Shown here piece by piece: positions 1 to 64,000 of a stretch of DNA of 64,000 bases. The DNA comes from an uncultured Candidatus Binatia bacterium (GTDB taxonomy: Bacteria; Desulfobacterota; Binatia; HRBIN30): assembly GCA_964534275.1 (NCBI GenBank), contig CAZHQG010000010.1, forward strand, positions 6,744-70,743, read 5' to 3'. Below the pieces are notes generated by a model. The model was not told where the DNA came from, ran no database searches, and was given only the letters and a program-made list of their open reading frames with translations. Position 1 is the stretch's first letter; every line of letters begins with the position of its first letter. A program made the translations under genes and the position numbers.

Positions 1-366
1 TACCCCTGCCCCGCAGCTGCCCCCACACCGCCCGGTCCCACGCTCCGACAAGCACGAGCCAGCCGAAGCCCACCAGTAGCGACGGTAGCCACAACACCCA
101 GCTTCGTAGTGCGTGCGCCACCACCCTGCGGAACCTACGTAACCCTTGCCGCAAATCCTTCCGAACTTCGCGGAGGCGCTCGGGCGAATCCTCTTCCACC
201 GCGTATGCCTGCACCGCCTCTAAACTGGCGAGCGCAACACACTGCGCGCTTGACGAGTCCGTGGCAGCCCCTGCCCATCCTACGGCCAGAAACAGGATGG
301 CCCAAAAGAACGCTAGCGAGTGCGTCCGGCCGCGGCACTCAGCCGTTCTCACTTAAGCACACCTCG

Positions 367-759
367 CTAGCGCTGGGGTCTTCCGTGCTCCAACAGCCGC
401 TCGAGCTTCTGCCGAACTACCTCCGCATCCGTAATCGGCTTGGCAATGTAATCGTCGCACCCTGCAGCCAGTGCGCGTTGCTCGTCCCCTGCCATGGCCT
501 GCGCGGTCAACGCGATAATCGGAATACTCCGCCCTACTTCCGTTTGGCGAAGACGCCTCGTCGCTTCCCAGCCATCGAGGACCGGCATTTTGAGGTCCAT
601 GAAAATCAAGTCGGGAGGTTTTTCCGCCACCAAGCGCAACGCCTCTTCCCCGTTGTTCGCCTCGATAATCTCGTAATCGCCGAAGCGCTTCAGCCGATAA
701 ACCAAGATGCGCCGGTTGTCGACATTGTCCTCGGCAACCAGAATTCTCTTCCTGCTCAT
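367..759 (-). CDS. Stand-alone response regulator, single CheY-like receiver domain (about 131 aa). True start is MSRKRILVAEDN inside the longer ORF 367..1005.
   Basis: Translation MSRKRILVAEDNVDNRRILV...DLIFMDLKMPVLDGWEA...IIALTAQAMAGDEQRALAAGCDDYIAKPI carries the canonical receiver acidic pocket, phospho-Asp and Lys. The in-frame ATG at 757-759 is preceded by a purine-rich stretch. It lies downstream of, and on the same strand as, the paralog array. Confidence 0.8.
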   Translation of the reverse strand: MSRKRILVAEDNVDNRRILVYRLKRFGDYEIIEANNGEEALRLVAEKPPDLIFMDLKMPVLDGWEATRRLRQTEVGRSIPIIALTAQAMAGDEQRALAAGCDDYIAKPITDAEVVRQKLERLLEHGRPQR

Positions 760-862
760 GGGCCCAAGCTTACTAAGATTCCGTGCCGCATGCCAACCAA
801 AAAAAGGCCGCTGCCCTCGAACAGGCAGCGGCCCCTTGCAACCCAGCGTCAGCGAAGGCGCC

Positions 863-2083
863 TCAGTAAGCGACCGTATCCGCCTGAGCCTTGTCACCGC
901 GCAAATGGATGTTGAACGCGGCGGAACGAACAGCGTTGTTGTTCGGGTTCCGATGAAATTCCTCCACGATCGCGAGGATTCCGCTTCCGGGGTTCCCGTC
1001 TCCACTCAGCACCGGCCGGATCACCGTCTGTCCGGCTAGTGTTCCCTGCACACCAACATTGAACACCGAGAACGCCTCTTGTCCCGGCCGGCGGTCCAGC
1101 TGCGACAACTGAACCTCTCGGAAACACCGGAACCGTGTGCTCGCGGACATCCTTTGCTCGAACTCGTTAAACACTACGAATTGAAGCGTGTGCACGGCGG
1201 GGTTGTCGTCCACCTCTAACCGCTCGCTGCATGGAACCAACGTAATTTCGCTCGTCACCTCTCGCGCCGCGCTCAGGAGCGCATTGTCGAAGAAGTGATC
1301 CACGATGACCTGGGCGGAACATCCCGCATACTCACGATTTCCTCCCCCGAGTACCAGCGTTGTGTCATTTTGCGTGCTGCCGTCACTCAACACAGCCTGC
1401 ACACCCACGGCATTGTACGTTTGCACGTCCACTATTGCATTGTTCACACGGTAGATTGACGCATTCCCAACAAGGTCGTTGCGATTCACCGGAATGTTTG
1501 GATCGTTCCCGCTACCTACAACCTGCACACACTTCAGCTCTCCTTGGAAAATTCCCGGTGACAAAGGCGGTACGCGCCCAATGTCCTGATCTTGGCACAG
1601 CCCACCACCCGCACAGTCGTTATTGGCGCTGCAGGGAAACCCGGGCGAGGTTCCGCCCACGCAAAATCCGGTAGTCACCACACCCTCGCTCGCCCGCCAT
1701 CCAACCGGCTGATTCGCGGTCAGATTCAAATCGAAGTTGATCGCCTGGCAACTACTGAGCGTACAAATGCCACCGCCAGCGCAATCATCATTTGTCCGGC
1801 AAGCTCCGTCTCCGTCCAAGCCTCGCCCAATCGTACACCGCGGCGTCCCATCTACGTAGAAGCAATGAACAGAGGTGGCGTCGCGGCTGGTGTTTGTAAT
1901 CCGGATTACGGTGTCCATCGGTACCCCGTTGAGAGCGCCGCTCGGATCTACCACGACCTTTGGAAACACCAGGTAGCCGGCCGCCTCTTCCGTCGATACC
2001 TTCTGCCCAACAGCCGTGCTAGCCAGTAGCCCGCACGCAAGCAACGCAACCGGTAATCGAATGGCCATTCTCGCGTTCTTCAT
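863..2083 (-). CDS. Secreted protein, paralog A of an uncharacterised tandem family. Has a signal peptide and two CxxxDDCAGGG cysteine-rich inserts.
   Basis: ORF 863..2113, with start refined to MKNARMAIRLPVALLACGLLASTAVG (signal peptide, GAGGGTG RBS upstream). Shares motifs FPKVV, HCFY, NF(D/E)LxLTxxQP, PP(V/L)xPGxFxGxLxC, YNA, LVPCS, NEFEQ and AAFN with three neighbouring ORFs. Confidence 0.7.
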   Translation of the reverse strand: MKNARMAIRLPVALLACGLLASTAVGQKVSTEEAAGYLVFPKVVVDPSGALNGVPMDTVIRITNTSRDATSVHCFYVDGTPRCTIGRGLDGDGACRTNDDCAGGGICTLSSCQAINFDLNLTANQPVGWRASEGVVTTGFCVGGTSPGFPCSANNDCAGGGLCQDQDIGRVPPLSPGIFQGELKCVQVVGSGNDPNIPVNRNDLVGNASIYRVNNAIVDVQTYNAVGVQAVLSDGSTQNDTTLVLGGGNREYAGCSAQVIVDHFFDNALLSAAREVTSEITLVPCSERLEVDDNPAVHTLQFVVFNEFEQRMSASTRFRCFREVQLSQLDRRPGQEAFSVFNVGVQGTLAGQTVIRPVLSGDGNPGSGILAIVEEFHRNPNNNAVRSAAFNIHLRGDKAQADTVAY

Positions 2084-2125
2084 ATCACCCTCGCTTCGTT
2101 TGCACCGCCACATGGCACTCCCTCC

Positions 2126-3160
2126 CTAAGGCAAGCGAATCGTGGCGGACGTAGCCCCGCCAGTATGGAGGTTACTCGCTGCGCTGCCTGTCACTCCGGC
2201 TTGGTCAATGTGGAAGGACTCCGCCACGCCCACCAACCCGGTCGGTAGCCTTAGTTGCGCCTGAGCAAAGATGGTCGCGATCGCTCCACCCGTCAGCAAC
2301 GTCGACCGAAACTGCCCGGTTGTTTGCGGCGTATTCCCGAGGTCGATTGTCGTCCAGCACTGATGGGGAAATGATCCACTAAAGGGGGATTCAAATTCGT
2401 CGTACACGATGTACGACACCGTTCCGTTGCTCCGCACTCCAGCGGCAAGGTCCAGATTGCACGACAACAGCGTCAGGTTCGTCGCGATGAACGAATTCAG
2501 ATTCGCGTTGCCCAGGTCTTCGATGACCGGGTCCAGCGAGCCACGCGGACTGAAATTTAGGGTCAGCGAGCCTGGGCAGGTCTCGTATTCGCTGCCATCT
2601 AATGCCAGCGGGTTGCTGAGGCTCTGCGACACTGCAGCCACGGCGAACGCATTGTATTTGCTCACGTCGCCGGTGTTGTCATCCATGATGGTCACTTCCC
2701 CCTTGAGCCGGTTTTGACCCCGGGGATCGCCATTGGCGTCAACTTCTACACACACAAGCGCCCCTTGGAATCCGGGTGGAACAGGCGGAATCAACCCAGG
2801 GTCGAAGCCCGCGCCGGCGCTACCAAACGAATCTGTCGGGTCCACCCGGCGGCCTTGCGACACCCTCCATTGCGTAGGCTGCTGCCGAGTGAGCACAAGC
2901 TCGAAATCCACCGCGCCACAGTACCCACTGCCGTCTGGGGCCGACAGGTAAAAGCAGTGAACCCAGTTGATGGAGTTCCCGGTATTCGTGATTTGCACGA
3001 TCGTGTCGCGCTGGCCCGTGCGGACGACCTTCGGGAACATCAAGATCGAGCCCGGCCGATCCGTTCCAGATCTCGTCTGCTGCGCCTGGGAGCCGGCAGC
3101 GCCCGCGAAGACGCACAGCATTCCGATCCCCAAAAGCCAGCTCCTGTACAGTGCCCTCAT
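2126..3160 (-). CDS. Secreted protein, paralog B of the same uncharacterised family. It is the shortest member and lacks the Cys-rich inserts.
   Basis: ORF 2126..3190, with start refined to MRALYRSWLLGIGMLCVFAGAAGSQA (AAGGAGG RBS immediately upstream). Contains FPKVV, HCFY, DFELVLTRQQPTQW, IPPVPPGFQGALVCVEV, YNAF and YDEFES motifs. Confidence 0.7.
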   Translation of the reverse strand: MRALYRSWLLGIGMLCVFAGAAGSQAQQTRSGTDRPGSILMFPKVVRTGQRDTIVQITNTGNSINWVHCFYLSAPDGSGYCGAVDFELVLTRQQPTQWRVSQGRRVDPTDSFGSAGAGFDPGLIPPVPPGFQGALVCVEVDANGDPRGQNRLKGEVTIMDDNTGDVSKYNAFAVAAVSQSLSNPLALDGSEYETCPGSLTLNFSPRGSLDPVIEDLGNANLNSFIATNLTLLSCNLDLAAGVRSNGTVSYIVYDEFESPFSGSFPHQCWTTIDLGNTPQTTGQFRSTLLTGGAIATIFAQAQLRLPTGLVGVAESFHIDQAGVTGSAASNLHTGGATSATIRLP

Positions 3161-3235
3161 GGCTATCCTCCTTGCGGTCCGTCCCCGCATTGTTGACTCC
3201 TTTTTAAGTTCGCCTGGCTACTCATCGGCGCTGGC

Positions 3236-4444
3236 CTACGGCAAGATCATCAAGTCGCTCCGGCCATTCCCCTGCTGATGCAGGTCGTACGCCGCACTGC
3301 TCAGCGTCCCAGTGGGGAAATTCGCCTGCGCTACCCCGAGAAGCCCCGATCCGAGAGGCGAAACGCCACCCACCCCGCGGATTCGGGTTTGCCCCCCAAG
3401 CGTACCAGCGACGCCAGCACTGAAAATCGAGCGCGCAGGGTTGCGCGTGTCGATGCGCGATAGCTGCGTGGCGTGGAAGAGGCAATCCACAGTGCGGCTC
3501 GTCGAGAAGCGCTGCTCGAACTCGTTGAACACCAGAAACTGCGCTACCGAGCGGCCAGGTGTTTGGGTCGAGAAGTCGTTCGAGCACGGAACCAAGGTCA
3601 AGTCCGATATGTACTGAATCGCAACATTGTTCGTGATGGGATCTACTGCGCCGTCGAACATGTGGCTGAGAATCAGCACCCCGGGGCAGGATGCATAGTT
3701 GCCGCCGTCGGCTAGAACGAGCTGGCCGTTGGAAACGGGATTGCCGGTCGCCTCGAGGCCAACTGCATTATAACGAGCTGGATTTAGACCGGTTAGAATG
3801 GTGGCGTCGCCGTAAAGCTTGTCTCGGGTAGCCGTCTGGTCGGGGACACTCTGGCTGCCTCCGGTAAACTGGATGCACACCAACGCACCAATGAACGGAT
3901 CTTCTGGAACCGGGGGAATCGCGCTGCCCAGGTTGCTTTGACCGGTGTTGCAGCCGACGTTGTTTGGGCATTGCGCATCAGAGAAGCACTGGAGGTTGAC
4001 AAACGGGGCATTGCACCGAAACGGGCCTTCGAGCGGAAACTGCCCGCGCGCAAGCCCGTCGCTCGCATACCATGCCAGCGGCTGCTCTTGCGTGAGTACA
4101 ACATCGAAGTCGGTTTCGTTCCAGCTCGGCACGCACTCCCCGCGGCCGCCACAGTCCGTCGCATCGCGGCAACCAGCTCCATCGTTCGAACAGTGGCCGG
4201 TAGCGTTGATGTAAAAACAGTGCGCCTGTTTAATACCGCTCGCGTTTGTGCTGCTCAGCATCAGGCGCGTATCCGTCGGCGCTACCAACCAACGAGCGCT
4301 TGTGTCTACCACTATTTTGGGCCAAACCACGATGGACGCCGGTCGGTTCGTCGTGCTTCGGGCATTTGCAATACCAGCCATGGCCACCAATGCCACGCCC
4401 GCGCCTACTCCCATGCGGGCAGCCGCTTGCCACATCTTCTTCAT
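3236..4444 (-). CDS. Secreted protein, paralog C of the same uncharacterised family.
   Basis: ORF 3236..4606, with start refined to MKKMWQAAARMGVGAGVALVAMAGIANA (signal peptide, AAGGAG RBS). Motifs WPKIVV, HCFYINATGHC, CRDATDCGGRGEC, DFDVVLTQEQPLAW, LVPCS and FNEFEQ. Confidence 0.7.
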   Translation of the reverse strand: MKKMWQAAARMGVGAGVALVAMAGIANARSTTNRPASIVVWPKIVVDTSARWLVAPTDTRLMLSSTNASGIKQAHCFYINATGHCSNDGAGCRDATDCGGRGECVPSWNETDFDVVLTQEQPLAWYASDGLARGQFPLEGPFRCNAPFVNLQCFSDAQCPNNVGCNTGQSNLGSAIPPVPEDPFIGALVCIQFTGGSQSVPDQTATRDKLYGDATILTGLNPARYNAVGLEATGNPVSNGQLVLADGGNYASCPGVLILSHMFDGAVDPITNNVAIQYISDLTLVPCSNDFSTQTPGRSVAQFLVFNEFEQRFSTSRTVDCLFHATQLSRIDTRNPARSIFSAGVAGTLGGQTRIRGVGGVSPLGSGLLGVAQANFPTGTLSSAAYDLHQQGNGRSDLMILP

Positions 4445-4523
4445 CGCCGTACTCCTTTCGCTGCTCAACCGAGCTCGCTGCGATCTCGTCCGAATCGTCA
4501 CCATTTGCGCACCTCCGCCGCTT

Positions 4524-5795
4524 TTATGGCAACGTGATAATGTCGCCGAATCCCGAACGGCTACCCTCGTGGCGCAAGTTAAAGGCAGCGGTGCCAACCG
4601 AACCACCCAAGCTGTAGAATTCTTCCGCCACGCCCAAAACGCCCGAGGCAGGCAGGCAGCCTAGCACAGTGCCCCCAGGGCCGGTCTGCACGTTGGTGCC
4701 GCAGTCACTATGCTGGGTGCAGGAACTGCCCCTGTTCGAACCGGAATAACAAACGTTGATGGGACGAGGCGAAATGCGGATCTTCCAGAGGTCCTGGTTG
4801 CCGTTCACGAAGACCCCGCCGCCCGAAACCGGGAGGTCGGCGAGTCGGCGATTGAGGAAACAATCGAACGAGAAGGCCTCGATACTGAGCGGCTGCTCGA
4901 ACTCGTTGTATCCCACGAAACGAACACGCACAGGTGCGGGAAGGTCCTCTTCGATCAGTTCACTACAGGGAACCAACGTGAGCTCCGTGCTAATGGTGGC
5001 ACCCGTAAACGCGTCTGTGACACCCTCTGCGTTTGCCGTAAATACCAAGCTTGCTGGACAATAATTCAACTCTCCGGCACCCGTGCCGGTCCAGTTGAGC
5101 CGCAGCTCTTTATCCGTATTGAGGCCACCGCCTCCTACATCCGCATTCGCGGCTACGGTCAGGGCATTGTACTCGCTAATCTGCGCCGAACTAAGGTCCT
5201 CGATTGTCGCAGTGCCCTTCAGAGCATTCCCCGGAAACGGATCACCATCAGAGTTCATTTGGTAGCACTTGAGCTCGCCTACGAACTGGCTCCCCACCGG
5301 CGGAACGAAGGACGCCTGGTTCTGCCCAATCAACAGTCCAGGACACACGAGCTGTCCGGACGTGTCCACGGTACATTGGCAGTTCTGACCCGGGCGGCAT
5401 GGAGCCGAGGGAATGGTTGTGAGCCTCCCAGTGGACACCCGCCATTGCACAGGCTGCTGCGCGGTCAGAGCGAGTTCAAAATTCGTTGCATTGCACACGC
5501 GAATGCACTGCTCGTTCGTAGGACAGTCCGCATCGATCTCACAGCTCTCGTCTGTTGTCAGGCTGCAAGTCCCTGAGGCGTTGATGTAAAAACAGTGCAC
5601 CTGAACGAAAGAGTTTGTCCGGTTGCTCAGTTGGATAAGGGTATCGCGCACCCCATCGGACACTACCTTCGGAAAGATGATCAACGTGCCGGACTCATCC
5701 GACGTCACGTCTCCCCGTGCACCTGGCGCCGTCACCAGCCCCGCCAGCAGCACGCCTAGGCCCATCAGCCAAGGACTCCGCTTCACCAATCGCAT
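4524..5795 (-). CDS. Secreted protein, paralog D of the same uncharacterised family.
   Basis: ORF 4524..5948, with start refined to MRLVKRSPWLMGLGVLLAGLVTAPGARG (GGAGGCG RBS). Motifs FPKVV, HCFYINASGTC, CEIDADCPTNEQC, NFELALTAQQPVQW, LVPCSE and YNEFEQ. The C-terminus ends ...ITLP, like paralogs B and C. Confidence 0.7.
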   Translation of the reverse strand: MRLVKRSPWLMGLGVLLAGLVTAPGARGDVTSDESGTLIIFPKVVSDGVRDTLIQLSNRTNSFVQVHCFYINASGTCSLTTDESCEIDADCPTNEQCIRVCNATNFELALTAQQPVQWRVSTGRLTTIPSAPCRPGQNCQCTVDTSGQLVCPGLLIGQNQASFVPPVGSQFVGELKCYQMNSDGDPFPGNALKGTATIEDLSSAQISEYNALTVAANADVGGGGLNTDKELRLNWTGTGAGELNYCPASLVFTANAEGVTDAFTGATISTELTLVPCSELIEEDLPAPVRVRFVGYNEFEQPLSIEAFSFDCFLNRRLADLPVSGGGVFVNGNQDLWKIRISPRPINVCYSGSNRGSSCTQHSDCGTNVQTGPGGTVLGCLPASGVLGVAEEFYSLGGSVGTAAFNLRHEGSRSGFGDIITLP

Positions 5796-5944
5796 CGTAC
5801 GCCTCCTTTCGGTCATTCCAGCGTATGGCAAACGCCAGGATCTTTTCACCGACCCCAGCACAAACGCACGCGATGTATGCCCCAAAGGAGCACAAGAGTC
5901 AAGCCGAAATTGAAAATTTGTTCCTTGATGGCGTGGTGCGACGC

Positions 5945-8419
5945 TCACGGCGAGCGTCGCACCACGATTTCCGTCACAGGCCCTGGTCGCCCGCTCGTAT
6001 CGAGTACGCGTGCAGTCAACACCGTGTCTCCCACCGCGAACTCCAAGTTTCTACTGACCACAGCGCAGAATTGCCTTCCGCTACTCGGCAGGTTCGGCGT
6101 GATCGTAGCCTCGAGGCCGTCTGGCCCAAGAGTACAGGGTTCGCTCGGGAGTTTCGGGTCGAACCGGCAAGCAAAATCCACCAGCGCATCGATTTTGTCC
6201 GGCGCAAAATCCGCAACGCTCACGCCCGGCACCCCGCCTCCACCTTGAGCTACTGGCTGCGTGTCGCAAATCGTAGTGGAACCGTTCCCTAAGTCTCGGT
6301 TGCTCAGGATTTGCAAGCTCGGGTAGATCCCCAAGCCCGGGGTCGGGGGAGGCACGCTGGTGCCAACCGTTCCTCCCCCACTTCCAGGCCGGGCTTCCAA
6401 AACGAGATAGAAACCGGAGGAACTCCCGATGCGAAAAACTCGCCGGCCGGATCCGTCGAACTCTGGAGTTGGCGTCGGCGTGCTGCCGCAGAGGCAGCTC
6501 GGCTCGTTGCACCAGTAGCAGCCGTTCGCGCGGACCACTCCGAAGAAGGTGACGATCGGGCCGGCAGCAGCACTGGTGGCCGTCGGTGTGGCGGTGATTG
6601 TCGGCGTGGCAGTGATCGTGCGCGTGAGGGTGATGGTCGGGGTGGCGGTCGGGAGCGGCGTATTCGTCGGTGTGCGCGTGGCCGTACCTGTCGGAGTACT
6701 CGTCGGGGTGGCAGTGAACGAGCGCGTTGGTGTCGGAGTACGAGTCGAAGTCGGCGACCAAGTGTTGGTGGGTGTCAGCGTCAGAGTCGGCGTGCGTGTG
6801 GCTGTAGCCGTGCTCGTCTCGGTTCGCGTAGGAGTAGCCGTGCGCGAAGGAGTCGGCGACCACGTGCTCGTCGGCGTCCACGTAACCGTCGGCGTGCGTG
6901 TGGCTGTGGCTGTGCTCGTCTCAGTTTGAGTAGGAGTAGCCGTGCGCGAAGAAGTCGGCGACCACGTGCTCGTCGCCGTCCACGTGCCAGTGGGAGTTCC
7001 GGTTGCCGTGGCGCTACTCGTCGCGGTTCGTGTAGGCGTCGCTGTAGGCGACGCGGTGGGGGACCAGCTTGGCGTGGCCGAGGCCGTTGGAGTTCCCGTG
7101 AATGTAACCGTCGCGGGTGGGCTGGCAGTTCGGGTTGCCGATGGAGACGCCGTGCCCGACGAGGTGGTCGTGGAAGTCGGCGAAGCGCTCGCCGATGGTG
7201 TGTTCGTCGCGCTCGGTAAGGGAGTTCCCGAGGGCGAAAGGGTCGGAGACGGCGTAGCCGAAGAAGATCGCGTCGGAGTCGCGGTGTTGGACCCTGTGAG
7301 CGTTGGCTCCGGCGACGGCGTCATCGAGGGATTGGGGGTATCTGACGGTGTGCTGGTCGCCGAAGCCGTGCTCGACGGGCTGGGCGGGTTCGCCGTAGCC
7401 GTGGGAGAAGGTGTAGGCGTCTCGCTCCTCGTGGCACTTGGCGTTGCCGAGGGCGTTCGCGTGCGCGTGGGCGGGATCGTCCAAGTCGGAGTCGGTGTCG
7501 CTGTGTTAGACACCGTTGCCGTTGGCGTGCGTGTGGTCGTTGCCGAGCGCGACGGCGTGACGCTGGCCGTTCCTGTAACCGTTGCAGTCGCCGACAACGT
7601 TGGTAGGGGCGACTGCGTGGACGTGGCGGTGCCCGTGGGGCTCGCTGTCGCCAAGGGCTCTACTGGAGAGGGGCTCATCGAAGGCGTAGGACTCCCCGTC
7701 GGCGTAGGTTCTGCCGGTGTATCGGTAGGTTGTGGGGGCGGGGTCACCGAGGGCAACGGGGATTCGGTCGGAGACGCCAAGCCGGTTGCTGTCGGAGTTG
7801 GACTGAGCGACGGCACCGTAGTAAACATGGGTGTCGGTGTCCGGGAAGACGTCGCGGCCGGCGTCACGCTGACGGTCGGCGACGCTGAGTGGGTCGGACT
7901 GGGAGTTGGCGTCGACGAAGGTAATTCGTTGGCCGATCGCGTGGGCGATGGTGTGGATGTGGGCGATGCGGTTGGCGTTCCAGTGGCCGACCGAGTGCCT
8001 GTCGGAGTCGAACTGCGCGTTCGTGTCGGAAGCGCGGTGACCGTACCTGTTCCGGTTGGCGTTGCAGTTGCAACGGCACTCGCTGTTCGCGTGGGAGTTG
8101 GGGTAGAGGTGTCGGTTGGAAGGGACGTTGCGGTTGCGGACGCCGATGGACTCGGCGTACCGGTCGAGACCGGTGACGGGGTTTCAGAAGGAGGAGGCAA
8201 CACCAACAACCCAGCAAACCCAATGATGTCCGCAGCCGTCGCCCGCCCGTCGCCGTTCACGTCCGCCTGCGGACAATACGGATCCTCGAAGAGCGAGGCA
8301 GCAATCGCCGCGACTTCGGCGTCGGGTATGCTATCGCAGTTCACGTCGATGCTGACCGCGCTGGCAGTACTGGCCACCAGCCACAGCGTCAGCAGTCGCC
8401 CAACCCAACTTCTTACCAT
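5945..8419 (-). CDS. Large secreted protein (824 aa). It has a signal peptide, a dockerin-like double Ca-binding module, a roughly 500-aa Thr/Pro/Ser low-complexity linker, and a roughly 200-aa Cys-containing C-terminal domain.
   Basis: N-terminus [21 protein letters not shown] is a signal peptide. It is followed by [20 protein letters not shown] and [20 protein letters not shown], which are dockerin/EF-hand-like duplicated loops. The long TPTxTPS repeat region explains the junk ORFs in the other frames. It is the first gene of the minus-strand operon and its stop overlaps the frame of paralog D. Confidence 0.7.
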
Positions 8420-8596
8420 CTTATCCCTTGTGCCCCGCGCAGTGTCCTTTCCCGTGAACCTCCGTTGATGCCTACATGCTCCAGCATTTGCAAGAAACCT
8501 CTTTTGGCGTCCGGCGGGAAACAGTCGGGGATGGTTCGCTTACGAATGCGTGGCGCTGTTGACTCGAACTGTCGCGTAGGTTCTGATGCGCGAGTG

Positions 8597-9553
8597 ATGC
8601 GGTCGGTGCAAACAGTTCTTGGTCCGGTGCCGGTGGACCAACTCGGTCTCACGTTGATGCACGAACACCTACTGATTGGCTGGCCTGGGTGGCAGTACGA
8701 CGTTGCAGCGCCACGGAAGTCCCAAAGCGAGATCGCGAAGATTTGCACCGACCGCATGCTGGAACTCAAAGCGTACGGCGTGCAAACGCTCGTGGATCCT
8801 TGCCCGATGGACCTCGGGCGCGACGTAGAGCTGATGGCGCGCGTATCCCAGGATACCGGCGTGCATATCATTTGCGCTACCGGGCTGTACAAGGAGGACC
8901 AAGGCACGCCGCCGTATTTCAAGTTCCGCGCCCAGTTTGCCGACGCCACCCATGAAATCCGCGACGCATTCGTGCGGGAGCTGACCGAAGGTGTTGGCGA
9001 CACGGGCATCAAGCCCGGCCTCATCAAGGCTGCAACTGGTGCGCATCAAGTGACCCCTTACGAGGAGATGGTCTTGCGAGCGGCAGCACAAGCTTCGTGC
9101 GCCACTGGAGTGCCGATCTTGACCCACACCGACGAAGGGACCATGGGCCGCGAGCAGCTCGACATTTTCGCTGCCGAAGGAGTGGAACTTCGCCATGTGG
9201 TCATCGGCCATAGTTGCGGAAGTTCGGACCTCAGGTATCACACCGACCTGCTCGACCGCGGGTGTTTTCTCGGCTTCGATCGCTTCGGTCTCGAGCTGTT
9301 ACAGCCAGACCGCTTGCGCCTCGCTGCTCTCATCGGCTTGATCGGCGTTGGGTTCGCAAAACAGTTGATGCTTTCGCACGACAGCGTTTGGTGTTGGCTT
9401 GGCCGCCCTCTTCCCGTACCGGAAACCGTGCTCCCGCATTGGCGACCAACGTATATTTTCACCGACATCTTGCCGCGGCTTCGCGAAGCAGGCGTGAGCG
9501 ACGCAAAGATCGAAACCATGCTCGTGGCAAATCCGCGGCGGTTTTTTAGCTGA
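8597..9553 (+). CDS. Phosphotriesterase-family (PTE/PHP-like) metal-dependent hydrolase.
   Basis: N-terminus MRSVQTVLGPVPVDQLGLTLMHEHLL matches the PTE-family consensus (G.I....LG.TL.HEH), with further His/Asp ligands downstream. The ORF opens at 8465, and the internal start at 8597 is preferred. Confidence 0.65.
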   Translation: MRSVQTVLGPVPVDQLGLTLMHEHLLIGWPGWQYDVAAPRKSQSEIAKICTDRMLELKAYGVQTLVDPCPMDLGRDVELMARVSQDTGVHIICATGLYKEDQGTPPYFKFRAQFADATHEIRDAFVRELTEGVGDTGIKPGLIKAATGAHQVTPYEEMVLRAAAQASCATGVPILTHTDEGTMGREQLDIFAAEGVELRHVVIGHSCGSSDLRYHTDLLDRGCFLGFDRFGLELLQPDRLRLAALIGLIGVGFAKQLMLSHDSVWCWLGRPLPVPETVLPHWRPTYIFTDILPRLREAGVSDAKIETMLVANPRRFFS

Positions 9554-9600
9554 GCACTCTGTGTTGCCCACGCGGTAAGGGGCGCGGCTCACGGGCTTCG

Positions 9601-10443
9601 TCAACGCTGGTGCAGCCCCCAAGCGTACACTTCACGGCGTGAAAGCCCGTACTCGCGGGCAATGAGTTTTGCAGCGTCGCGAAGCGACACCCCGCTCGCG
9701 AGCAGCTCAGTCAGTTTCTCCTGCCACGGTCGTGCGGGGGTTGCTTGGGCAGGAGGCTCCGGGCAGCCTTCAGCCACGAGCGTTACCTCGCCACGCACAG
9801 GGGCTGGGCGGCGGCTCAGTTCGGCAAGCAGTTCCGCTGGCGTTCCGCGCAAAAACTCTTCGTAAAGCTTGGTCAGCTCGCGCGCGACCACTACGGTCCG
9901 CGCCCCCCAAACAGCTTCCATGTCCTGCAAGCATGCCGGCAGCCGCCGTGCCGTTTCGAACATCACGAGCGTGCGAGTCTCTCGAGCAAGTTCCTGCAGC
10001 CGAGCACGGCGCGCACTCGCCCGCGCAGGCAAAAAGCCCTCGAAGACGAAGCGTTGCGCTGGCAGACCGGCAGCAGAGAGCGCTGCCACGATGGCCGAAG
10101 GTCCCGGCACCGGGACAACCCGGATGCCAGCCGCGAGTGCACTCCGCACCAAATGGAAACCTGGATCGCTCAGCACCGGCGTGCCCGCATCGGAGACGAG
10201 GGCGCCATTCTCTCCCTGCAACAAATGTTCGACCAGCCGAGGCGCCTGTTTTCGCTCGATCCAATCGTAATACGGCGTCAATCGCGTGGTGATTCCGTAG
10301 TGCCGGAGAAGTTTTGCGGTCTCGCGCGTATCCTCGGCGGCAATCCAGTGAACCTCCTTCAGCACGCGGAGTGCCCGAAGCGTAATGTCCTCGAGGTTCC
10401 CGAGTGGGGTCGCGACCACATACAACACGCCCGGGTGCGGCAT
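9601..10443 (-). CDS. rsmI: 16S rRNA (cytidine1402-2'-O)-methyltransferase RsmI.
   Basis: MPHPGVLYVVATPLGNLEDITLRALRVLKEVHWIAAEDTRETAKLL... is the typical RsmI (tetrapyrrole methylase-fold) N-terminus. Length is 280 aa. Confidence 0.85.
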   Translation of the reverse strand: MPHPGVLYVVATPLGNLEDITLRALRVLKEVHWIAAEDTRETAKLLRHYGITTRLTPYYDWIERKQAPRLVEHLLQGENGALVSDAGTPVLSDPGFHLVRSALAAGIRVVPVPGPSAIVAALSAAGLPAQRFVFEGFLPARASARRARLQELARETRTLVMFETARRLPACLQDMEAVWGARTVVVARELTKLYEEFLRGTPAELLAELSRRPAPVRGEVTLVAEGCPEPPAQATPARPWQEKLTELLASGVSLRDAAKLIAREYGLSRREVYAWGLHQR

Positions 10444-10462
10444 GGCACTGCGAGCAGCCCGC

Positions 10463-11407
10463 TCACCGCCCCCAGTCGCGGGCGTAGCGGAAATCCCTGT
10501 CGATGGTGCGCTGAGACACTTTGGCGATAATGGGCAAGCGCCGTTTGAATTGAGAGTTGCGCACCATCTCGCTCACTCTGCGAACGAACGCCTCGGGAAA
10601 GCCTGCCGCCAGTAGCTCGGCGCGCGAGTAACGTAAATCGACCATGCAGTACAGGAGCTGGTCGACCTCCCGGTAGCCAAACCCTAACTCGGCCTCGTCG
10701 GTTTGTCCGGCCCACAAATCGGCCGTTGGCTGCTTGTGAACGATCTCGGGTGGAACACCCACGTGCGCCGCCAATGCCCACACCTGGGTCTTGTACAAAT
10801 CCCCAAGCGGATTCACCGCCGACGCCATGTCGCCGTGCAGTGTACCGTAACCCAGCAACAACTCTGTCTTGTTGCTCGTTCCCAACACGAGGGCCTGCCA
10901 GCGAGCCGAGTGGTCGTACAGAATGCTCATTCGCTCGCGAGCCATTTTGTTGCCCTGCCGAACGCGGTCGGCATCGGGAAAGCGCGCGAAATACGCGTCG
11001 ATTTGCGGCGTGATCTCTATCTCGAGAGAAGCGACGCCAGCTTTGGCAATCACCAGATCCGCGTGAGCCCGACTCTCAGGGCTCGAAGTCCGATACGGCA
11101 TTTTGATCGCCAACACGTTGTTGGGCCCGAGCGCCTCGGCTGCAAGCATGCAACTCAAAGCTGAGTCGACCCCGCCAGACAGCCCTACGACCACACGCTC
11201 CACGCCGACCTTGCGCACCTCGTTGGCGATGAATGCTGTCAGGATCCGCCGCAGCAACGGCGGATTCGTGGGGATGGGCGGACAACGCCAACGGCGGCTC
11301 GGTCCGAAGCTTTCCGGCGAAGACGGCTCCGGCACTTGCGCGCTAGCGTCGGGAGAGGGTGTTGGATTCTGGCTGGGCATCCTGCACCTCGGACTTTTCA
11401 GCTCCAA
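10463..11407 (-). CDS. nadE: NAD+ synthetase (NadE, synthetase domain). Start uncertain.
   Basis: Contains the [12 protein letters not shown]-loop and extensive NadE similarity. The ORF N-terminus is low complexity and overlaps the upstream CN-hydrolase gene in another frame. No convincing ATG is seen near the domain start (around 11262). Confidence 0.7.
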
Positions 11408-12269
11408 GGACGCCGCCGCTGTCGCGAATGCGCAGCAGCTCTCGAAGCGTCAAATCCAAATTTTCGTCGCGCAGCAACGGTGCGGCCACGCGCTGTCGTC
11501 GGGGCTCTTTCAGCGAGACCTCCGCAACGATCAAGTCCTCTTCGTAGTATTTCGCTTTCGCCAGACGCTGGCCGGCTGGCGACACGATTTCCGAACCACC
11601 CCAGAAGCCAACTCCATCTTCAAAGCCTACTCGGTTGGCATACACGACAAACAGGCCGAACGTCTGCGCATACATGGCGTTCAGCAGTTCCCAATAGGCC
11701 GCGTTGTCGTCGTGGTCGCGCCCATCGGAAATTCCGCGCAAGGGGCTGCTCGACGGGCAAATCACCGCTAGCGCACCGTCCAAGGCAGCAATGTACACGG
11801 TGGACGGATGCCAGAGGTCTTCGCAAATCAAGAGGGCCGCCCGCCCAAGGCCCGAAGCGTAACAACGGATGCGGTCGCCGCGGGCTAAGTAGCGGGCCTC
11901 GTCGAACAACCCATAGGTTGGCAGATACACTTTGCGGTGCACGTGGGCCAACTGGCCATCGCGGAACACAAAGGCGCTGTTGAAAAAACGGTAATCTTCA
12001 CTTTCCTCCACACAGCCCACGATCAGCTCGAGCCCGCGACTCCACTCTGCAAGGCGGGCCACTTCCGGGCTGTCGTGACGTAAGGCCACCGTGGACACCA
12101 TGTCTTTCAGAAAGTAACCGGTCAGCGACAGCTCAGGAAACACAACCAATTCCGCACCGGCAGCGCGAGCTTTCGCGAGCCACTCTTCGTGGATCGCAAG
12201 ATTGTAGCTCACATCACCCAAACGCGGGGCGATTTGCGCAATGGCAACACGGCGAAACAAGTCGGCCAT
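11343..12269 (-). CDS. Carbon-nitrogen hydrolase (nitrilase superfamily), the glutaminase-type partner of NAD synthetase.
   Basis: [31 protein letters not shown]...[15 protein letters not shown] has the nitrilase-family catalytic Glu motif. It lies immediately upstream of nadE on the same strand. Start refined within ORF 11343..12392. Confidence 0.75.
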
Positions 12270-12776
12270 GGCTCGAGTATCGACACGTCCGCCAAAAAAC
12301 ACAATGGCACCGCAGCGCGAGACTGCCCCCCACGATTGCCCCAGACCACAGGCGGCACACTGCAGCGATCTTGCTTCGCCGGCCGTGAACATGGACTTGC
12401 CAAGTCTCGGCGCATGTCGTCGGTGGGCACCGAGCAGCGGAATCCATTAGGCAGGCGCAATTTGGTTGCGAAACGCGCTAATGGGTGATAGGGGCAGCAA
12501 CGGCGATGCACGAGTTGCGGACGAGATGGTGGTGGTTGGTGCAACATCGCGCCCTAGCTGTTTTTGTTCTTCCTCCACACGGCTTCAACGATGCACGCGC
12601 GCTTTGGAAGCGCGCCGATGTGCTCCAGGAATTCGTCATTGGCACACCTGGGGTTGACCTGTATACTTGTAGGCACGTTTGCAAGTGCGGTGTAGCGAGT
12701 GGAGCGATGACGTAGCGGGACGAACAACGAAAACGGCGTGGGGCATCACCGGCGGCAGACGCCAAGGAGCTCAAAG

Positions 12777-14720
12777 GTTATGGTGGACATCGACAAGGCT
12801 CAGTTTCAACGGCTGATCGAAGAAGATCGGGCCGCCCGGGGTGCGAGAGAGTGGCGGGGAACTTTTCTCGATTACCTCGAGCGGGTCAAACAAGATCCGT
12901 CGATCCCCAAGCTTGCCCATGCCCGGATCTACGACATGATCCTGCAAGCCGGCGTGCGGGATGTGCTCGACACCGACGACCCCCGCACGAAGCGGCTATT
13001 CAAAGACGAGCCGCTCAAAATTTACAACTTCTTCGCGGATTCGTTCTTTGGCATCGAGCGCGTGATCGCGCAAATTGTGCGGTACTTCCACGCGGCTGCC
13101 CTCAAGGGCGAGGAAAGCCGGCAGGTCTTGTACCTGATGGGGCCGGTCGGTTCAGGAAAGAGTTCGCTGGTCGAGCACATCCAACGGGGTCTCGAACAAA
13201 GCCCCCCGTTTTATGCGATCGAGGGCTGCCCCATGTTCGAGGAACCGTTGCACTTACTCCCTCGCCACTTGCGGCGCGAGTTCGAAAAAATGCTTGGGGT
13301 GCACATCGAAGGCGACCTCTGCCCGGTGTGTCGTTTTCGCCTGAAAGAGGAGTACCGCGGAAAGTACGAGGAAGTTCCGGTCGTGTTGCGGTCGTTCTCC
13401 AAGCGTAACCGGGTTGGCATCGGAGTGGTGCCGCCGGTGGACCCGAACAACCAAGACACCTCGGTGCTCATCGGGTCGGAAGACATCTCCAAGCTCGACC
13501 TATACTCCGAAGGGGATCCGCGGGTGTTGGATCTCAACGGGGCGCTGAACGTCGGCAACCGCGGCATCGTCGAGTTCATCGAGGTCTTCAAAAACGAAAC
13601 GGAATACCTGCATGCAATGATCACCGCCACGCAAGAGAAGGTGATTCCCGCGCCGGGACGCCACGGAATGGTGTACGTAGACGAGGTGATCATCGCGCAT
13701 TCCAACGAGGCGGAGTGGCAAAAGTTCAAGTCTGACCACACCAACGAGGCCATCCTCGACCGCATCGTGGTGGTCAAGGTTCCCTACAACCTGCGGCTCT
13801 CGGAAGAAGTGAAAATCTACGAAAAAATCCTGCGCAACTCGGACTTCCGTGCCCACATCGCCCCGCACACGTTGGAGATCGCCTCGATGTTCGCAATTCT
13901 GACGCGGCTCGAACCGACGAGCAAATGCGACCTGATGACCAAGCTCAAGCTCTACAACGGGGAAGAGGTGATCGAAAAAGGCCGGACAAAGAAAATCGAT
14001 GTGCGAGAGTTGCGCGAGGACGCAAAGCGGGAAGGCATGTTCGGCATCTCCACGCGCTTCATCATGAAGGCGTTGGACAACGCTTTGTCGGACAATATCG
14101 AAGGCAACTGCATCAACCCGATCAGCGTCCGCGAGGCTTTGATCCAAATGACGAAAGAAGCCGACCTGCCCGACGATACCCGCAAGCAATACCTCGAGTT
14201 CTTGCAAGACACCCTGCACAAGGAATACCTGGACATCCTCGAACGCGAGATCACCAAGGCCTTCGTGTACTCTTACCAAGAGCAAGCCGAAGCATTGTTC
14301 CAAAACTACCTCGACCATGCGGAAGCATTCGTGAACCGCACGAAGGTACGCGACCGGAACACCAAGGAAGAACTTCAACCCGACGAGGCTTTCTTGAAAT
14401 CGATCGAGGAACAAATCGCCATCATCGGTTCTGCGGCCGAAGGCTTCCGGCAAGAAGTCATTGCGTACCTGTGGGCGGCAAGCCGCCGCGGGGAAAAGGT
14501 GACGTACCAGAGCTACGAGCCCCTGAAGGAGGCGATCGAGAAGAAACTGATGACCTCGGTGCGCGACATTAGCCGCATCATCACCAAGGCGCGCACGCGA
14601 GACGAAGAGCAAACGGAAAAGTACAATGCCATGGTGCGCAACCTGCTCACGCAAGGATATTGCCACAGTTGCGTGGACGTGGTGCTCAAATACGCCGCAA
14701 ACAACTTGTGGAAGGATTGA
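12777..14720 (+). CDS. prkA: PrkA family serine protein kinase (YeaG-like).
   Basis: Long colinear similarity to PrkA/YeaG, including the AAA-type GPVGSGKSSL Walker A motif. It is followed by yeaH-like and spoVR-like genes. Confidence 0.85.
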   Translation, partial: VMVDIDKAQFQRLIEEDRAARGAREWRGTFLDYLERVKQDPSIPKLAHARIYDMILQAGVRDVLDTDDPRTKRLFKDEPLKIYNFFADSFFGIERVIAQIVRYFHAAALKGEESRQVLYLMGPVGSGKSSLVEHIQRGLEQSPPFYAIEGCPMFEEPLHLLPRHLRREFEKMLGVHIEGDLCPVCRFRLKEEYRGKYEEVPVVLRSFSKRNRVGIGVVPPVDPNNQDTSVLIGSEDISKLDLYSEGDPRVLDLNGALNVGNRGIVEFIEVFKNETEYLHAMITATQEKVIPAPGRHGMVYVDEVIIAHSNEAEWQKFKSDHTNEAILDRIVVVKVPYNLRLSEEVKIYEKILRNSDFRAHIAPHTLEIASMFAILTRLEPTSKCDLMTKLKLYNGEEVIEKGRTKKIDVRELREDAKREGMFGISTRFIMKALDNALSDNIEGNCINPISVREALIQMTKEADLPDDTRKQYLEFLQDTLHKEYLDILEREITKAFVYSYQEQAEALFQNYLDHAEAFVNRTKVRDRNTKEELQPDEAFLKSIEEQIAIIGSAAEGFRQEVIAYLWAASRRGEKVTYQSYEPLKEAIEKKLMTSVRDISRIITKARTRDEEQTEKYNAMVRNLLTQGYCHSCVDVVLKYAANNLWKD

Positions 14721-14794
14721 ACCTGGCCATGAGCACGGTGTGGTAACTGCGCTGGCCTGGGCATCGTGGTCCTAGGCCAAGGAGCTGAAGACAC

Positions 14795-15976
14795 ATGCCC
14801 ATTCCCGAGTCGATTTTCAGGCCGTTCAATCCGTCCGATGCCGAGCGGAGCGACCGAGCCGCCGGGGATCGTCAGCGACACCGAGAAAAGGTACGCCAGT
14901 CGATCCGCGAAAACATCGCGGACATCATCGCCGAGGAGGCGATTATCGGCAAAGATGGCAGCCGGATCATCAAGGTGCCCATCCGAGGCATCAAAGAGTA
15001 CCGGTTTGTGTACGGCGAAAATACACCCGGAGTGGGACAGGGTGAAGGCGAGCTGGAGCCCGGGCAAGTCTTACGCAGCGGGGAAGGAGAGGGAGAAGGG
15101 CCAGCCGAGCGACCGGGGGATCGACCCGGCGTGGATTACTACGAAACCGACGTCACCCTGGATGAACTCGTCGAAATCATGTTCGAGGATCTCGAACTCC
15201 CGGACCTCGAGCGGCGCAAACTGCGAGAGCTACCAGCGCTGCGAATCCTCAAGCGCAAAGGGTACCGCAGTGCGGGCCTGCGGGTGCGCTTGGACAAGCG
15301 GCGCACGGTGAAGTCCAAGGTGCGCCGGCGTTTAGCGTCGCAGCGGCGGACCGAACTGGGCACGGGCGAACGGTTCCCGTTCCACGAAGACGATTTGACT
15401 TACCGCCACATGGTGCCGGACGTAAAAGAGGAATCCAACGCCGTGGTGCTGTGCATGATGGACACCTCTGGCTCCATGGACACGATGAAGAAATACCTCG
15501 CCCGCAGCTTCTTCTTTCTCCTCTTCCAGTTCGTCCGGGCCAAGTACCGGAACGTCGAACTCGTCTTTATTGCCCACCACACGGAAGCTCGGGAAGTTTC
15601 GGAAGAAGAATTTTTCCACAAAGGAGAATCCGGGGGCACGTTCATTTCTTCCGCGTACCAAAAGGCGTTGGAGATCATTCAGGAACGGTACCATCCTTCG
15701 CTTTGGAACATCTACGCGTTTCACTGTTCCGACGGCGATAATTTCGAGTCCGACAATCCCACGGCACTCAAGTTGGCCGAAGAACTTTGCCAAGTCGCCA
15801 ACCTGTTCGGATACGGAGAAATCAAGCCCCTCGGGTCGCGATATTACGAAAATTCCATGCTTCAACTGTTCCGCCGCATCGAGGCGGACAATTTCCATAC
15901 GGTTTTAATCGAGCGGAAAGAAGACGTGTGGCCGAGCTTTAAAGCATTTCTCGCCCGCGACCGCGTTCGGGAGTGA
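14795..15976 (+). CDS. YeaH/YhbH family protein (DUF444, vWA-like).
   Basis: ETDVTLDELVEIMFEDLELPDLERRKLRE and the C-terminal vWA-like region match UPF0229. It occupies the conserved position between prkA and spoVR. Confidence 0.8.
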   Translation: MPIPESIFRPFNPSDAERSDRAAGDRQRHREKVRQSIRENIADIIAEEAIIGKDGSRIIKVPIRGIKEYRFVYGENTPGVGQGEGELEPGQVLRSGEGEGEGPAERPGDRPGVDYYETDVTLDELVEIMFEDLELPDLERRKLRELPALRILKRKGYRSAGLRVRLDKRRTVKSKVRRRLASQRRTELGTGERFPFHEDDLTYRHMVPDVKEESNAVVLCMMDTSGSMDTMKKYLARSFFFLLFQFVRAKYRNVELVFIAHHTEAREVSEEEFFHKGESGGTFISSAYQKALEIIQERYHPSLWNIYAFHCSDGDNFESDNPTALKLAEELCQVANLFGYGEIKPLGSRYYENSMLQLFRRIEADNFHTVLIERKEDVWPSFKAFLARDRVRE

Positions 15977-15977
15977 C

Positions 15978-17411
15978 ATGCGTTCCTACGACCTTCACGA
16001 CCTGATCGAGTGGGACAAGCGCATCCGCGACAAAGTGGCTGCGTTCGGGCTCGACTGTTTCCCTCAGGAGTTCGAACTTTGCGACCACAATCAAATGCTG
16101 GGCTACATGGCGTACTCTGGAATGCCTTCCCACTACCCGCATTGGTCGTACGGCAAAGCGTACGAGAAACTGAAAACCCTGTACGATCACGGTGTTGCCG
16201 GGCTGCCTTACGAAATGGTGATCAATTCCAATCCTGCACTTGCCTATCTCATGCGCGACAACACGCTTGCCCTACAAATCCTGACCATCGCGCACGTGTA
16301 CGCGCACAACGACTTTTTCAAAAACAACTTCACGTTCCAAAGCACGCACCCGGAGTACGTCATTGGGACGATGAAAAGCCATGGTCAGCGGGTGCGCTCC
16401 TACATCGAGTCGCCCAGCATCGGGATCGATGAGGTCGAGCGGGTCCTCGACGCCGCTCATGCCCTTGCGCTGCAGTGCCGACGCAATCTCGCCGTACGCA
16501 AGCTCAGCGAGGAGGAACAACGGCAACGCAAGCTGGAAGCCGCCAACCCTCGGGAAGATCCGTTCGCCAAGGTGCACAAACGGCAGCCAATCTCCACCCC
16601 AGATCTACACAAGGTGCCGCTCGAACCCGAAGAAGACTTGTTGCTCTTCATCCGCGACCACAATCCGTACCTCGAAGAATGGCAGCGCGACCTGCTGACG
16701 ATCGTGCACGAGGAAGCACAGTACTTCATCCCGCAAATCGAAACGAAGATCATGAACGAGGGCTGGGCCACGTTCTGGCACAAGCGCATCCTCGAGAGTC
16801 TGGAGCTGCCCCAGGATTTGCACTTGGAGTTTCTCGTGCGTCACAACCAGGTGGTGCGCCCGATCCCAGGAGGGCTCAACCCTTACCACATCGGGTGGAA
16901 GATCTGGGAAGATCTTTACCGGCGCTACGAACACCCCGAGCCGGATGAAGAAGAAAGCTTGGAATCCGGGGTTCGTTCTGGCCTGGAAAAAATCTTCTCT
17001 GTGCGGGCAGCCGATCGCGACGCTTCGTTCCTGCGCCGCCACCTAACCGAGAAGCTCGTTCGCGAGTTGCGTTTGTTCGAGTACCGCGTTCGAGGAGGAG
17101 ATTGGGTAGTCACGGAAGTTGCCGATGACGAGGGGTGGCGGCAAATCAAGGAAACACTGATCCGCTCCGTGGGCATGAACAGCGTGCCGGTCATCAAGGT
17201 GGAGGATGCAGACTTCGGACACCAACGGACATTGCTGCTCGTGCACGAACACGATGGGCGCGACCTACACCTGGAATACGCAGAAAAAACTCTCGCCTAC
17301 GTTCACCAACTGTGGGGCCGGGACGTTGCCCTGCAAACGATCGTGAACGGGAAAAAAGTTCTCCTGCAGTACGGCGAACGTGGGTTCACCACGAGGCAAC
17401 TGACCCGTTAA
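15978..17411 (+). CDS. spoVR: SpoVR family protein (YcgB-like).
   Basis: MRSYDLHDLIEWDKRIRDKVAAFGLDCFPQEFELCDHNQMLGYMAYSGMPSHYPHWSYGK is the canonical SpoVR N-terminus. Confidence 0.85.
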   Translation: MRSYDLHDLIEWDKRIRDKVAAFGLDCFPQEFELCDHNQMLGYMAYSGMPSHYPHWSYGKAYEKLKTLYDHGVAGLPYEMVINSNPALAYLMRDNTLALQILTIAHVYAHNDFFKNNFTFQSTHPEYVIGTMKSHGQRVRSYIESPSIGIDEVERVLDAAHALALQCRRNLAVRKLSEEEQRQRKLEAANPREDPFAKVHKRQPISTPDLHKVPLEPEEDLLLFIRDHNPYLEEWQRDLLTIVHEEAQYFIPQIETKIMNEGWATFWHKRILESLELPQDLHLEFLVRHNQVVRPIPGGLNPYHIGWKIWEDLYRRYEHPEPDEEESLESGVRSGLEKIFSVRAADRDASFLRRHLTEKLVRELRLFEYRVRGGDWVVTEVADDEGWRQIKETLIRSVGMNSVPVIKVEDADFGHQRTLLLVHEHDGRDLHLEYAEKTLAYVHQLWGRDVALQTIVNGKKVLLQYGERGFTTRQLTR

Positions 17412-17508
17412 ATCGACCCCACCGAGACTCTTCGGTTCGGGGCCGGACTTCGCCTTGGCAGTGGCGCAGGCCGGCAGAGCGAGGCGGGACACACGTAGGG
17501 GCTAAGCC

Positions 17509-18507
17509 TTATGCCGCCATCGTCCGCAGCAGCTGTTCCGTGACTTCGTAGGGCACACCGGTCGGTAAGTTCATCAAAAAGGTGCCAACACCTTCTCTCT
17601 GCCATTCCCGCATTTGCTCGCGGCAGTACGCTGGTGGGCCGCAAATCGCGATGGCATCGATCAGATCGTCGCTCACCGCAGCAGTGGCTTCCTGGCGCTT
17701 ACCCTGGCTATAAAGGTCGCGAACATACGTGGCGTTCTCGGCAAAGCCAAACCGGCAAAACATTTCGTAATAGTACGTCCCCATGCCGCCAATGTAAAAT
17801 GCAACCGTCGGTTTCAGCATCGCCCGTGCTGCTGCTCGATCTTCGAGCGGAACAATACCCACAAACGGCGCCAGCTCGATGTTACCGGCATCGCGACCAG
17901 CCTCGCGCGCACCCGCAGCAATCCATTCGAGCCCCGTGCGGAAGTGGCGATACGGCCAAAACGTCGGCACCCAGCCATCAGCCAAGGCCCCAATTTGGCG
18001 AATCGCCTTTTCCTGCAAAGCAGCAATGTAAATGGGGATGTTGGATCGGACCGGGGTCATCTCCAGTTTGAAATGACGCACGGGGAAGAGAGTGCTGATT
18101 TCGGAGCTCAAACGCTCACCGCGCCACAATGTACGCAAGATCTGGATGGTTTCTTTCATGCGGGTCAGAGGCTTACGGTATTCTACGCCGTGGAGATTCT
18201 CGACGACCAGTTTCCCGCTAGTGCCCAACCCGAGAATCACCCGCCCCTCAGAGATCTCGTCCAGAGTGGCTGCACTCATGGCAATCAGCGCGGCAGAGCG
18301 ACTGAAGATATTCACGATGCCCGTGGCGACCTTGAGGTTCCGCGTGTGCAAGGCAATTTCTGCGAGCAACTGAAATTGCTCGTACGCCCACGCCTCCGGC
18401 ATCCAAATCGAGTGATAGCCTAAGTCGTCGGCCAACTGCGCGGCTCGCAGCACGAGCTTGCGGTCGTAGTTCTTCCAAAACGGGACAATCCCTATCCGAA
18501 ACTCCAT
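17509..18507 (-). CDS. LLM-class (luciferase-like) flavin/F420-dependent oxidoreductase.
   Basis: MEFRIGIVPFWKNY...GYHSIWMPEAWAYEQ...GRVILGLGTSG are bacterial luciferase family motifs. Confidence 0.7.
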   Translation of the reverse strand: MEFRIGIVPFWKNYDRKLVLRAAQLADDLGYHSIWMPEAWAYEQFQLLAEIALHTRNLKVATGIVNIFSRSAALIAMSAATLDEISEGRVILGLGTSGKLVVENLHGVEYRKPLTRMKETIQILRTLWRGERLSSEISTLFPVRHFKLEMTPVRSNIPIYIAALQEKAIRQIGALADGWVPTFWPYRHFRTGLEWIAAGAREAGRDAGNIELAPFVGIVPLEDRAAARAMLKPTVAFYIGGMGTYYYEMFCRFGFAENATYVRDLYSQGKRQEATAAVSDDLIDAIAICGPPAYCREQMREWQREGVGTFLMNLPTGVPYEVTEQLLRTMAA

Positions 18508-18541
18508 TCTGTGGCCTCCTTGAAAGCGTCTAAGCCTGTCG

Positions 18542-19720
18542 TCACCGCAAAAACAACGGATGTTCGATGTCGCCAGGCTGGCAATCAGCCGGAGCGCTTA
18601 CGGGGTTGCAGCGCGCCGGCATGCCTCCTGGGATCTTCGCGACGTAGCCGTGACCCCAGCGCGTGTCCGGAACTGGGTAATCGGTGCTCACCCACTGGGC
18701 ACCGCTTGCCAAGGCGTGATCGCGCCGCTCGGTGCTCCCACTACGCGCTTCCACAGTGTCGGCATCGGCCCGCGTTCGCACCACGAAGCCGCGCGCCACG
18801 GCGTCCCGAATCGTATCAAAGTCGGCAATGGAATCGTTGAGCTTCCAAAATGCGGCAACGTCTTCGTCCGGCCCAGCGCTGACAAACATCACCCGCCCAC
18901 GCAGCAATGGATGTTGCGCCAGATAAGCAGCCCGCACCGCACCTCCGTTATCCAGACAAAACATCACTTTCCCCCGGGTGTCCGCCAGGGTTGGCCAGCC
19001 GACGTTTTGCACTGCGTCGCGGAGCGTCGCTCGATCTCTTCGCACGTCGTCCGGCGTAATCAGCCGTTCTGAAGGAAACACGGAGCGAATCTCCTCATCC
19101 AGGGCGTCCAGCTCTGCTTCACCAATAGGAATCGGCACCGCCGACCCAGCCACGGGAATCCACTCGTCTTTTGCCTCGATCAGGATCATCAGAGGCATGT
19201 GGCGAGGATTGGCATCGGACCAACGTTTCACCTCGGTCAAGCACTGCACCAGCGTCCAGCAGGTACTTTCGAAATCGATGTCCTGCACATGCAACACCTT
19301 GAAGCCGGGCTGCTCCAACTCGGGGATGCCTGCGTCGGGGTTCTGCCGGATCAGAGCCAAGCCAGCACGGTGGGCGAACAAGCCGCCTTGCGGATCGGCG
19401 AACACATCGAGCTCGATTTGCCGTACGCCTTGCCGTTCAAACTGTTCGGCAAGCGGAACGTGGCTGTACTGGAATCCTTCCGCAAGCGAGCCAAGGCGGC
19501 GCAGCAAGTAGTCCATCAATTCCGGGCGCGGTTCGATGTGGTAGCTGTTGTGCGTACCGATCACTTGGAAGTGATTCAGCCTAAGTTCCCGGTCGCGCGG
19601 GTAAGCTGACCAGCTTCCTTCACCATCGTCTCCACAACCTGCCAGCACGCCGAGAAGGAGCAAGCCGAAAACAACGTAGGCACCACAAAGCCCCCGCCTT
19701 CCACATGAAGAAGACACCAT
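18542..19720 (-). CDS. Lipoprotein with a PI-PLC X-domain-like (PLC-like phosphodiesterase) fold.
   Basis: The LLLLGVLAGCGDDG lipobox is followed by HFQVIGTHNSYH, the characteristic PI-PLC catalytic His region. The ORF opens at 19924, but the start at 19720 is preferred. Confidence 0.55.
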   Translation of the reverse strand: MVSSSCGRRGLCGAYVVFGLLLLGVLAGCGDDGEGSWSAYPRDRELRLNHFQVIGTHNSYHIEPRPELMDYLLRRLGSLAEGFQYSHVPLAEQFERQGVRQIELDVFADPQGGLFAHRAGLALIRQNPDAGIPELEQPGFKVLHVQDIDFESTCWTLVQCLTEVKRWSDANPRHMPLMILIEAKDEWIPVAGSAVPIPIGEAELDALDEEIRSVFPSERLITPDDVRRDRATLRDAVQNVGWPTLADTRGKVMFCLDNGGAVRAAYLAQHPLLRGRVMFVSAGPDEDVAAFWKLNDSIADFDTIRDAVARGFVVRTRADADTVEARSGSTERRDHALASGAQWVSTDYPVPDTRWGHGYVAKIPGGMPARCNPVSAPADCQPGDIEHPLFLR

Positions 19721-20033
19721 GCCCTTGCGAATTACCGCAAGGGCAAACTCCGACACAAGCACCCACCAAGCGAGCGTTCCAAGCGCCGCGCGACTTTCGG
19801 GCTGCGCCGAGCACTCCCCGCGTAGTGGCCCCGGCAACGGGAGCCGGGGCAGCGCGGGCAGCGGTAACGGGCCACCCGCCACCCGCGCCACACGACCTAC
19901 GGAGCATTTCAGGCCGGGGGGCAACGGCCAAGGAGGCGCTCCGCAGGCCGCCCTGCGGGACTACCCGCAGTCACCGGCACAACCGCTCTAGACGCTCGGA
20001 CTACAGTGCATATTCAGGCAGCAGCAAAACAGC

Positions 20034-20651
20034 TCAGTACCGCCTCGGAATGAGGCCCCTCACCGCATCCGCAAAGCGCTTTTCGACGACCGCCCAGTTC
20101 ACGTTTCGCCAGAACGCTTGCATGTACTGTGGGCGGCCGGTTGCTCCGTAATCGACCATGTATGCGTGCTCCCACACGTCCATGACCAGCAAGGGCACGA
20201 AACCAGCAACGTTTCCTTCCTCGTGTACCTGGACGAAGTGATTGTTTACCACGCCGGCTTGTGGATCGAAAGCCAAGATAGCCCAACCAATCGAACGAGA
20301 ACCGCCGCAAGCGATAAAGTCGTCACGGAATTGCTCCACGCTACCAAATTGGGCCGCAAGCAACTTCGACAATTCACCACCCGAAGGAAGCTCACCAGCG
20401 TCGGCCTTCAAGTTGCCGAAGTAGTACTCGTGCAACACCATGCCGTTGTATTCGAAGCCAAAGCGGCGTCGACGATCGGCGTACAACGGGGTGTTGCCCT
20501 TGCCTTCCTTGCGCATGGCCTCGAGTTCGCTGCGCAAGGCGTTCACTTGGGCAACATATCCTTCATACAACTTCCAATGCTGAGCGATTTGCTCTTCTGA
20601 AATTCCATGCAAATCACGCGGACGCAAACCGACTTGTACTTCGTACGCCAT
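20034..20651 (-). CDS. Fe/Mn-family superoxide dismutase.
   Basis: HEYYFGNL...DVWEHAYMVDY shows the metal ligands and SOD signature. Length is 205 aa. Confidence 0.85.
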   Translation of the reverse strand: MAYEVQVGLRPRDLHGISEEQIAQHWKLYEGYVAQVNALRSELEAMRKEGKGNTPLYADRRRRFGFEYNGMVLHEYYFGNLKADAGELPSGGELSKLLAAQFGSVEQFRDDFIACGGSRSIGWAILAFDPQAGVVNNHFVQVHEEGNVAGFVPLLVMDVWEHAYMVDYGATGRPQYMQAFWRNVNWAVVEKRFADAVRGLIPRRY

Positions 20652-20854
20652 AACCTCACTCCTTTCTCCCGGGAAAAAGTACCGATGGAACAGCGATTTG
20701 GAAGACGGGCGGAGGCAAATTCTTTTGCCAAGTCGGTTAAGCGGCTTTCATCAACGCACGCCTAGCCAAGCGAGTCACGATGAGCCAAAGGGCAAATTCC
20801 TCGCTGCTGCCACGCGGTCACGACCCGCAACAGCAGCAACGGTTGCCGAAATCC

Positions 20855-21730
20855 TCAAATCTTTGCTTCGAGCAACTGCAGCAGGTATTGGCCATAGGAG
20901 CTATCGGCCATGGATTCGCCGATCGAACGCAACTCTTCCTCCCCGATGTAGCCCATCCGGTAGGCGATTTCTTCAAGGCAGGCTACTTTGAGTCCCTGAC
21001 GCTCCTCGAGCGTTTGAATGAAGTTCGCCGCCTGCAACAGCGCCTCGTGAGTACCGGTATCGAGCCACGCAATCCCGCGGCCGAGCCGCTCCACGCGCAA
21101 TCGACCGGCGCGCAGGTATGCCAGGTTCACGTCCGTGATTTCCAATTCGCCGCGTGCAGAAGGACGCAACCCCTTTGCGATCTCCACGGCGTCGGCATCG
21201 TAAAAGTACAACCCGGTCACTGCGTAATGGCTGCGCGGCTGTGCCGGCTTTTCCTCGATCGAGATGGCGCGACCCGCAGCATCGAACTCTACGACGCCAT
21301 ATCGGGTAGGATCGCGTACCCAATAGGCGAAGACCGTGGCTCCGTCTGTCTCCACAGCAGCGCGCCGCAAAAGGTCGGGCAACCCGTGCCCGTAGAAAAT
21401 GTTGTCTCCCAGAGCCAGGGCAACCGGTGCTCCTGCCAAAAATTCCTCAGCGATGAGCAACGCTTGCGCTATTCCCTCAGGGCGCGGCTGACGCGCGTAC
21501 GCCAAGCGCAAGCCAAAGCGCTCTCCGTTGCCTAGGAGTCGCTCGTACAGCGGCAAATCCTCCGGGGTGGTGATCAGCAGCACCTCCCGCACTCCCGCGA
21601 ACATGAGGGTAGAAAGCGGGTAATACACCAACGGTTTATCGTACACGGGCACAAGCTGTTTGCTGATTGCCCGTGTCACCGGGTACAAGCGCCGACCGCT
21701 ACCGCCCGCTAACACGATCCCTTTGCGCAC
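20855..21730 (-). CDS. rfbA: Glucose-1-phosphate thymidylyltransferase.
   Basis: [53 protein letters not shown] is essentially the RmlA consensus. Confidence 0.9.
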
Positions 21731-21733
21731 ACC

Positions 21734-22834
21734 TCACTCCTGTCGCGGCCGCTGGCGCGAGAACAGTCCCAAACGCTCACGGTTGTACCGACCCGCGAGC
21801 ACGGCAGCACACCAATCGCGATTGGCCGCATACCAGCGGACCGTAGCGCGAAGGCCGGACAAAAAGTCATGCTGCGGGCACCACCCGAGTTCCTGCCGGA
21901 GACGTTCTGCATCGAGCGCGTATCGTCGGTCGTGCCCCGGGCGATCGTCCACGAACCGCTTGAGTTCCAAGTAAGACCCCAACCCGCGCCGGCTCATGGC
22001 TTCGTTGTGCCTCGCGGGAACAAGTTCCTCCACCAACGCGCAAATCGCGTCGACAACTTCCAGATTTGTCTTTTCGTTGCTTGCGCCGATGTTGTACCGC
22101 GCACCCACCACCCCTCGCTCGAGCACCAGGAGCAACGCGGAGCAGTGGTCCTCGACGTACAACCAGTCGCGAACGTTCCCGCCGTCCCCGTAAATCGGCA
22201 ACTCACGAGCATCGAGCGCGTTGAGAACCATGAGCGGAATCAGTTTCTCAGGGTACTGGTAAGGCCCGAAATTGTTGGAACAGTGCGTCAACAGCACAGG
22301 AAGGCCGTACGTTGTGTGGTAGGCGCGGACGAAATGGTCGCCGGCAGCCTTGCTTGCCGCGTAGGGGGAAGTGGGGCGGTAGGGGCTGGTTTCAGTGGCG
22401 CGCTCGCCCGCGGGGATGCTTCCGTAAACTTCGTCGGTCGAGACCTGTAAAAAACGAAACGCTGCACGTCGCGCCGCGGTAAGTCTCTCCCAATAGTTCC
22501 GCACAGCTTCTAGCAGGCGGAACGTTCCCACCGTGTTCGTTTGGAGAAACGGCTCGGGACCATCGATCGAACGATCCACATGCGTTTCTGCAGCAAGGTT
22601 GACCACCCATGCTGGCTGATGGCGTTCGAGAAGGCCGCTGACCAACGCACTATCCGCAATGTCTCCCTGGACGAACGTTACGCGGGGGTCCTCAGGAAGA
22701 TTTTGCCGGTGCCCGGCATAGGTCAGTTTGTCGAGCACGATGACAGGCCAGCCGCGCTGCTGAAGCAAAAATCTAACGAAATTCGAGCCGATGAACCCAG
22801 CGCCACCGCAAACGAGCACCGCGCGATCTGCCAT
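21734..22834 (-). CDS. rfbB: dTDP-glucose 4,6-dehydratase.
   Basis: MADRAVLVCGGAGFIGSNFV... has the GxxGxxG Rossmann motif and RmlB similarity. It lies immediately downstream of rfbA. Start refined within ORF 21734..23017. Confidence 0.85.
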   Translation of the reverse strand: MADRAVLVCGGAGFIGSNFVRFLLQQRGWPVIVLDKLTYAGHRQNLPEDPRVTFVQGDIADSALVSGLLERHQPAWVVNLAAETHVDRSIDGPEPFLQTNTVGTFRLLEAVRNYWERLTAARRAAFRFLQVSTDEVYGSIPAGERATETSPYRPTSPYAASKAAGDHFVRAYHTTYGLPVLLTHCSNNFGPYQYPEKLIPLMVLNALDARELPIYGDGGNVRDWLYVEDHCSALLLVLERGVVGARYNIGASNEKTNLEVVDAICALVEELVPARHNEAMSRRGLGSYLELKRFVDDRPGHDRRYALDAERLRQELGWCPQHDFLSGLRATVRWYAANRDWCAAVLAGRYNRERLGLFSRQRPRQE

Positions 22835-23234
22835 TGGTCCTGAACTTCGATGGTTTCGACGCATAGTGCAAGCAGCGGACGCAGAAAAGCAAGGCCCAAG
22901 TTCCGCTCCGCTCACCCACGGTGAACAACACGCAACAACAGACGGTATTCTTGGCAGGAAGTGGAGAGCAAACTGAGGGACGGGCAAAGTGATCCACGCG
23001 GCCACCCTGCAAGGCATCTGGGTACGGGAGCATAGCTAGCGCCGCGGTTGCTTGCGGTTCGGTTCGGTTTGGTACTGTCCACGTTTTCCGGCCTTGCCCT
23101 CCCTTTTGCCATCAGGGACCAGCACTCGACGAAGCACCCTTCCAGCGAGCATGGGTCGGCCAAGGCAGCTCCGATGACCGGGTTCTCCCGCCATCCACCC
23201 TGCTTCCGAAACTGGTTCTCGCCGATCCCCGTGC

Positions 23235-23740
23235 AGATTCTGGACAGGCAGATTCTGGACACACACGTTTCGCAGCCGAATCAGAGTCTGGACGCACAAA
23301 TTCGATTCTGGACACACATATTTCGCAGCGGCCGACAACAATTTCGCGACACGCACAGGCTCAGGACATGAGCTTTCGATCAGGCGCTGTCCTGGCCTCA
23401 CATTGGTGCTGGGGGTCTTAAACACCTGATCACAGCCCTCGGAAATGTTTTTGGGTCCCGGGGCTACAGCGTTGAACTTCTTGAGCTGCTGCCGACCCGA
23501 GGCCGCTCAGCATCCGCAAAGACTGGAAGCCTGGGATACGGCCGCGAAATGGGCGGACGTCGGGCTCCCCGGTTTCGGTGTGTGACCGCAAATTTGCGTG
23601 TGTCCACAAATTTGCGTCCACGCATTTGCGCTAGTTCGTGGAGGCTACCGGCCCCGCGAATTTCGTGCGTGTCGAACAGTTGATGGGAGAAACCGGGTAT
23701 CTGGAAACTTTTTCTGGAAAGTTTGTGTGTGTCCAGAAAT
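23235..23740. repeat. Cluster of at least seven degenerate copies of a GGACACAC / GTGTGTCC-core motif (for example gattctggacacacacgtttcgcagc, gtgtgtccacaaatttgcg) in a roughly 1-kb non-coding region upstream of the SAM-synthetase gene.
   Basis: Read directly from the sequence: tctggacaggca, tctggacacacacg, tctggacgcacaaa, tctggacacacata (23241-23320), then gtgtgtgaccgcaaatttgcgtgtgtccacaaatttgcgtccacgcatttgcg (23577-23630) and gtttgtgtgtgtccagaaat (23721-23740). The same core recurs at 38.0-38.9 kb. Confidence 0.6.
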
Positions 23741-23864
23741 AAATGGGCAGTCCTGGTTGTCACTCTCGCGCGCGGAGGTGCCACGGATCGATCGTCGGCG
23801 GTCTCCCCTGACGCCGAAACGATCCGCTCGTGCGTATTTTGCTCACACTACTATAAGGGCCGTC

Positions 23865-25061
23865 ATGCGCCTGACGATCGAGGCTCTCCCTGGCAACCCA
23901 GTGCACGAACGCCGAAACGAATACGTCGAGTGCAAAGGCATTGGGCACCCTGACACCATTTGCGATGCGCTCGTGGAAGCGGTCTCCACGGCACTTGCCC
24001 AGATGTACAATCGCGAGCTGGGCGCCATTGCCCACTTCAACGTCGATAAGGCCCTTCTGGCAGCTGGCCAATGCGTGAAAGGCTTCCTCGAGGGCGAATT
24101 GAAACAGCCCATGCGCTTTTTCCTTGGCGACCGCGCGACGTTTGCGGTCGGCGCTCGAGCCTTGCCAGTGCTGGAAACGGTAGAAGAAGCGATCTCTTTG
24201 TGGCTCGGGCGACATTTGCCGAGAGTCCGTCTCGGCCAACAGCTCGTGCTCGAGCCTGTGCTCGCACCGGGCTCAGCGCCTCTACGCAGCATTTATGAAG
24301 CCGCCCAGGCAACCGCCTCCAACGATACCTCCGGCGCGGTGGGGTTCGCGCCTCGCACCCCCACGGAGGAATTAGTGCTCGCGACCACTCGCTACCTCAA
24401 TAGCCGCGATTTCAAGGCGCTATTCCCGGATACCGGGCAAGACGTGAAGGTTTTCGCTGTGCGCACCGACGACAAGGTAGAGCTGACCATTGCGATGCCC
24501 TTTTTTTGCGACGCCATCGATTCCGAAGCGACCTACTTCCGGCGAAAGGACGAGGTACTCCATGCCTTGCATCAACACCTGGCCTCGACCTCCTCGCTCA
24601 CAATTGAGCTCACTCTCAACGCGCTCGACCAAAGAGGGCGCGGGGCGGATGGACTGTACTTGACCCTGACGGGAACCTCAGCGGAGGATGCCGATTCCGG
24701 TCAAGTTGGGCGTGGAAATCGGACCTACGGCTTCATCGCGTTCGCCCGCCCCCTAGGCGGTGAGGCCGCCCCTGGCAAAAACCCCATCGCTCACGTGGGC
24801 AAGATTTACAGTGCCGCCAGCCAATCTTTAGCGGAGGGAATCCACAAGCGATTCCCGCACTTGCTGGAAGTGTACGTGTATCTTGCCGTAAGAATCGGAG
24901 AGCCAATCCTCCGCCCCTGGGTGAGCATTCAAGTCGTGCTGCCCCAAGGCCACACCTTGGATTCCATCGAATCGCAACTGCGCGCCTTCGTATCCGAAGA
25001 ACTCGAGCACCTCCCTGAGTTTTGCCAGCGGCTGGTGCGTGGTGAGGTGCCACTGTACTAG
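23865..25061 (+). CDS. Archaeal-type S-adenosylmethionine synthetase (methionine adenosyltransferase, Mat family).
   Basis: ERRNEYVECKGIGHPDTICDALVEAVSTALAQMY and YLTLTGTSAEDADSGQVGRGNRTYGF...GKNPIAHVGKIY align motif-for-motif with archaeal MAT (xERKGxGHPDSICD; TGTSAExGDDGxVGRGNR; GKNPVNHVGKIY). Length is 398 aa. Confidence 0.8.
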   Translation: MRLTIEALPGNPVHERRNEYVECKGIGHPDTICDALVEAVSTALAQMYNRELGAIAHFNVDKALLAAGQCVKGFLEGELKQPMRFFLGDRATFAVGARALPVLETVEEAISLWLGRHLPRVRLGQQLVLEPVLAPGSAPLRSIYEAAQATASNDTSGAVGFAPRTPTEELVLATTRYLNSRDFKALFPDTGQDVKVFAVRTDDKVELTIAMPFFCDAIDSEATYFRRKDEVLHALHQHLASTSSLTIELTLNALDQRGRGADGLYLTLTGTSAEDADSGQVGRGNRTYGFIAFARPLGGEAAPGKNPIAHVGKIYSAASQSLAEGIHKRFPHLLEVYVYLAVRIGEPILRPWVSIQVVLPQGHTLDSIESQLRAFVSEELEHLPEFCQRLVRGEVPLY

Positions 25062-25120
25062 GTAGCCTATCGGCTTCGGGGCCTCGGATTCTCGAACTGC
25101 GCAGCGGCAGCCGGCCTACT

Positions 25121-25903
25121 TCAAGTCCCGCGTAGTACATCCGGCTGCTTGAAGGCAGTCCATCCACGGTCGCAAGGTAACACCGCACCGGTGAAGCTCC
25201 GCCCCGCTTCGGATGCCAAGAACACCACGACCTCGGCAATTTCCTCCGGGGTCTGCAACCCCAGGGCATGCCCACGTGCAAACGCTTGTTTGAGTTCTTC
25301 GTTCTGCCAGATGACCGCGTTCATCGGCGTGTCCACATAGCCCGGACAAATCGCATTGACGCGGATCCCCAAGGCAGCGCAACCTGGAGCCATGGATTTT
25401 GTCAGCGCGGCGACGCCACCCTTGGAAGCCGCGTACGCATCCAGCCCGCCCAACGGGAGCAAGGCCATCGACGAGGCTGCGTTGATGATCGCTCCCCCGC
25501 CAGCTTTGGCAATCTCAGGGATGGCGTAGTGCGAGCAGTAAAAGGTGCCGGACAGATTGATCCGAATCACTCGGTCCCAAACTTCGGGATCGATGGCCGG
25601 CGTGAAACCGTCCTGAAATGGCAGTGCGATTCCCGCGTTGTTGTAAAGGATGTGGAGGGCTCCAAACGTGGACACGGTCTCGCGCACCAGCCGTTCACAC
25701 TCCTCTGGTTTGGAAACGTCCGTTGCAATGAACCGCGCAACCCCCCGCTGGCGTCGTACCAAACTGGCCGTGCCCTCCCCAGCCATGGAGTCCACATCCG
25801 CAACCACGATTGCGGCACCTTCGCGTGCCAGCGCAAGGCATGCCGCCCGACCAATCCCTGAACCAGCACCGGTAACAATGGCGACCTTTCCTTCAAGCAT
25901 CAT
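25121..25903 (-). CDS. SDR-family oxidoreductase.
   Basis: The TGAGSGIG cofactor motif and YAASKGGV catalytic Tyr/Lys are present. Length is 260 aa. Confidence 0.8.
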   Translation of the reverse strand: MMLEGKVAIVTGAGSGIGRAACLALAREGAAIVVADVDSMAGEGTASLVRRQRGVARFIATDVSKPEECERLVRETVSTFGALHILYNNAGIALPFQDGFTPAIDPEVWDRVIRINLSGTFYCSHYAIPEIAKAGGGAIINAASSMALLPLGGLDAYAASKGGVAALTKSMAPGCAALGIRVNAICPGYVDTPMNAVIWQNEELKQAFARGHALGLQTPEEIAEVVVFLASEAGRSFTGAVLPCDRGWTAFKQPDVLRGT

Positions 25904-25979
25904 GGTTGGGCCTCAGGCGAACTGAGCTCCTTCCACAGGCGCCCTGCTGAGGCAAGCACTCCGCTGCTGCCCAGGTTTC

Positions 25980-26726
25980 CTAGCTCCCCTCGCCAGCAGA
26001 CGCGGATCTACCCCCGATCAATGTGCGAAAACGAAGCGCATCGTCCCACATGCGTTGGTTGTTGAAAAATACCCAAGCCTGCTCGTACTTCTTCGCCCAT
26101 GCCCCAAGCTGCTGTAACTCCTCGTCAAAGTAACGGTACCGGAAGCCGCCCCGACCATGCAGGCGAAAGTAGGCAACCGACTGGTTCGCCGGCTCCGGTG
26201 GGCCAGAAGCAAATGGATCCCCACCGCGAAGCCAGCCTAGGCGGCGACACACGCGGTCGGTGAGTCCCGCGTCCCACGCAGGGCCCCGCGGCTCGAACAC
26301 GATCTGGATGTCGGAACACGATTCCCACTGGGCAAATGCCTCCAGACGGCGCAAATGGTCGGCGCTCGGGACAAATCGTGCCGGCGTCTGCACCAACACA
26401 ATGGGAGCACGGAGTACACGCGCGCAACGCAGCGTTTCTCGCCACGCTGCGCGCACCACCGGATTGTCGCGGAAGTGGCCCACTTCGACCCCATCGGGCA
26501 ACGGTCGACGCAGTCGGCGATAGGTCGGGCTACTGCGCTCGTGGGTCACCACTTGGAAACATTTCAGCGTAAACGCGAACGTCGTTGGAAGCTCTGCTCG
26601 CCAGCGTCGCAGCGTTTCTTCGCGCGGCGGATCGTAAAATGTTTGCTGGATCTCCACCGCGTCGAGCTCCTTCGCGTACTTCTCGCGGGCAACGGCCCAG
26701 CCACAACAGCCAACCCGTATTTGCAT
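25980..26726 (-). CDS. DUF72 (YecE-like) family protein.
   Basis: MQIRVGCCGWAVAREKY...QQTFYDPP matches the DUF72 N-terminal signature. Confidence 0.7.
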   Translation of the reverse strand: MQIRVGCCGWAVAREKYAKELDAVEIQQTFYDPPREETLRRWRAELPTTFAFTLKCFQVVTHERSSPTYRRLRRPLPDGVEVGHFRDNPVVRAAWRETLRCARVLRAPIVLVQTPARFVPSADHLRRLEAFAQWESCSDIQIVFEPRGPAWDAGLTDRVCRRLGWLRGGDPFASGPPEPANQSVAYFRLHGRGGFRYRYFDEELQQLGAWAKKYEQAWVFFNNQRMWDDALRFRTLIGGRSASAGEGS

Positions 26727-26830
26727 GGAGCCAGTTCCTCGCTCACAGGAACACTACGGGGTTCATTGGGAATCGCCTAGCCCACCTCGGGCGATCATCA
26801 CTGGGGGGCAGCGGGCTCAGCCTGAATCGC

Positions 26831-28339
26831 TCACGGAAAGAAACTTTTGGCTGAAACCGGGGTAGCAGCAGCCCCGACCGCAAACTGGCTCAGATAGCGC
26901 TGTTGTACCCAAAGGGTCGCCACCCTATCACGGTACACGGCATGCCAATCAGGCTCGCGTTCGATCGGGTGCACCAGCCCCGCCGGAAGCAAGACTGCCT
27001 GCGTCGGATACCCTTCGAGCAACCGGCGCCACGAACCCTCGGCCCGAAAAAAAGCAAAGTTGTCGGCGACAACCTGCTGCGGATACACGGTGGCAAACCT
27101 GCCGTCGAGTGACGGCCGGACCCGCGGAGCCAAGTGCCACAACACATAGCCTCCCCAATCCAACGGTACAGCCAAATTCCCTTGTGCGCCTCCAGCCTGC
27201 AGGGCGGACACAGCTCCGACGGGATACTCTTCGGTGCGGAAAACCAGCCGGCCGCGCGACTCTAAAAGGTGAGCCCCCGCCAACACCACTTGGACCGTTG
27301 CAACAAGAGCAACTCCGATCGTCAAGAATCGCTGCGCACCGATACTGAAGTGCACTCCACGGTCCTGCAACCACCAGACGAGCCGTTGCCATTGCACAAC
27401 CAATAACGGAGCTGCACACAGGACAAACACTGGGGTGTGGCGCTGGTGTTGCCCCGCGAAGTACAGCACAGCAAGTGCGACAACTGCCCGCCAGCCGTTG
27501 GACCACGTCCAGGGCAGGCACGGTAAGGTTGCTAGCACTGCGCCGGCAAAAAAAAGAAACGGCCCGTGCTCCCAGTCGAACGTTACCGGTTGCCATTCCG
27601 TAATCGGATGGGGGCGGCCAAGCTCGTCAGCCAAATAAAGGTATAGGCCGGGTCCGTACGGGTTCACCCAAGTGGCAGCCAAGCAAAGAACCACCAAGCC
27701 GCACCTTCGTACGAACTCTTCCCGCCCGAGGCCAAGGCCACCCGCAGCGAAGGGCAGGAGCACGGCCACGCCCAAGACGAAACCACCATGAAGGTTGGCC
27801 CAACAGGCAAAGGTTATCGGCAACAACGTCCACACCAGCATGCGACGACCGCCAAGCTCCCAACGAGCCAACGCCCAAAACAGAGCCGGTAACAATAAGT
27901 AAGAAACGAGCTGGGGGCGCACTGCCCAACCCCGCCCAAGCACCGGAATTGCAACCAGCAGGACAAAGCCCAGGACCCAAGGTGAAAGGGACTTTAGTTG
28001 CCGGGTCCTGCAAGCCGGCTGAAGCTCCCACAAAGCCTGGGCACCACGTGCAAGAAATGCCACCGAGCCAGCGACCAAACCGAGCTTGAGCAGGAGCAAC
28101 AGAGAGCTGCCCCCTAAACGGAAGCCCGTAAATGCCAGCACTTGCCAGAGCCACTCGTGGTCTACCCAGGGTGCACCGGCAACGGTGTAGCTCAGTGTGT
28201 CGACACCTGGGATCGCCGCATGTTCGAGGATCCATCGTCCCACGAACAAGTGCATCCACAAGTCGTTATCGGCTTCGGGGACGGCGCCAAAGTACACGGT
28301 CGCCGCGGCGATCACCGCCAACCAAAGGCGCCCGTTCAT
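26831..28339 (-). CDS. Polytopic integral membrane protein, possibly a glycosyltransferase-like (GT39/DUF2029-type) enzyme.
   Basis: Many hydrophobic segments rich in W, G and L, with a C-terminal soluble region. No specific family is recognised. The ORF opens at 28465. Confidence 0.45.
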   Translation of the reverse strand: MNGRLWLAVIAAATVYFGAVPEADNDLWMHLFVGRWILEHAAIPGVDTLSYTVAGAPWVDHEWLWQVLAFTGFRLGGSSLLLLLKLGLVAGSVAFLARGAQALWELQPACRTRQLKSLSPWVLGFVLLVAIPVLGRGWAVRPQLVSYLLLPALFWALARWELGGRRMLVWTLLPITFACWANLHGGFVLGVAVLLPFAAGGLGLGREEFVRRCGLVVLCLAATWVNPYGPGLYLYLADELGRPHPITEWQPVTFDWEHGPFLFFAGAVLATLPCLPWTWSNGWRAVVALAVLYFAGQHQRHTPVFVLCAAPLLVVQWQRLVWWLQDRGVHFSIGAQRFLTIGVALVATVQVVLAGAHLLESRGRLVFRTEEYPVGAVSALQAGGAQGNLAVPLDWGGYVLWHLAPRVRPSLDGRFATVYPQQVVADNFAFFRAEGSWRRLLEGYPTQAVLLPAGLVHPIEREPDWHAVYRDRVATLWVQQRYLSQFAVGAAATPVSAKSFFP

Positions 28340-28344
28340 CCGGC

Positions 28345-29340
28345 TTAGGGGTTCTCCTCGACTGCGCCAAATCGTGCCTGTCCAGGCATCCACAGGTACC
28401 AAAACTGAGGCCCCATCGAAACCGCGCCGACTTCGCCCAAGAACAGCTCCGCAAGCACCGACCAAAGGCTTGCTGGCGAGTAGATATTCTCGGCTTGTTG
28501 CGACGGTCGCTGATACACTACGACGGTTGCTTCCTCGAGATTCGCTAGCTCCCGTGCACGACGAATTGCGTCATCGAGGTAACCGATGCGGTCTACCAGA
28601 CCGAGCGCCCGAGCTTCTTCGGCATACAGCACTCGTCCGTCTCGGATCGTCTGAAGGCTCTCCCCAGTGATGGCCGGTCGCCGCTCTTGCACGAGAGCGA
28701 GGAAACGCTCGTGCATTGCCGTGAGGATACGCTGCAACACGGCCTCGTCTTCCGAGGTCATCGGACGCAGTGGAGAACCGGCGTCTTTGAGCGCTCCGGA
28801 CTTGAGCGTTTGATTTTTCACTCCGAGCTTATCCATGAGACCGCTCATGTTGATGCCCGCCAACACCACGCCAATACTGCCCGTCACCGTGGTCGGACTG
28901 GCAACAATCTCGTCTGCAGCAAGAGCGACATAGTATGCTCCCGAGGTCCCGACATCGAGCAAGTGCGCGACCATGGGACGGCCTGTCTTGGTACGAAACT
29001 CCCGCAATTCGCGGTACAACGTGTCGCTTGCGGTGACCGTACCACCTGGGCTGTTAATCCTAACCACCACAGCCCGCACCCGATCATCCTTCTCCGCCCG
29101 CTTGAGTTCCTCCCGCACGCGGGCCAAGAGGCTTGGCCGCGGCGACCCCAAAAGGCCGGGACGTTCTGCGGACACGATCACGCGAGAAACGTCGATCAGC
29201 AGAACCTTCTGCTTGCCGGATCCTTCAAGCCGTCGTTCCACCAGAGGCTCGGGGCGCGTTCGAAACGGGTTCAAATCCGCCTGAATGAACACACACCCAG
29301 GAATCCACGCTCCGACTGCGCCCACAAGGAATAAGCGCAT
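28345..29340 (-). CDS. sppA: Signal peptide peptidase SppA, 36K type (S49).
   Basis: VRINSPGGTVTASD...TTVTGSIGVV, with the catalytic Ser/Lys region typical of S49. Start refined to MRLFLVGAVGAW. Confidence 0.8.
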   Translation of the reverse strand: MRLFLVGAVGAWIPGCVFIQADLNPFRTRPEPLVERRLEGSGKQKVLLIDVSRVIVSAERPGLLGSPRPSLLARVREELKRAEKDDRVRAVVVRINSPGGTVTASDTLYRELREFRTKTGRPMVAHLLDVGTSGAYYVALAADEIVASPTTVTGSIGVVLAGINMSGLMDKLGVKNQTLKSGALKDAGSPLRPMTSEDEAVLQRILTAMHERFLALVQERRPAITGESLQTIRDGRVLYAEEARALGLVDRIGYLDDAIRRARELANLEEATVVVYQRPSQQAENIYSPASLWSVLAELFLGEVGAVSMGPQFWYLWMPGQARFGAVEENP

Positions 29341-29407
29341 CCACCGCGCGCAACGCTCCAGACGTCTCGATGGGAAGACTCGCCTACGAGTCACTGGATC
29401 CCTCGTT

Positions 29408-30346
29408 TTACGCAAAAGCTGGTAACACACGCTCCGCAAAAAGCCGGGCCGGCTCGCGTGTGTCGCGCCCAAAAAATTCCATGATGAACATCGTACAACC
29501 AAGTTCCACGTGCGCGTGGATTCGGTCGATCAGCCTCTCTGGACTCCCAACTAACGTTAACGGACCCGGCGCCCCCATGTGCCCACCGTAAATTGCCTGC
29601 GCTTTTTGCAGCTTCGCATTGGCGTCTGCCTCGTCGGTACCAATGACCACCAAACACTGCTGTGAGATGGTTAGACTTTCCCAGGGGCGATCGATTTGCG
29701 CACAGTGCTCCCGCAAGCGAGCGACCTTGTGGGCGAGTTCGTTTTGGTTGACCGCCAAGTTGTTCCAAATGTCCGCGTGAGCCGCGACCAAGTGCAACAG
29801 AACGCGTTCTCCTCCACCGCCAATCAGCAGCGGCGGGTGCGGCTGCTGCGCTGGCTTTGGTTCGCAATAAGCAGCGTGGGCAGTGAAGTGGCGCCCCTCG
29901 AAGGTCACCTGGGGCTCGGTCCACAGCCGCTTCATCAACACCGCACCTTCTTCGAGCTGTTCCAACCGTCGTCGAAGCGGAGGGAACGGGTAACCGTAAC
30001 CTTCGAATTCCATTTGGAACCACCCACAGCCTAAACCCACAATGACTCGGCCATCACTGATGTGGTCCAAGGTGGCAGCCATTTTTGCCAACAAAGCGGG
30101 ATTGCGAAATCCCACCGGACTCACCAGCGTTCCCAGGCGCACACGCTGCGTCGCCGCCGCCACCGCCGAAAGCGTTGTCCACGCTTCCAAAATGGGTAGG
30201 TTCGGCATCGGAACACCAAACAGGTGATCGTTCAACCATACCGAATCGAATCCGAGCGCCTCGAACGTCTCAGCTGCGGCTCGGGTTTCCCGCCAAGTTC
30301 GTTTGATTTGTGGTAGAGTCACGCCAAAGTGCAGCTTCGCCACCAT
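29408..30346 (-). CDS. LLM-class flavin/F420-dependent oxidoreductase.
   Basis: GFDSVWLNDHLFG...NPALLAKMAATLDHISDGRVIVGLGCGW is the luciferase-like family signature. Confidence 0.75.
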   Translation of the reverse strand: MVAKLHFGVTLPQIKRTWRETRAAAETFEALGFDSVWLNDHLFGVPMPNLPILEAWTTLSAVAAATQRVRLGTLVSPVGFRNPALLAKMAATLDHISDGRVIVGLGCGWFQMEFEGYGYPFPPLRRRLEQLEEGAVLMKRLWTEPQVTFEGRHFTAHAAYCEPKPAQQPHPPLLIGGGGERVLLHLVAAHADIWNNLAVNQNELAHKVARLREHCAQIDRPWESLTISQQCLVVIGTDEADANAKLQKAQAIYGGHMGAPGPLTLVGSPERLIDRIHAHVELGCTMFIMEFFGRDTREPARLFAERVLPAFA

Positions 30347-30463
30347 CGCCTCCTTCGGCCCCGCGAGTTAGCACAGAAGCCTGTTGCAACGAAACCACAC
30401 TGCACGCGAGGACTGGGCTACGCTGCTTGACGAGCAAGATCGCGAAAGCAAGCCTCCAACGAA

Positions 30464-33316
30464 GTGCGCTTTATGGAACAGGACATCGTCATTCGCGGTG
30501 CCCGTCAACACAATTTGAAAAACATCGACGTGCGAATCCCACGCAATCGGCTCGTGGTGCTCACTGGGCCATCGGGTTCCGGAAAATCTTCGCTTGCGTT
30601 CGATACGTTGTACGCCGAAGGGCAACGCCGCTACGTCGAATCGCTCTCTACGTATGCGCGGCAATTCCTCGAACAATTGGAGAAACCGGATGTCGATGCG
30701 ATCGAGGGACTCTCCCCAGCGATCGCCATCGAACAAGCCACTTGGGGGCACAATCCCCGATCTACCGTCGGCACGGTTACGGAGATTTACGACTACTTGA
30801 GGCTTCTCTTTGCGCGGGTCGGGCTGCCGCATTGTCCACACTGCAATTTGCCCATCCAAGCCCAAACCGTGCAACAAGTGGTCGATCAACTCTTGGCACA
30901 CCCGGCTGGAACGCGACTGCAAATCCTCGCACCCGTGGTGCGTGGTCGCAAAGGAGTGCATCGCCACGAGTTGGACGAACTGCGCAAGGCTGGTTTTGTC
31001 CGAGCGCGCATCGACGGAAAACTTTACGACCTTGCCGCGGACGTTCCTCTTGCACGCAACCGCAGCCACGACATCGCGGTCGTCATCGACCGTGTGGTGG
31101 TACGCGACGGAATCACCAGCCGCCTGGCCGACTCCCTGGAACTCGCGTTCCGCTGGGGGAATGGCTTGGCACTGGTCGAAGCGGTTGGAGACACGCCGGA
31201 GGACGCACGCACCTCCTGGGTGTTTAGCCAACATCACGCCTGCACCCAGTGTGGGTTCTCGCTTCCGGAGGTCAGTCCACGGCTGTTTTCCTTCAACAGC
31301 CCTTATGGTGCCTGCCCGGAGTGCAAAGGGGTCGGGGCAGTCGCCTACTTCGATCCCGACTTGCTGGTTCCGGATCCAGCTCGATCGCTTGCCGACGGCG
31401 CCGTCGCCCTGTGGGGACGCATCGACCTTGGCAGCACGCTTGGCAAGCTGCTTACCGCCCTTTCGGAGCAGTTAGGGTTTACTCTCGACACGCCTTGGCA
31501 GGAACTGCCACCCACGGTGCAGCATGCGGTTCTCTTTGGGTCCGACGTCCCACTTACACCGCCACGCAACGGGGCGTCGACTTCGCGCCGGTTGCCGACA
31601 CGCTTCCCGGGATTGATCCCGCAACTTACGCATCGGGTTGAACGGGTTGCGCGCCCCCAGGAACGGGAGTTGTTGCAGCGGTACCAAAACACACGCGCTT
31701 GCGCGTCGTGTCATGGCACCCGACTCCGACGGGAAGCCCTCTGCGTGCGGATCGGGGGAAGGTCCATCGCAGAGGTCGCAGCACTGACGATTCCCTCTGC
31801 TCTCGAATTCCTTTCAAATTTGGAACTGACGGAGCGCCAACGCCAGATCGCCGAGCCAATCTTGAGAGAAGCCACAGCCCGCCTGCAGTTCCTCGAAGAA
31901 GTCGGGCTCGCGTATCTGTCGCTCGACCGTGCCGCAGATACGCTCTCGGGTGGCGAGGCCCAACGGATCCGCCTGGCGAGTCAGGTCGGGGCAGCTCTCG
32001 CCGGTGTCCTTTACGTGCTCGACGAACCGTCCGTCGGCTTGCACCCGCGCGATACCCATCGGTTGCTCGCCCTCCTGACCCGACTCCGGGATTACGGGAA
32101 CACCGTCGTGGTGGTCGAGCACGACCGAGACACCATTCTTGCCGCTGATTACGTGATCGACCTCGGCCCGGGAGCGGGCGCTCGCGGGGGGCATGTCGTG
32201 GCGGCTGGTAGCCCAAAAGAAATTTGCGCGGTAACCGCATCACTGACCGGGCAGTACCTCTCCGGTGCTCAGCGAATTCCCGTGCCGCCGCGACGACGTT
32301 CCGGGAATGGGGCGTTTTTACGCCTGACCGGAGCGAGCCTCCATAACTTGCGCGACGTCGATCTTGTCGTTCCTCTCGGAACGATCACTTGTGTCACAGG
32401 GGTATCGGGCGCCGGGAAAAGCACGCTCATTCTCGATACGTTGTATCCAGCAGTTGCTGCGCGGCTCGGACAAGGGAATCTCCGACCCGGCCCGTTTCGA
32501 GAACTCAGCGGGTGGCAGTTCCTCGACAAAGTCATTCAAGTCGACCAAAACCCGATCGGACGCACGCCTCGCTCGAACCCAGCAACCTACACTGGTGTGT
32601 TCGAAGATATTCGGAGCTGGTTCGCCCAGCTGCCGGAAGCGCGCGCTCGCGGCTTCGGTGCTGGGCGCTTTTCCTTCAATGTGCGCGGAGGCCGATGCGA
32701 GGCTTGCCGCGGAGAAGGATTGGTACGCGTTTCGATGCACTTCCTACCTGACGTCTACGTCGCCTGCGACGTTTGCGGGGGGCGCAGGTACGAGCGCGAA
32801 ACCTTGGAGGTTCGATACAAGGGCAAGCACATTGCTGACGTGCTCTCCCTGACCGTCGCCGAGGCGCTGGAGTTTTTCTCCTCTGTGCCACACCTCCAGC
32901 AGAAGCTCCGCACGCTCTACGAAGTGGGCCTGGAATATCTCACCCTTGGCCAGCCTGCGACCACCCTTTCTGGCGGCGAAGCGCAACGTCTAAAACTCGC
33001 CAAAGAACTTGCACGCAAGTCGACCGGCAAGACGCTTTATGTCCTGGATGAACCAACGACCGGTCTGCATTTCGAGGACATCCGGCGGTTGCTCGATGTG
33101 CTCCATCGCCTCGTCGATGCGGGAAATACGGTGATCATCATCGAACACAACCTCGATGTGATCAAAGTGGCTGACTACGTGATCGACATGGGCCCGGAGG
33201 GCGGTGCCGAAGGCGGACGCATCGTCGCCCAAGGCACGCCGGAACAAATTGCCTGCGCGGAAGGATCCTACACGGGGCGATTTTTGCGACCGTACCTACA
33301 GCTCTCCGCGCGCTGA
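30464..33316 (+). CDS. uvrA: Excinuclease ABC subunit A.
   Basis: Two ABC ATPase modules ([10 protein letters not shown] and [10 protein letters not shown]) and zinc-finger Cys clusters. Colinear with UvrA over about 940 aa. Confidence 0.95.
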
Positions 33317-33455
33317 CCACCTTCGCCACAACGAACGCCTTGGGCCTGCATTGCCGCAGGATACACGGCCAAGTTCCTCAGCGCGGTCTGTTCGTGCTAC
33401 TGGCAGCCGCGAGCTACAAGCCTAACTTCAACCCCACTCTTTCTGAGGCCAGGAG

Positions 33456-34661
33456 GTGCGTATGACGTCGCTTCGCCGGGTATACATGGATCACCACGCA
33501 ACCACACCAGTGGACCCTCGAGTGCTCGAGTCCATGCTGCCCTACTTCGGAGAGAAATTCGGCAACCCGGCAAGCCGCCACCACCAGTACGGCTGGGAAG
33601 CTGCCGAAGCCGTGGAGCAAGCACGCGCGCAAGTAGCGATGCTGATCGGCGCCAGTCCAAACGAGATTGTGTTCACCAGCGGGGCCACGGAAGCCAACAA
33701 TCTGGCCATCAAAGGAGTGGTGGAGTTTTATGCCTCGCGGGGGAATCACATCATCACGGTCACCACAGAACACAAGGCGGTGTTGGACCCGTGCCGTGCA
33801 CTGCAACGCGCTGGGAAGGTTGATGTCACGTACTTGCAGGTCGACCGTTTTGGCTGCTTGGATCCCGACGAACTTCGGCGAGCCATCACCGACCGAACCG
33901 TTTTGATCTCTGTCATGCACGCCAATAACGAGATCGGGACCATCCATCCAATTGCCGAAATTGGCCGCATTGCCAAGGAACGCGGTGTGCTGTTTCATAC
34001 CGATGCTACGCAAACCGTCGGCAAGCTGCCCATCGACGTCGATTCGATGGGTATCGACTTGCTGTCGATGAGCGCACACAAGCTGTACGGCCCGAAAGGT
34101 TGTGGCGCCCTGTACGTGCGCGGGAAGTCTCCCCGTGTCCGCCTCGCCGCGCAACTGCATGGCGGAGGTCACGAACGAGGGCTTCGATCCGGAACTTTGA
34201 ACGTTCCGGGAATTGTCGGTTTCGGCCGGGCCTGCGAGCTTGCGGGTTCCGAAATGCTCGAAGAAGGTCGGCGGTTGCTGGCTTTACGAGAACAGTTGTA
34301 CCTGGGCCTTACTCGTGAACTCGACGACGTGGTGCTGCACGGTCATCCGACGGAGCGCTTGCCCGGAAACCTCAACGTAAGTTTCGCGCACATCGAGGGC
34401 GAGTCACTGCTGATGGCGCTCACCGACGTTGCCGTTTCTTCGGGAGCGGCGTGCACGTCGGCCACGCTAGAAACTTCCCACGTTCTGCGGGCAATCGGCG
34501 TGGAGGAAGGTCTGGCTCAAGCATCCATTCGCTTTGGCCTCGGCCGTTTCAACACTGCTGAAGAAGTCGATTACGTGATTGCCCGGGTGGCAAGCGAAGT
34601 CCGGAGACTTCGACGCCTTTCGCCGCTTTACGAAGCCAGCCGGCGATCCCATTCAGCTTGA
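33456..34661 (+). CDS. iscS: Cysteine desulfurase (IscS/NifS class).
   Basis: [21 protein letters not shown]... has the PLP-lysine region and the SSGAACTS active-site Cys loop. Confidence 0.9.
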
Positions 34662-35032
34662 TCGTTTATTGTGGGTGGGCACAAGCTAGGTCTCCTCGCC
34701 CATTCCCCAGGTTCACGCCCGACGAGCCCAAGGGCGAGCAAGAAACACCGCCCAACTTTGGCGTCACGAGCAACGGCAACGCACGTCCAGAACGGCGCGG
34801 AGCCCTTTCCGTGCCGCGTTGCTTTTCAACTTGGATGGCGACCCGGAATCGACGTGGGTGTGGGCCTTCCCACCGGTCGAGTGTCCAACCGAGGCCAGGG
34901 GCTGAAGTGACTTTGGGTGTGTCATCCGAGGACCAAGAAATCCCTGATGACCCCTTGCGGCCCATGAGTGCCGAACATTAGGGAGAATCACCCACTAGAG
35001 TTAGAAGCCGCTCTCAGGGAAGGAGGCCCGCC

Positions 35033-35356
35033 ATGGCAATCAGTATCTCGGAACGTGCCGCGCAAAGAATCCGCGAGCTGGTGCAGCAAGCTGGCCGGCA
35101 AGAACTTGGCCTCCGGATCAAAGTCGTTGGCGGGGGATGCTCGGGCCTTCAGTACAAGATGGATCTCGACACTGAGCGACCGGGGGACAAGGTTTTTGGT
35201 ACGGACGACGCACGCGTGATCGTAGATCGCAAAAGCTTTTTGTACCTGAACGGGACCGAGCTCGACTACAATGACGGTTTGATGAATGCGGGGTTCACGC
35301 TGCGCAACCCCAACGTGAAACGCACGTGTGGATGCGGAGCGTCGTTTGCGGTGTGA
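35033..35356 (+). CDS. erpA: Iron-sulfur cluster insertion protein (ErpA/IscA, HesB family).
   Basis: 107 aa with the C-terminal CGCGASF motif and the RIKVVGGGCSGLQY Cys ligand. These are the three A-type carrier cysteines. Confidence 0.85.
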   Translation: MAISISERAAQRIRELVQQAGRQELGLRIKVVGGGCSGLQYKMDLDTERPGDKVFGTDDARVIVDRKSFLYLNGTELDYNDGLMNAGFTLRNPNVKRTCGCGASFAV

Positions 35357-35573
35357 TTGTGGCCAGGAGGCATCATGCGCGGTGCCGAGTTTCCGCAGGT
35401 GCCCGCAGTGGGCAAGGACGGGGGCGTCGATCTCGGCGCAAACCCTTTGCGCGGGCGTGAGTTTCGCGCTCGCAAGGTCGTCGGAGGACCTTCCATCCGA
35501 CCGGGTGCGCCGTTGATCGCGCGTTTCGGCTCGCAAGTTCTAAACTTGCCGTTTTTTCACGGGAGGGCGTTCC

Positions 35574-36002
35574 ATGGCCGAAACGAAAAATCAAACTGAC
35601 GGTTTTGTCCATTTGCTGCAGCCAAATACGCTCCTTCCTTCGCAGCACTTCGCCGCGCTCAGACGCCGCGCGGAGCAGGAACCGGAGCGGCGGCTGGTGG
35701 TGGCATTACTGCAAGACGCGGTAGAGTGTTTCCAAAAGCATCTCTTTGCGCGAGACCGCAAAAAGCGGCAGTTATTCCGCGACGCCGAAGAATGGATTTG
35801 TTCGACCGATCGTACCTGGCCCTTTTCGTTCGAGAACGTGTGTGAAGTGCTGCAGCTCGATCCTGACTACGTACGCCAAGGATTGCTCGCGTGGAAGGCC
35901 GCGCAGCTTGCGCAGCGTGCCAACGCGGAGCACTCTCCCTCTGCGCCGCTCCCGTCTTCGCAAGCGGGGCCAGGCTGCCCACGCAAAGCAGCTCACGGCT
36001 AG
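35574..36002 (+). CDS. Hypothetical protein. Member of a two-copy family in this window (paralog at 57110..57649).
   Basis: Shares LLPSQ(H/Y)F, A(L/I)LxDAV, RDAE(E/R)W and W(P/W)FSFEN(V/I)C(E/A)VL(Q/G)L(D/E) blocks with ORF 57110..57649. No family recognised. Confidence 0.55.
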   Translation: MAETKNQTDGFVHLLQPNTLLPSQHFAALRRRAEQEPERRLVVALLQDAVECFQKHLFARDRKKRQLFRDAEEWICSTDRTWPFSFENVCEVLQLDPDYVRQGLLAWKAAQLAQRANAEHSPSAPLPSSQAGPGCPRKAAHG

Positions 36003-36087
36003 ACTCGCCGTCGCCTTTGGAGCGCCGCTTTTGACGAGTAAGTAATTTGTCGTCGTGCATTGCACGCGGATTTGCTAAGCGCATCCC

Positions 36088-37749
36088 ATGGTTTGGCGGC
36101 TGTGGCTGGGGATTCGCCTCGCCCTTCACTACGTGGGCGAGGTGGTGCAGTGGCTGACGGGACGCAAGCGGCCGTACGCAGTGGTACAACTCACTCTGCG
36201 GGGCCCCCTGTCGGAAGGGCCGAGCTCAGGATTTTGGAGTGTGCGCCGGCCGCAGTCGTTTTTCGAACTCATCACCACGTTGCAGTGGGCACGCGAAGAC
36301 AACCGCGTAAAGGGAGTGTTCGTCCACTGCGATCAAGCCGAGCTAGGTTGGGCTCAAGTGCTCGAACTGCACCGCAGCTTGCTCGCGCTTCGGAAAGCGG
36401 GCAAGCGTGTGCATGTGGCTCTCGGGCAGGCGACCCTTGCGGAGTACGTCGTTGCGAGTGCCGCCGAAAAGATCGTCCTGTCGCCGGCAGGTGGACTGGA
36501 CATTGCAGGTCTCTCCACCGAAGTTTGGTTTCTCGCCCGCGCGTTGGAGAAGCTCGGCATCCGCCCCGAGTTCGTCCAAGTGGGCGAGTACAAAAGCGCG
36601 GCCGAGATCTTCACCCGTACGGAAATGTCCGCGGCGCATCGCGAGGCGATCCAAGCGATTGTGAATGACCTACTGCGGCAGCTTGCCGAAGCAGTAGCAC
36701 AGGGACGCGGCTGGAATGTGGAGCAGGCGGTCGAGATGATCGAAGGCGGGCCGTACGACCCGGAATCTGCGGTCACGGCAGGGCTGGTCGATGCCTTGGC
36801 GGATCCAGTCATCGCGGAGCGCGAACTGCATCAAGAGCTCGAACTCGACTCGAGTCTTGCCATTGACTTTCAAACGTACAACCGCCGCAAGAGTCGCGCA
36901 TTGCGTCCGGCTTCATGGCGATTCGGAGGGGAGCATATCGCGGTGGTCCATGTCGTGGGCGCTTTGTTCGACGGGCCGGCCCCGCCTGGCGCGCCGGTTC
37001 CACCCCCGGTGTGGCTGCTGCGCGACCTCCAACAACTTGCCGAAGATCCGCGCGCGAAAGCTGTGGTCCTGCGGGTGGTCAGTCCCGGCGGTTCGGCACT
37101 TTGGTCCGATCGCCTCTGGCAGGCAGCAACTCTTGTAGCGACCCGAAAACCAGTGGTCGCATCGTGTGGCGATGTCGCCGCTAGTGGAGGGTACTACCTC
37201 GCGCTTGCTGGCCGGCCGTTGTTCGCCGAGGCAAGTACACTGACTGGCTCGATTGGCGTCGTCGCAGGGAAGTTCGTACTTCGAGGCTTGTTGGAACACC
37301 TTGGCATCGACACGGATCGGGTCGCTCGCGGCAAGTACACGGGCTTAAGTTCGAGCTCGATGCACCTCACCGAGGAGGAACGGGCGCTTTTGCAGCGCAA
37401 CGCCGAGCGGTTCTACGCCCGCTTTCTCGAGCTCGTCAGTGCCGCGCGGGACCTGGACACGACCGCAGCGAGAGAGGTGGCGCGCGGCCGTGTCTGGAGC
37501 GGTGCAGCCGCTGCCCAGAATGGTTTGGTAGACGGGTTAGGCGGTTTGGAAGAAGCGCTGGCGAGCGCGAAGCTTCTGGCTGGATGGGAGCCGCTCGAGC
37601 ACGTGCCAGTGGTTCACTACCCGCGGCCCCGACCATTGTGGCAAACGCTCGCCGAACAACTACGCCCGGAACGTCCCATCCCTTTGCCACCCACCACCGG
37701 TGTTGCAGGCGTGTGGGCTTGGCTCCCGATCCCATACAAATTTCGCTGA
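36088..37749 (+). CDS. sppA: Signal peptide peptidase SppA, 67K type (tandem S49 domains; protease IV).
   Basis: Two S49 repeats are present (VHCDQAEL...HVALGQATLAEYVVA and VVSPGGSALWSD...SCGDVAASGGYYLA...LTGSIGVV). Confidence 0.8.
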   Translation: MVWRLWLGIRLALHYVGEVVQWLTGRKRPYAVVQLTLRGPLSEGPSSGFWSVRRPQSFFELITTLQWAREDNRVKGVFVHCDQAELGWAQVLELHRSLLALRKAGKRVHVALGQATLAEYVVASAAEKIVLSPAGGLDIAGLSTEVWFLARALEKLGIRPEFVQVGEYKSAAEIFTRTEMSAAHREAIQAIVNDLLRQLAEAVAQGRGWNVEQAVEMIEGGPYDPESAVTAGLVDALADPVIAERELHQELELDSSLAIDFQTYNRRKSRALRPASWRFGGEHIAVVHVVGALFDGPAPPGAPVPPPVWLLRDLQQLAEDPRAKAVVLRVVSPGGSALWSDRLWQAATLVATRKPVVASCGDVAASGGYYLALAGRPLFAEASTLTGSIGVVAGKFVLRGLLEHLGIDTDRVARGKYTGLSSSSMHLTEEERALLQRNAERFYARFLELVSAARDLDTTAAREVARGRVWSGAAAAQNGLVDGLGGLEEALASAKLLAGWEPLEHVPVVHYPRPRPLWQTLAEQLRPERPIPLPPTTGVAGVWAWLPIPYKFR

Positions 37750-38020
37750 AGCTCCGCCCCGTGTGGGACGGGCTCCTCGACAAACGCGGCAAGAACCGTG
37801 GGATGTGAGCCTCAAAACGGCGCGCACCGAAGACCTGGAGGCATGCCCCCTCCCTACAAGCCGCAGCCGTACAAAACCGCAGAGCTCCTCCGTCAGGGGG
37901 TAAGCGGAGAAGCGACCCCCAGGGGGGTAGGTGCCAACTTCTCCCCCCGACTCCACCGAGACCAATCGATTGCTCCGATCGACGTGCGAAGCCCGTACGG
38001 GCCAACCCCGGATTTGCCCC

Positions 38021-38880
38021 GGATTTGGACACGCACAGAAGCGAACTGCGAACCTCTAAAATTTGGACACGCACGAAACCTGCGGCGGCCCACCGCCGCG
38101 CAGACTCCCCTCACTGGGCTCTCGCGGGCAGCTGCGGCAGAGGCACCCAACCCCACGTTCGAGCAAAGATTTGGACACACACCAAACGACGAGCGGGTTA
38201 GTCCGGAGGCACTCGAGAACACCGCCCCAACAGCACCGCGATTGGGGCCGGGGCCCGCCCCCCCGGCCCTCTTTCCGGAGCTTTCAACCTTCCTTACTTA
38301 TTGCCTCCGGTTCCGCCCTGGAGACCCAGTAGCCGCCAGCCAAACAATCCGGCCTTGGCCCGGGCGGACCCCACGGCACCAAAAACGGCCGCTCAAAATC
38401 GATCCCGTGCGTCGCCTCCGAGCGGCACGTCGCAAATCGTGTGTGTCCATAAACGAGGCCCCAGGGTGCAGCTCCCCGCAACTCGCCACAAATCAGGGGG
38501 TTGAGCGCGCGTACCAAATTTTGGTGTGTGTCCTCAAATTCTCTCACGTACCAAATTTTGGTGTGTGTCCTCAAATTCTCTCACGTACCAAATTTTGGTG
38601 TGTGTCCTCAAATTCTTCAGGTCCCAAAATCCCAAGTGCCTGGCTGGCCGCTGACCTAAGGTCGCCGTTTGATGTGTGTCCTGAATTGCATCCCTCCTAA
38701 TCAGTCCTCCGACGGCCATCGTTTGGTGTGTGTCCTGAATCTTCTCGGCGGGCGGCTGACGTACGGTCAAGGATTGGTGTGTGTCCTGAATTTTTCTCTC
38801 TGGCCGGGAGGGGACGAGTTACGGTCGTTCTTTCGTGTGTGTCCTGAATCTTCCCTGAATCTTCCTGTGAATTTTCCTTC
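38021..38880. repeat. Second cluster of the GGACACAC/GTGTGTCC-core repeat, with at least 11 copies. The first three (38.03-38.19 kb) are in one orientation and the rest in the opposite orientation.
   Basis: aaatttggacacgcac x2 and gatttggacacacaccaaacg, then tgtgtgtccataaacg, 3x accaaattttggtgtgtgtcctcaaattctctca, gatgtgtgtcctgaattgc, tttggtgtgtgtcctgaatcttc, gattggtgtgtgtcctgaattttt and tttcgtgtgtgtcctgaatcttc. It lies in the 1.37-kb non-coding gap upstream of the mevalonate genes. Confidence 0.65.
38509..38619. repeat. Perfect 37-bp tandem direct repeat, about 2.9 copies (cgtaccaaattttggtgtgtgtcctcaaattctctca).
   Basis: Copies at 38509-38545 and 38546-38582 are identical. The third copy (38583-38619) diverges only in its last roughly 6 nt. 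The units are contiguous with no spacers. Confidence 0.85.
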
Positions 38881-39019
38881 TGATGAATTTTCGTTGGTTT
38901 CTCTACGGTTTACGGCCGTCTTGAGGGGGCAGTCGGAAAGTAGCCGGAGGTCGTAGTCTCCTACTTCGGGCCGCTTGATTGACTGGTCAGGCTCGTGTAT
39001 GGGTTGCCCTTGACCACGA

Positions 39020-39069
39020 GGTTTATAGGATGCGGTTGATAGGGTCTGGTTTATATGGTTCGGTTTATA
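39020..39069 (+). promoter_or_regulatory. AT-rich element with three direct GGTTTATA repeats, about 50-100 nt upstream of the mevalonate operon. Candidate promoter or operator.
   Basis: ggtttataggatgcggttgatagggtctggtttatatggttcggtttatacc is markedly AT-rich against the GC-rich background, and it immediately precedes the start of the diphosphomevalonate decarboxylase gene. Confidence 0.25.
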
Positions 39070-39118
39070 CCTCTAGGTCAGTAACTCCCTGCGGGACAAG
39101 GCCCCGATCGGTGCTTCA

Positions 39119-40165
39119 TTGCGCGTACCGTCGGAGCAAGGAATGACGATGGCAGAGCGGAAACCGATAGCCCCCGGAAACCGCCTCGTGTGTGCCGAAG
39201 CACATCCGAACGTCGCCTTGGTGAAATATTGGGGAAAGCGTGACCGCCGGCTGAATCTGCCTTCCGTGGGCAGCATATCGCTTACACTCGACACGCTCTG
39301 TACCCGTGTCTCGGTACGTTCCGCGAATCGCGAAGCCGATGAGTTTTCCACGAACGGTAAGGTTGCCCCGCCTGGTGCTTTCGAGCAGCTCCAGGAGTAC
39401 CTGCAGTTCGTCCGCACACTAGCGGGTCGAAGCGAGCCGCTCGTCATCGAAACCCACAGCAACTTCCCGGTCGCCGCCGGTTTAGCGTCGTCTGCCTCGA
39501 TGTTTGCCGCGTTGGCCGTCGCTCTGAACGAGTTTTACGGCTTGGCACTCGCGCCTCGCGAGCTCACGGCCCTGGCTCGAAGAGGTTCAGGGTCAGCAGC
39601 TCGGTCCATCTTTGGAGGATTTGTCGAGTGGCACCGCGGCACGGCATCGGATGGCAGCGACTCCGTGGCAGAACCACTCGCTCCTGCCGAGGCTTGGCCA
39701 CTAGGAGTCGTCGTGGCCATTACCGACGTCCAGCCCAAATCGGTGTCCTCTCGCAACGGGATGGAGCATGCAGCGACGTCGCCCTTTTTCCCCCTTTGGG
39801 TTTCAGGACAAGAAGCCGACCTTGCTTCCGCGCGTGCCGCAATCGCCAACCGCGACCTCGAGGCTTTGGGACACATCGCCGAGCGGAATTGCCTAAAAAT
39901 GCACGCCGTTGCCTGGACCAGCACGCCGCCGCTGCTGTACTGGCGCCCCGCGACACTAGCGGCCATCGAGACGGTTCGCGCACTGCGCTCCGCTGGTGTC
40001 CCCGCATATTTCACCATCGATGCTGGCCCTCAGGTGAAAGTCCTCTGTCCTTTGGAACACCGCGAACGTGTCGCCGCTGCACTGCAAGAAACGCCCGGCA
40101 TCGTCCAGGTACTCCTTTCCCGACCGGGTTCCGGGGCCCGCCTGCTTTCGGAGGCTGGGACATGA
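39119..40165 (+). CDS. mvaD: Diphosphomevalonate decarboxylase.
   Basis: NVALVKYWGKRD...SLTLD, with GHMP-kinase-fold motifs typical of MVD. The start could be 39119 or the downstream ATG at about 39143 (MTMAERK). Confidence 0.8.
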   Translation: MRVPSEQGMTMAERKPIAPGNRLVCAEAHPNVALVKYWGKRDRRLNLPSVGSISLTLDTLCTRVSVRSANREADEFSTNGKVAPPGAFEQLQEYLQFVRTLAGRSEPLVIETHSNFPVAAGLASSASMFAALAVALNEFYGLALAPRELTALARRGSGSAARSIFGGFVEWHRGTASDGSDSVAEPLAPAEAWPLGVVVAITDVQPKSVSSRNGMEHAATSPFFPLWVSGQEADLASARAAIANRDLEALGHIAERNCLKMHAVAWTSTPPLLYWRPATLAAIETVRALRSAGVPAYFTIDAGPQVKVLCPLEHRERVAAALQETPGIVQVLLSRPGSGARLLSEAGT

Positions 40166-41184
40166 CCAGCCAATATTGCGCAGAAGCACCGGGCAAACTC
40201 TTCCTCCTCGGAGAGTACGCTGTGCTCGACGGTTCTCCCGCGATCGTCGCCGCAGTCGAGCCAAAGGTGCGGGTTGTCGCAGGATACAAAGGCACCCGTC
40301 AGAAACTGTCCATCGCAATACCCAGTTCTGGGGTTCACTTCACCGCGGACGTCCGGTCGCTGCCGCCCACCGGCCCCGGCCCCGTCGCGTTTGTGCTTGC
40401 GTGTTGCGCAAGCTGCCCAGAGGAAGAACGCCGCACCGTTCTGCCGGGACTCAACCTCGTCATCGAGTTCCCCCGAACCCAAGGGGTCCATGCAAAGCTA
40501 GGGCTTGGGGGCAGTGCAGCTTTGGTAGCCTCGGTCAGTGCTCTCCTCTTCGAGCTTGCTCATGGGCGTGGTCGCGCACAACAGCACAAGACGGAAGTGT
40601 TCCACCGCGCCCTCGCGGCGCACCGAGCTGCGCAGCAGGGGCGCGGCAGCGGGGCGGACGTGGCTGCGAGTGTGTTCGGCGGCCTGATCTTGTTTGAGAC
40701 CTCCAACGGGTCGGCCCCTCGCGTGGAACCGTTGCCGTGGCCCGAAAACCTTGCGCTCGCCACGTCGTGGAGTGGCCAGCCAGCTTCCACTGCCGAACTC
40801 ATCGGAACTTACTACAACAGTGTGCGCGATCACGCAGCTCTGCATCGCCAATTCCTGCGCAGTTCCGCGCTCGCCGTCGAAACATTCGCAACGGCAATCC
40901 GCTCCTGCAGCGATGCCGAGTCGGCCTGGCGTGCGGCCGCACCGGTGCTTCTCGAGTTCGCCCCAAAGCTCCGGCTTCCTTATCTCACCCCGGCACTCGC
41001 ACGCATCCTCGCCCTCGCCCAGTCACAGAACATCGTCGCAAAACCGTCTGGCGCCGGCGGTGGCGACTCGGCCGTCGCCCTCTGCCGCCCGGACCAGAAA
41101 GCTGCCTTGATCGAACTTTGGGAACGCAGCGGCTTTCCGTGTCCGGCGGTGTCGCCGGCAAAGGAAGGAGTTGTCTGTGGGTAA
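40162..41184 (+). CDS. mvaK2: Phosphomevalonate kinase (GHMP kinase).
   Basis: APGKLFLLGEYAVLDGSPAIV plus a GLGGSAALVASV ATP-binding loop. There is a 4-nt ATGA overlap with the MVD stop. Confidence 0.7.
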   Translation: MTSQYCAEAPGKLFLLGEYAVLDGSPAIVAAVEPKVRVVAGYKGTRQKLSIAIPSSGVHFTADVRSLPPTGPGPVAFVLACCASCPEEERRTVLPGLNLVIEFPRTQGVHAKLGLGGSAALVASVSALLFELAHGRGRAQQHKTEVFHRALAAHRAAQQGRGSGADVAASVFGGLILFETSNGSAPRVEPLPWPENLALATSWSGQPASTAELIGTYYNSVRDHAALHRQFLRSSALAVETFATAIRSCSDAESAWRAAAPVLLEFAPKLRLPYLTPALARILALAQSQNIVAKPSGAGGGDSAVALCRPDQKAALIELWERSGFPCPAVSPAKEGVVCG

Positions 41185-42271
41185 GCCACGCACGCACGTC
41201 TCCCCAACCGAACAAATCGCAGAGCGCAAGCGGTCGCACCTGGACTTGTGTGCGAACGCAGCCGTGGAACACCCAGAGAAGACAACCTTGTTTGAAGAAG
41301 TGGACTTCATCCACAACGCCTTGCCCGAGTTGGCTTTGGACGAAATCGATCTTTCCACCGAGTTCCTCGGCAAACGGCTTGCGGCACCATTTCTGATTAC
41401 GGGCATGACGGGCGGCACTGCGGACGCTTTCGCGATCAATCGCGATTTGGCTGCTCTCGCAGAACGCTGCCAAATTGCTTTCGGACTTGGAAGCCAGCGC
41501 GCGATGCAGCGCGACCCGAGTCTGGCATGGACGTACCAAGTCCGTGAGTTTGCACCCACAACGGTCGTTCTCGCGAACATCGGCCTCACGCAGGCGGCAA
41601 CGCAGCCCACGGAAGCACTGCGCGAGCTGTTGCAGCTCGTTGGCGCCGATGCGTTGTGCATTCACCTAAACCCGGCCCAGGAATTGATTCAACCGGAGGG
41701 CGACCGCGATTTCCGCAACGGTTACTCCGCGATCGAACGGGTGGTCCGCGAACTTGGCGCACCGGTGATCGTCAAGGAAACTGGCTGCGGCATTTCGACG
41801 GCCGTGGCCGCGAGGCTTCACGCCCTCGGCGTCGAGTACATCGACTTTTCAGGCGCTGGCGGGACTTCTTGGGTACGGGTGGAAAGCCTGCGCACTCAAG
41901 GCCGCGCCCACCGTCTGGGAGAGCTGTTTGCCTCTTGGGGCATCCCCACAGCTGCAGCCCTCGCAGCCGCACGACATTTGCCGCTCAAGCGCATCGCAAG
42001 CGGAGGACTCCGGAACGGACTCGACGCGGCCAAAGCCATCGCACTCGGCGCGGATCTGTGTGGCATGGCGCTGCCTGTGTTCCGCGCGTACCAGCAAGGC
42101 GGTCGCGAGGGGGCGGTTTCGTTCCTGCAGCAATGTACCGACGCCCTGCGCACGGCCATGCTGCTCACCGGTTCGGCATCGTTACGCGACTTGCAATCCC
42201 AGCCTGTCGTATTGGGGCCGCGACTCCAAACGTGGCTGAACACGTTGAACCAACTGCAGGGGAGGAAGTGA
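41171..42271 (+). CDS. fni: Isopentenyl-diphosphate delta-isomerase, type 2 (FMN-dependent).
   Basis: RKRSHLDLC...FEEVDFIHNALPELALDEIDLSTEFLGKRLAAPFLITGMTGG and a TIM-barrel FMN-binding C-terminus. Confidence 0.85.
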   Translation: MSVGKPRTHVSPTEQIAERKRSHLDLCANAAVEHPEKTTLFEEVDFIHNALPELALDEIDLSTEFLGKRLAAPFLITGMTGGTADAFAINRDLAALAERCQIAFGLGSQRAMQRDPSLAWTYQVREFAPTTVVLANIGLTQAATQPTEALRELLQLVGADALCIHLNPAQELIQPEGDRDFRNGYSAIERVVRELGAPVIVKETGCGISTAVAARLHALGVEYIDFSGAGGTSWVRVESLRTQGRAHRLGELFASWGIPTAAALAAARHLPLKRIASGGLRNGLDAAKAIALGADLCGMALPVFRAYQQGGREGAVSFLQQCTDALRTAMLLTGSASLRDLQSQPVVLGPRLQTWLNTLNQLQGRK

Positions 42272-42275
42272 CGCC

Positions 42276-43571
42276 ATGGAACCAAGAAACACAAACTCGC
42301 GCATCGAAGGATTTTACAAGCTGCCGCGAAAAGAACGGCTGGTCACCTTAGCCCGCATGGGTGGCCTGGAGGAAAACGAGGTGGCAGAACTGCTCAACCC
42401 CACGCCGCTACCGTTCGAAGTCGCTGAGCACATGATCGAGAACGCCATCGGAGTGCTCGGCTTGCCACTCGGGGTAGGGCTGAACTTTCTCATCAACGGC
42501 CGCGAGCGGCTCGTTCCGATGGCAATCGAGGAACCTTCTGTCGTAGCCGCCGCTAGCTTCGCCGCTCGGCTGGTCCGCGAAGCTGGCGGATTTTTTGCGG
42601 AAGCGGATCCTTCGCTGATGATCGGTCAAGTGCAGCTCCTGGGTATCCAAGACCTCACCGCTGCATGCGAACGACTGCAAGCTGCCACGGGGCGCATTTT
42701 GGCGCTGGCCAACTCGGTCCATCCGAACATGCTCAAACGCGGCGGAGGCGCGCGCAAGCTCGAGTTTCGCCCCTTGCCCGACACGCCCTGCGGGCCCATG
42801 CTCGTGGTGCACATTCTCGTGGACGTAGGCGATGCCATGGGGGCCAATGCCATCAACAGCATCGCCGAAACCGTGGCCCCTTTGCTGGAGGAAATCAGTG
42901 GCGGCGAAGCGCGCTTGCGGATTCTTTCCAACCTCGCCGACCAGCGCCTTGCCCGCGCCACGGCGCGCATCCCCTTTCATATCCTCGAGACCGAAAAATT
43001 CTCCGGCGAGCAGGTTGCTCGCCGAATCGAAGAAGCTTGGGCGTTCGCCTACGCCGACCCCTATCGTGCTGCGACTCATAACAAAGGTATCATGAATGGA
43101 ATCGACGCGGTTGCCCTTGCCACAGGGCAAGACTGGCGCGGGATCGAAGCAGGCGCCCACGCCTACGCAGCGCGCGACGGGCAGTATCGGCCGCTGAGCG
43201 AGTGGCGGGTCCACAACGGCGCGCTCGTGGGCACCATCGAGTTACCGCTCGCGGTGGGCACGGTGGGCGGCAACCTGGAATGCAACCCGCGAGCGAATTT
43301 CGGCCTCCGGCTCTTGCGCGCACGATCTGCACGCGACCTTGCAGCCGTCATGGCTGCGGTCGGCCTTGCCCAAAACCTGGCCGCTGTCCGCGCTCTCGCC
43401 ACCGACGGGATCCAACGCGGGCACATGGCTCTGCACGCTCGGGGGCTGGCTGTGGCGGCTGGGGCATCTGATGACATCGTCGATCAAGTGGTCGAGGAAC
43501 TCATCGCCAGCGGCGAGATCAAACTGAGCAAGGCCCGAGAAATTGTTGCCGCGCGCAAGCGTGCCGCATGA
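42276..43571 (+). CDS. mvaA: Hydroxymethylglutaryl-CoA reductase (class II-like).
   Basis: GFYKLPRKERL...ENAIGVLGLPLGVGLNFLINGRE...EEPSVVAAAS are conserved HMGR catalytic-domain blocks. Confidence 0.85.
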   Translation: MEPRNTNSRIEGFYKLPRKERLVTLARMGGLEENEVAELLNPTPLPFEVAEHMIENAIGVLGLPLGVGLNFLINGRERLVPMAIEEPSVVAAASFAARLVREAGGFFAEADPSLMIGQVQLLGIQDLTAACERLQAATGRILALANSVHPNMLKRGGGARKLEFRPLPDTPCGPMLVVHILVDVGDAMGANAINSIAETVAPLLEEISGGEARLRILSNLADQRLARATARIPFHILETEKFSGEQVARRIEEAWAFAYADPYRAATHNKGIMNGIDAVALATGQDWRGIEAGAHAYAARDGQYRPLSEWRVHNGALVGTIELPLAVGTVGGNLECNPRANFGLRLLRARSARDLAAVMAAVGLAQNLAAVRALATDGIQRGHMALHARGLAVAAGASDDIVDQVVEELIASGEIKLSKAREIVAARKRAA

Positions 43572-44563
43572 GGGAGTGCAGCGTGGCAGAGTCTCGCCGA
43601 GGCCGGGGGACTGCTTCCGGCAAAGTGATTTTGCTCGGAGAGCACGCGGTCGTGTACGGGTTTCCCGCGATCGCGCTGCCGATCCCACGTCAGGTAACGG
43701 TCGAGCTCTCCTTCCGTTCCGAACCCTCCGGGTGTGTCGGGTACGGCACACCGCCAGCTCCTCCTGAAGCTGCCACCATCACACTACCCGACCTCCTGCT
43801 CCACGCGGGCACTCGCCTCGGTGTCGACCCGTGCGACCTCGAAGCCTCTGTCGCCTCCGACATTCCGCCTGGCATGGGCCTCGGAAGTTCCGCTGCACTC
43901 AGCGTCGCACTGCTGCGAGCGCTGGCTGATCTCACCGGCGTGCACCTTGGTCTCGCCAACCTCAACGCGCACGCCTACGCCCTCGAGTGTCTTTTCCATG
44001 GCGAACCCTCGGGCGTGGACAATACGACCGTCACTTACGGCACACTGTTGCGGTTCGTGCGGGGCGCCTCTCCGGAGCCACTCGAGGCAGCCGCTCCCCT
44101 GCATCTTGCCGTGGTGCTCGGAAAGCAACCCCGTCGCACACGCGCAGTCGTGGCGCGCTTGAACGCACAGCGCCAGGCAACGCCCGCGGCGGTGGACCGT
44201 GCGTTTGCCGCGATCGGCGAGCTCGCGAACCATGCTGTAGAAGCGCTCCGTTCTGGCGATCATGCCCTGCTCGGCGCCTGCATGAACGAAAATCACGAAC
44301 TCTTGGGCGCACTGGGCGTGTCGACCGACGAGCTTGATGCGCTCGTGGCCGAAGCTCGGCGCGCAGGCGCATGGGGCGCAAAACTCACTGGGGGCGGCCG
44401 CGGGGGGGCCATCGTGTGCCTGTGCCCGACGAACCGACCTCAACTCCTACAACACTTTGAACGGAAGGGCGTGCAAGCGTTTGCTGTCGACTGGACCCCT
44501 TCTTCAAGAGGTGCGTATGAACGACATGTTGCAGAACTCCCCACTCCCGACCGCAACGCTTGA
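43568..44563 (+). CDS. mvk: Mevalonate kinase.
   Basis: SGKVILLGEHAVVYGFPAIALPI and GMGLGSSAALSVAL. There is a 4-nt overlap with the HMGR stop. Confidence 0.8.
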   Translation: MRECSVAESRRGRGTASGKVILLGEHAVVYGFPAIALPIPRQVTVELSFRSEPSGCVGYGTPPAPPEAATITLPDLLLHAGTRLGVDPCDLEASVASDIPPGMGLGSSAALSVALLRALADLTGVHLGLANLNAHAYALECLFHGEPSGVDNTTVTYGTLLRFVRGASPEPLEAAAPLHLAVVLGKQPRRTRAVVARLNAQRQATPAAVDRAFAAIGELANHAVEALRSGDHALLGACMNENHELLGALGVSTDELDALVAEARRAGAWGAKLTGGGRGGAIVCLCPTNRPQLLQHFERKGVQAFAVDWTPSSRGAYERHVAELPTPDRNA

Positions 44564-46523
44564 GGAATCTTCGGCGGGTTGGGAGACCAAGCTCGACGAA
44601 GCGATCCGGCGGACCCAAGCATTCCTCCTGCGCCGCCAACAGGCCGACGGTTACTGGCACTTTCCGCTGGAAGCCAACGTCACCATGGATGCGGAATATA
44701 TCTTCTTCAACCGTTTCATGGGTCGTGACGCGAGACGTCAAGAGGTGCGGGTCGTCGACCATATGTTTTCGACCCAAGCGTCGGACGGTTCGTGGTCGCT
44801 CTACCCCGGCGCCCCCGGTCATGTCAGCCTTACAATCGAAGCGTACTTCGCCCTGAAACTCGCCGGCATTTCTCCGCAAGAGGAGCGCTTGCAGCAGGCT
44901 GCACGCTTCATTCGCGCCCATGGAGGTCTGGCAAAGGCAGGTGTGTTCACACGCTGCTTTCTCGCCTACTTCGGACAGTTTCCGTGGTACGGGCTGCCGG
45001 CGATGCCGGTCGAGCTCATTCTCCTGCCCCCGTGGTTTCCGATCAACATTTACGCGTTTTCGAGCTGGGCACGGGAAACCGTCGTGCCGTTGACAATTCT
45101 CATGGCCTTGAAACCTCAGGTTCCGCTGGCTCCAGGCGAGGGAGTCGACGAGTTGTGGCTCTCTCCGCCTACGCCCCAGGCGCTTGCCTTTCCCGGCAGT
45201 CGCGAGTGGATCAGCTGGAAGAACTTTTTCCTCGCCGTCGATTCCACCTTGAAGTTTCTTAGCCGCACGATCCCGTGGGCGCCTTTGCGACAGCGCGCGC
45301 TCCGGCGAGCAGAGCAGTGGATCTTGGAGCGCCAAGACCGCAACGGTGGCTGGGGCGGCATCCAACCACCCATGCTGAACTGCGTGATGGCGCTCAAAAC
45401 CCTCGGTTATCCCGATGACCATCCGGTGATTCGCAAAGGCATTCAGGCAATCGACGACTTCCTCATTGCCGACGGCGACTCTTTGATGATGCAGCCCTGC
45501 GTCTCTCCCACGTGGGATACCGCGCTCGGCGCAAAAGCCCTGCTCGACTCTGGCCTCAGCCCCGATCACCCTGCGCTGGCACGCGCTGCGGAGTGGCTCA
45601 TTCGCAATCAGATCTTCAAACCTGGCGACTGGAGCGTGTACAACCCGGATTTAGATCCCGGTGGCTGGGCGTTCGAATTTGCCAACGACTGGTATCCCGA
45701 CGTGGATGACACCGCGGTCATCCTCATGCAGTTGCAACGCATCGCCATCAAGGACCGCCACGCTCGACAACGTGCCATTGCGTACGGCCTGCAGTGGGCC
45801 CTTGGCATGCAAAGCCGCAACGGCGGGTGGGCCGCCTTCGATACCAACAACGACAGCGAGTTTCTCAACCAGATCCCCTTCGCGGACATGGAGGCGATGA
45901 TCGACCCGCCCACGGAAGACCTGACCGGGCGCTTACTGGAACTCATGGGGAACTACGGGTTCGACTTGCAAAGCTCCCGTGCACGCAAGGCACATCGGTT
46001 CTTGCTCCGCACCCAGCGCAGCGACGGCTCTTGGTGGGGGCGCTGGGGTGCCAACTTTATCTACGGCACGTGGTCGGTCCTCGCTGGCCTGCGGGCCATT
46101 CATGACGACTTGCACGCCCCGCACATCCGCCGCGCCGTTGCCTGGCTCAAGCAACACCAAAACTCAGACGGTGGTTGGGGAGAAACCCTCGCCTCTTACG
46201 ACAACGAGGCACTCGCGGGACGAGGAGAATCCACTCCCTCGCAAACGGCTTGGGCAATCCTCGGCTTGCTTGCCGGAGAAGACGGGGTGAGTCGCGAGGT
46301 TCTGCGCGGAGTCGAGTATCTCGTGCGGACACAAAACCCCGACGGCAGTTGGGACGAGCGATTGTGGACCGGCACCGGTTTCCCTCGGCACTTTTACCTT
46401 CGTTACGATGGCTACCGCATTTACTTCCCCCTGATGGCGCTGGGGCAAGTCCGCCAGCGCTTGCGGGAACTTCGCGGGGCACGCGCCCGAACTGCCGCGG
46501 AGTCGGCTGTCCACTCGCGTTAG
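44517..46523 (+). CDS. shc: Squalene-hopene cyclase.
   Basis: Multiple QW motifs (QxxDGxW / GGW) and the DxDDTA catalytic motif (WYPDVDDTAV). Start refined to MNDMLQNS within ORF 44334..46523. Confidence 0.9.
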   Translation: MNDMLQNSPLPTATLEESSAGWETKLDEAIRRTQAFLLRRQQADGYWHFPLEANVTMDAEYIFFNRFMGRDARRQEVRVVDHMFSTQASDGSWSLYPGAPGHVSLTIEAYFALKLAGISPQEERLQQAARFIRAHGGLAKAGVFTRCFLAYFGQFPWYGLPAMPVELILLPPWFPINIYAFSSWARETVVPLTILMALKPQVPLAPGEGVDELWLSPPTPQALAFPGSREWISWKNFFLAVDSTLKFLSRTIPWAPLRQRALRRAEQWILERQDRNGGWGGIQPPMLNCVMALKTLGYPDDHPVIRKGIQAIDDFLIADGDSLMMQPCVSPTWDTALGAKALLDSGLSPDHPALARAAEWLIRNQIFKPGDWSVYNPDLDPGGWAFEFANDWYPDVDDTAVILMQLQRIAIKDRHARQRAIAYGLQWALGMQSRNGGWAAFDTNNDSEFLNQIPFADMEAMIDPPTEDLTGRLLELMGNYGFDLQSSRARKAHRFLLRTQRSDGSWWGRWGANFIYGTWSVLAGLRAIHDDLHAPHIRRAVAWLKQHQNSDGGWGETLASYDNEALAGRGESTPSQTAWAILGLLAGEDGVSREVLRGVEYLVRTQNPDGSWDERLWTGTGFPRHFYLRYDGYRIYFPLMALGQVRQRLRELRGARARTAAESAVHSR

Positions 46524-46538
46524 CAGGGAGAGCTCACC

Positions 46539-48293
46539 GTGCCTTCGAGCGCCGAACTGGAAGCCGCGTACGCGCACTGCTGGCAAATCGCCTGCTCGCA
46601 CTACGAGAACTTCCCCATTGGCTCCTGGTTGCTCCCCCGTCATTTGCGGCGAGCGTTGGCAGCAATTTATGCGTTCTCACGCGTGGCGGACGACCTTGCC
46701 GACGAAGGCACGCGTCCCTCGCACGAACGACTGGCTGCCCTCGACGAGTGGGAACGACACCTCGAAGCGTGCTTTGCCGGCACGCCCACCCACCCAGTGT
46801 TTGTGGCGCTCGCCGATACCGTCCGGCAGTTCCAGCTACCCATCGAACCCTTTCGAGCCCTTCTCACGGCGTTCCGCTACGACGCCGACTTCCGGCCGTT
46901 CGCGACCTTTGCAGACTTGCTCGCGTATTGCCGTCACTCCGCAAATCCGGTCGGACATTTGGTGCTGTACTTGTTCGGCTATCGCGACGCGGAACGCCAA
47001 GCCTTGGCGGACGACATCTGCACCGGTCTCCAGCTCGCAAACTTTTGGCAAGACCTGGCGGTGGATGCCGCGAAAGGGCGCGTGTACTTACCGCTCGCGG
47101 ACTTGCAAGAGTGGCACCTCTCGCCCGAGATGCTCCTGGCCGGCAACCCACCACGCGAGCAATTACGGTCGCTCCTCGTCGTCCAGGTGGAGCGGGCGCG
47201 GAGTTTCCTCACGCGTGGCCTGGCCCTCGCCCGCCTCGTGGAACCCTCGCTCGCGCGCGAAGTCCGCTTGTTCGCTCATGGCGGGCTGGCCATTCTGGAT
47301 CGGATTGCTGCTGCGGACTACGATGTCTGGAGCCAGCGCCCTCGGCTTTCCCGGTGGGACAAAGCCCGCCTGCTCCTGCGCTTTGCACGGCCCATGGTCG
47401 GATCCACAACGAGTACGCGGGAGACCACTTCGGGTTCCTTACAACGGGACTATGCGTACTGCGCCGAGGTGACACGCCGCAGCTCGAGCAACTTCTACTA
47501 CGCCTTTCACCTGCTTCCGCCCGAGAAGCGGCAAGCACTTTGTGCCGTGTACGCTTTTTGCCGCTTCGTCGACGACATCGCCGATCGCAGCGACCCGAAC
47601 TGGTCGCCACGGGATGCGATCGCCCGCTGGCGCGAAGAAGTGGCGGCCGTGTATGCAGGGCGCCCCACACACCCCATCAGCCGAGCATTGGCGGACGCCG
47701 TGCAACGCTATCCCCTGCAGCAGCGATACTTCCAAGAACTGATCACCGGTGTGGAAATGGACCTAACGCGCCGCTCGTACCAGACGTGGGCCGACTTGCG
47801 CCAGTACTGCTACCGCGTGGCAAGCACGGTCGGCCTGCTTTGCATCGAAATTTTCGGGTACGAAAATCCTTCTGCCCGCCAATATGCCGTCGATTTGGGC
47901 ATTGCGTTTCAACTGACCAACATTCTCCGCGACGTCCGGGAAGACGCTGAACGCGGTCGCGTGTATCTGCCGCGAGCCGACTTGGAACAATTCGACTGCT
48001 CGGAACGCGACTTACTGAGCGGGCGCTACTCACCCCAGGTGGCTGCGTTGCTCGCCTTCGAGTGTGGCCGGGCACGTGCGTTTTATCTCCGCGCACGCTC
48101 TGCGCTCGCTCCCGAAGATCGCCGCACTTTGGCCCCGGCGGAAGCCATGCGATTGATTTACCAGCGCTTACTGGGCCGCATCGAAGCGCAAAATTTCAAC
48201 GTGTTCGGGCCGCGCGTCACCCTGCCTCGTTACGAAAAACTCTCGCTGGCGCTCGCCGCCTGGGGCCGTTCGCACTTGTCTCGTGCATTCTGA
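46539..48293 (+). CDS. hpnC/hpnD: Squalene/phytoene-synthase-family bidomain protein: an HpnC-like (hydroxysqualene synthase) N-terminal half fused to an HpnD-like (presqualene diphosphate synthase) C-terminal half.
   Basis: Two complete trans-isoprenyl diphosphate synthase head-to-head domains, each with YAFxRxxDDxAD and a second Asp-rich motif (AIYAFSRVADDLADE ... NILRDVREDAERGRVYLP, then CAVYAFCRFVDDIADR ... NILRDVREDAERGRVYLP). The 584-aa frame has no stop between them. Confidence 0.75.
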   Translation: MPSSAELEAAYAHCWQIACSHYENFPIGSWLLPRHLRRALAAIYAFSRVADDLADEGTRPSHERLAALDEWERHLEACFAGTPTHPVFVALADTVRQFQLPIEPFRALLTAFRYDADFRPFATFADLLAYCRHSANPVGHLVLYLFGYRDAERQALADDICTGLQLANFWQDLAVDAAKGRVYLPLADLQEWHLSPEMLLAGNPPREQLRSLLVVQVERARSFLTRGLALARLVEPSLAREVRLFAHGGLAILDRIAAADYDVWSQRPRLSRWDKARLLLRFARPMVGSTTSTRETTSGSLQRDYAYCAEVTRRSSSNFYYAFHLLPPEKRQALCAVYAFCRFVDDIADRSDPNWSPRDAIARWREEVAAVYAGRPTHPISRALADAVQRYPLQQRYFQELITGVEMDLTRRSYQTWADLRQYCYRVASTVGLLCIEIFGYENPSARQYAVDLGIAFQLTNILRDVREDAERGRVYLPRADLEQFDCSERDLLSGRYSPQVAALLAFECGRARAFYLRARSALAPEDRRTLAPAEAMRLIYQRLLGRIEAQNFNVFGPRVTLPRYEKLSLALAAWGRSHLSRAF

Positions 48294-48301
48294 GGAGCGC
48301 C

Positions 48302-49684
48302 GTGTCGAGCAAAACGCTTCCCCACTTGCCGAGGCCAAGGTTGCCTGTCGCCGTGATTGGCGGCGGTTTCGCGGGACTCGCGGCGGCCGTGGAACTGGCG
48401 CAGTCGGGCCTGCCCGTGGTGGTGCTGGAAGCTCGGCGGAAATTGGGCGGTCGGGCTGTTTCGTTTGTCGACGCGGCAACCGGCGACGAAATCGACAACG
48501 GGCAGCATGCCCTGATGGGTTGCTACCACGAAACCTTGCGCTTCCTCGAGCTCATCGGGTCGGGAACGAACCTTGTCCGCCAGGACGTTTTGCGCGTGCC
48601 GTACGTCGACCTTGCCAACGGCCGGCACGCGGTGCTCGAGGCGGGGCGTTGGCCGAGCCCGCTCCACATGGCTTCCGCGATTGCTCGCTTTCCCCTGTTG
48701 GAAGCACGGCAACGGCTAGAAGCCCTGTGGGGAGGGCTCAAATGTATGGCTCTGCGCCAGCGCAACGATCCCGTGTTGGCACACATCACGGTGCAAGAGC
48801 TCCTGGATCTCTGCCGACAGTCGAGCGAAACGCGCGCCAAACTTTGGCATCCGATCGTCATCGCGACGCTCAACGAATTGCCGGCACGTGCTGCCGCTCG
48901 GCCCTTCGTCGAGGTGCTGGCGCGCGCATTTTTTTCCGGCCAGCGCGACTCCCAGTTCGTTTTTGCGCGGGTTCCGTTGAACCGCCTTTACGTGCATCAA
49001 GCTACGCAACACCTGACCAAGTTGGGAGCAGTGGTCCACACAGCCGCCGTCGTCGAACGCATTTTGGTCGACGGCGATCGTGCACTCGGCGTGCGACTCC
49101 GTGATGGCTCGTTCGTGCCTGTCGCAGGGATCGTTTGCGCAGTTCCCGTCGACGTAGCACAGCGACTCCTCGCGCCGATCGGAGTGTCCATTCCCACTGT
49201 ACACTTTAGCCCGATTGTGTCCGTGCACCTGTGGTTCCGGGAGCGCCCACCGCTGCCAGCTTTCGTTGGCTTGCTCGGAAGCCACACGCAGTGGGTGTTC
49301 GACCGCTCCTCACTGTGGCGGGAACCACGCCCGTCGGCCGCTTCAGGGACGTATCTCGCTAGCGCCGTCATCAGCGCCGCCCACGAAGAAGTGCATTGGA
49401 CCGACGAGCGGCTTGTTACGACCGTCACCGAGGAACTGCGGCGTGCGTTTCCTGCCCTTGCTGACGTACGCTTGCACCACGCCAGCGTCGTGCGAGAAAA
49501 GCGCGCCACGCCCTCGCTCACGCCGGAATTCGAGCGGCAGCGCCCCGGAGCTCGCACGCCCATCAAGAACCTCGTGCTCGCGGGCGACTGGACCAATACC
49601 GGCTTGCCAGCCACCATCGAAAGCGCGGTCGCCAGCGCCCGCGAGGCCGTGCGCAACGTTGTCTTGCAACTCGTACACGCGTAG
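48302..49684 (+). CDS. hpnE: Hydroxysqualene dehydroxylase (FAD-dependent amine-oxidase family).
   Basis: VAVIGGGFAGLAAAVELAQSGLPVVVLEARRKLGGRA is the FAD dinucleotide fold. It sits directly after hpnC/hpnD. A GTG start is inferred in the ORF frame. Confidence 0.75.
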   Translation: MSSKTLPHLPRPRLPVAVIGGGFAGLAAAVELAQSGLPVVVLEARRKLGGRAVSFVDAATGDEIDNGQHALMGCYHETLRFLELIGSGTNLVRQDVLRVPYVDLANGRHAVLEAGRWPSPLHMASAIARFPLLEARQRLEALWGGLKCMALRQRNDPVLAHITVQELLDLCRQSSETRAKLWHPIVIATLNELPARAAARPFVEVLARAFFSGQRDSQFVFARVPLNRLYVHQATQHLTKLGAVVHTAAVVERILVDGDRALGVRLRDGSFVPVAGIVCAVPVDVAQRLLAPIGVSIPTVHFSPIVSVHLWFRERPPLPAFVGLLGSHTQWVFDRSSLWREPRPSAASGTYLASAVISAAHEEVHWTDERLVTTVTEELRRAFPALADVRLHHASVVREKRATPSLTPEFERQRPGARTPIKNLVLAGDWTNTGLPATIESAVASAREAVRNVVLQLVHA

Positions 49685-49697
49685 GATGAGGCAACGG

Positions 49698-50525
49698 ATG
49701 AAGACCTTTGCCGTGTTTGCTGCCTTGCCCTGGGAGTGTACGGCAGCGGTACAATGGCTCCAGCAAGTCGAGCGCGGGCGGACGAGCGGGTTCGTTTGGT
49801 GGCAGGGACGCGCCGCAGATCATCGCGTGCGGGTGGTCCGAACTGGCATCGGTGCTGAACGCGCTGCAGCCGCCGTCCGTGACACGTTTTCCCAATTCCC
49901 GTTCGAGCTCGCTGTGAGCACAGGATGTGCCGGTGGGCTCGTTCCCGCTCTGGAACCAGGGGCACTGGTCGTTGCGACGGAAGTCGTTTGCGACCACGAC
50001 GGAACCCGTTACGCGACGGCACCCCTTGACCAAGACGCGCTCCCCCCGAACCACTGGAAACTGTCCCTGCATTTCGGGCGACAACTGTGCGTGCGCTCCG
50101 CGCTCTCGACGGCGGCGGAAAAACAAGCTGCGGGCGTGCGCTTCGAAGCTCTTGCGGTCGACATGGAAAGCGCTGGCGTTGCCCGGAGTTCCACAGAACT
50201 CGGTGTGCCGTTCGTGAGCGTCCGGGCCATTCTCGACCCAACGGCGGCGGCCCTCCCGGGTACGGGCACGCTGCTCGATCCGACGACCGGACAGGTTCGC
50301 CCCTGGCAACTGTTCCGTGCCTTGGCAACGGGCGGCGGCGAGCTCTGGAGCGAACTCCGCGCCCTACAGCACTTCAAGCGCCAAGCACAAACCGCGCTTG
50401 GAATTTTTTTCCGTGTGTATTTTTCGAGCCTCGCGGGCAACACGCAAACCGCTTCCAACCGCGAAGCTCGCCATCATCACGAGGAGGAACCATGCGATTT
50501 CCGTTGCACATCACGACCGACATGA
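49698..50525 (+). CDS. hpnG: Hopanoid-associated phosphorylase/nucleosidase (PNP_UDP_1 family).
   Basis: AVSTGCAGGL...ALAVDMESAGVA...VRAILD is the MTA/SAH-nucleosidase-like signature. Start refined to MKTF within ORF 49215..50525. The 3' end overlaps hpnH. Confidence 0.7.
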   Translation: MKTFAVFAALPWECTAAVQWLQQVERGRTSGFVWWQGRAADHRVRVVRTGIGAERAAAAVRDTFSQFPFELAVSTGCAGGLVPALEPGALVVATEVVCDHDGTRYATAPLDQDALPPNHWKLSLHFGRQLCVRSALSTAAEKQAAGVRFEALAVDMESAGVARSSTELGVPFVSVRAILDPTAAALPGTGTLLDPTTGQVRPWQLFRALATGGGELWSELRALQHFKRQAQTALGIFFRVYFSSLAGNTQTASNREARHHHEEEPCDFRCTSRPT

Positions 50526-51520
50526 TTCGCTGGCAGCTCAAGAACTGGTGGCGCGGCAACAAGCGCTACCCGTATGTGTTGATGCTCGAGCCGCTGCATA
50601 CCTGCAATCTGGCCTGCATTGGCTGCTCGCCGGAACGGTACAACGGCGATCTCAAAGATCGCCTTCCGCTCGAACAGTGCCTTCAAGCTGTGGACGAGTG
50701 CGGCGCTCCGGTGGTTTCGATTTGCGGTGGAGAGCCCACGATCTACCCAGAGCTTCCAGAACTCGTGGAGGGAATCATTGCGCGGAAGCGGCACATTTAC
50801 CTGTGCACGAACGGCATTTTGCTGGAACGCTTCTACCAGCGGTCGCGTCCCCACAAGCGACTATCGATCAATGTCCATCTAGACGGCTTACGAGACACCC
50901 ACGATTTTGTCGTGAATCGCAAAGGGGTGTTCGACAAGGCCATTGCCATGATCCGCGAAGGTAAGCGCCGTGGCTACACAGTGTGCACGAACACGACGAT
51001 TTACCGGGAAACGGACATGGACGAAATCGAGGCCATGTGCGCGTTGCTCGCTGAAATTGGGGTCGACGGCATTCTGCTTTCCCCGGGCTACCACTACGAG
51101 AGCCTGACCGGCGATCATTTCCTTTACAAAAACGAGATCCACGAAAAGTTCCGCCGCGTGCTCGCGCTCGCGGAAAAATACCCGGTGTCGTCCACCCCTT
51201 TATTCCTCCAGTTCGCTGCGGGGCAGCGCGACTACCCGTGTACGCCGTGGGGCAACCCAACCCGCACCCCAAAAGGCTGGAAAGGCCCCTGCTATCTGAT
51301 CGCCGGCGCGTACTATCCGACCTGGAAAGAGTTTTGGCACGGCGTGGACTGGGAGTACTGGGAATCGCGGCGCGACCCGCGGTGCCAAAACTGCCTCATG
51401 CACTCTGGCTTCGAACCGTCGGTCATTCGCAAACTCGGGGAAAATCCGCGGGACGTGTGGACGATGATCAAATGGAACTTCTCCAATCCGCCGAAGCCCG
51501 CGCCAGCTGCAGGGCGCTAA
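50492..51520 (+). CDS. hpnH: Adenosylhopane synthase, a radical SAM enzyme.
   Basis: The CNLACIGC radical-SAM cluster motif (C-x3-C-x2-C) lies within MRFPLHITTDMIRWQLKNWW...YVLMLEPLHTCNLACIGCS, and a GAGGAGG RBS is 6 nt upstream. Confidence 0.85.
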   Translation: MRFPLHITTDMIRWQLKNWWRGNKRYPYVLMLEPLHTCNLACIGCSPERYNGDLKDRLPLEQCLQAVDECGAPVVSICGGEPTIYPELPELVEGIIARKRHIYLCTNGILLERFYQRSRPHKRLSINVHLDGLRDTHDFVVNRKGVFDKAIAMIREGKRRGYTVCTNTTIYRETDMDEIEAMCALLAEIGVDGILLSPGYHYESLTGDHFLYKNEIHEKFRRVLALAEKYPVSSTPLFLQFAAGQRDYPCTPWGNPTRTPKGWKGPCYLIAGAYYPTWKEFWHGVDWEYWESRRDPRCQNCLMHSGFEPSVIRKLGENPRDVWTMIKWNFSNPPKPAPAAGR

Positions 51521-51537
51521 ATCCGTCGCTCCGCCCC

Positions 51538-51578
51538 GGAAGTTTCCGCGTGCAAGCACCAGCGCGTCGGACTTCCGT
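51538..51578. terminator. Imperfect GC-rich hairpin between the convergent hpnH and kup genes. Possible bidirectional terminator.
   Basis: cggaagtttccgcg...cgcgtcggacttccg, arms of about 13 bp with a bulge, no T-tract. Confidence 0.25.
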
Positions 51579-51734
51579 GCTCCGTGCCGCTGGGCAGGTG
51601 CAGCCCTCCCAGCAACACCTCGATCCGGAGGGCGGCGGATCGGCCTTTGTGGCGATCCCAGCAAAACCAGCACTGGAACCGCCGCCCACCGGCGTGTCCT
51701 CTTTTTGGGTGCAAGGGGTTAACAAAACCCGCGG

Positions 51735-53678
51735 TTACAGCTCCAACTGCGTACCGAGTTCCACAACGCGGTTTGCGGGGATCTCGAAAAACGCTGCGGC
51801 ACTGGGGGCGTTTCGGGCCAGGAGGATGTATAGGCGCTTCCGCCATTTGGCCATGGCCGAGCGACCGGTTGGCAGCAACGTCTCCCGACCCAAGAAGAAC
51901 GTCGTTGTCATCATGTCAAACGCCAAGCCCTTCGCCTGACAAAGACGCAGCACGAGGGGGACGCGTGGCTTTTCCATGAACCCGAAACGCGCCACGATGC
52001 GGTAAAATCCCGCACCAAGCTCTTGCACCTCGATTTTTTCCTTGTCCGGCACTTCGGGGCGCTTTTCAGCGAGAATCGAGAGCAACACGACGCGCTTGTG
52101 CAACGTGCGCGTATGCTTGAAGTAGTGCAATAACACCGCTGGAATGCCTCGGGGCGTCGATGTCATCACGATCGCTGTCCCCTCCACGCGCACCACCCGC
52201 TGGTTCTCCACATCCGCCAAAAACGCCCGCTCGTCCACGCTTGCACGTTCCAGCATCGCAGCTACCTCCGCCCGGCCCCGCTTCCACGTCGTGAGAATGG
52301 TGAACACCACCACGCCCACGGTAAGTGCAAACCAGCCCCCGTGAGCGAGCTTGGCCAGGTTGGCAATGAGGAAAGACAAGTCGAACAACAAAAACAGTGC
52401 GGCGATCAGCCCAGCCGCCGGAAGCGACCACGCCCAACGCTCTCGGGTCACCGCATAAAACAAAAGCGTCGTGGCTGTCATCGTTCCCGTCACTGCCAAC
52501 CCGTACGCGCCAGCCAGGGCACTCGACGATCCGAAGCCCACGACCAGAAGCAAGCACAAGGTGCCAAGCGCTACGTTGACTTGGGGGATGTAAATTTGCC
52601 CGGCTTGAGTCTCCGAAGTGTGAATAATGTTGAACCGGGGCAGGTATCCAAGTTGGGACGCTTGGTGAGTGAGGGAAAAGGCCCCCGAGATCAAAGCTTG
52701 CGAGGCAATAATTGTTGCCAAGGTTGCCAGCGCGACCAACGGATAGAGCATCCACGCGGGCGCCAGCTCGAAGAAGGGGTGGTTTACTGTACTTCCTCTG
52801 GCCAGCAACAACGCACCTTGGCCAAAGTAATTGAGCAACAGCGCAGGAAACACGAGCGCATACCAGCCCACGCGAATCGGCCGGGGGCCAAAGTGACCCA
52901 TGTCTGCATACAACGCTTCTCCGCCGGTGATGCACAATACGACCGAACCCAAGATGAGAAACCCGTGCACACCATTGCGAACAAAAAACTCGAGCCCGTA
53001 CCACGGATTCAACGCGTGCCAAACCGAAAGTTCCGCATGCGGTTGCTGCACAATGGCACGCAAGCCAAGCGCCCCGATCACCAGAAACCAAACCAACATG
53101 GTCGGCCCGAATACGGCCCCGAGACCTCCGGTGCCGTGACGCTGGACAGCAAACAGCAACACTAAAATGGCCGCAGAAATCGGCACCACCAGTGACTCGA
53201 ACGCATGCGTAGCCACGTTGAGCCCCTCGACAGCCGAGAGCACGGAGATCGCGGGGGTAATAATGCCATCTCCGTACAACAGCGCAGCACCAAACAAGCC
53301 GCACGAGATCAGAACCAAGCGCGAGAACGGCACGGTGCCCTCCCGAGGCACGACCAATGCCAGCAAAGCCAAAATGCCCCCCTCCCCCTCGTTATCGGCG
53401 CGCATGACAAAGACGAGATATTTGATCGAGATCACCACCGTCAGCGACCAAAACACCAGCGACAACACGCCCACCACGTTCGCGGGGGTGACGGCTACCG
53501 CATGCGGTCCCACGAAGCACTCGCGCACGGCATACAAGGGCGACGTTCCAATGTCGCCAAACACAACCCCCAAGGCAGCTAAGGCCAGTTGCAGGAGAGG
53601 AGATTCGCGGTGCGCTGCCTTCGTGCCTGCAGGCACACCGCCAAAGGTCGCCGAGTCCGCGGTCGTGGGACTGCTCAT
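51735..53678 (-). CDS. kup: KUP/HAK/KT-family potassium uptake transporter.
   Basis: LGVVFGDIGTSPLYA N-terminal motif and 12 predicted TM segments. Start refined to MSSPTTADS within ORF 51735..53807. Confidence 0.85.
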   Translation of the reverse strand: MSSPTTADSATFGGVPAGTKAAHRESPLLQLALAALGVVFGDIGTSPLYAVRECFVGPHAVAVTPANVVGVLSLVFWSLTVVISIKYLVFVMRADNEGEGGILALLALVVPREGTVPFSRLVLISCGLFGAALLYGDGIITPAISVLSAVEGLNVATHAFESLVVPISAAILVLLFAVQRHGTGGLGAVFGPTMLVWFLVIGALGLRAIVQQPHAELSVWHALNPWYGLEFFVRNGVHGFLILGSVVLCITGGEALYADMGHFGPRPIRVGWYALVFPALLLNYFGQGALLLARGSTVNHPFFELAPAWMLYPLVALATLATIIASQALISGAFSLTHQASQLGYLPRFNIIHTSETQAGQIYIPQVNVALGTLCLLLVVGFGSSSALAGAYGLAVTGTMTATTLLFYAVTRERWAWSLPAAGLIAALFLLFDLSFLIANLAKLAHGGWFALTVGVVVFTILTTWKRGRAEVAAMLERASVDERAFLADVENQRVVRVEGTAIVMTSTPRGIPAVLLHYFKHTRTLHKRVVLLSILAEKRPEVPDKEKIEVQELGAGFYRIVARFGFMEKPRVPLVLRLCQAKGLAFDMMTTTFFLGRETLLPTGRSAMAKWRKRLYILLARNAPSAAAFFEIPANRVVELGTQLEL

Positions 53679-53997
53679 CGGTGGAATCCTACCGTTTCCG
53701 GTCCCCGCAAAGTTCCAGTCGTTTTGCCCCCTGTTGGCGTCCGACACTCTTGGTTGCCCGGAGGGAACGTGACCACGTTCGTGCAGTGCCGGCCCCCTGA
53801 CCCGCAACTGGCTCGAAACGCCACTTCTGCTTCTGCATCGCTTTCTTCACGTACAACAATTTCTCGGCGCCCCGCTTCCCTCGCGTGGTGAACAGCCATG
53901 GCCGTACATCGATGAGTCTGTAACCCAAGCACGAGCGCCAAGCGGCGCGCAAGGGCGGGCCAAATCTGCGCCCGCAAAAAAGAAGACAACTTATTTA

Positions 53998-54026
53998 TTG
54001 ACATCGGCACACTACCTGACGTAAAG
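53998..54026 (+). promoter_or_regulatory. Putative sigma70-like promoter (TTGACA -35 with a weak -10) in an AT-rich patch upstream of the 986-aa secreted protein gene.
   Basis: cttatttattgacatcggcacactacctgacgtaaag. The -35 is a perfect hexamer, and the -10 match is weak. Confidence 0.25.
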
Positions 54027-54090
54027 AACCATGCGCGTATGGGAACAAACCCATAGCAAGGAACAAATTTCCGTTTCGGGGGTCGCCGAG

Positions 54091-56991
54091 ATGAGAGAAA
54101 CGATGCGTCACGTGGGGAGGGTCGCCGGCCTATGGGCCATTGTGCTCGTGTGCAGTGCGCTGCCGTTTCGGTCGTTAACTGCACAAAGTTGCACCCAAGG
54201 GCTGTTTGCCAACAAGTGCATTCCCGGTGGAGGCTCGAAAACGACCGACTGCCACCTCGAGTGGCTCGTGCCTTCAATGCTCCTCCCTGAGTCACCTAAA
54301 TTTACGGCCTCGGGCTTCCCGAAAAACAAGTACGTCTGTTACGAAGGGGATCCGCGTTGTGACCTGGACCCCGACTTGAGCAACAAGAGCTGCACGTTTC
54401 CCGTGCGCCTGTGCATCAACAACCAGGACCCGCGCTTTGCCGGAAAATGCGCTCCGTCGAGCCTAAACGCATTCGAAGTCAAAAAGCCTAAGGCAACCAG
54501 CATCGATCCGGCCGATGTGGCAAACTTGGCTGCCTTGGAAACCGCAGCGAGTGCTGGGTTTGGTTTGACCGTGATGCGGCAAAACACCCCCACGACGGCA
54601 GGAAGCTCGAACGCCACGGCAAATCTTTGTAGCGCTCCGGTACCGGTGGTCGTACCTCTCAAGCTAAGCACCACGGGCAAAATCCGGCCAGGAAAACGGG
54701 CCCTCCGAGTGATCGCCCGATCGAGCGGTGGTCTTCTGGACCCTGACTCGCTCGTGCTCCAGTGCTTCCCGAGTACGTGCGGAGATGGTGTCATCCAGAC
54801 CGACCACGAGACATGCGACGACGGGAACCGAACGAACGGTGACGGCTGCGATCAGGGTTGCCAAATCGAGTTGCCGACACCAACACCCACACCGACGGCG
54901 ACAGGGTCTCCGCAACCAACTCCGACACCGACCGAAACCGCAACACCGACCTTCACGGCAACGGACACGCCAACTCGAACACCGACGGTCACGAAGACGT
55001 TCACGCCGACGCGCACCGACACGCCCACCCAAACGCCGACGCCCACTCATACCCCGACCCGTACCGACACGCCGACCAAAACAATGACCCCCACCCGGAC
55101 GGCAACTCCCACCAGAACCCCCACGTCCACCAACACGCCAACGAGAACATCCACGCCAACCCGAACGTTTACTCCGACGCATACATTCACTCCGACGGCA
55201 ACCTTCACACCCACACCGCCGCCCGAAATTTACCTGGACTCGCCAGATCACGGAGTGTTCACCACGGCCAGCACGGCAACTGTGACCGGGCACGTCGTGA
55301 ACCCCGTGCCGGGCCAGGTGGTGAAGATCAACGGCACGACCGTATGCTCCGGGCCGTGCACCAACTTTAGCTTGAACGTCCCCTTGGACGCCGGCGCCAT
55401 CTTCAATCCGGTGCTCGCCGAACTCACCGTACCGGCCACCGGATTCAAGGCACGTGACCGCAGGGTGATCATCCGCGGGCAGTCGGTGGCCGACGGTGCC
55501 TTCTCCATTAACGCCTTAGGCATGCGCATCAACGACTCGGGCTTCGACAAACTCGAACCGGTCATTCAAGGGCTGATTCCGCTTGACCTTGCCCAGCTTT
55601 TGCCTCCAGGCATGTTGATCACCGACGACAATATCTGTGTCGTTAGTTTGTTCGGGGCTTGCGCGGGGGGCATTGATAAAGTTTACGTTTGCAACCCACC
55701 CGGCAGCGGGTGCGCACCAGGCGACCGGCCCTCGATCTCGGGATTCTCGGTCAACATCGATTCGCAAAGCGGCTACGTGCAGCTTGACTTGACACTGTAC
55801 AACGTGCGGCTGCGCCTGTACATTGTCGGGTTTGGGGTGGTCCCCGACTGTGGACTCCGGGTTACATCCAACTCCGCACTCATCCGTAGCAACCACACAT
55901 TGGCTCCTGGCTCTCCCGACCCGAGCTACCTTGACGTGAACCAGCAAGGGGACGTCCAAGTCTCCTTCTCGAATTTCAATGCAACCATCGAAGGTGGTTT
56001 TACGTGTGACATCTTGGACTTCCTCGCCCCCCTGTTCGTCGACCTCGAGCAAACCGCACGTGATCAGTTGGTGAACTACCTCCGCGACCCAGACGGCCCT
56101 GGGCCACAGGACTCCGTGATAGCCGATGCAATGGAAACGGCCCTCGCCAACCTGTCGATCGCCGGAGCCATTGGTGGAGCGCTGGGCGTGCAACTGGATG
56201 CCCCGTTCAACTTTGTCAGCCCGGACAACCAAGGCATCACCTTTGGCGTGAACGCCCGGATCATGTCAACCGACAAACCTCCTTACACCCCGGACTTCAC
56301 AGCCTCGCTGCACGTGCCGGAGGCGTTCCCCTCGTACGGTACCACTACGCCCGTACAAAACCTGCCGTACCACATGGCCATCAGCCTCGGCACTTCGGCC
56401 ATGAACCAGCTCCTCAAGGCACTCACGGAAGAGGGGATCCTGAACATCGACATCACACAGATCGACCTTGGCTCCGGGCCGGTGCAAATCACCTCCGACC
56501 TGCTCGCCTTGTTCTTGCCGGAGTTCGGCAATCTGCCCTCGGGTACGCAGCTACGCATCCGCATCGAGCCCACGATCGCTCCGGTGCTCACGGGCAACCT
56601 CGGTCCGAACCCGGGCGACTTGGCGGAACTGAAGATCGCGCACCTGAAGATCTCGATTCTGTCGCTGGACAACTCGACGCTATACCTCAGCGGCGCAGTG
56701 GATGCCCGGGCTGGCCTGCAGCTCAGTTACGTGGCTGCGACCAACTCGATCAGCTTCGTCATCAGCAACATCAACCCCAGCGACGTGACCACAGTGCTGC
56801 TGCAAAACGCGATCGGCGTGAACGAGAACGACCTCCAATCGCTCGTACCGCAACTGGTGCAGCAGTTCCTGCCGTCGTTGGCCGGCGGTTTGGGGTCCCT
56901 GCCGCTGCCCTCGCTACTTGGCCTACAGCCAGTGGGCGTCGAACTGTCGCGGCTTGGTCAGGTGATTACCATCTTCCTGAACTTCCAGTAA
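54091..56991 (+). CDS. Large secreted protein with a signal peptide, a Cys-rich N-terminal region that includes a Myxococcus-type cysteine-rich repeat ([29 protein letters not shown]), a TPTxTPT linker, and a roughly 600-aa C-terminal domain.
   Basis: [31 protein letters not shown] is a signal peptide. The CGDG(V/I)..(G/D)EECDDGN..NGDGC motif is present. A roughly 110-aa TPT linker is nearly identical in style to the one at 5945..8419. The ORF opens at 54031. Confidence 0.75.
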
Positions 56992-57020
56992 CCGCGAGCA
57001 CGCAACCTGCCGTTCCAGGC

Positions 57021-57053
57021 GGCGGAGAGCCAACGCTCTCCGCCGCTTTTTTT
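57021..57053 (+). terminator. Rho-independent terminator downstream of the 986-aa secreted protein gene.
   Basis: ggcggagag-ccaacg-ctctccgcc forms a 9-bp perfect stem and is followed by gcttttttt. Confidence 0.65.
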
Positions 57054-57109
57054 CACTTCTCGACAAGCGGAGAAATAAACTCGAAGTTTTTTCCGTCTTC
57101 CCCGGCCGC

Positions 57110-57649
57110 ATGACGAGTATGGTTTTCGACGGCACGCAGGGGTGGAACGGCAACCAGCAACCAGACGCTGCAAGCACTCCTGGAAGCGGCGCTAACTCGC
57201 TCGCACTGCTGACCAGCGAGGTGTTACTGCCCTCCCAATACTTCACACCGTTCTCGGAGCGCGTTCTTTCGCCGGAACAGCGCCTCATGTTGGCAATTCT
57301 CGAGGATGCCGTGTACACGGTGTTGAAGTACGCCGGCTCACGCAGCAGGCGAGCCCGCCGGCTGGTGCGCGACGCAGAGCGTTGGATGGCAAGAAGCGAA
57401 CCGTGGTGGCTGTTTTCGTTCGAGAATATCTGTGCGGTGCTGGGTTTGGAGGCCGAGGCTGTTCGCGATCGCCTGCGTCGACTCCAGCTCCGTGCCGAGC
57501 GGGAAGGGTCTACCGGGCTCTCGCGCTTCGCCAATCAGCACCGAGTTGTCGGACGCCAGCACCGCGTCGTACTCTCTCCCGCAGAGCGACGTCGACTCCG
57601 CGCCCGCCAAAAAGCTCGCGAGCAACGGCGCCAACGATCCTCGCCCTGA
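57110..57649 (+). CDS. Hypothetical protein, paralog of 35574..36002.
   Basis: Shared blocks LLPSQYF, AILEDAV, RDAERWM and WLFSFENICAVLGLE. The Arg-rich C-terminal tail is ERRRLRARQKAREQRRQR. Confidence 0.55.
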   Translation: MTSMVFDGTQGWNGNQQPDAASTPGSGANSLALLTSEVLLPSQYFTPFSERVLSPEQRLMLAILEDAVYTVLKYAGSRSRRARRLVRDAERWMARSEPWWLFSFENICAVLGLEAEAVRDRLRRLQLRAEREGSTGLSRFANQHRVVGRQHRVVLSPAERRRLRARQKAREQRRQRSSP

Positions 57650-57722
57650 GCACCCTGTTGGCAAGACCAACAAGGTCCCGGGAAAGACGGGTTGACGTCG
57701 GGGCTGCACTGCGGTTCCATGC

Positions 57723-58841
57723 ATGCGCACAGCCCTTCGGGCTCGAATGCAAGGAGGTGCGCGTATGGCTTCTCACCAGCGCTGCTTCGTTGGCGCCCTG
57801 GCTGTCCTTGGCTGTCTGCTCCTGAGCAGTTGCAGCAGTCGGGCCCCTATGCCGCAAGAACGACCGCCTCACGAGGCATCGGCCATTCGTTTCGGAATCA
57901 TGACCCCCACCGATGGCGCTCGCTACGAGGACATCGTGCGCGCGTGGCAAGAGGCGGAACAGCTCGGGTGGGACAGTGCCTGGCTGAATGATCATTTCAT
58001 GCCGGTGTGGGGGGACACCGACGCGAACCAGTACGAAGCATGGACTCTTCTCGCTGCACTGGCGGCACAAACTCAAAAGATGCGCATTGGAGTGCTCGTA
58101 ACAGGCAACACGTACCGCAACCCGGCACTCCTCGCCAAAATGGCAGCGACCGTGGACGAGCTTTCCCGTGGCCGTCTCGATCTCGGAATCGGCGCCGGCT
58201 GGTACCGCAAGGAACATTTTGCCTACGGCTTTCATTACGGCACTGCACGGGAACGAGCGGAGCGACTCGAAGAGGCATTGCAGGTGTTGCGGAAACTGTG
58301 GGGAGAACCGCACCCTTCTTTTCGCGGGAAGTATTACTCGTTGTACCGAGCGCCCTTTGCCCCACGAGGGGTGCAGCACCCACGCGTCCCGATCGTTGTC
58401 GGCGGGCAAGGGAAGAAACTGATCGTACCCTTGGTCGCTCGCTACGCCGATGCGTGGAACGCCCCGGTGCAAGTCGACGCGAAGGGGTTTGCCGAGCGCG
58501 TCGAGCTCATCCGCAAGGAATGCGTTCGCATCGGGCGTAGCGATTGTCCCACTCGCTTTTCGAAAATGTTTGCCCTGGTGACCATTTCCGACGTCCCCTT
58601 GGTCGGACCGGCCATCCGGACTGCCGCAAGTGTGCTCCCCGGCGTCGATCGCGGCACCGCACGCCATCTCTTAGCTGGTTCGCCTGCTGCAATCGCAGGG
58701 CAAATCGTCCCGTTCATTCACGCTGGATGCAACGAGGTCATCGTGAGCTTTTTGCCACCGTTCGATTCCGAAACCATTCGGCGCTTCACATTCGAGGTGA
58801 TTCCACGGGTGCGTGCAGCAGCACAACAAGCATCGAGCTGA
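57723..58841 (+). CDS. LLM-class flavin/F420-dependent oxidoreductase with an apparent N-terminal lipoprotein/signal sequence.
   Basis: GWDSAWLNDHFMP...NPALLAKMAATVDELSRGRLDLGIGAGW is closely similar to the LLM at 29408..30346. The N-terminus ALAVLGCLLLSSCSS resembles a lipobox. An alternative start at about 57849 (MPQERPP) would remove it. Confidence 0.7.
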   Translation: MRTALRARMQGGARMASHQRCFVGALAVLGCLLLSSCSSRAPMPQERPPHEASAIRFGIMTPTDGARYEDIVRAWQEAEQLGWDSAWLNDHFMPVWGDTDANQYEAWTLLAALAAQTQKMRIGVLVTGNTYRNPALLAKMAATVDELSRGRLDLGIGAGWYRKEHFAYGFHYGTARERAERLEEALQVLRKLWGEPHPSFRGKYYSLYRAPFAPRGVQHPRVPIVVGGQGKKLIVPLVARYADAWNAPVQVDAKGFAERVELIRKECVRIGRSDCPTRFSKMFALVTISDVPLVGPAIRTAASVLPGVDRGTARHLLAGSPAAIAGQIVPFIHAGCNEVIVSFLPPFDSETIRRFTFEVIPRVRAAAQQASS

Positions 58842-58920
58842 ACTGCGGGAGGCACCGTCTTGCGCAAGACCTGGCGCAACGTAAGCTCGCTTCCGAGCAA
58901 AGCTACCAGGAGGAGCACGC

Positions 58921-60102
58921 GTGGACTGGAACCTCGACCCGACGGAACGCATGCTGCGAGACACCTTCCGCACATATTTCCAGGAGCAACTGGAACCGCT
59001 CGTACCTGCCATGGAGCGAGGAGAGGAACTGCCGTATCCGTTCATGCGTCGAATGCATCAAGAGTTGGGGCTCGATTCGTTCATCGGCACAGGGGGCTCC
59101 TCCAAATCGGGGGACCGCTCGCAGCCAGACCTCGCCACCGATGGCCGGTTGAGCCGTTACGCGCGAACGACGTTCTCTGTGGAAATGGCCCGGGTGAGCC
59201 CTTCGTTTGCATTGAGTTATGGCGCAAGTGTCGGGCTGTTCGGAGCAAATGTCGCGCGCCGTGGAACGCCCGAACAAATCGAACGGTTCGCCTTGCCGGT
59301 GTTACGCTGCGAGCGCATCGGTTCGTGGTGCCTTACGGAGCCCCAAGCTGGTAGCGACGCTCTTGGCGGCATGCGCACGCAAGCGCGCTACAACGATGGG
59401 GAGTACATCATCACTGGCCAAAAGACCTTCATTACCAACGCTCCGTACGCCGACGTGTTCCTCGTTTATGCGCGGGTTGTTGGTGGTCCGCTGGACGGCT
59501 CGATTCAACCCTTCATCGTCGAGCGAACCATGCCTGGGGTGGCGACAGGCCCGCCGATGAAAAAAATGGGGATGCGAGGGTCACCCACAGGAGAGGTGTT
59601 TCTCGACGAGGTCCGAGTACCCGCTACCCACTTGCTGGGCGGCGGGGTACGACAGCGCGACCACGTCAAGTCCAGCCTTGCCGAGGAACGGCTCGGGCTC
59701 GCTGCACTTTCGTACGGCATCGCCGAGCGCTGTTTCGAAATCGCGCGCGACTACGCGAAACAACGGCAGCAGTTCGGACAGCCAATCGCGAACTTCCAAA
59801 TGATCCAGCAGCGGCTCGCACGCATGTACGTGGCGCTCAGCAATGCCCGGCGCTTCGTCTATGCCGACACGTACACCGATCGTCCTTTGGCGGAATCGCT
59901 CGCGGAAGTGTGCGCTGGGAAACTGTACTGTGCCGAGGTGGGAACATATGTGGCCTTCGAGGCCATCCACATCCTTGGCGGCTACGGATACATGGAGGAG
60001 TACACGGTAGAGCGCCTGGCTCGCGACGCAAAACTGATCGAGCTTGGGGGCGGAACAACCGAAATGCAAATCCTCACCATCGCGCGGGAGATTCTCCGCT
60101 AA
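58921..60102 (+). CDS. Acyl-CoA dehydrogenase.
   Basis: Has the ACAD N-terminal, middle and C-terminal domain signatures and the TEPQAGSD / catalytic Glu region (GGGTTEMQ). Confidence 0.85.
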   Translation: MDWNLDPTERMLRDTFRTYFQEQLEPLVPAMERGEELPYPFMRRMHQELGLDSFIGTGGSSKSGDRSQPDLATDGRLSRYARTTFSVEMARVSPSFALSYGASVGLFGANVARRGTPEQIERFALPVLRCERIGSWCLTEPQAGSDALGGMRTQARYNDGEYIITGQKTFITNAPYADVFLVYARVVGGPLDGSIQPFIVERTMPGVATGPPMKKMGMRGSPTGEVFLDEVRVPATHLLGGGVRQRDHVKSSLAEERLGLAALSYGIAERCFEIARDYAKQRQQFGQPIANFQMIQQRLARMYVALSNARRFVYADTYTDRPLAESLAEVCAGKLYCAEVGTYVAFEAIHILGGYGYMEEYTVERLARDAKLIELGGGTTEMQILTIAREILR

Positions 60103-60384
60103 CAGCGCACCCCTCGCGACGATGATCCCAAGCGACGGGCCCCACGGCCGCGCGGTCCGTTGCGCCTACGCCGGCGACGCCCTGACGCTTCGACACAGCT
60201 CGTGCGCCGCCTCGGCGCAAACACCGGCAAACACTGGTAGCCAGGCTGGTGGGCAGCTCGCACTGGAGGCGCGGCATACGAAACCGGCTGCCGTAGCAAG
60301 AGCCGCAGCAGTCACTTCACGCACACAGGTCGAAGCCGCTCCTTCGGTCTTTCCAATGCCCGCAGTTCTTGATAGGCGAGGCGC

Positions 60385-61569
60385 ATGGAACTCAACCCGT
60401 TCTCGTACGAGTTCCACGACAATCCCTACCCGGTCTACGCGTGGTTACGTGAGCACGCGCCGCTCTATTACAATCCGCAGCTCGACTTTTACGCCTTGTC
60501 GCGGTTCCACGATGTGTGGACAGCGCTGCAAGACTGGCGCACGTACAGCTCCCGGGAAGGAGTGACTCTCGAGCGCATTGACACGACCCTCTTCGAGGTC
60601 ACTCCCATGATGATTTTCATGGATCCGCCCAAGCACGATCGCCTCCGGCGTTTAGTCAGTGCCGCCTTCACGCCCCGCCGCATTGCCGCGCTGGAGCCGT
60701 TCGTGCGTCAACTGGCGCGGGACTTGGTGCAAAGGCTGGCGCACGCCGGCGGAGGCGACTTCGTCACCGACTTTGCTGCCCCGCTGCCGCGGGAAGTGAT
60801 TTTCAACCTGCTTGGAGTTCCCGCCGAAGATCGCGTACAACTTCGAGAATGGATGGATCGTGCTCTCGAGCGCGACCCAGACACACCGGCCATCCCCTCG
60901 CGGGCCGTCGAAGCCAGCATGCATCTCGTACGCTACTGGTTTCAGCTCATCGAAGCGCTGCGCCAGCGACCCAACGATGGCCTGATCGCTGCCCTCTTAG
61001 AAGCCGAGCTGGAAACGGAAGAAGGCGGCCGCACACGTCTGACCGACGGAGAAATCGCCGGCTTTTGTGCATTGTTGGGCGCGGCTGGCAACGAAACCGT
61101 CACCCGATTGTTGGGAAATGCCGCGGTGTTGTTCCACCGCCATCCCGAGGCGTGGCACTTTCTCTGCGAGCACCCAGAGCAGATTCCCCAAGCGATCGAA
61201 GAAGTTCTCCGGTACTGGCCACCGTCCCAATACCAAGCGCGCACGGTCACCAAATCTGTGGAATGGTACGGGCAAGTGGTGCCGGCTGGCGCGCGGATCC
61301 TCCTGCTGAATGGGGCGGCGACCCGCGACCCTCGTGCCTTTCCGGAGCCGGACCGTTTCGACATCCACCGCCAAATCTCCTTGCACTTGAGCTTCGGCTA
61401 TGGCGTGCATTTTTGCCTCGGAGCGTCGCTCGCGCGCTTGGAAAGTCGCGTCGCGCTCGAAGAATTCGCGCAAGCGTTCCCGCGGTACGTCGTCGACGAG
61501 AGCCGCTGCGTGCGTGCTCACATGAGCAACGTACACGGATTCGATCACGTACCGTTCTCGGCGGTTTGA
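60385..61569 (+). CDS. Cytochrome P450.
   Basis: Heme-binding loop FGYGVHFCLGASLAR, the ExxR motif (EEVLRYWPP) and an I-helix region. Confidence 0.9.
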   Translation: MELNPFSYEFHDNPYPVYAWLREHAPLYYNPQLDFYALSRFHDVWTALQDWRTYSSREGVTLERIDTTLFEVTPMMIFMDPPKHDRLRRLVSAAFTPRRIAALEPFVRQLARDLVQRLAHAGGGDFVTDFAAPLPREVIFNLLGVPAEDRVQLREWMDRALERDPDTPAIPSRAVEASMHLVRYWFQLIEALRQRPNDGLIAALLEAELETEEGGRTRLTDGEIAGFCALLGAAGNETVTRLLGNAAVLFHRHPEAWHFLCEHPEQIPQAIEEVLRYWPPSQYQARTVTKSVEWYGQVVPAGARILLLNGAATRDPRAFPEPDRFDIHRQISLHLSFGYGVHFCLGASLARLESRVALEEFAQAFPRYVVDESRCVRAHMSNVHGFDHVPFSAV

Positions 61570-61751
61570 ATTCCCGCGGTTCCGCGGTTCCGAGGCCCCC
61601 CGTGAGCCGGATCCGCATCCAACACGGGGCCCCTCGCCGCGCTACGCGCGCTACCGCGACGAGCGTAGGTTGTGGGAACACATCCGTCGATTGACTGGCG
61701 GCTGGCCATTGGTATTGTGAAACGGACTAGTCCGTTTCGAAATTTGCAACC

Positions 61752-62387
61752 ATGGCCGGGCGCAAGAAAAGCGAGCACATTCGGGAAGCAATCGTACGCG
61801 GCGCAGCAGAAGTGTTTTCGAGCCGCGAGTTTCACGAGGTCCTCACCGACGACATCGCCGAGCATGTGGGCGTCGGCAAGGGTACGCTGTACCGGTACTT
61901 CCGGTCCAAGGAAGAGCTGTACCTCGCCGCCATTGGGGACAGTTTGCGGGAACTCCACGCGTCGGTCACGGCGGTTCTGGCTGACGACGCACCCTTGGTC
62001 CCGACCATTGAACGGCTGGTCCGCACGCTCATCGCCTATTTTTGGGAGCGGCGCGACTTTTTCGTTCTCATGCATCGCCTCGAGCCGAAACTCAAAGCAA
62101 AGGAGCGCAGCGAGTGGCGCCAACGCCGCGACGAGATTGTCGACTTGCTCCGGCGTCGGATCGACCGTGCCGTGCAGCGTGGCGAAATTGCTCGCGTCCA
62201 TGCGCGCGTGGCAACCGAAGCCTTGCTCGGGATGATTCGTGGTGCCTGCGTGTACCGCCAGCCGAGCGACCGGCGGGAAGACGTCGCGCAGACCATCGTG
62301 CAACTGTTTTTGCACGGCATCGCGAGTACGGCCGCACAGGAACAACCAGCAACTCCACCCAGCCGAGCGTTTGCACGCCGGCGCTGA
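61752..62387 (+). CDS. TetR-family transcriptional regulator.
   Basis: N-terminal HTH FHEVLTDDIAEHVGVGKGTLYRYFRSKEELY. Confidence 0.85.
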   Translation: MAGRKKSEHIREAIVRGAAEVFSSREFHEVLTDDIAEHVGVGKGTLYRYFRSKEELYLAAIGDSLRELHASVTAVLADDAPLVPTIERLVRTLIAYFWERRDFFVLMHRLEPKLKAKERSEWRQRRDEIVDLLRRRIDRAVQRGEIARVHARVATEALLGMIRGACVYRQPSDRREDVAQTIVQLFLHGIASTAAQEQPATPPSRAFARRR

Positions 62388-62400
62388 GGAACCCACGACG

Positions 62401-63492
62401 ATGAAGAGGAAACGTTCCGTTCTTTGGTTTTCCATGGTCTTGGTCTGGCTTGGCTGCGGCCGCGCTGGGGGCACCGAGGGGCCAAGTGCCGCCCGATCGG
62501 ATGCGACAGCAAAGGCCGTCGTCGTGCGCGTAGCCCCTGCAGTGGTGCGTCCGGTAGAACGCACCGTGCAGTTCGTGGGCACGCTTTACGGACAAGAAGA
62601 GGTCACGCTTGCAAGCCAAGTCGAGGGACAAATCGAGCGGCTGCACGCCGATCTCGGAGATCCAGTTGCCGAGGGTGCTGTGCTGGCGGAAATTGACGAC
62701 TCCGCGTGGCGTGCGCGCCTGCGCGAAGCGGAGGCCAACTTAGCCAAGGCGCGGGCCGACGAAGAACGCGCTCGCCAACTGCTCGAAACACATGTGATCT
62801 CGCCGCAAGAATACGAGGCCCGCAAAACGGCTGCGCAAGTAGCAGAAGCGCAACGCGAGCTCTTGCAAGTCACCTTGCGCCACGCCCAGGTCGTGTCTCC
62901 CCTGCGCGGCGCAGTAGCACGGCGGTTTGTGTCCGCCGGGGAATACGTGCGCACGGGGACTCCTTTGTTCACGTTGGTCGTGCAAAATCCGCTCAAGCTC
63001 CGGGGCGACGTTCCCGAGCGATTTGCACCGGAAATTGCTGCTGGCCAGCCCGTGCAAGTGCGGGTCGATGCGTATCCCAATGAAGTCTTCCATGGCACGC
63101 TGGCGCGCATCAGCCCGGCATCGAACCCGCAAAACCGGTCCGTGACCGTCGAGGCGACCGTGGACAATCCGGACCTCAAACTCAAGCCCGGATTTTTTGC
63201 CAATGCGGCGATTGTCACGCGGCGCGACGATCGCGCGGTGTGCATCCCGCAAGAAGCGGTCCTCTCCCTCGCGGGAGTGCAGCGGGTTTACGTGATTACA
63301 GGCAATCGTGCGGAGAGTCGCGAGGTGGAACTGGGGAGGAGGCTTCCGGACGGTTTGATGGAAGTGCTGCGCGGCGTCGAAGCCGGCGAGCTGGTAGCGA
63401 TCACCGGCTTAAGCAAGTTGGACAGCGGCGTGGCCGTCCAGATCGAGTCCGAGCCCGCAACGCCACAAAACACATCGGCGGAGAACTTATGA
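62401..63492 (+). CDS. Efflux RND transporter periplasmic adaptor subunit (membrane fusion protein).
   Basis: A signal/lipoprotein-like N-terminus (MKRKRSVLWFSMVLVWLGCG) is followed by biotinyl/lipoyl-like, coiled-coil and beta-barrel MFP blocks. The 3' end overlaps the start of the downstream RND permease. Confidence 0.8.
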   Translation: MKRKRSVLWFSMVLVWLGCGRAGGTEGPSAARSDATAKAVVVRVAPAVVRPVERTVQFVGTLYGQEEVTLASQVEGQIERLHADLGDPVAEGAVLAEIDDSAWRARLREAEANLAKARADEERARQLLETHVISPQEYEARKTAAQVAEAQRELLQVTLRHAQVVSPLRGAVARRFVSAGEYVRTGTPLFTLVVQNPLKLRGDVPERFAPEIAAGQPVQVRVDAYPNEVFHGTLARISPASNPQNRSVTVEATVDNPDLKLKPGFFANAAIVTRRDDRAVCIPQEAVLSLAGVQRVYVITGNRAESREVELGRRLPDGLMEVLRGVEAGELVAITGLSKLDSGVAVQIESEPATPQNTSAENL

Positions 63493-64000
63493 GGTTAGTC
63501 GAGCTTTGCATTCGTAGGCCGGTTGCGGCCACCATGGGGATCGCCTTCCTCGTGGTGCTCGGGCTGTTTTCCTACCGGCACCTCTCGGTCGACTTATTCC
63601 CCAACATCGATTTTCCCATCGTTGTGGTGAACACCACGCTCAAAGGCGCGAGCGTGGAAGAGATGGAATCGAGCGTCACGAAGGTCATCGAAGAAGCAGT
63701 CAACACCATCGAAGGCATCGAAGAGCTGCGTTCCACCACCAAAGAGGGGCTGTCGCATGTGGTGGTGATCTTCCATCTCGAACGCAACCGCGAAGCAGCG
63801 GTCCAGGACGTACGCGACAAAGTGGCGGCCATCACTTCGCGGCTGCCTGCAGGTACGGACCCGCCGGTGGTCATGAAGTTCGACGTGGAAGCTTCGCCCA
63901 TTGTATCGATTGCGGTCGCCGGCCAACGGAGCTTGCGCGAAATGACCGAGCTTGCGCGCAAACTGATCAAAGAAGATCTCGAAACCTTGCCTGGGGTCGG
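63489..64000 (+). CDS. RND efflux permease (AcrB/HAE1-like), 5' part only (truncated by the window end).
   Basis: MRLVELCIRRPVAATMGIAFLVVLGLFSYRHLSVDLFPNIDFPIVVVNTTLKGAS... is the canonical AcrB-family N-terminus. The frame stays open to the end of the window. Confidence 0.8.
   Translation, partial: MRLVELCIRRPVAATMGIAFLVVLGLFSYRHLSVDLFPNIDFPIVVVNTTLKGASVEEMESSVTKVIEEAVNTIEGIEELRSTTKEGLSHVVVIFHLERNREAAVQDVRDKVAAITSRLPAGTDPPVVMKFDVEASPIVSIAVAGQRSLREMTELARKLIKEDLETLPGV

What the first reader, a model, noticed from the sequence alone, without database searches (positions are those of the whole stretch)
54091..56991. Second TP-linker secreted protein carrying a Myxococcus-type cysteine-rich repeat
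The N-terminal Cys-rich region ends in [28 protein letters not shown], the repeat typical of Myxococcota surface proteins. It is followed by a TPTxTPT linker of the same style as in the 824-aa protein, and then a roughly 600-aa domain of unknown fold. A clean rho-independent terminator follows at 57021-57053. It shares its linker type with the operon at 0.4-8.4 kb and its Cys-motif style (CxxDxDC) with paralogs A, C and D, which suggests one surface-protein repertoire and hints at the taxonomy of the source.
Basis: partly seen in the sequence, partly recalled or inferred. Interest (0 to 1): 0.55.

Follow-up and report, generated by a model that had tools for sequence, protein, structure and literature searches.

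The report
Secreted bacterial BPI-like lipid-binding protein
This gene encodes an exported modular protein whose large "unknown" C-terminal part is predicted with high confidence to be a bacterial relative of the human lipid-carrying proteins BPI, LBP and CETP, joined by a threonine-proline spacer to a cysteine-rich head; that is a useful annotation, but bacteria are already known to have proteins of this kind.

Summary
The ORF (54091-56991, +; 966 aa), the cysteine-rich repeat, the Thr/Pro linker and the terminator are all real. The repeat passes both curated models: TIGR02232 at 40 bits against a cutoff of 20.8, and DUF4215 at 29.5 against 27. The "600-aa domain of unknown fold" is now assigned. 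It is an Ig-like beta-sandwich followed by a BPI/LBP/CETP-type double-TULIP lipid-binding domain. The AF2 model has pLDDT 89 and pTM 0.84. Foldseek matches BPI at E 6e-20, LBP at 3e-19 and CETP at 2e-15. Of 58 family members, 18 hit Pfam LBP_BPI_CETP_C; the four re-scanned score 26.6-41.9 bits against a cutoff of 23. The family is large (373 clusters at E<=1e-30) and has no NCBIfam model. Most members look like lipoproteins. This one has a signal peptide, a disulfide-rich N-module with no fold match in the PDB, and a 115-aa (Thr-x)n spacer instead. The source is a Binatota (order HRBin30) relative, not Myxococcota. The protein is not related to "paralogs A, C, D". The most likely function is a tethered envelope or extracellular lipid carrier, with the ligand unknown. 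It is a new member of a known kind, of moderate interest.

The parts
54091..54183 (+). Sec-type signal peptide (aa 1-31): a basic n-region, the hydrophobic core [16 protein letters not shown], and a likely SPase I site LTA|QS. There is no canonical lipobox.
   Evidence: Read directly from the sequence. No signal-peptide predictor was available. Orthologues P0002, P0003 and P0005 have equivalent signals ending AHA|QS or VQA|QS.
54184..54759 (+). N-terminal disulfide-rich module (aa 32-223, 10 Cys) with no recognisable fold or family.
   Evidence: AF2 model mb546380b1f0b has pLDDT 80.5 and pTM 0.80. Foldseek against the PDB gives a best E of 0.045 and TM <= 0.27. Pfam, NCBIfam and PDB sequence searches give no match. 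The module also occurs as a stand-alone ~200-240 aa protein, for example HRbin30_02269.
54760..54876 (+). A single cysteine-rich acidic repeat (TIGR02232 myxo_disulf_rpt / Pfam DUF4215). The literal motif lies at 54778-54861 and contains 4 Cys.
   Evidence: TIGR02232 scores 40.0 bits against a cutoff of 20.8. DUF4215 scores 29.5 bits against 27. The repeat also matches pappalysin-1 residues ~865-899.
54877..55221 (+). (Thr-x)n Thr/Pro linker, 115 aa (aa 263-377).
   Evidence: It is 48% Thr and 23% Pro. The TxT count is 53 against 25.6 +/- 2.7 in shuffles (z 10.2), with zero TT dipeptides. At the DNA level there are only weak, degenerate tandem repeats. Its dN/dS against HR30 is 0.115, making it, together with the N-module (0.098), the least constrained of the parts for which the ratio could be computed.
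55222..55533 (+). Ig-like beta-sandwich (Glucodextran_B-like), aa 378-481, placed directly before the TULIP domain.
   Evidence: Pfam Glucodextran_B matches at E 1.2e-4 here and in 56 of 58 family members, best 1.5e-10. The model is all-beta with pLDDT 94-98 over this stretch. Foldseek matches glucodextranase 1ug9 at E 7e-4.
55534..56988 (+). BPI/LBP/CETP-like double-TULIP domain (aa 482-966): two helix/sheet/helix barrels joined through a central sheet. It is strongly acidic (net charge -27).
   Evidence: AF2 model mf45cc464d0e3 has pLDDT 89 and pTM 0.84. Foldseek matches BPI 1ewf at E 5.9e-20 (TM 0.63 normalised to target), LBP 4m4d at 2.8e-19, CETP 2obd at 1.7e-15, and P47/OrfX more weakly. 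The family profile's best PDB sequence hit is BPI 1bp1 at E 0.017.
56374..56988 (+). The C-terminal barrel, equivalent to Pfam PF02886 (LBP_BPI_CETP_C). It includes the conserved S-x-x-(F/M)NQLLK helix.
   Evidence: 18 of 58 family members hit PF02886 at E <= 0.1. The four re-scanned (P0021, P0019, P0045, P0056) score 41.9, 39.6, 30.6 and 26.6 bits against a cutoff of 23, over profile positions 39-236 of 238. The window protein itself does not reach E <= 1. It is 43-45% identical over its full length to those members.
57017..57055 (+). Intrinsic terminator: a 14-bp GC-rich hairpin plus a T-run, starting 26 nt after the stop codon.
   Evidence: The scan found a 14-pair stem with 10 GC pairs. 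It folds at -28.9 kcal/mol with z -6.78, and 0 of 200 shuffles fold as well.

Best explanation
The gene encodes an exported, monocistronic, five-part protein. In order, the parts are a Sec signal peptide, a disulfide-rich N-module with no recognisable fold, one DUF4215/TIGR02232 cysteine knot, a 115-aa (Thr-x)n spacer, and an Ig-like sandwich followed by a BPI/LBP/CETP-type double-TULIP domain.

Shown or predicted:
- The domain architecture.
- The BPI-like fold of the C-terminal 485 aa.
- Membership of a large, unnamed bacterial family whose default form has a short N-terminus carrying a lipobox or lipobox-like Cys a few residues before the Ig domain.

Inferred:
- After export and disulfide formation, the double-TULIP domain binds lipid or other hydrophobic molecules in its tubular pockets. 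It picks them up from, or delivers them to, a membrane, as CETP, LBP and Bdellovibrio TipA do.
- The protein stays tethered. Most family members would be tethered by an N-terminal lipid anchor. In this lineage the tether would be the N-module plus a long extended spacer, which replace that anchor.
- The ligand is unknown.
- The strongly acidic TULIP surface argues for a carrier role (CETP-like) rather than BPI's cationic, LPS-directed killing.
For: Fold:
- The AF2 model has pLDDT 89 and pTM 0.84.
- The top five Foldseek PDB hits are all BPI, LBP or CETP at E 6e-20 to 2e-15 and cover both barrels. The bacterial TULIPs P47 and OrfX come next.

Sequence:
- The family profile's best PDB hit is BPI. 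A second, independent profile hits LBP over the same barrel.
- PF02886 is hit at E <= 0.1 in 18 of 58 members, and the four re-scanned exceed Pfam's gathering cutoff.

Export:
- A signal peptide is present. Cys counts are even in every extracytoplasmic module: 10, 4, 2 and 6.

Family anatomy:
- 90 of 194 full-length members have a short N-terminus with a canonical lipobox.
- A further 50 have a short N-terminus with a Cys at the same place but no canonical lipobox.
- 54 carry N-extensions. Of those 54, 24 have DUF4215-like repeats, 24 have PT/S linkers, and 12 have the window-type N-module.

Constraint and transcription:
- dN/dS is 0.04 in the Ig and TULIP parts.
- The gene has its own terminator.

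Precedent:
- TipA is a bacterial BPI-like double TULIP that binds lipids and membranes. Double TULIPs fused to beta-rich domains have already been noted (bioRxiv 10.1101/2025.09.09.675085).
Against: - No lipid binding, cavity geometry or localisation could be tested.
- The window protein itself does not hit PF02886 or PF01273. No family member hits the N-terminal BPI model PF01273.
- No conserved neighbouring gene points to a pathway.
- The tethering role of the N-module is pure inference. The module also exists as a free-standing small protein, so it may have a function of its own.
- Whether the protein stays in the periplasm or leaves the cell is unknown.
Confidence: 0.6

Rival explanations
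1. It is an antibacterial or predatory effector. Like human BPI or Bdellovibrio TipA, the double-TULIP domain would attack or strip lipids or LPS from the outer membranes of other bacteria.
For: BPI is the best structural match. TipA is secreted into prey and destabilises bilayers. The family is frequent in Myxococcota MAGs, a phylum with predatory members.
Against: The TULIP region is strongly acidic: net -27 here, family median -48. BPI's LPS-directed action depends on a cationic N-domain (established knowledge). Most family members look like self-anchored lipoproteins, which is not expected of diffusible effectors. There is no TipB-like partner gene, immunity gene or secretion-system gene nearby. 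Binatota are not known predators (PMC8262859).
Confidence: 0.12
2. It is a hopanoid or isoprenoid-lipid carrier that serves the adjacent mevalonate and hopanoid biosynthesis cluster.
For: In the window, squalene-hopene cyclase, fused SQS_PSY, and HpnE-, HpnG- and HpnH-like genes end 2.5 kb upstream. This arrangement is conserved in HR30 and in the JGI and Logan relatives. TULIP proteins carry sterol esters and terpenoids, for example CETP, and JHBP, which appears among the structural matches.
Against: A divergently oriented Kup K+ transporter gene separates the two, and the TULIP gene has its own terminator. The adjacency is lost in more distant family members with the same architecture. No neighbour cluster is shared by more than 11 of the 80 family loci, and none of the 15 largest (listed by example ORF sequence only, not annotated) was recognisable as a hopanoid gene.
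Confidence: 0.1
3. It captures hydrophobic growth substrates such as alkanes, fatty acids or other lipids for the downstream catabolic genes.
For: The genes downstream are a luciferase-like monooxygenase, an acyl-CoA dehydrogenase, a P450, a TetR regulator and an RND adaptor. This order is conserved in close relatives. Binatota are predicted alkane degraders (PMC8262859).
Against: A strong terminator and an unrelated 179-aa ORF separate the gene from those downstream genes. This context is not conserved in distant members.
Confidence: 0.1
4. This is the first reader's view: a Myxococcus-type adhesin or structural surface protein, part of one repertoire with the 0.4-8.4 kb operon, with the C-terminal domain only a scaffold.
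For: It carries a DUF4215/TIGR02232 repeat. It has the same period-2 Thr linker style as the 824-aa protein. It contains an Ig-like domain.
Against: It has no homology to the operon's proteins. There is only one copy of the repeat. The best-conserved half of the protein is a lipid-binding fold. The source is Binatota, not Myxococcota.
Confidence: 0.08

Closest known systems
Eukaryotic BPI / LBP / CETP / PLTP family (Pfam PF01273 + PF02886; PDB 1BP1/1EWF, 4M4D, 2OBD)
   Same: It has the same predicted two-barrel double-TULIP fold over ~485 aa (Foldseek E 6e-20 to 2e-15). The C-terminal barrel is similar at sequence level in family members (the four re-scanned score 26.6-41.9 bits against a cutoff of 23). 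It is extracytoplasmic and has a signal peptide.
   Different: - It is bacterial.
- An Ig-like domain, a PT spacer and a Cys-rich head precede the TULIP domain.
- No match to the N-terminal BPI model PF01273 was found.
- It is strongly acidic rather than cationic like BPI's N-domain.
- Structural-alignment identity is only 10-14%.
Bdellovibrio bacteriovorus TipA/TipB (bioRxiv 10.1101/2025.09.09.675085)
   Same: It is a secreted bacterial BPI-like double TULIP. A beta-sandwich is associated with the TULIP, here fused at the N-terminus. The preprint already notes double TULIPs fused to beta-rich domains.
   Different: There is no separate TipB-like partner gene, and the gene is monocistronic. 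Whether the Ig domain clamps the N-terminal sheet as TipB does was not testable. The N-module, DUF4215 repeat and PT spacer are absent from TipA. No sequence comparison with TipA was possible because its sequence was not held.
DUF4403, predicted bacterial full-length BPI homologue (Levine 2019, PMC6791001)
   Same: It is a bacterial protein predicted to be a pseudodimeric double TULIP of ~460 aa.
   Different: No family member hits the DUF4403 Pfam model at E <= 0.1. This family instead hits the eukaryote-derived PF02886 model directly.
TIGR02232 myxo_disulf_rpt / Pfam DUF4215 repeat proteins
   Same: One repeat scores above both curated cutoffs.
   Different: There is a single copy rather than an array. 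The host is Binatota rather than Myxococcota. The repeat is a minor part (about 4%) of the protein.

Membership tests
TIGR02232 / DUF4215 cysteine-rich acidic repeat | Score at or above the curated model cutoffs | tested here: met
   TIGR02232 scores 40.0 bits against 20.8. PF13948 scores 29.5 bits against 27.
   Only one stretch matches. The closest genomes are bacterium HR30 and Binatia. The repeat also matches pappalysin-1.
BPI/LBP/CETP double-TULIP superfamily | Two tandem helix/beta-sheet/helix barrels joined by a central sheet, covering the full length of BPI | tested here: met
   This rests on a predicted structure only. The AF2 model has pLDDT 89 and pTM 0.84. Foldseek aligns 523-558 columns to BPI, LBP and CETP at E 6e-20 to 2e-15, with TM 0.63-0.65 normalised to BPI.
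BPI/LBP/CETP double-TULIP superfamily | Sequence match to Pfam PF02886 (C-terminal domain) | tested here: inconclusive
   The window protein has no hit at E <= 1. However, 18 of 58 family members hit at E <= 0.1, the four re-scanned score 26.6-41.9 bits against a cutoff of 23, and the window protein is 43-45% identical to them over its full length.
BPI/LBP/CETP double-TULIP superfamily | Sequence match to Pfam PF01273 (N-terminal domain) | tested here: not met
   No hit in the window protein or in any of the 58 members at E <= 0.1. Only the structural alignment covers this barrel.
BPI/LBP/CETP double-TULIP superfamily | Hydrophobic tubular pockets that bind lipid | not testable with these tools
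TipA/TipB-type system | A separate beta-sandwich adaptor gene in an operon with the TULIP gene | tested here: not met
   A terminator follows immediately after the gene. The next ORF (179 aa) has no signal peptide and no Pfam match. No conserved neighbour was found across 80 loci.
DUF4403 bacterial BPI homologues | Match to the Pfam DUF4403 model | tested here: not met
   It is not among the families hit by any of the 58 members at E <= 0.1.
Bacterial lipoproteins (the default form of this TULIP family) | A lipobox Cys at the end of the signal peptide | tested here: not met
   The window protein has LTA|QS and no canonical lipobox. Of 194 full-length relatives, 90 have a canonical lipobox. The test used a regex only, not a dedicated predictor.

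The most novel reading that the evidence does not exclude
The Ig + double-TULIP family could be the closest bacterial sequence relative of the eukaryotic BPI/LBP/CETP proteins. It has at least 373 clusters at 50% identity and is found in MAGs labelled Binatia, Myxococcota, Halieaceae, Thermodesulfobacteriota, Acidimicrobiales, Spirochaetales and others. On this reading it would be a previously unrecognised class of tethered, acidic lipid shuttles of the diderm envelope. In the HRBin30 lineage the lipid anchor would have been swapped for a new disulfide-rich fold on a long Thr-x spacer, possibly to serve hopanoid or other isoprenoid lipid traffic next to the hpn cluster.
Probability: 0.15. Interest if true: 0.65.

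Novelty: new member of a known kind. Interest (0 to 1): 0.4.

Why it matters
It turns a protein annotated as "hypothetical", "cysteine-rich repeat protein" or, wrongly, "Anti-sigma-I factor RsgI2" into a testable lipid-binding candidate. It also flags a sizeable bacterial family with no NCBIfam model that links to eukaryotic BPI/CETP by sequence as well as by fold. That bears on where the BPI-type double TULIP originated and on how uncultured diderm phyla such as Binatota move lipids outside the cytoplasm. Finally, it shows that the "Myxococcus" repeat cannot be used on its own to infer taxonomy.

Tried and rejected
- **Paralogs in the window.** BLASTP and a filter-off HMM of the N-module found none. 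The operon proteins A-D are a separate paralog family.
- **CxxDxDC motif.** The regex does not match this protein.
- **Conserved gene neighbourhood.** Clustering ORFs from 80 genome loci gave no neighbour shared by more than 11 loci. Contexts of P0006, P0009 and P0010 all differ. The hopanoid and catabolic neighbours are conserved only in near relatives.
- **N-module fold.** Foldseek against the PDB gave nothing significant. A PDB sequence profile matched only the repeat, to pappalysin, and the low-complexity linker.
- **NCBIfam.** No model matches the TULIP part or four family members.
- **Rfam.** No match at gathering threshold anywhere in the window.
- **Exact-sequence lookup of the window protein.** Not on record.
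- **Literature.** Searches for PF02886 and DUF4215 found nothing on bacterial members.
- **Promoter scan.** No sigma-70 consensus site in 53600-57800.
- **Tandem-repeat origin of the linker.** Only weak, degenerate DNA repeats.
- **Cavity analysis.** Model coordinates are not exposed to scripts.
Full report
**Observation.** A single long ORF occupies 54031-56991 on the + strand. It aligns with the N-termini of the 90-91% identical orthologues P0002 and P0003 and has a G-rich stretch 11 nt upstream.

The literal string [28 protein letters not shown] lies at aa 230-257, nt 54778-54861. It passes both curated models. TIGR02232 myxo_disulf_rpt scores 40.0 bits against a cutoff of 20.8. Pfam DUF4215 scores 29.5 bits against 27.

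A 115-aa linker follows at aa 263-377. It is 48% Thr and 23% Pro, with strict period-2 Thr spacing: 53 TxT pairs against 25.6 +/- 2.7 in shuffles (z 10.2), and no TT at all.

The terminator is real. A 14-bp hairpin at 57017-57048 is followed by a T-run. It folds at -28.9 kcal/mol with z -6.8.

Base composition is typical of the window. Comparison with the HR30 orthologue gives dN/dS of 0.07 overall and 0.035-0.044 in the C-terminal half, although dS is saturated. This is a real, constrained gene.

**What the "600-aa domain of unknown fold" is.** A search with aa 372-966 found 102 relatives. Most are stand-alone proteins of 600-630 aa, and a few carry precomputed PF02886 (LBP_BPI_CETP_C) hits.

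Each of the 58 members of alignment A1 was then scanned on its own against Pfam. Glucodextran_B, an Ig-like sandwich, matched 56 members. PF02886 matched 18 at E <= 0.1. The four that were re-scanned score 41.9, 39.6, 30.6 and 26.6 bits against a gathering cutoff of 23, over profile positions 39-236 of 238.

The family profile's best hit among all PDB sequences is human BPI. The match is E 0.017, with family positions 416-610 aligned to BPI residues 258-447, and includes a conserved (F/M)N...E.G.L helix. An independent profile built from the multidomain orthologues hits LBP over the same barrel.

An AF2 model of aa 372-966 built on A1 is confident, with pLDDT 89 and pTM 0.84. It shows an all-beta domain (residues 8-110 of the model) followed by two helix/long-sheet/helix units.

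| Foldseek PDB hit | E-value | Note |
|---|---|---|
| BPI 1ewf | 5.9e-20 | TM 0.63 normalised to BPI |
| LBP 4m4d | 2.8e-19 | |
| BPI 1bp1 | 1.0e-18 | TM 0.65 normalised to BPI |
| CETP 2obd | 1.7e-15 | |
| P47, OrfX | weaker | bacterial TULIPs |
| Der f 7, SPLUNC1, JHBP, Takeout | weaker | single-TULIP proteins |

I conclude that aa 378-481 form an Ig-like sandwich and aa 482-966 form a BPI-like double-TULIP domain. This is a predicted structure, not a solved one.

**The family.** An exhaustive profile search of 1.84 billion cluster representatives gives 373 proteins at E <= 1e-30, 1322 at <= 1e-10 and 3470 at <= 1e-3. The weaker tiers include hits that match only the Ig domain.

In species-representative genomes the family occurs in MAGs labelled Candidatus Binatia, Myxococcota, Polyangiaceae, "Deltaproteobacteria", Halioglobus and Haliea, Thermodesulfobacteriota, Acidimicrobiales, Spirochaetales and Acidobacteriota.

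No NCBIfam model matches it, and it does not hit DUF4403.

The 194 full-length members divide as follows:

| N-terminal form | Members |
|---|---|
| Short N-terminus, canonical lipobox Cys about 8 residues before the Ig domain | 90 |
| Short N-terminus, Cys at the same place, no canonical lipobox | 50 |
| N-terminal extension of more than 100 aa | 54 |

Of the 54 extended members, 24 carry DUF4215-like repeats (1-7 copies), 24 have PT/S-rich linkers, and 12 have the window-type N-module. The default form of the family therefore looks like a lipoprotein-anchored Ig + double TULIP. The window protein is a lineage-specific variant in which the anchor has been replaced.

**The N-terminal half.** The signal peptide (aa 1-31) has a basic n-region, a 16-residue hydrophobic core and LTA|QS. 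I read this from the sequence, as no predictor was available. There is no canonical lipobox.

The N-module (aa 32-223, 10 Cys) has relatives that are stand-alone proteins of ~200-240 aa or parts of other proteins, including HRbin30_02269 in the HR30 genome. Its AF2 model is reasonably confident (pLDDT 80.5, pTM 0.80), but Foldseek finds nothing significant in the PDB (best E 0.045). Pfam, NCBIfam and PDB sequence searches also find no match. The module has no recognisable fold or family, and its function is unknown.

Cys counts are even in every module: 10, 4, 2 and 6. That fits disulfide formation outside the cytoplasm.

**Context and source.** The gene is monocistronic.
- Upstream, on the opposite strand, lies a Kup K+ transporter gene.
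- Beyond that is a mevalonate and hopanoid cluster: HMG-CoA reductase, GHMP kinases, squalene-hopene cyclase, fused SQS_PSY, and HpnE-, HpnG- and HpnH-like genes.
- Downstream, after the terminator, come a conserved 179-aa ORF with no family, a luciferase-like monooxygenase, an acyl-CoA dehydrogenase and a P450.

This exact order recurs in bacterium HR30 (90% identity over the C-terminal query; 83% over the full protein in a codon alignment) and in JGI and Logan contigs (97%). It does not recur in more distant members with the same architecture. Across 80 family loci, no neighbour cluster spans more than 11 loci. Neighbourhood therefore gives only weak, lineage-local hints.

NCBI leaves HR30 unclassified. 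The Binatota study places order HRBin30 in that phylum and reports that its genomes came from thermal springs (PMC8262859). Further family members are labelled Candidatus Binatia. The source is therefore most likely a Binatota (HRBin30) organism, not a myxobacterium.

The 824-aa protein (5945-8419, - strand) does share the period-2 Thr pattern (z 11.5; z 8.5 in its last 110 aa). The resemblance is more than compositional. However, the same linker style joins several unrelated N-modules to the TULIP domain in relatives. It is a lineage-typical spacer, not evidence of shared function.

The CxxDxDC link fails. The regex does not match this protein. BLASTP and a filter-off profile search find no similarity to the operon proteins A-D. 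Those four are 27-35% identical to one another and form their own family with no Pfam match.

**Mechanism.** Shown or predicted: the export signal, the domain order, the BPI-like fold and purifying selection.

Inferred: the double TULIP binds lipids or other hydrophobic molecules in its tubular pockets and exchanges them with membranes. [quoted passage not shown]

The family's usual lipid anchor implies a tethered, cell-associated role. In this protein the N-module plus the roughly 115-residue extended spacer would provide the tether or the targeting.

The TULIP region is strongly acidic, with net charge -27 here and a family median of -48. That contrasts with BPI's cationic LPS-binding N-domain (established knowledge). 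It argues against a BPI-style bactericidal mechanism and for a carrier role.

The fused Ig domain recalls the TipB beta-sandwich adaptor and the fused beta-rich domains noted in the TipA preprint. Whether it gates the N-terminal barrel could not be tested. The ligand is unknown, and both the hopanoid and the hydrophobic-substrate readings rest on non-conserved neighbourhood alone.

**Comparison and novelty.** Bacterial TULIPs are already described: YceB, P47 and OrfX, DUF4403, DUF2140 and DUF2993 (PMC5507252, PMC6791001). A bacterial BPI-like double TULIP has been solved (TipA). This protein is therefore a new member of a known kind.

What is new here is modest:
- The fold assignment for a sizeable family with no NCBIfam model, one member of which is mis-annotated as "Anti-sigma-I factor RsgI2".
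- A sequence-level link to the eukaryote-derived PF02886 model.
- The lipoprotein default architecture of the family.
- The Binatota-specific head, with no recognisable fold, on a Thr-x spacer.

**Verdict.** The fold assignment is high-confidence, the function is inferred, and the interest is moderate.

Noticed in passing
window 863-8419 (- strand): An operon of four paralogous, signal-peptide-bearing, Cys-rich proteins: A 863-2113, B 2126-3190, C 3236-4606 and D 4524-5948. They are 27-35% identical to each other and have no Pfam match. Upstream of them is an 824-aa protein with a ~550-aa PT/S-rich region and a dockerin/EF-hand-like [13 protein letters not shown] motif at its N-terminus. None is related to the finding protein.
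   Followed up: partly
window ~39600-51520 (+ strand): A contiguous mevalonate-pathway and hopanoid biosynthesis cluster. It contains GHMP kinases, an FMN_dh-type IPP isomerase, HMG-CoA reductase (42276-43571), squalene-hopene cyclase (44334-46523), a fused double SQS_PSY (46539-48293), an HpnE-like amine oxidase (48062-49684), an HpnG-like PNP_UDP_1, and an HpnH-like radical SAM + DUF3463 (50087-51520). It is syntenic in HR30 and in JGI relatives.
   Followed up: partly
window 57110-57649 (+ strand): A 179-aa basic ORF with no signal peptide and no Pfam match, directly after the terminator. It is conserved in position in HR30 (181 aa) and in the JGI and Logan relatives. Its function is unknown.
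   Followed up: no
window 12738-17411 (+ strand): A PrkA (AAA_PrkA + PrkA), DUF444 (YeaH-like) and SpoVR-like three-gene operon.
   Followed up: no
window 23598-25061 (+ strand): An archaeal-type S-adenosylmethionine synthetase (Pfam PF01941, E 2e-119) in a bacterial genome.
   Followed up: no
L081 5827-8730 (bacterium HR30, BEIG01000030.1): The GenBank orthologue is named "Anti-sigma-I factor RsgI2". This is very likely a mis-annotation driven by the low-complexity Thr/Pro linker, since the protein has no anti-sigma domain.
   Followed up: partly
L082 5987-12182 (GCA_016307145.1): Two tandem paralogs with the same five-part architecture (P0007 at 964 aa, P0006 at 959 aa), followed by two Band_7/SPFH genes.
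   Followed up: no
window 55534-56988, and family alignment A1: The TULIP region is extremely acidic across the whole family, with net charge from -23 to -63 and a median of -48. This is the opposite of BPI's cationic N-domain and is unexplained. It may indicate cation-bridged membrane contact.
   Followed up: partly
L088 6001-6594 (HR30, BEIG01000076.1); L090 6001-6723: The N-module plus DUF4215 repeat also occurs as a separate small gene. In L088 it sits between a TetR regulator and an FMO-like monooxygenase. In L090 it sits directly after a 1352-aa PD40/Tricorn-like protein. The module is therefore mobile between architectures.
   Followed up: partly
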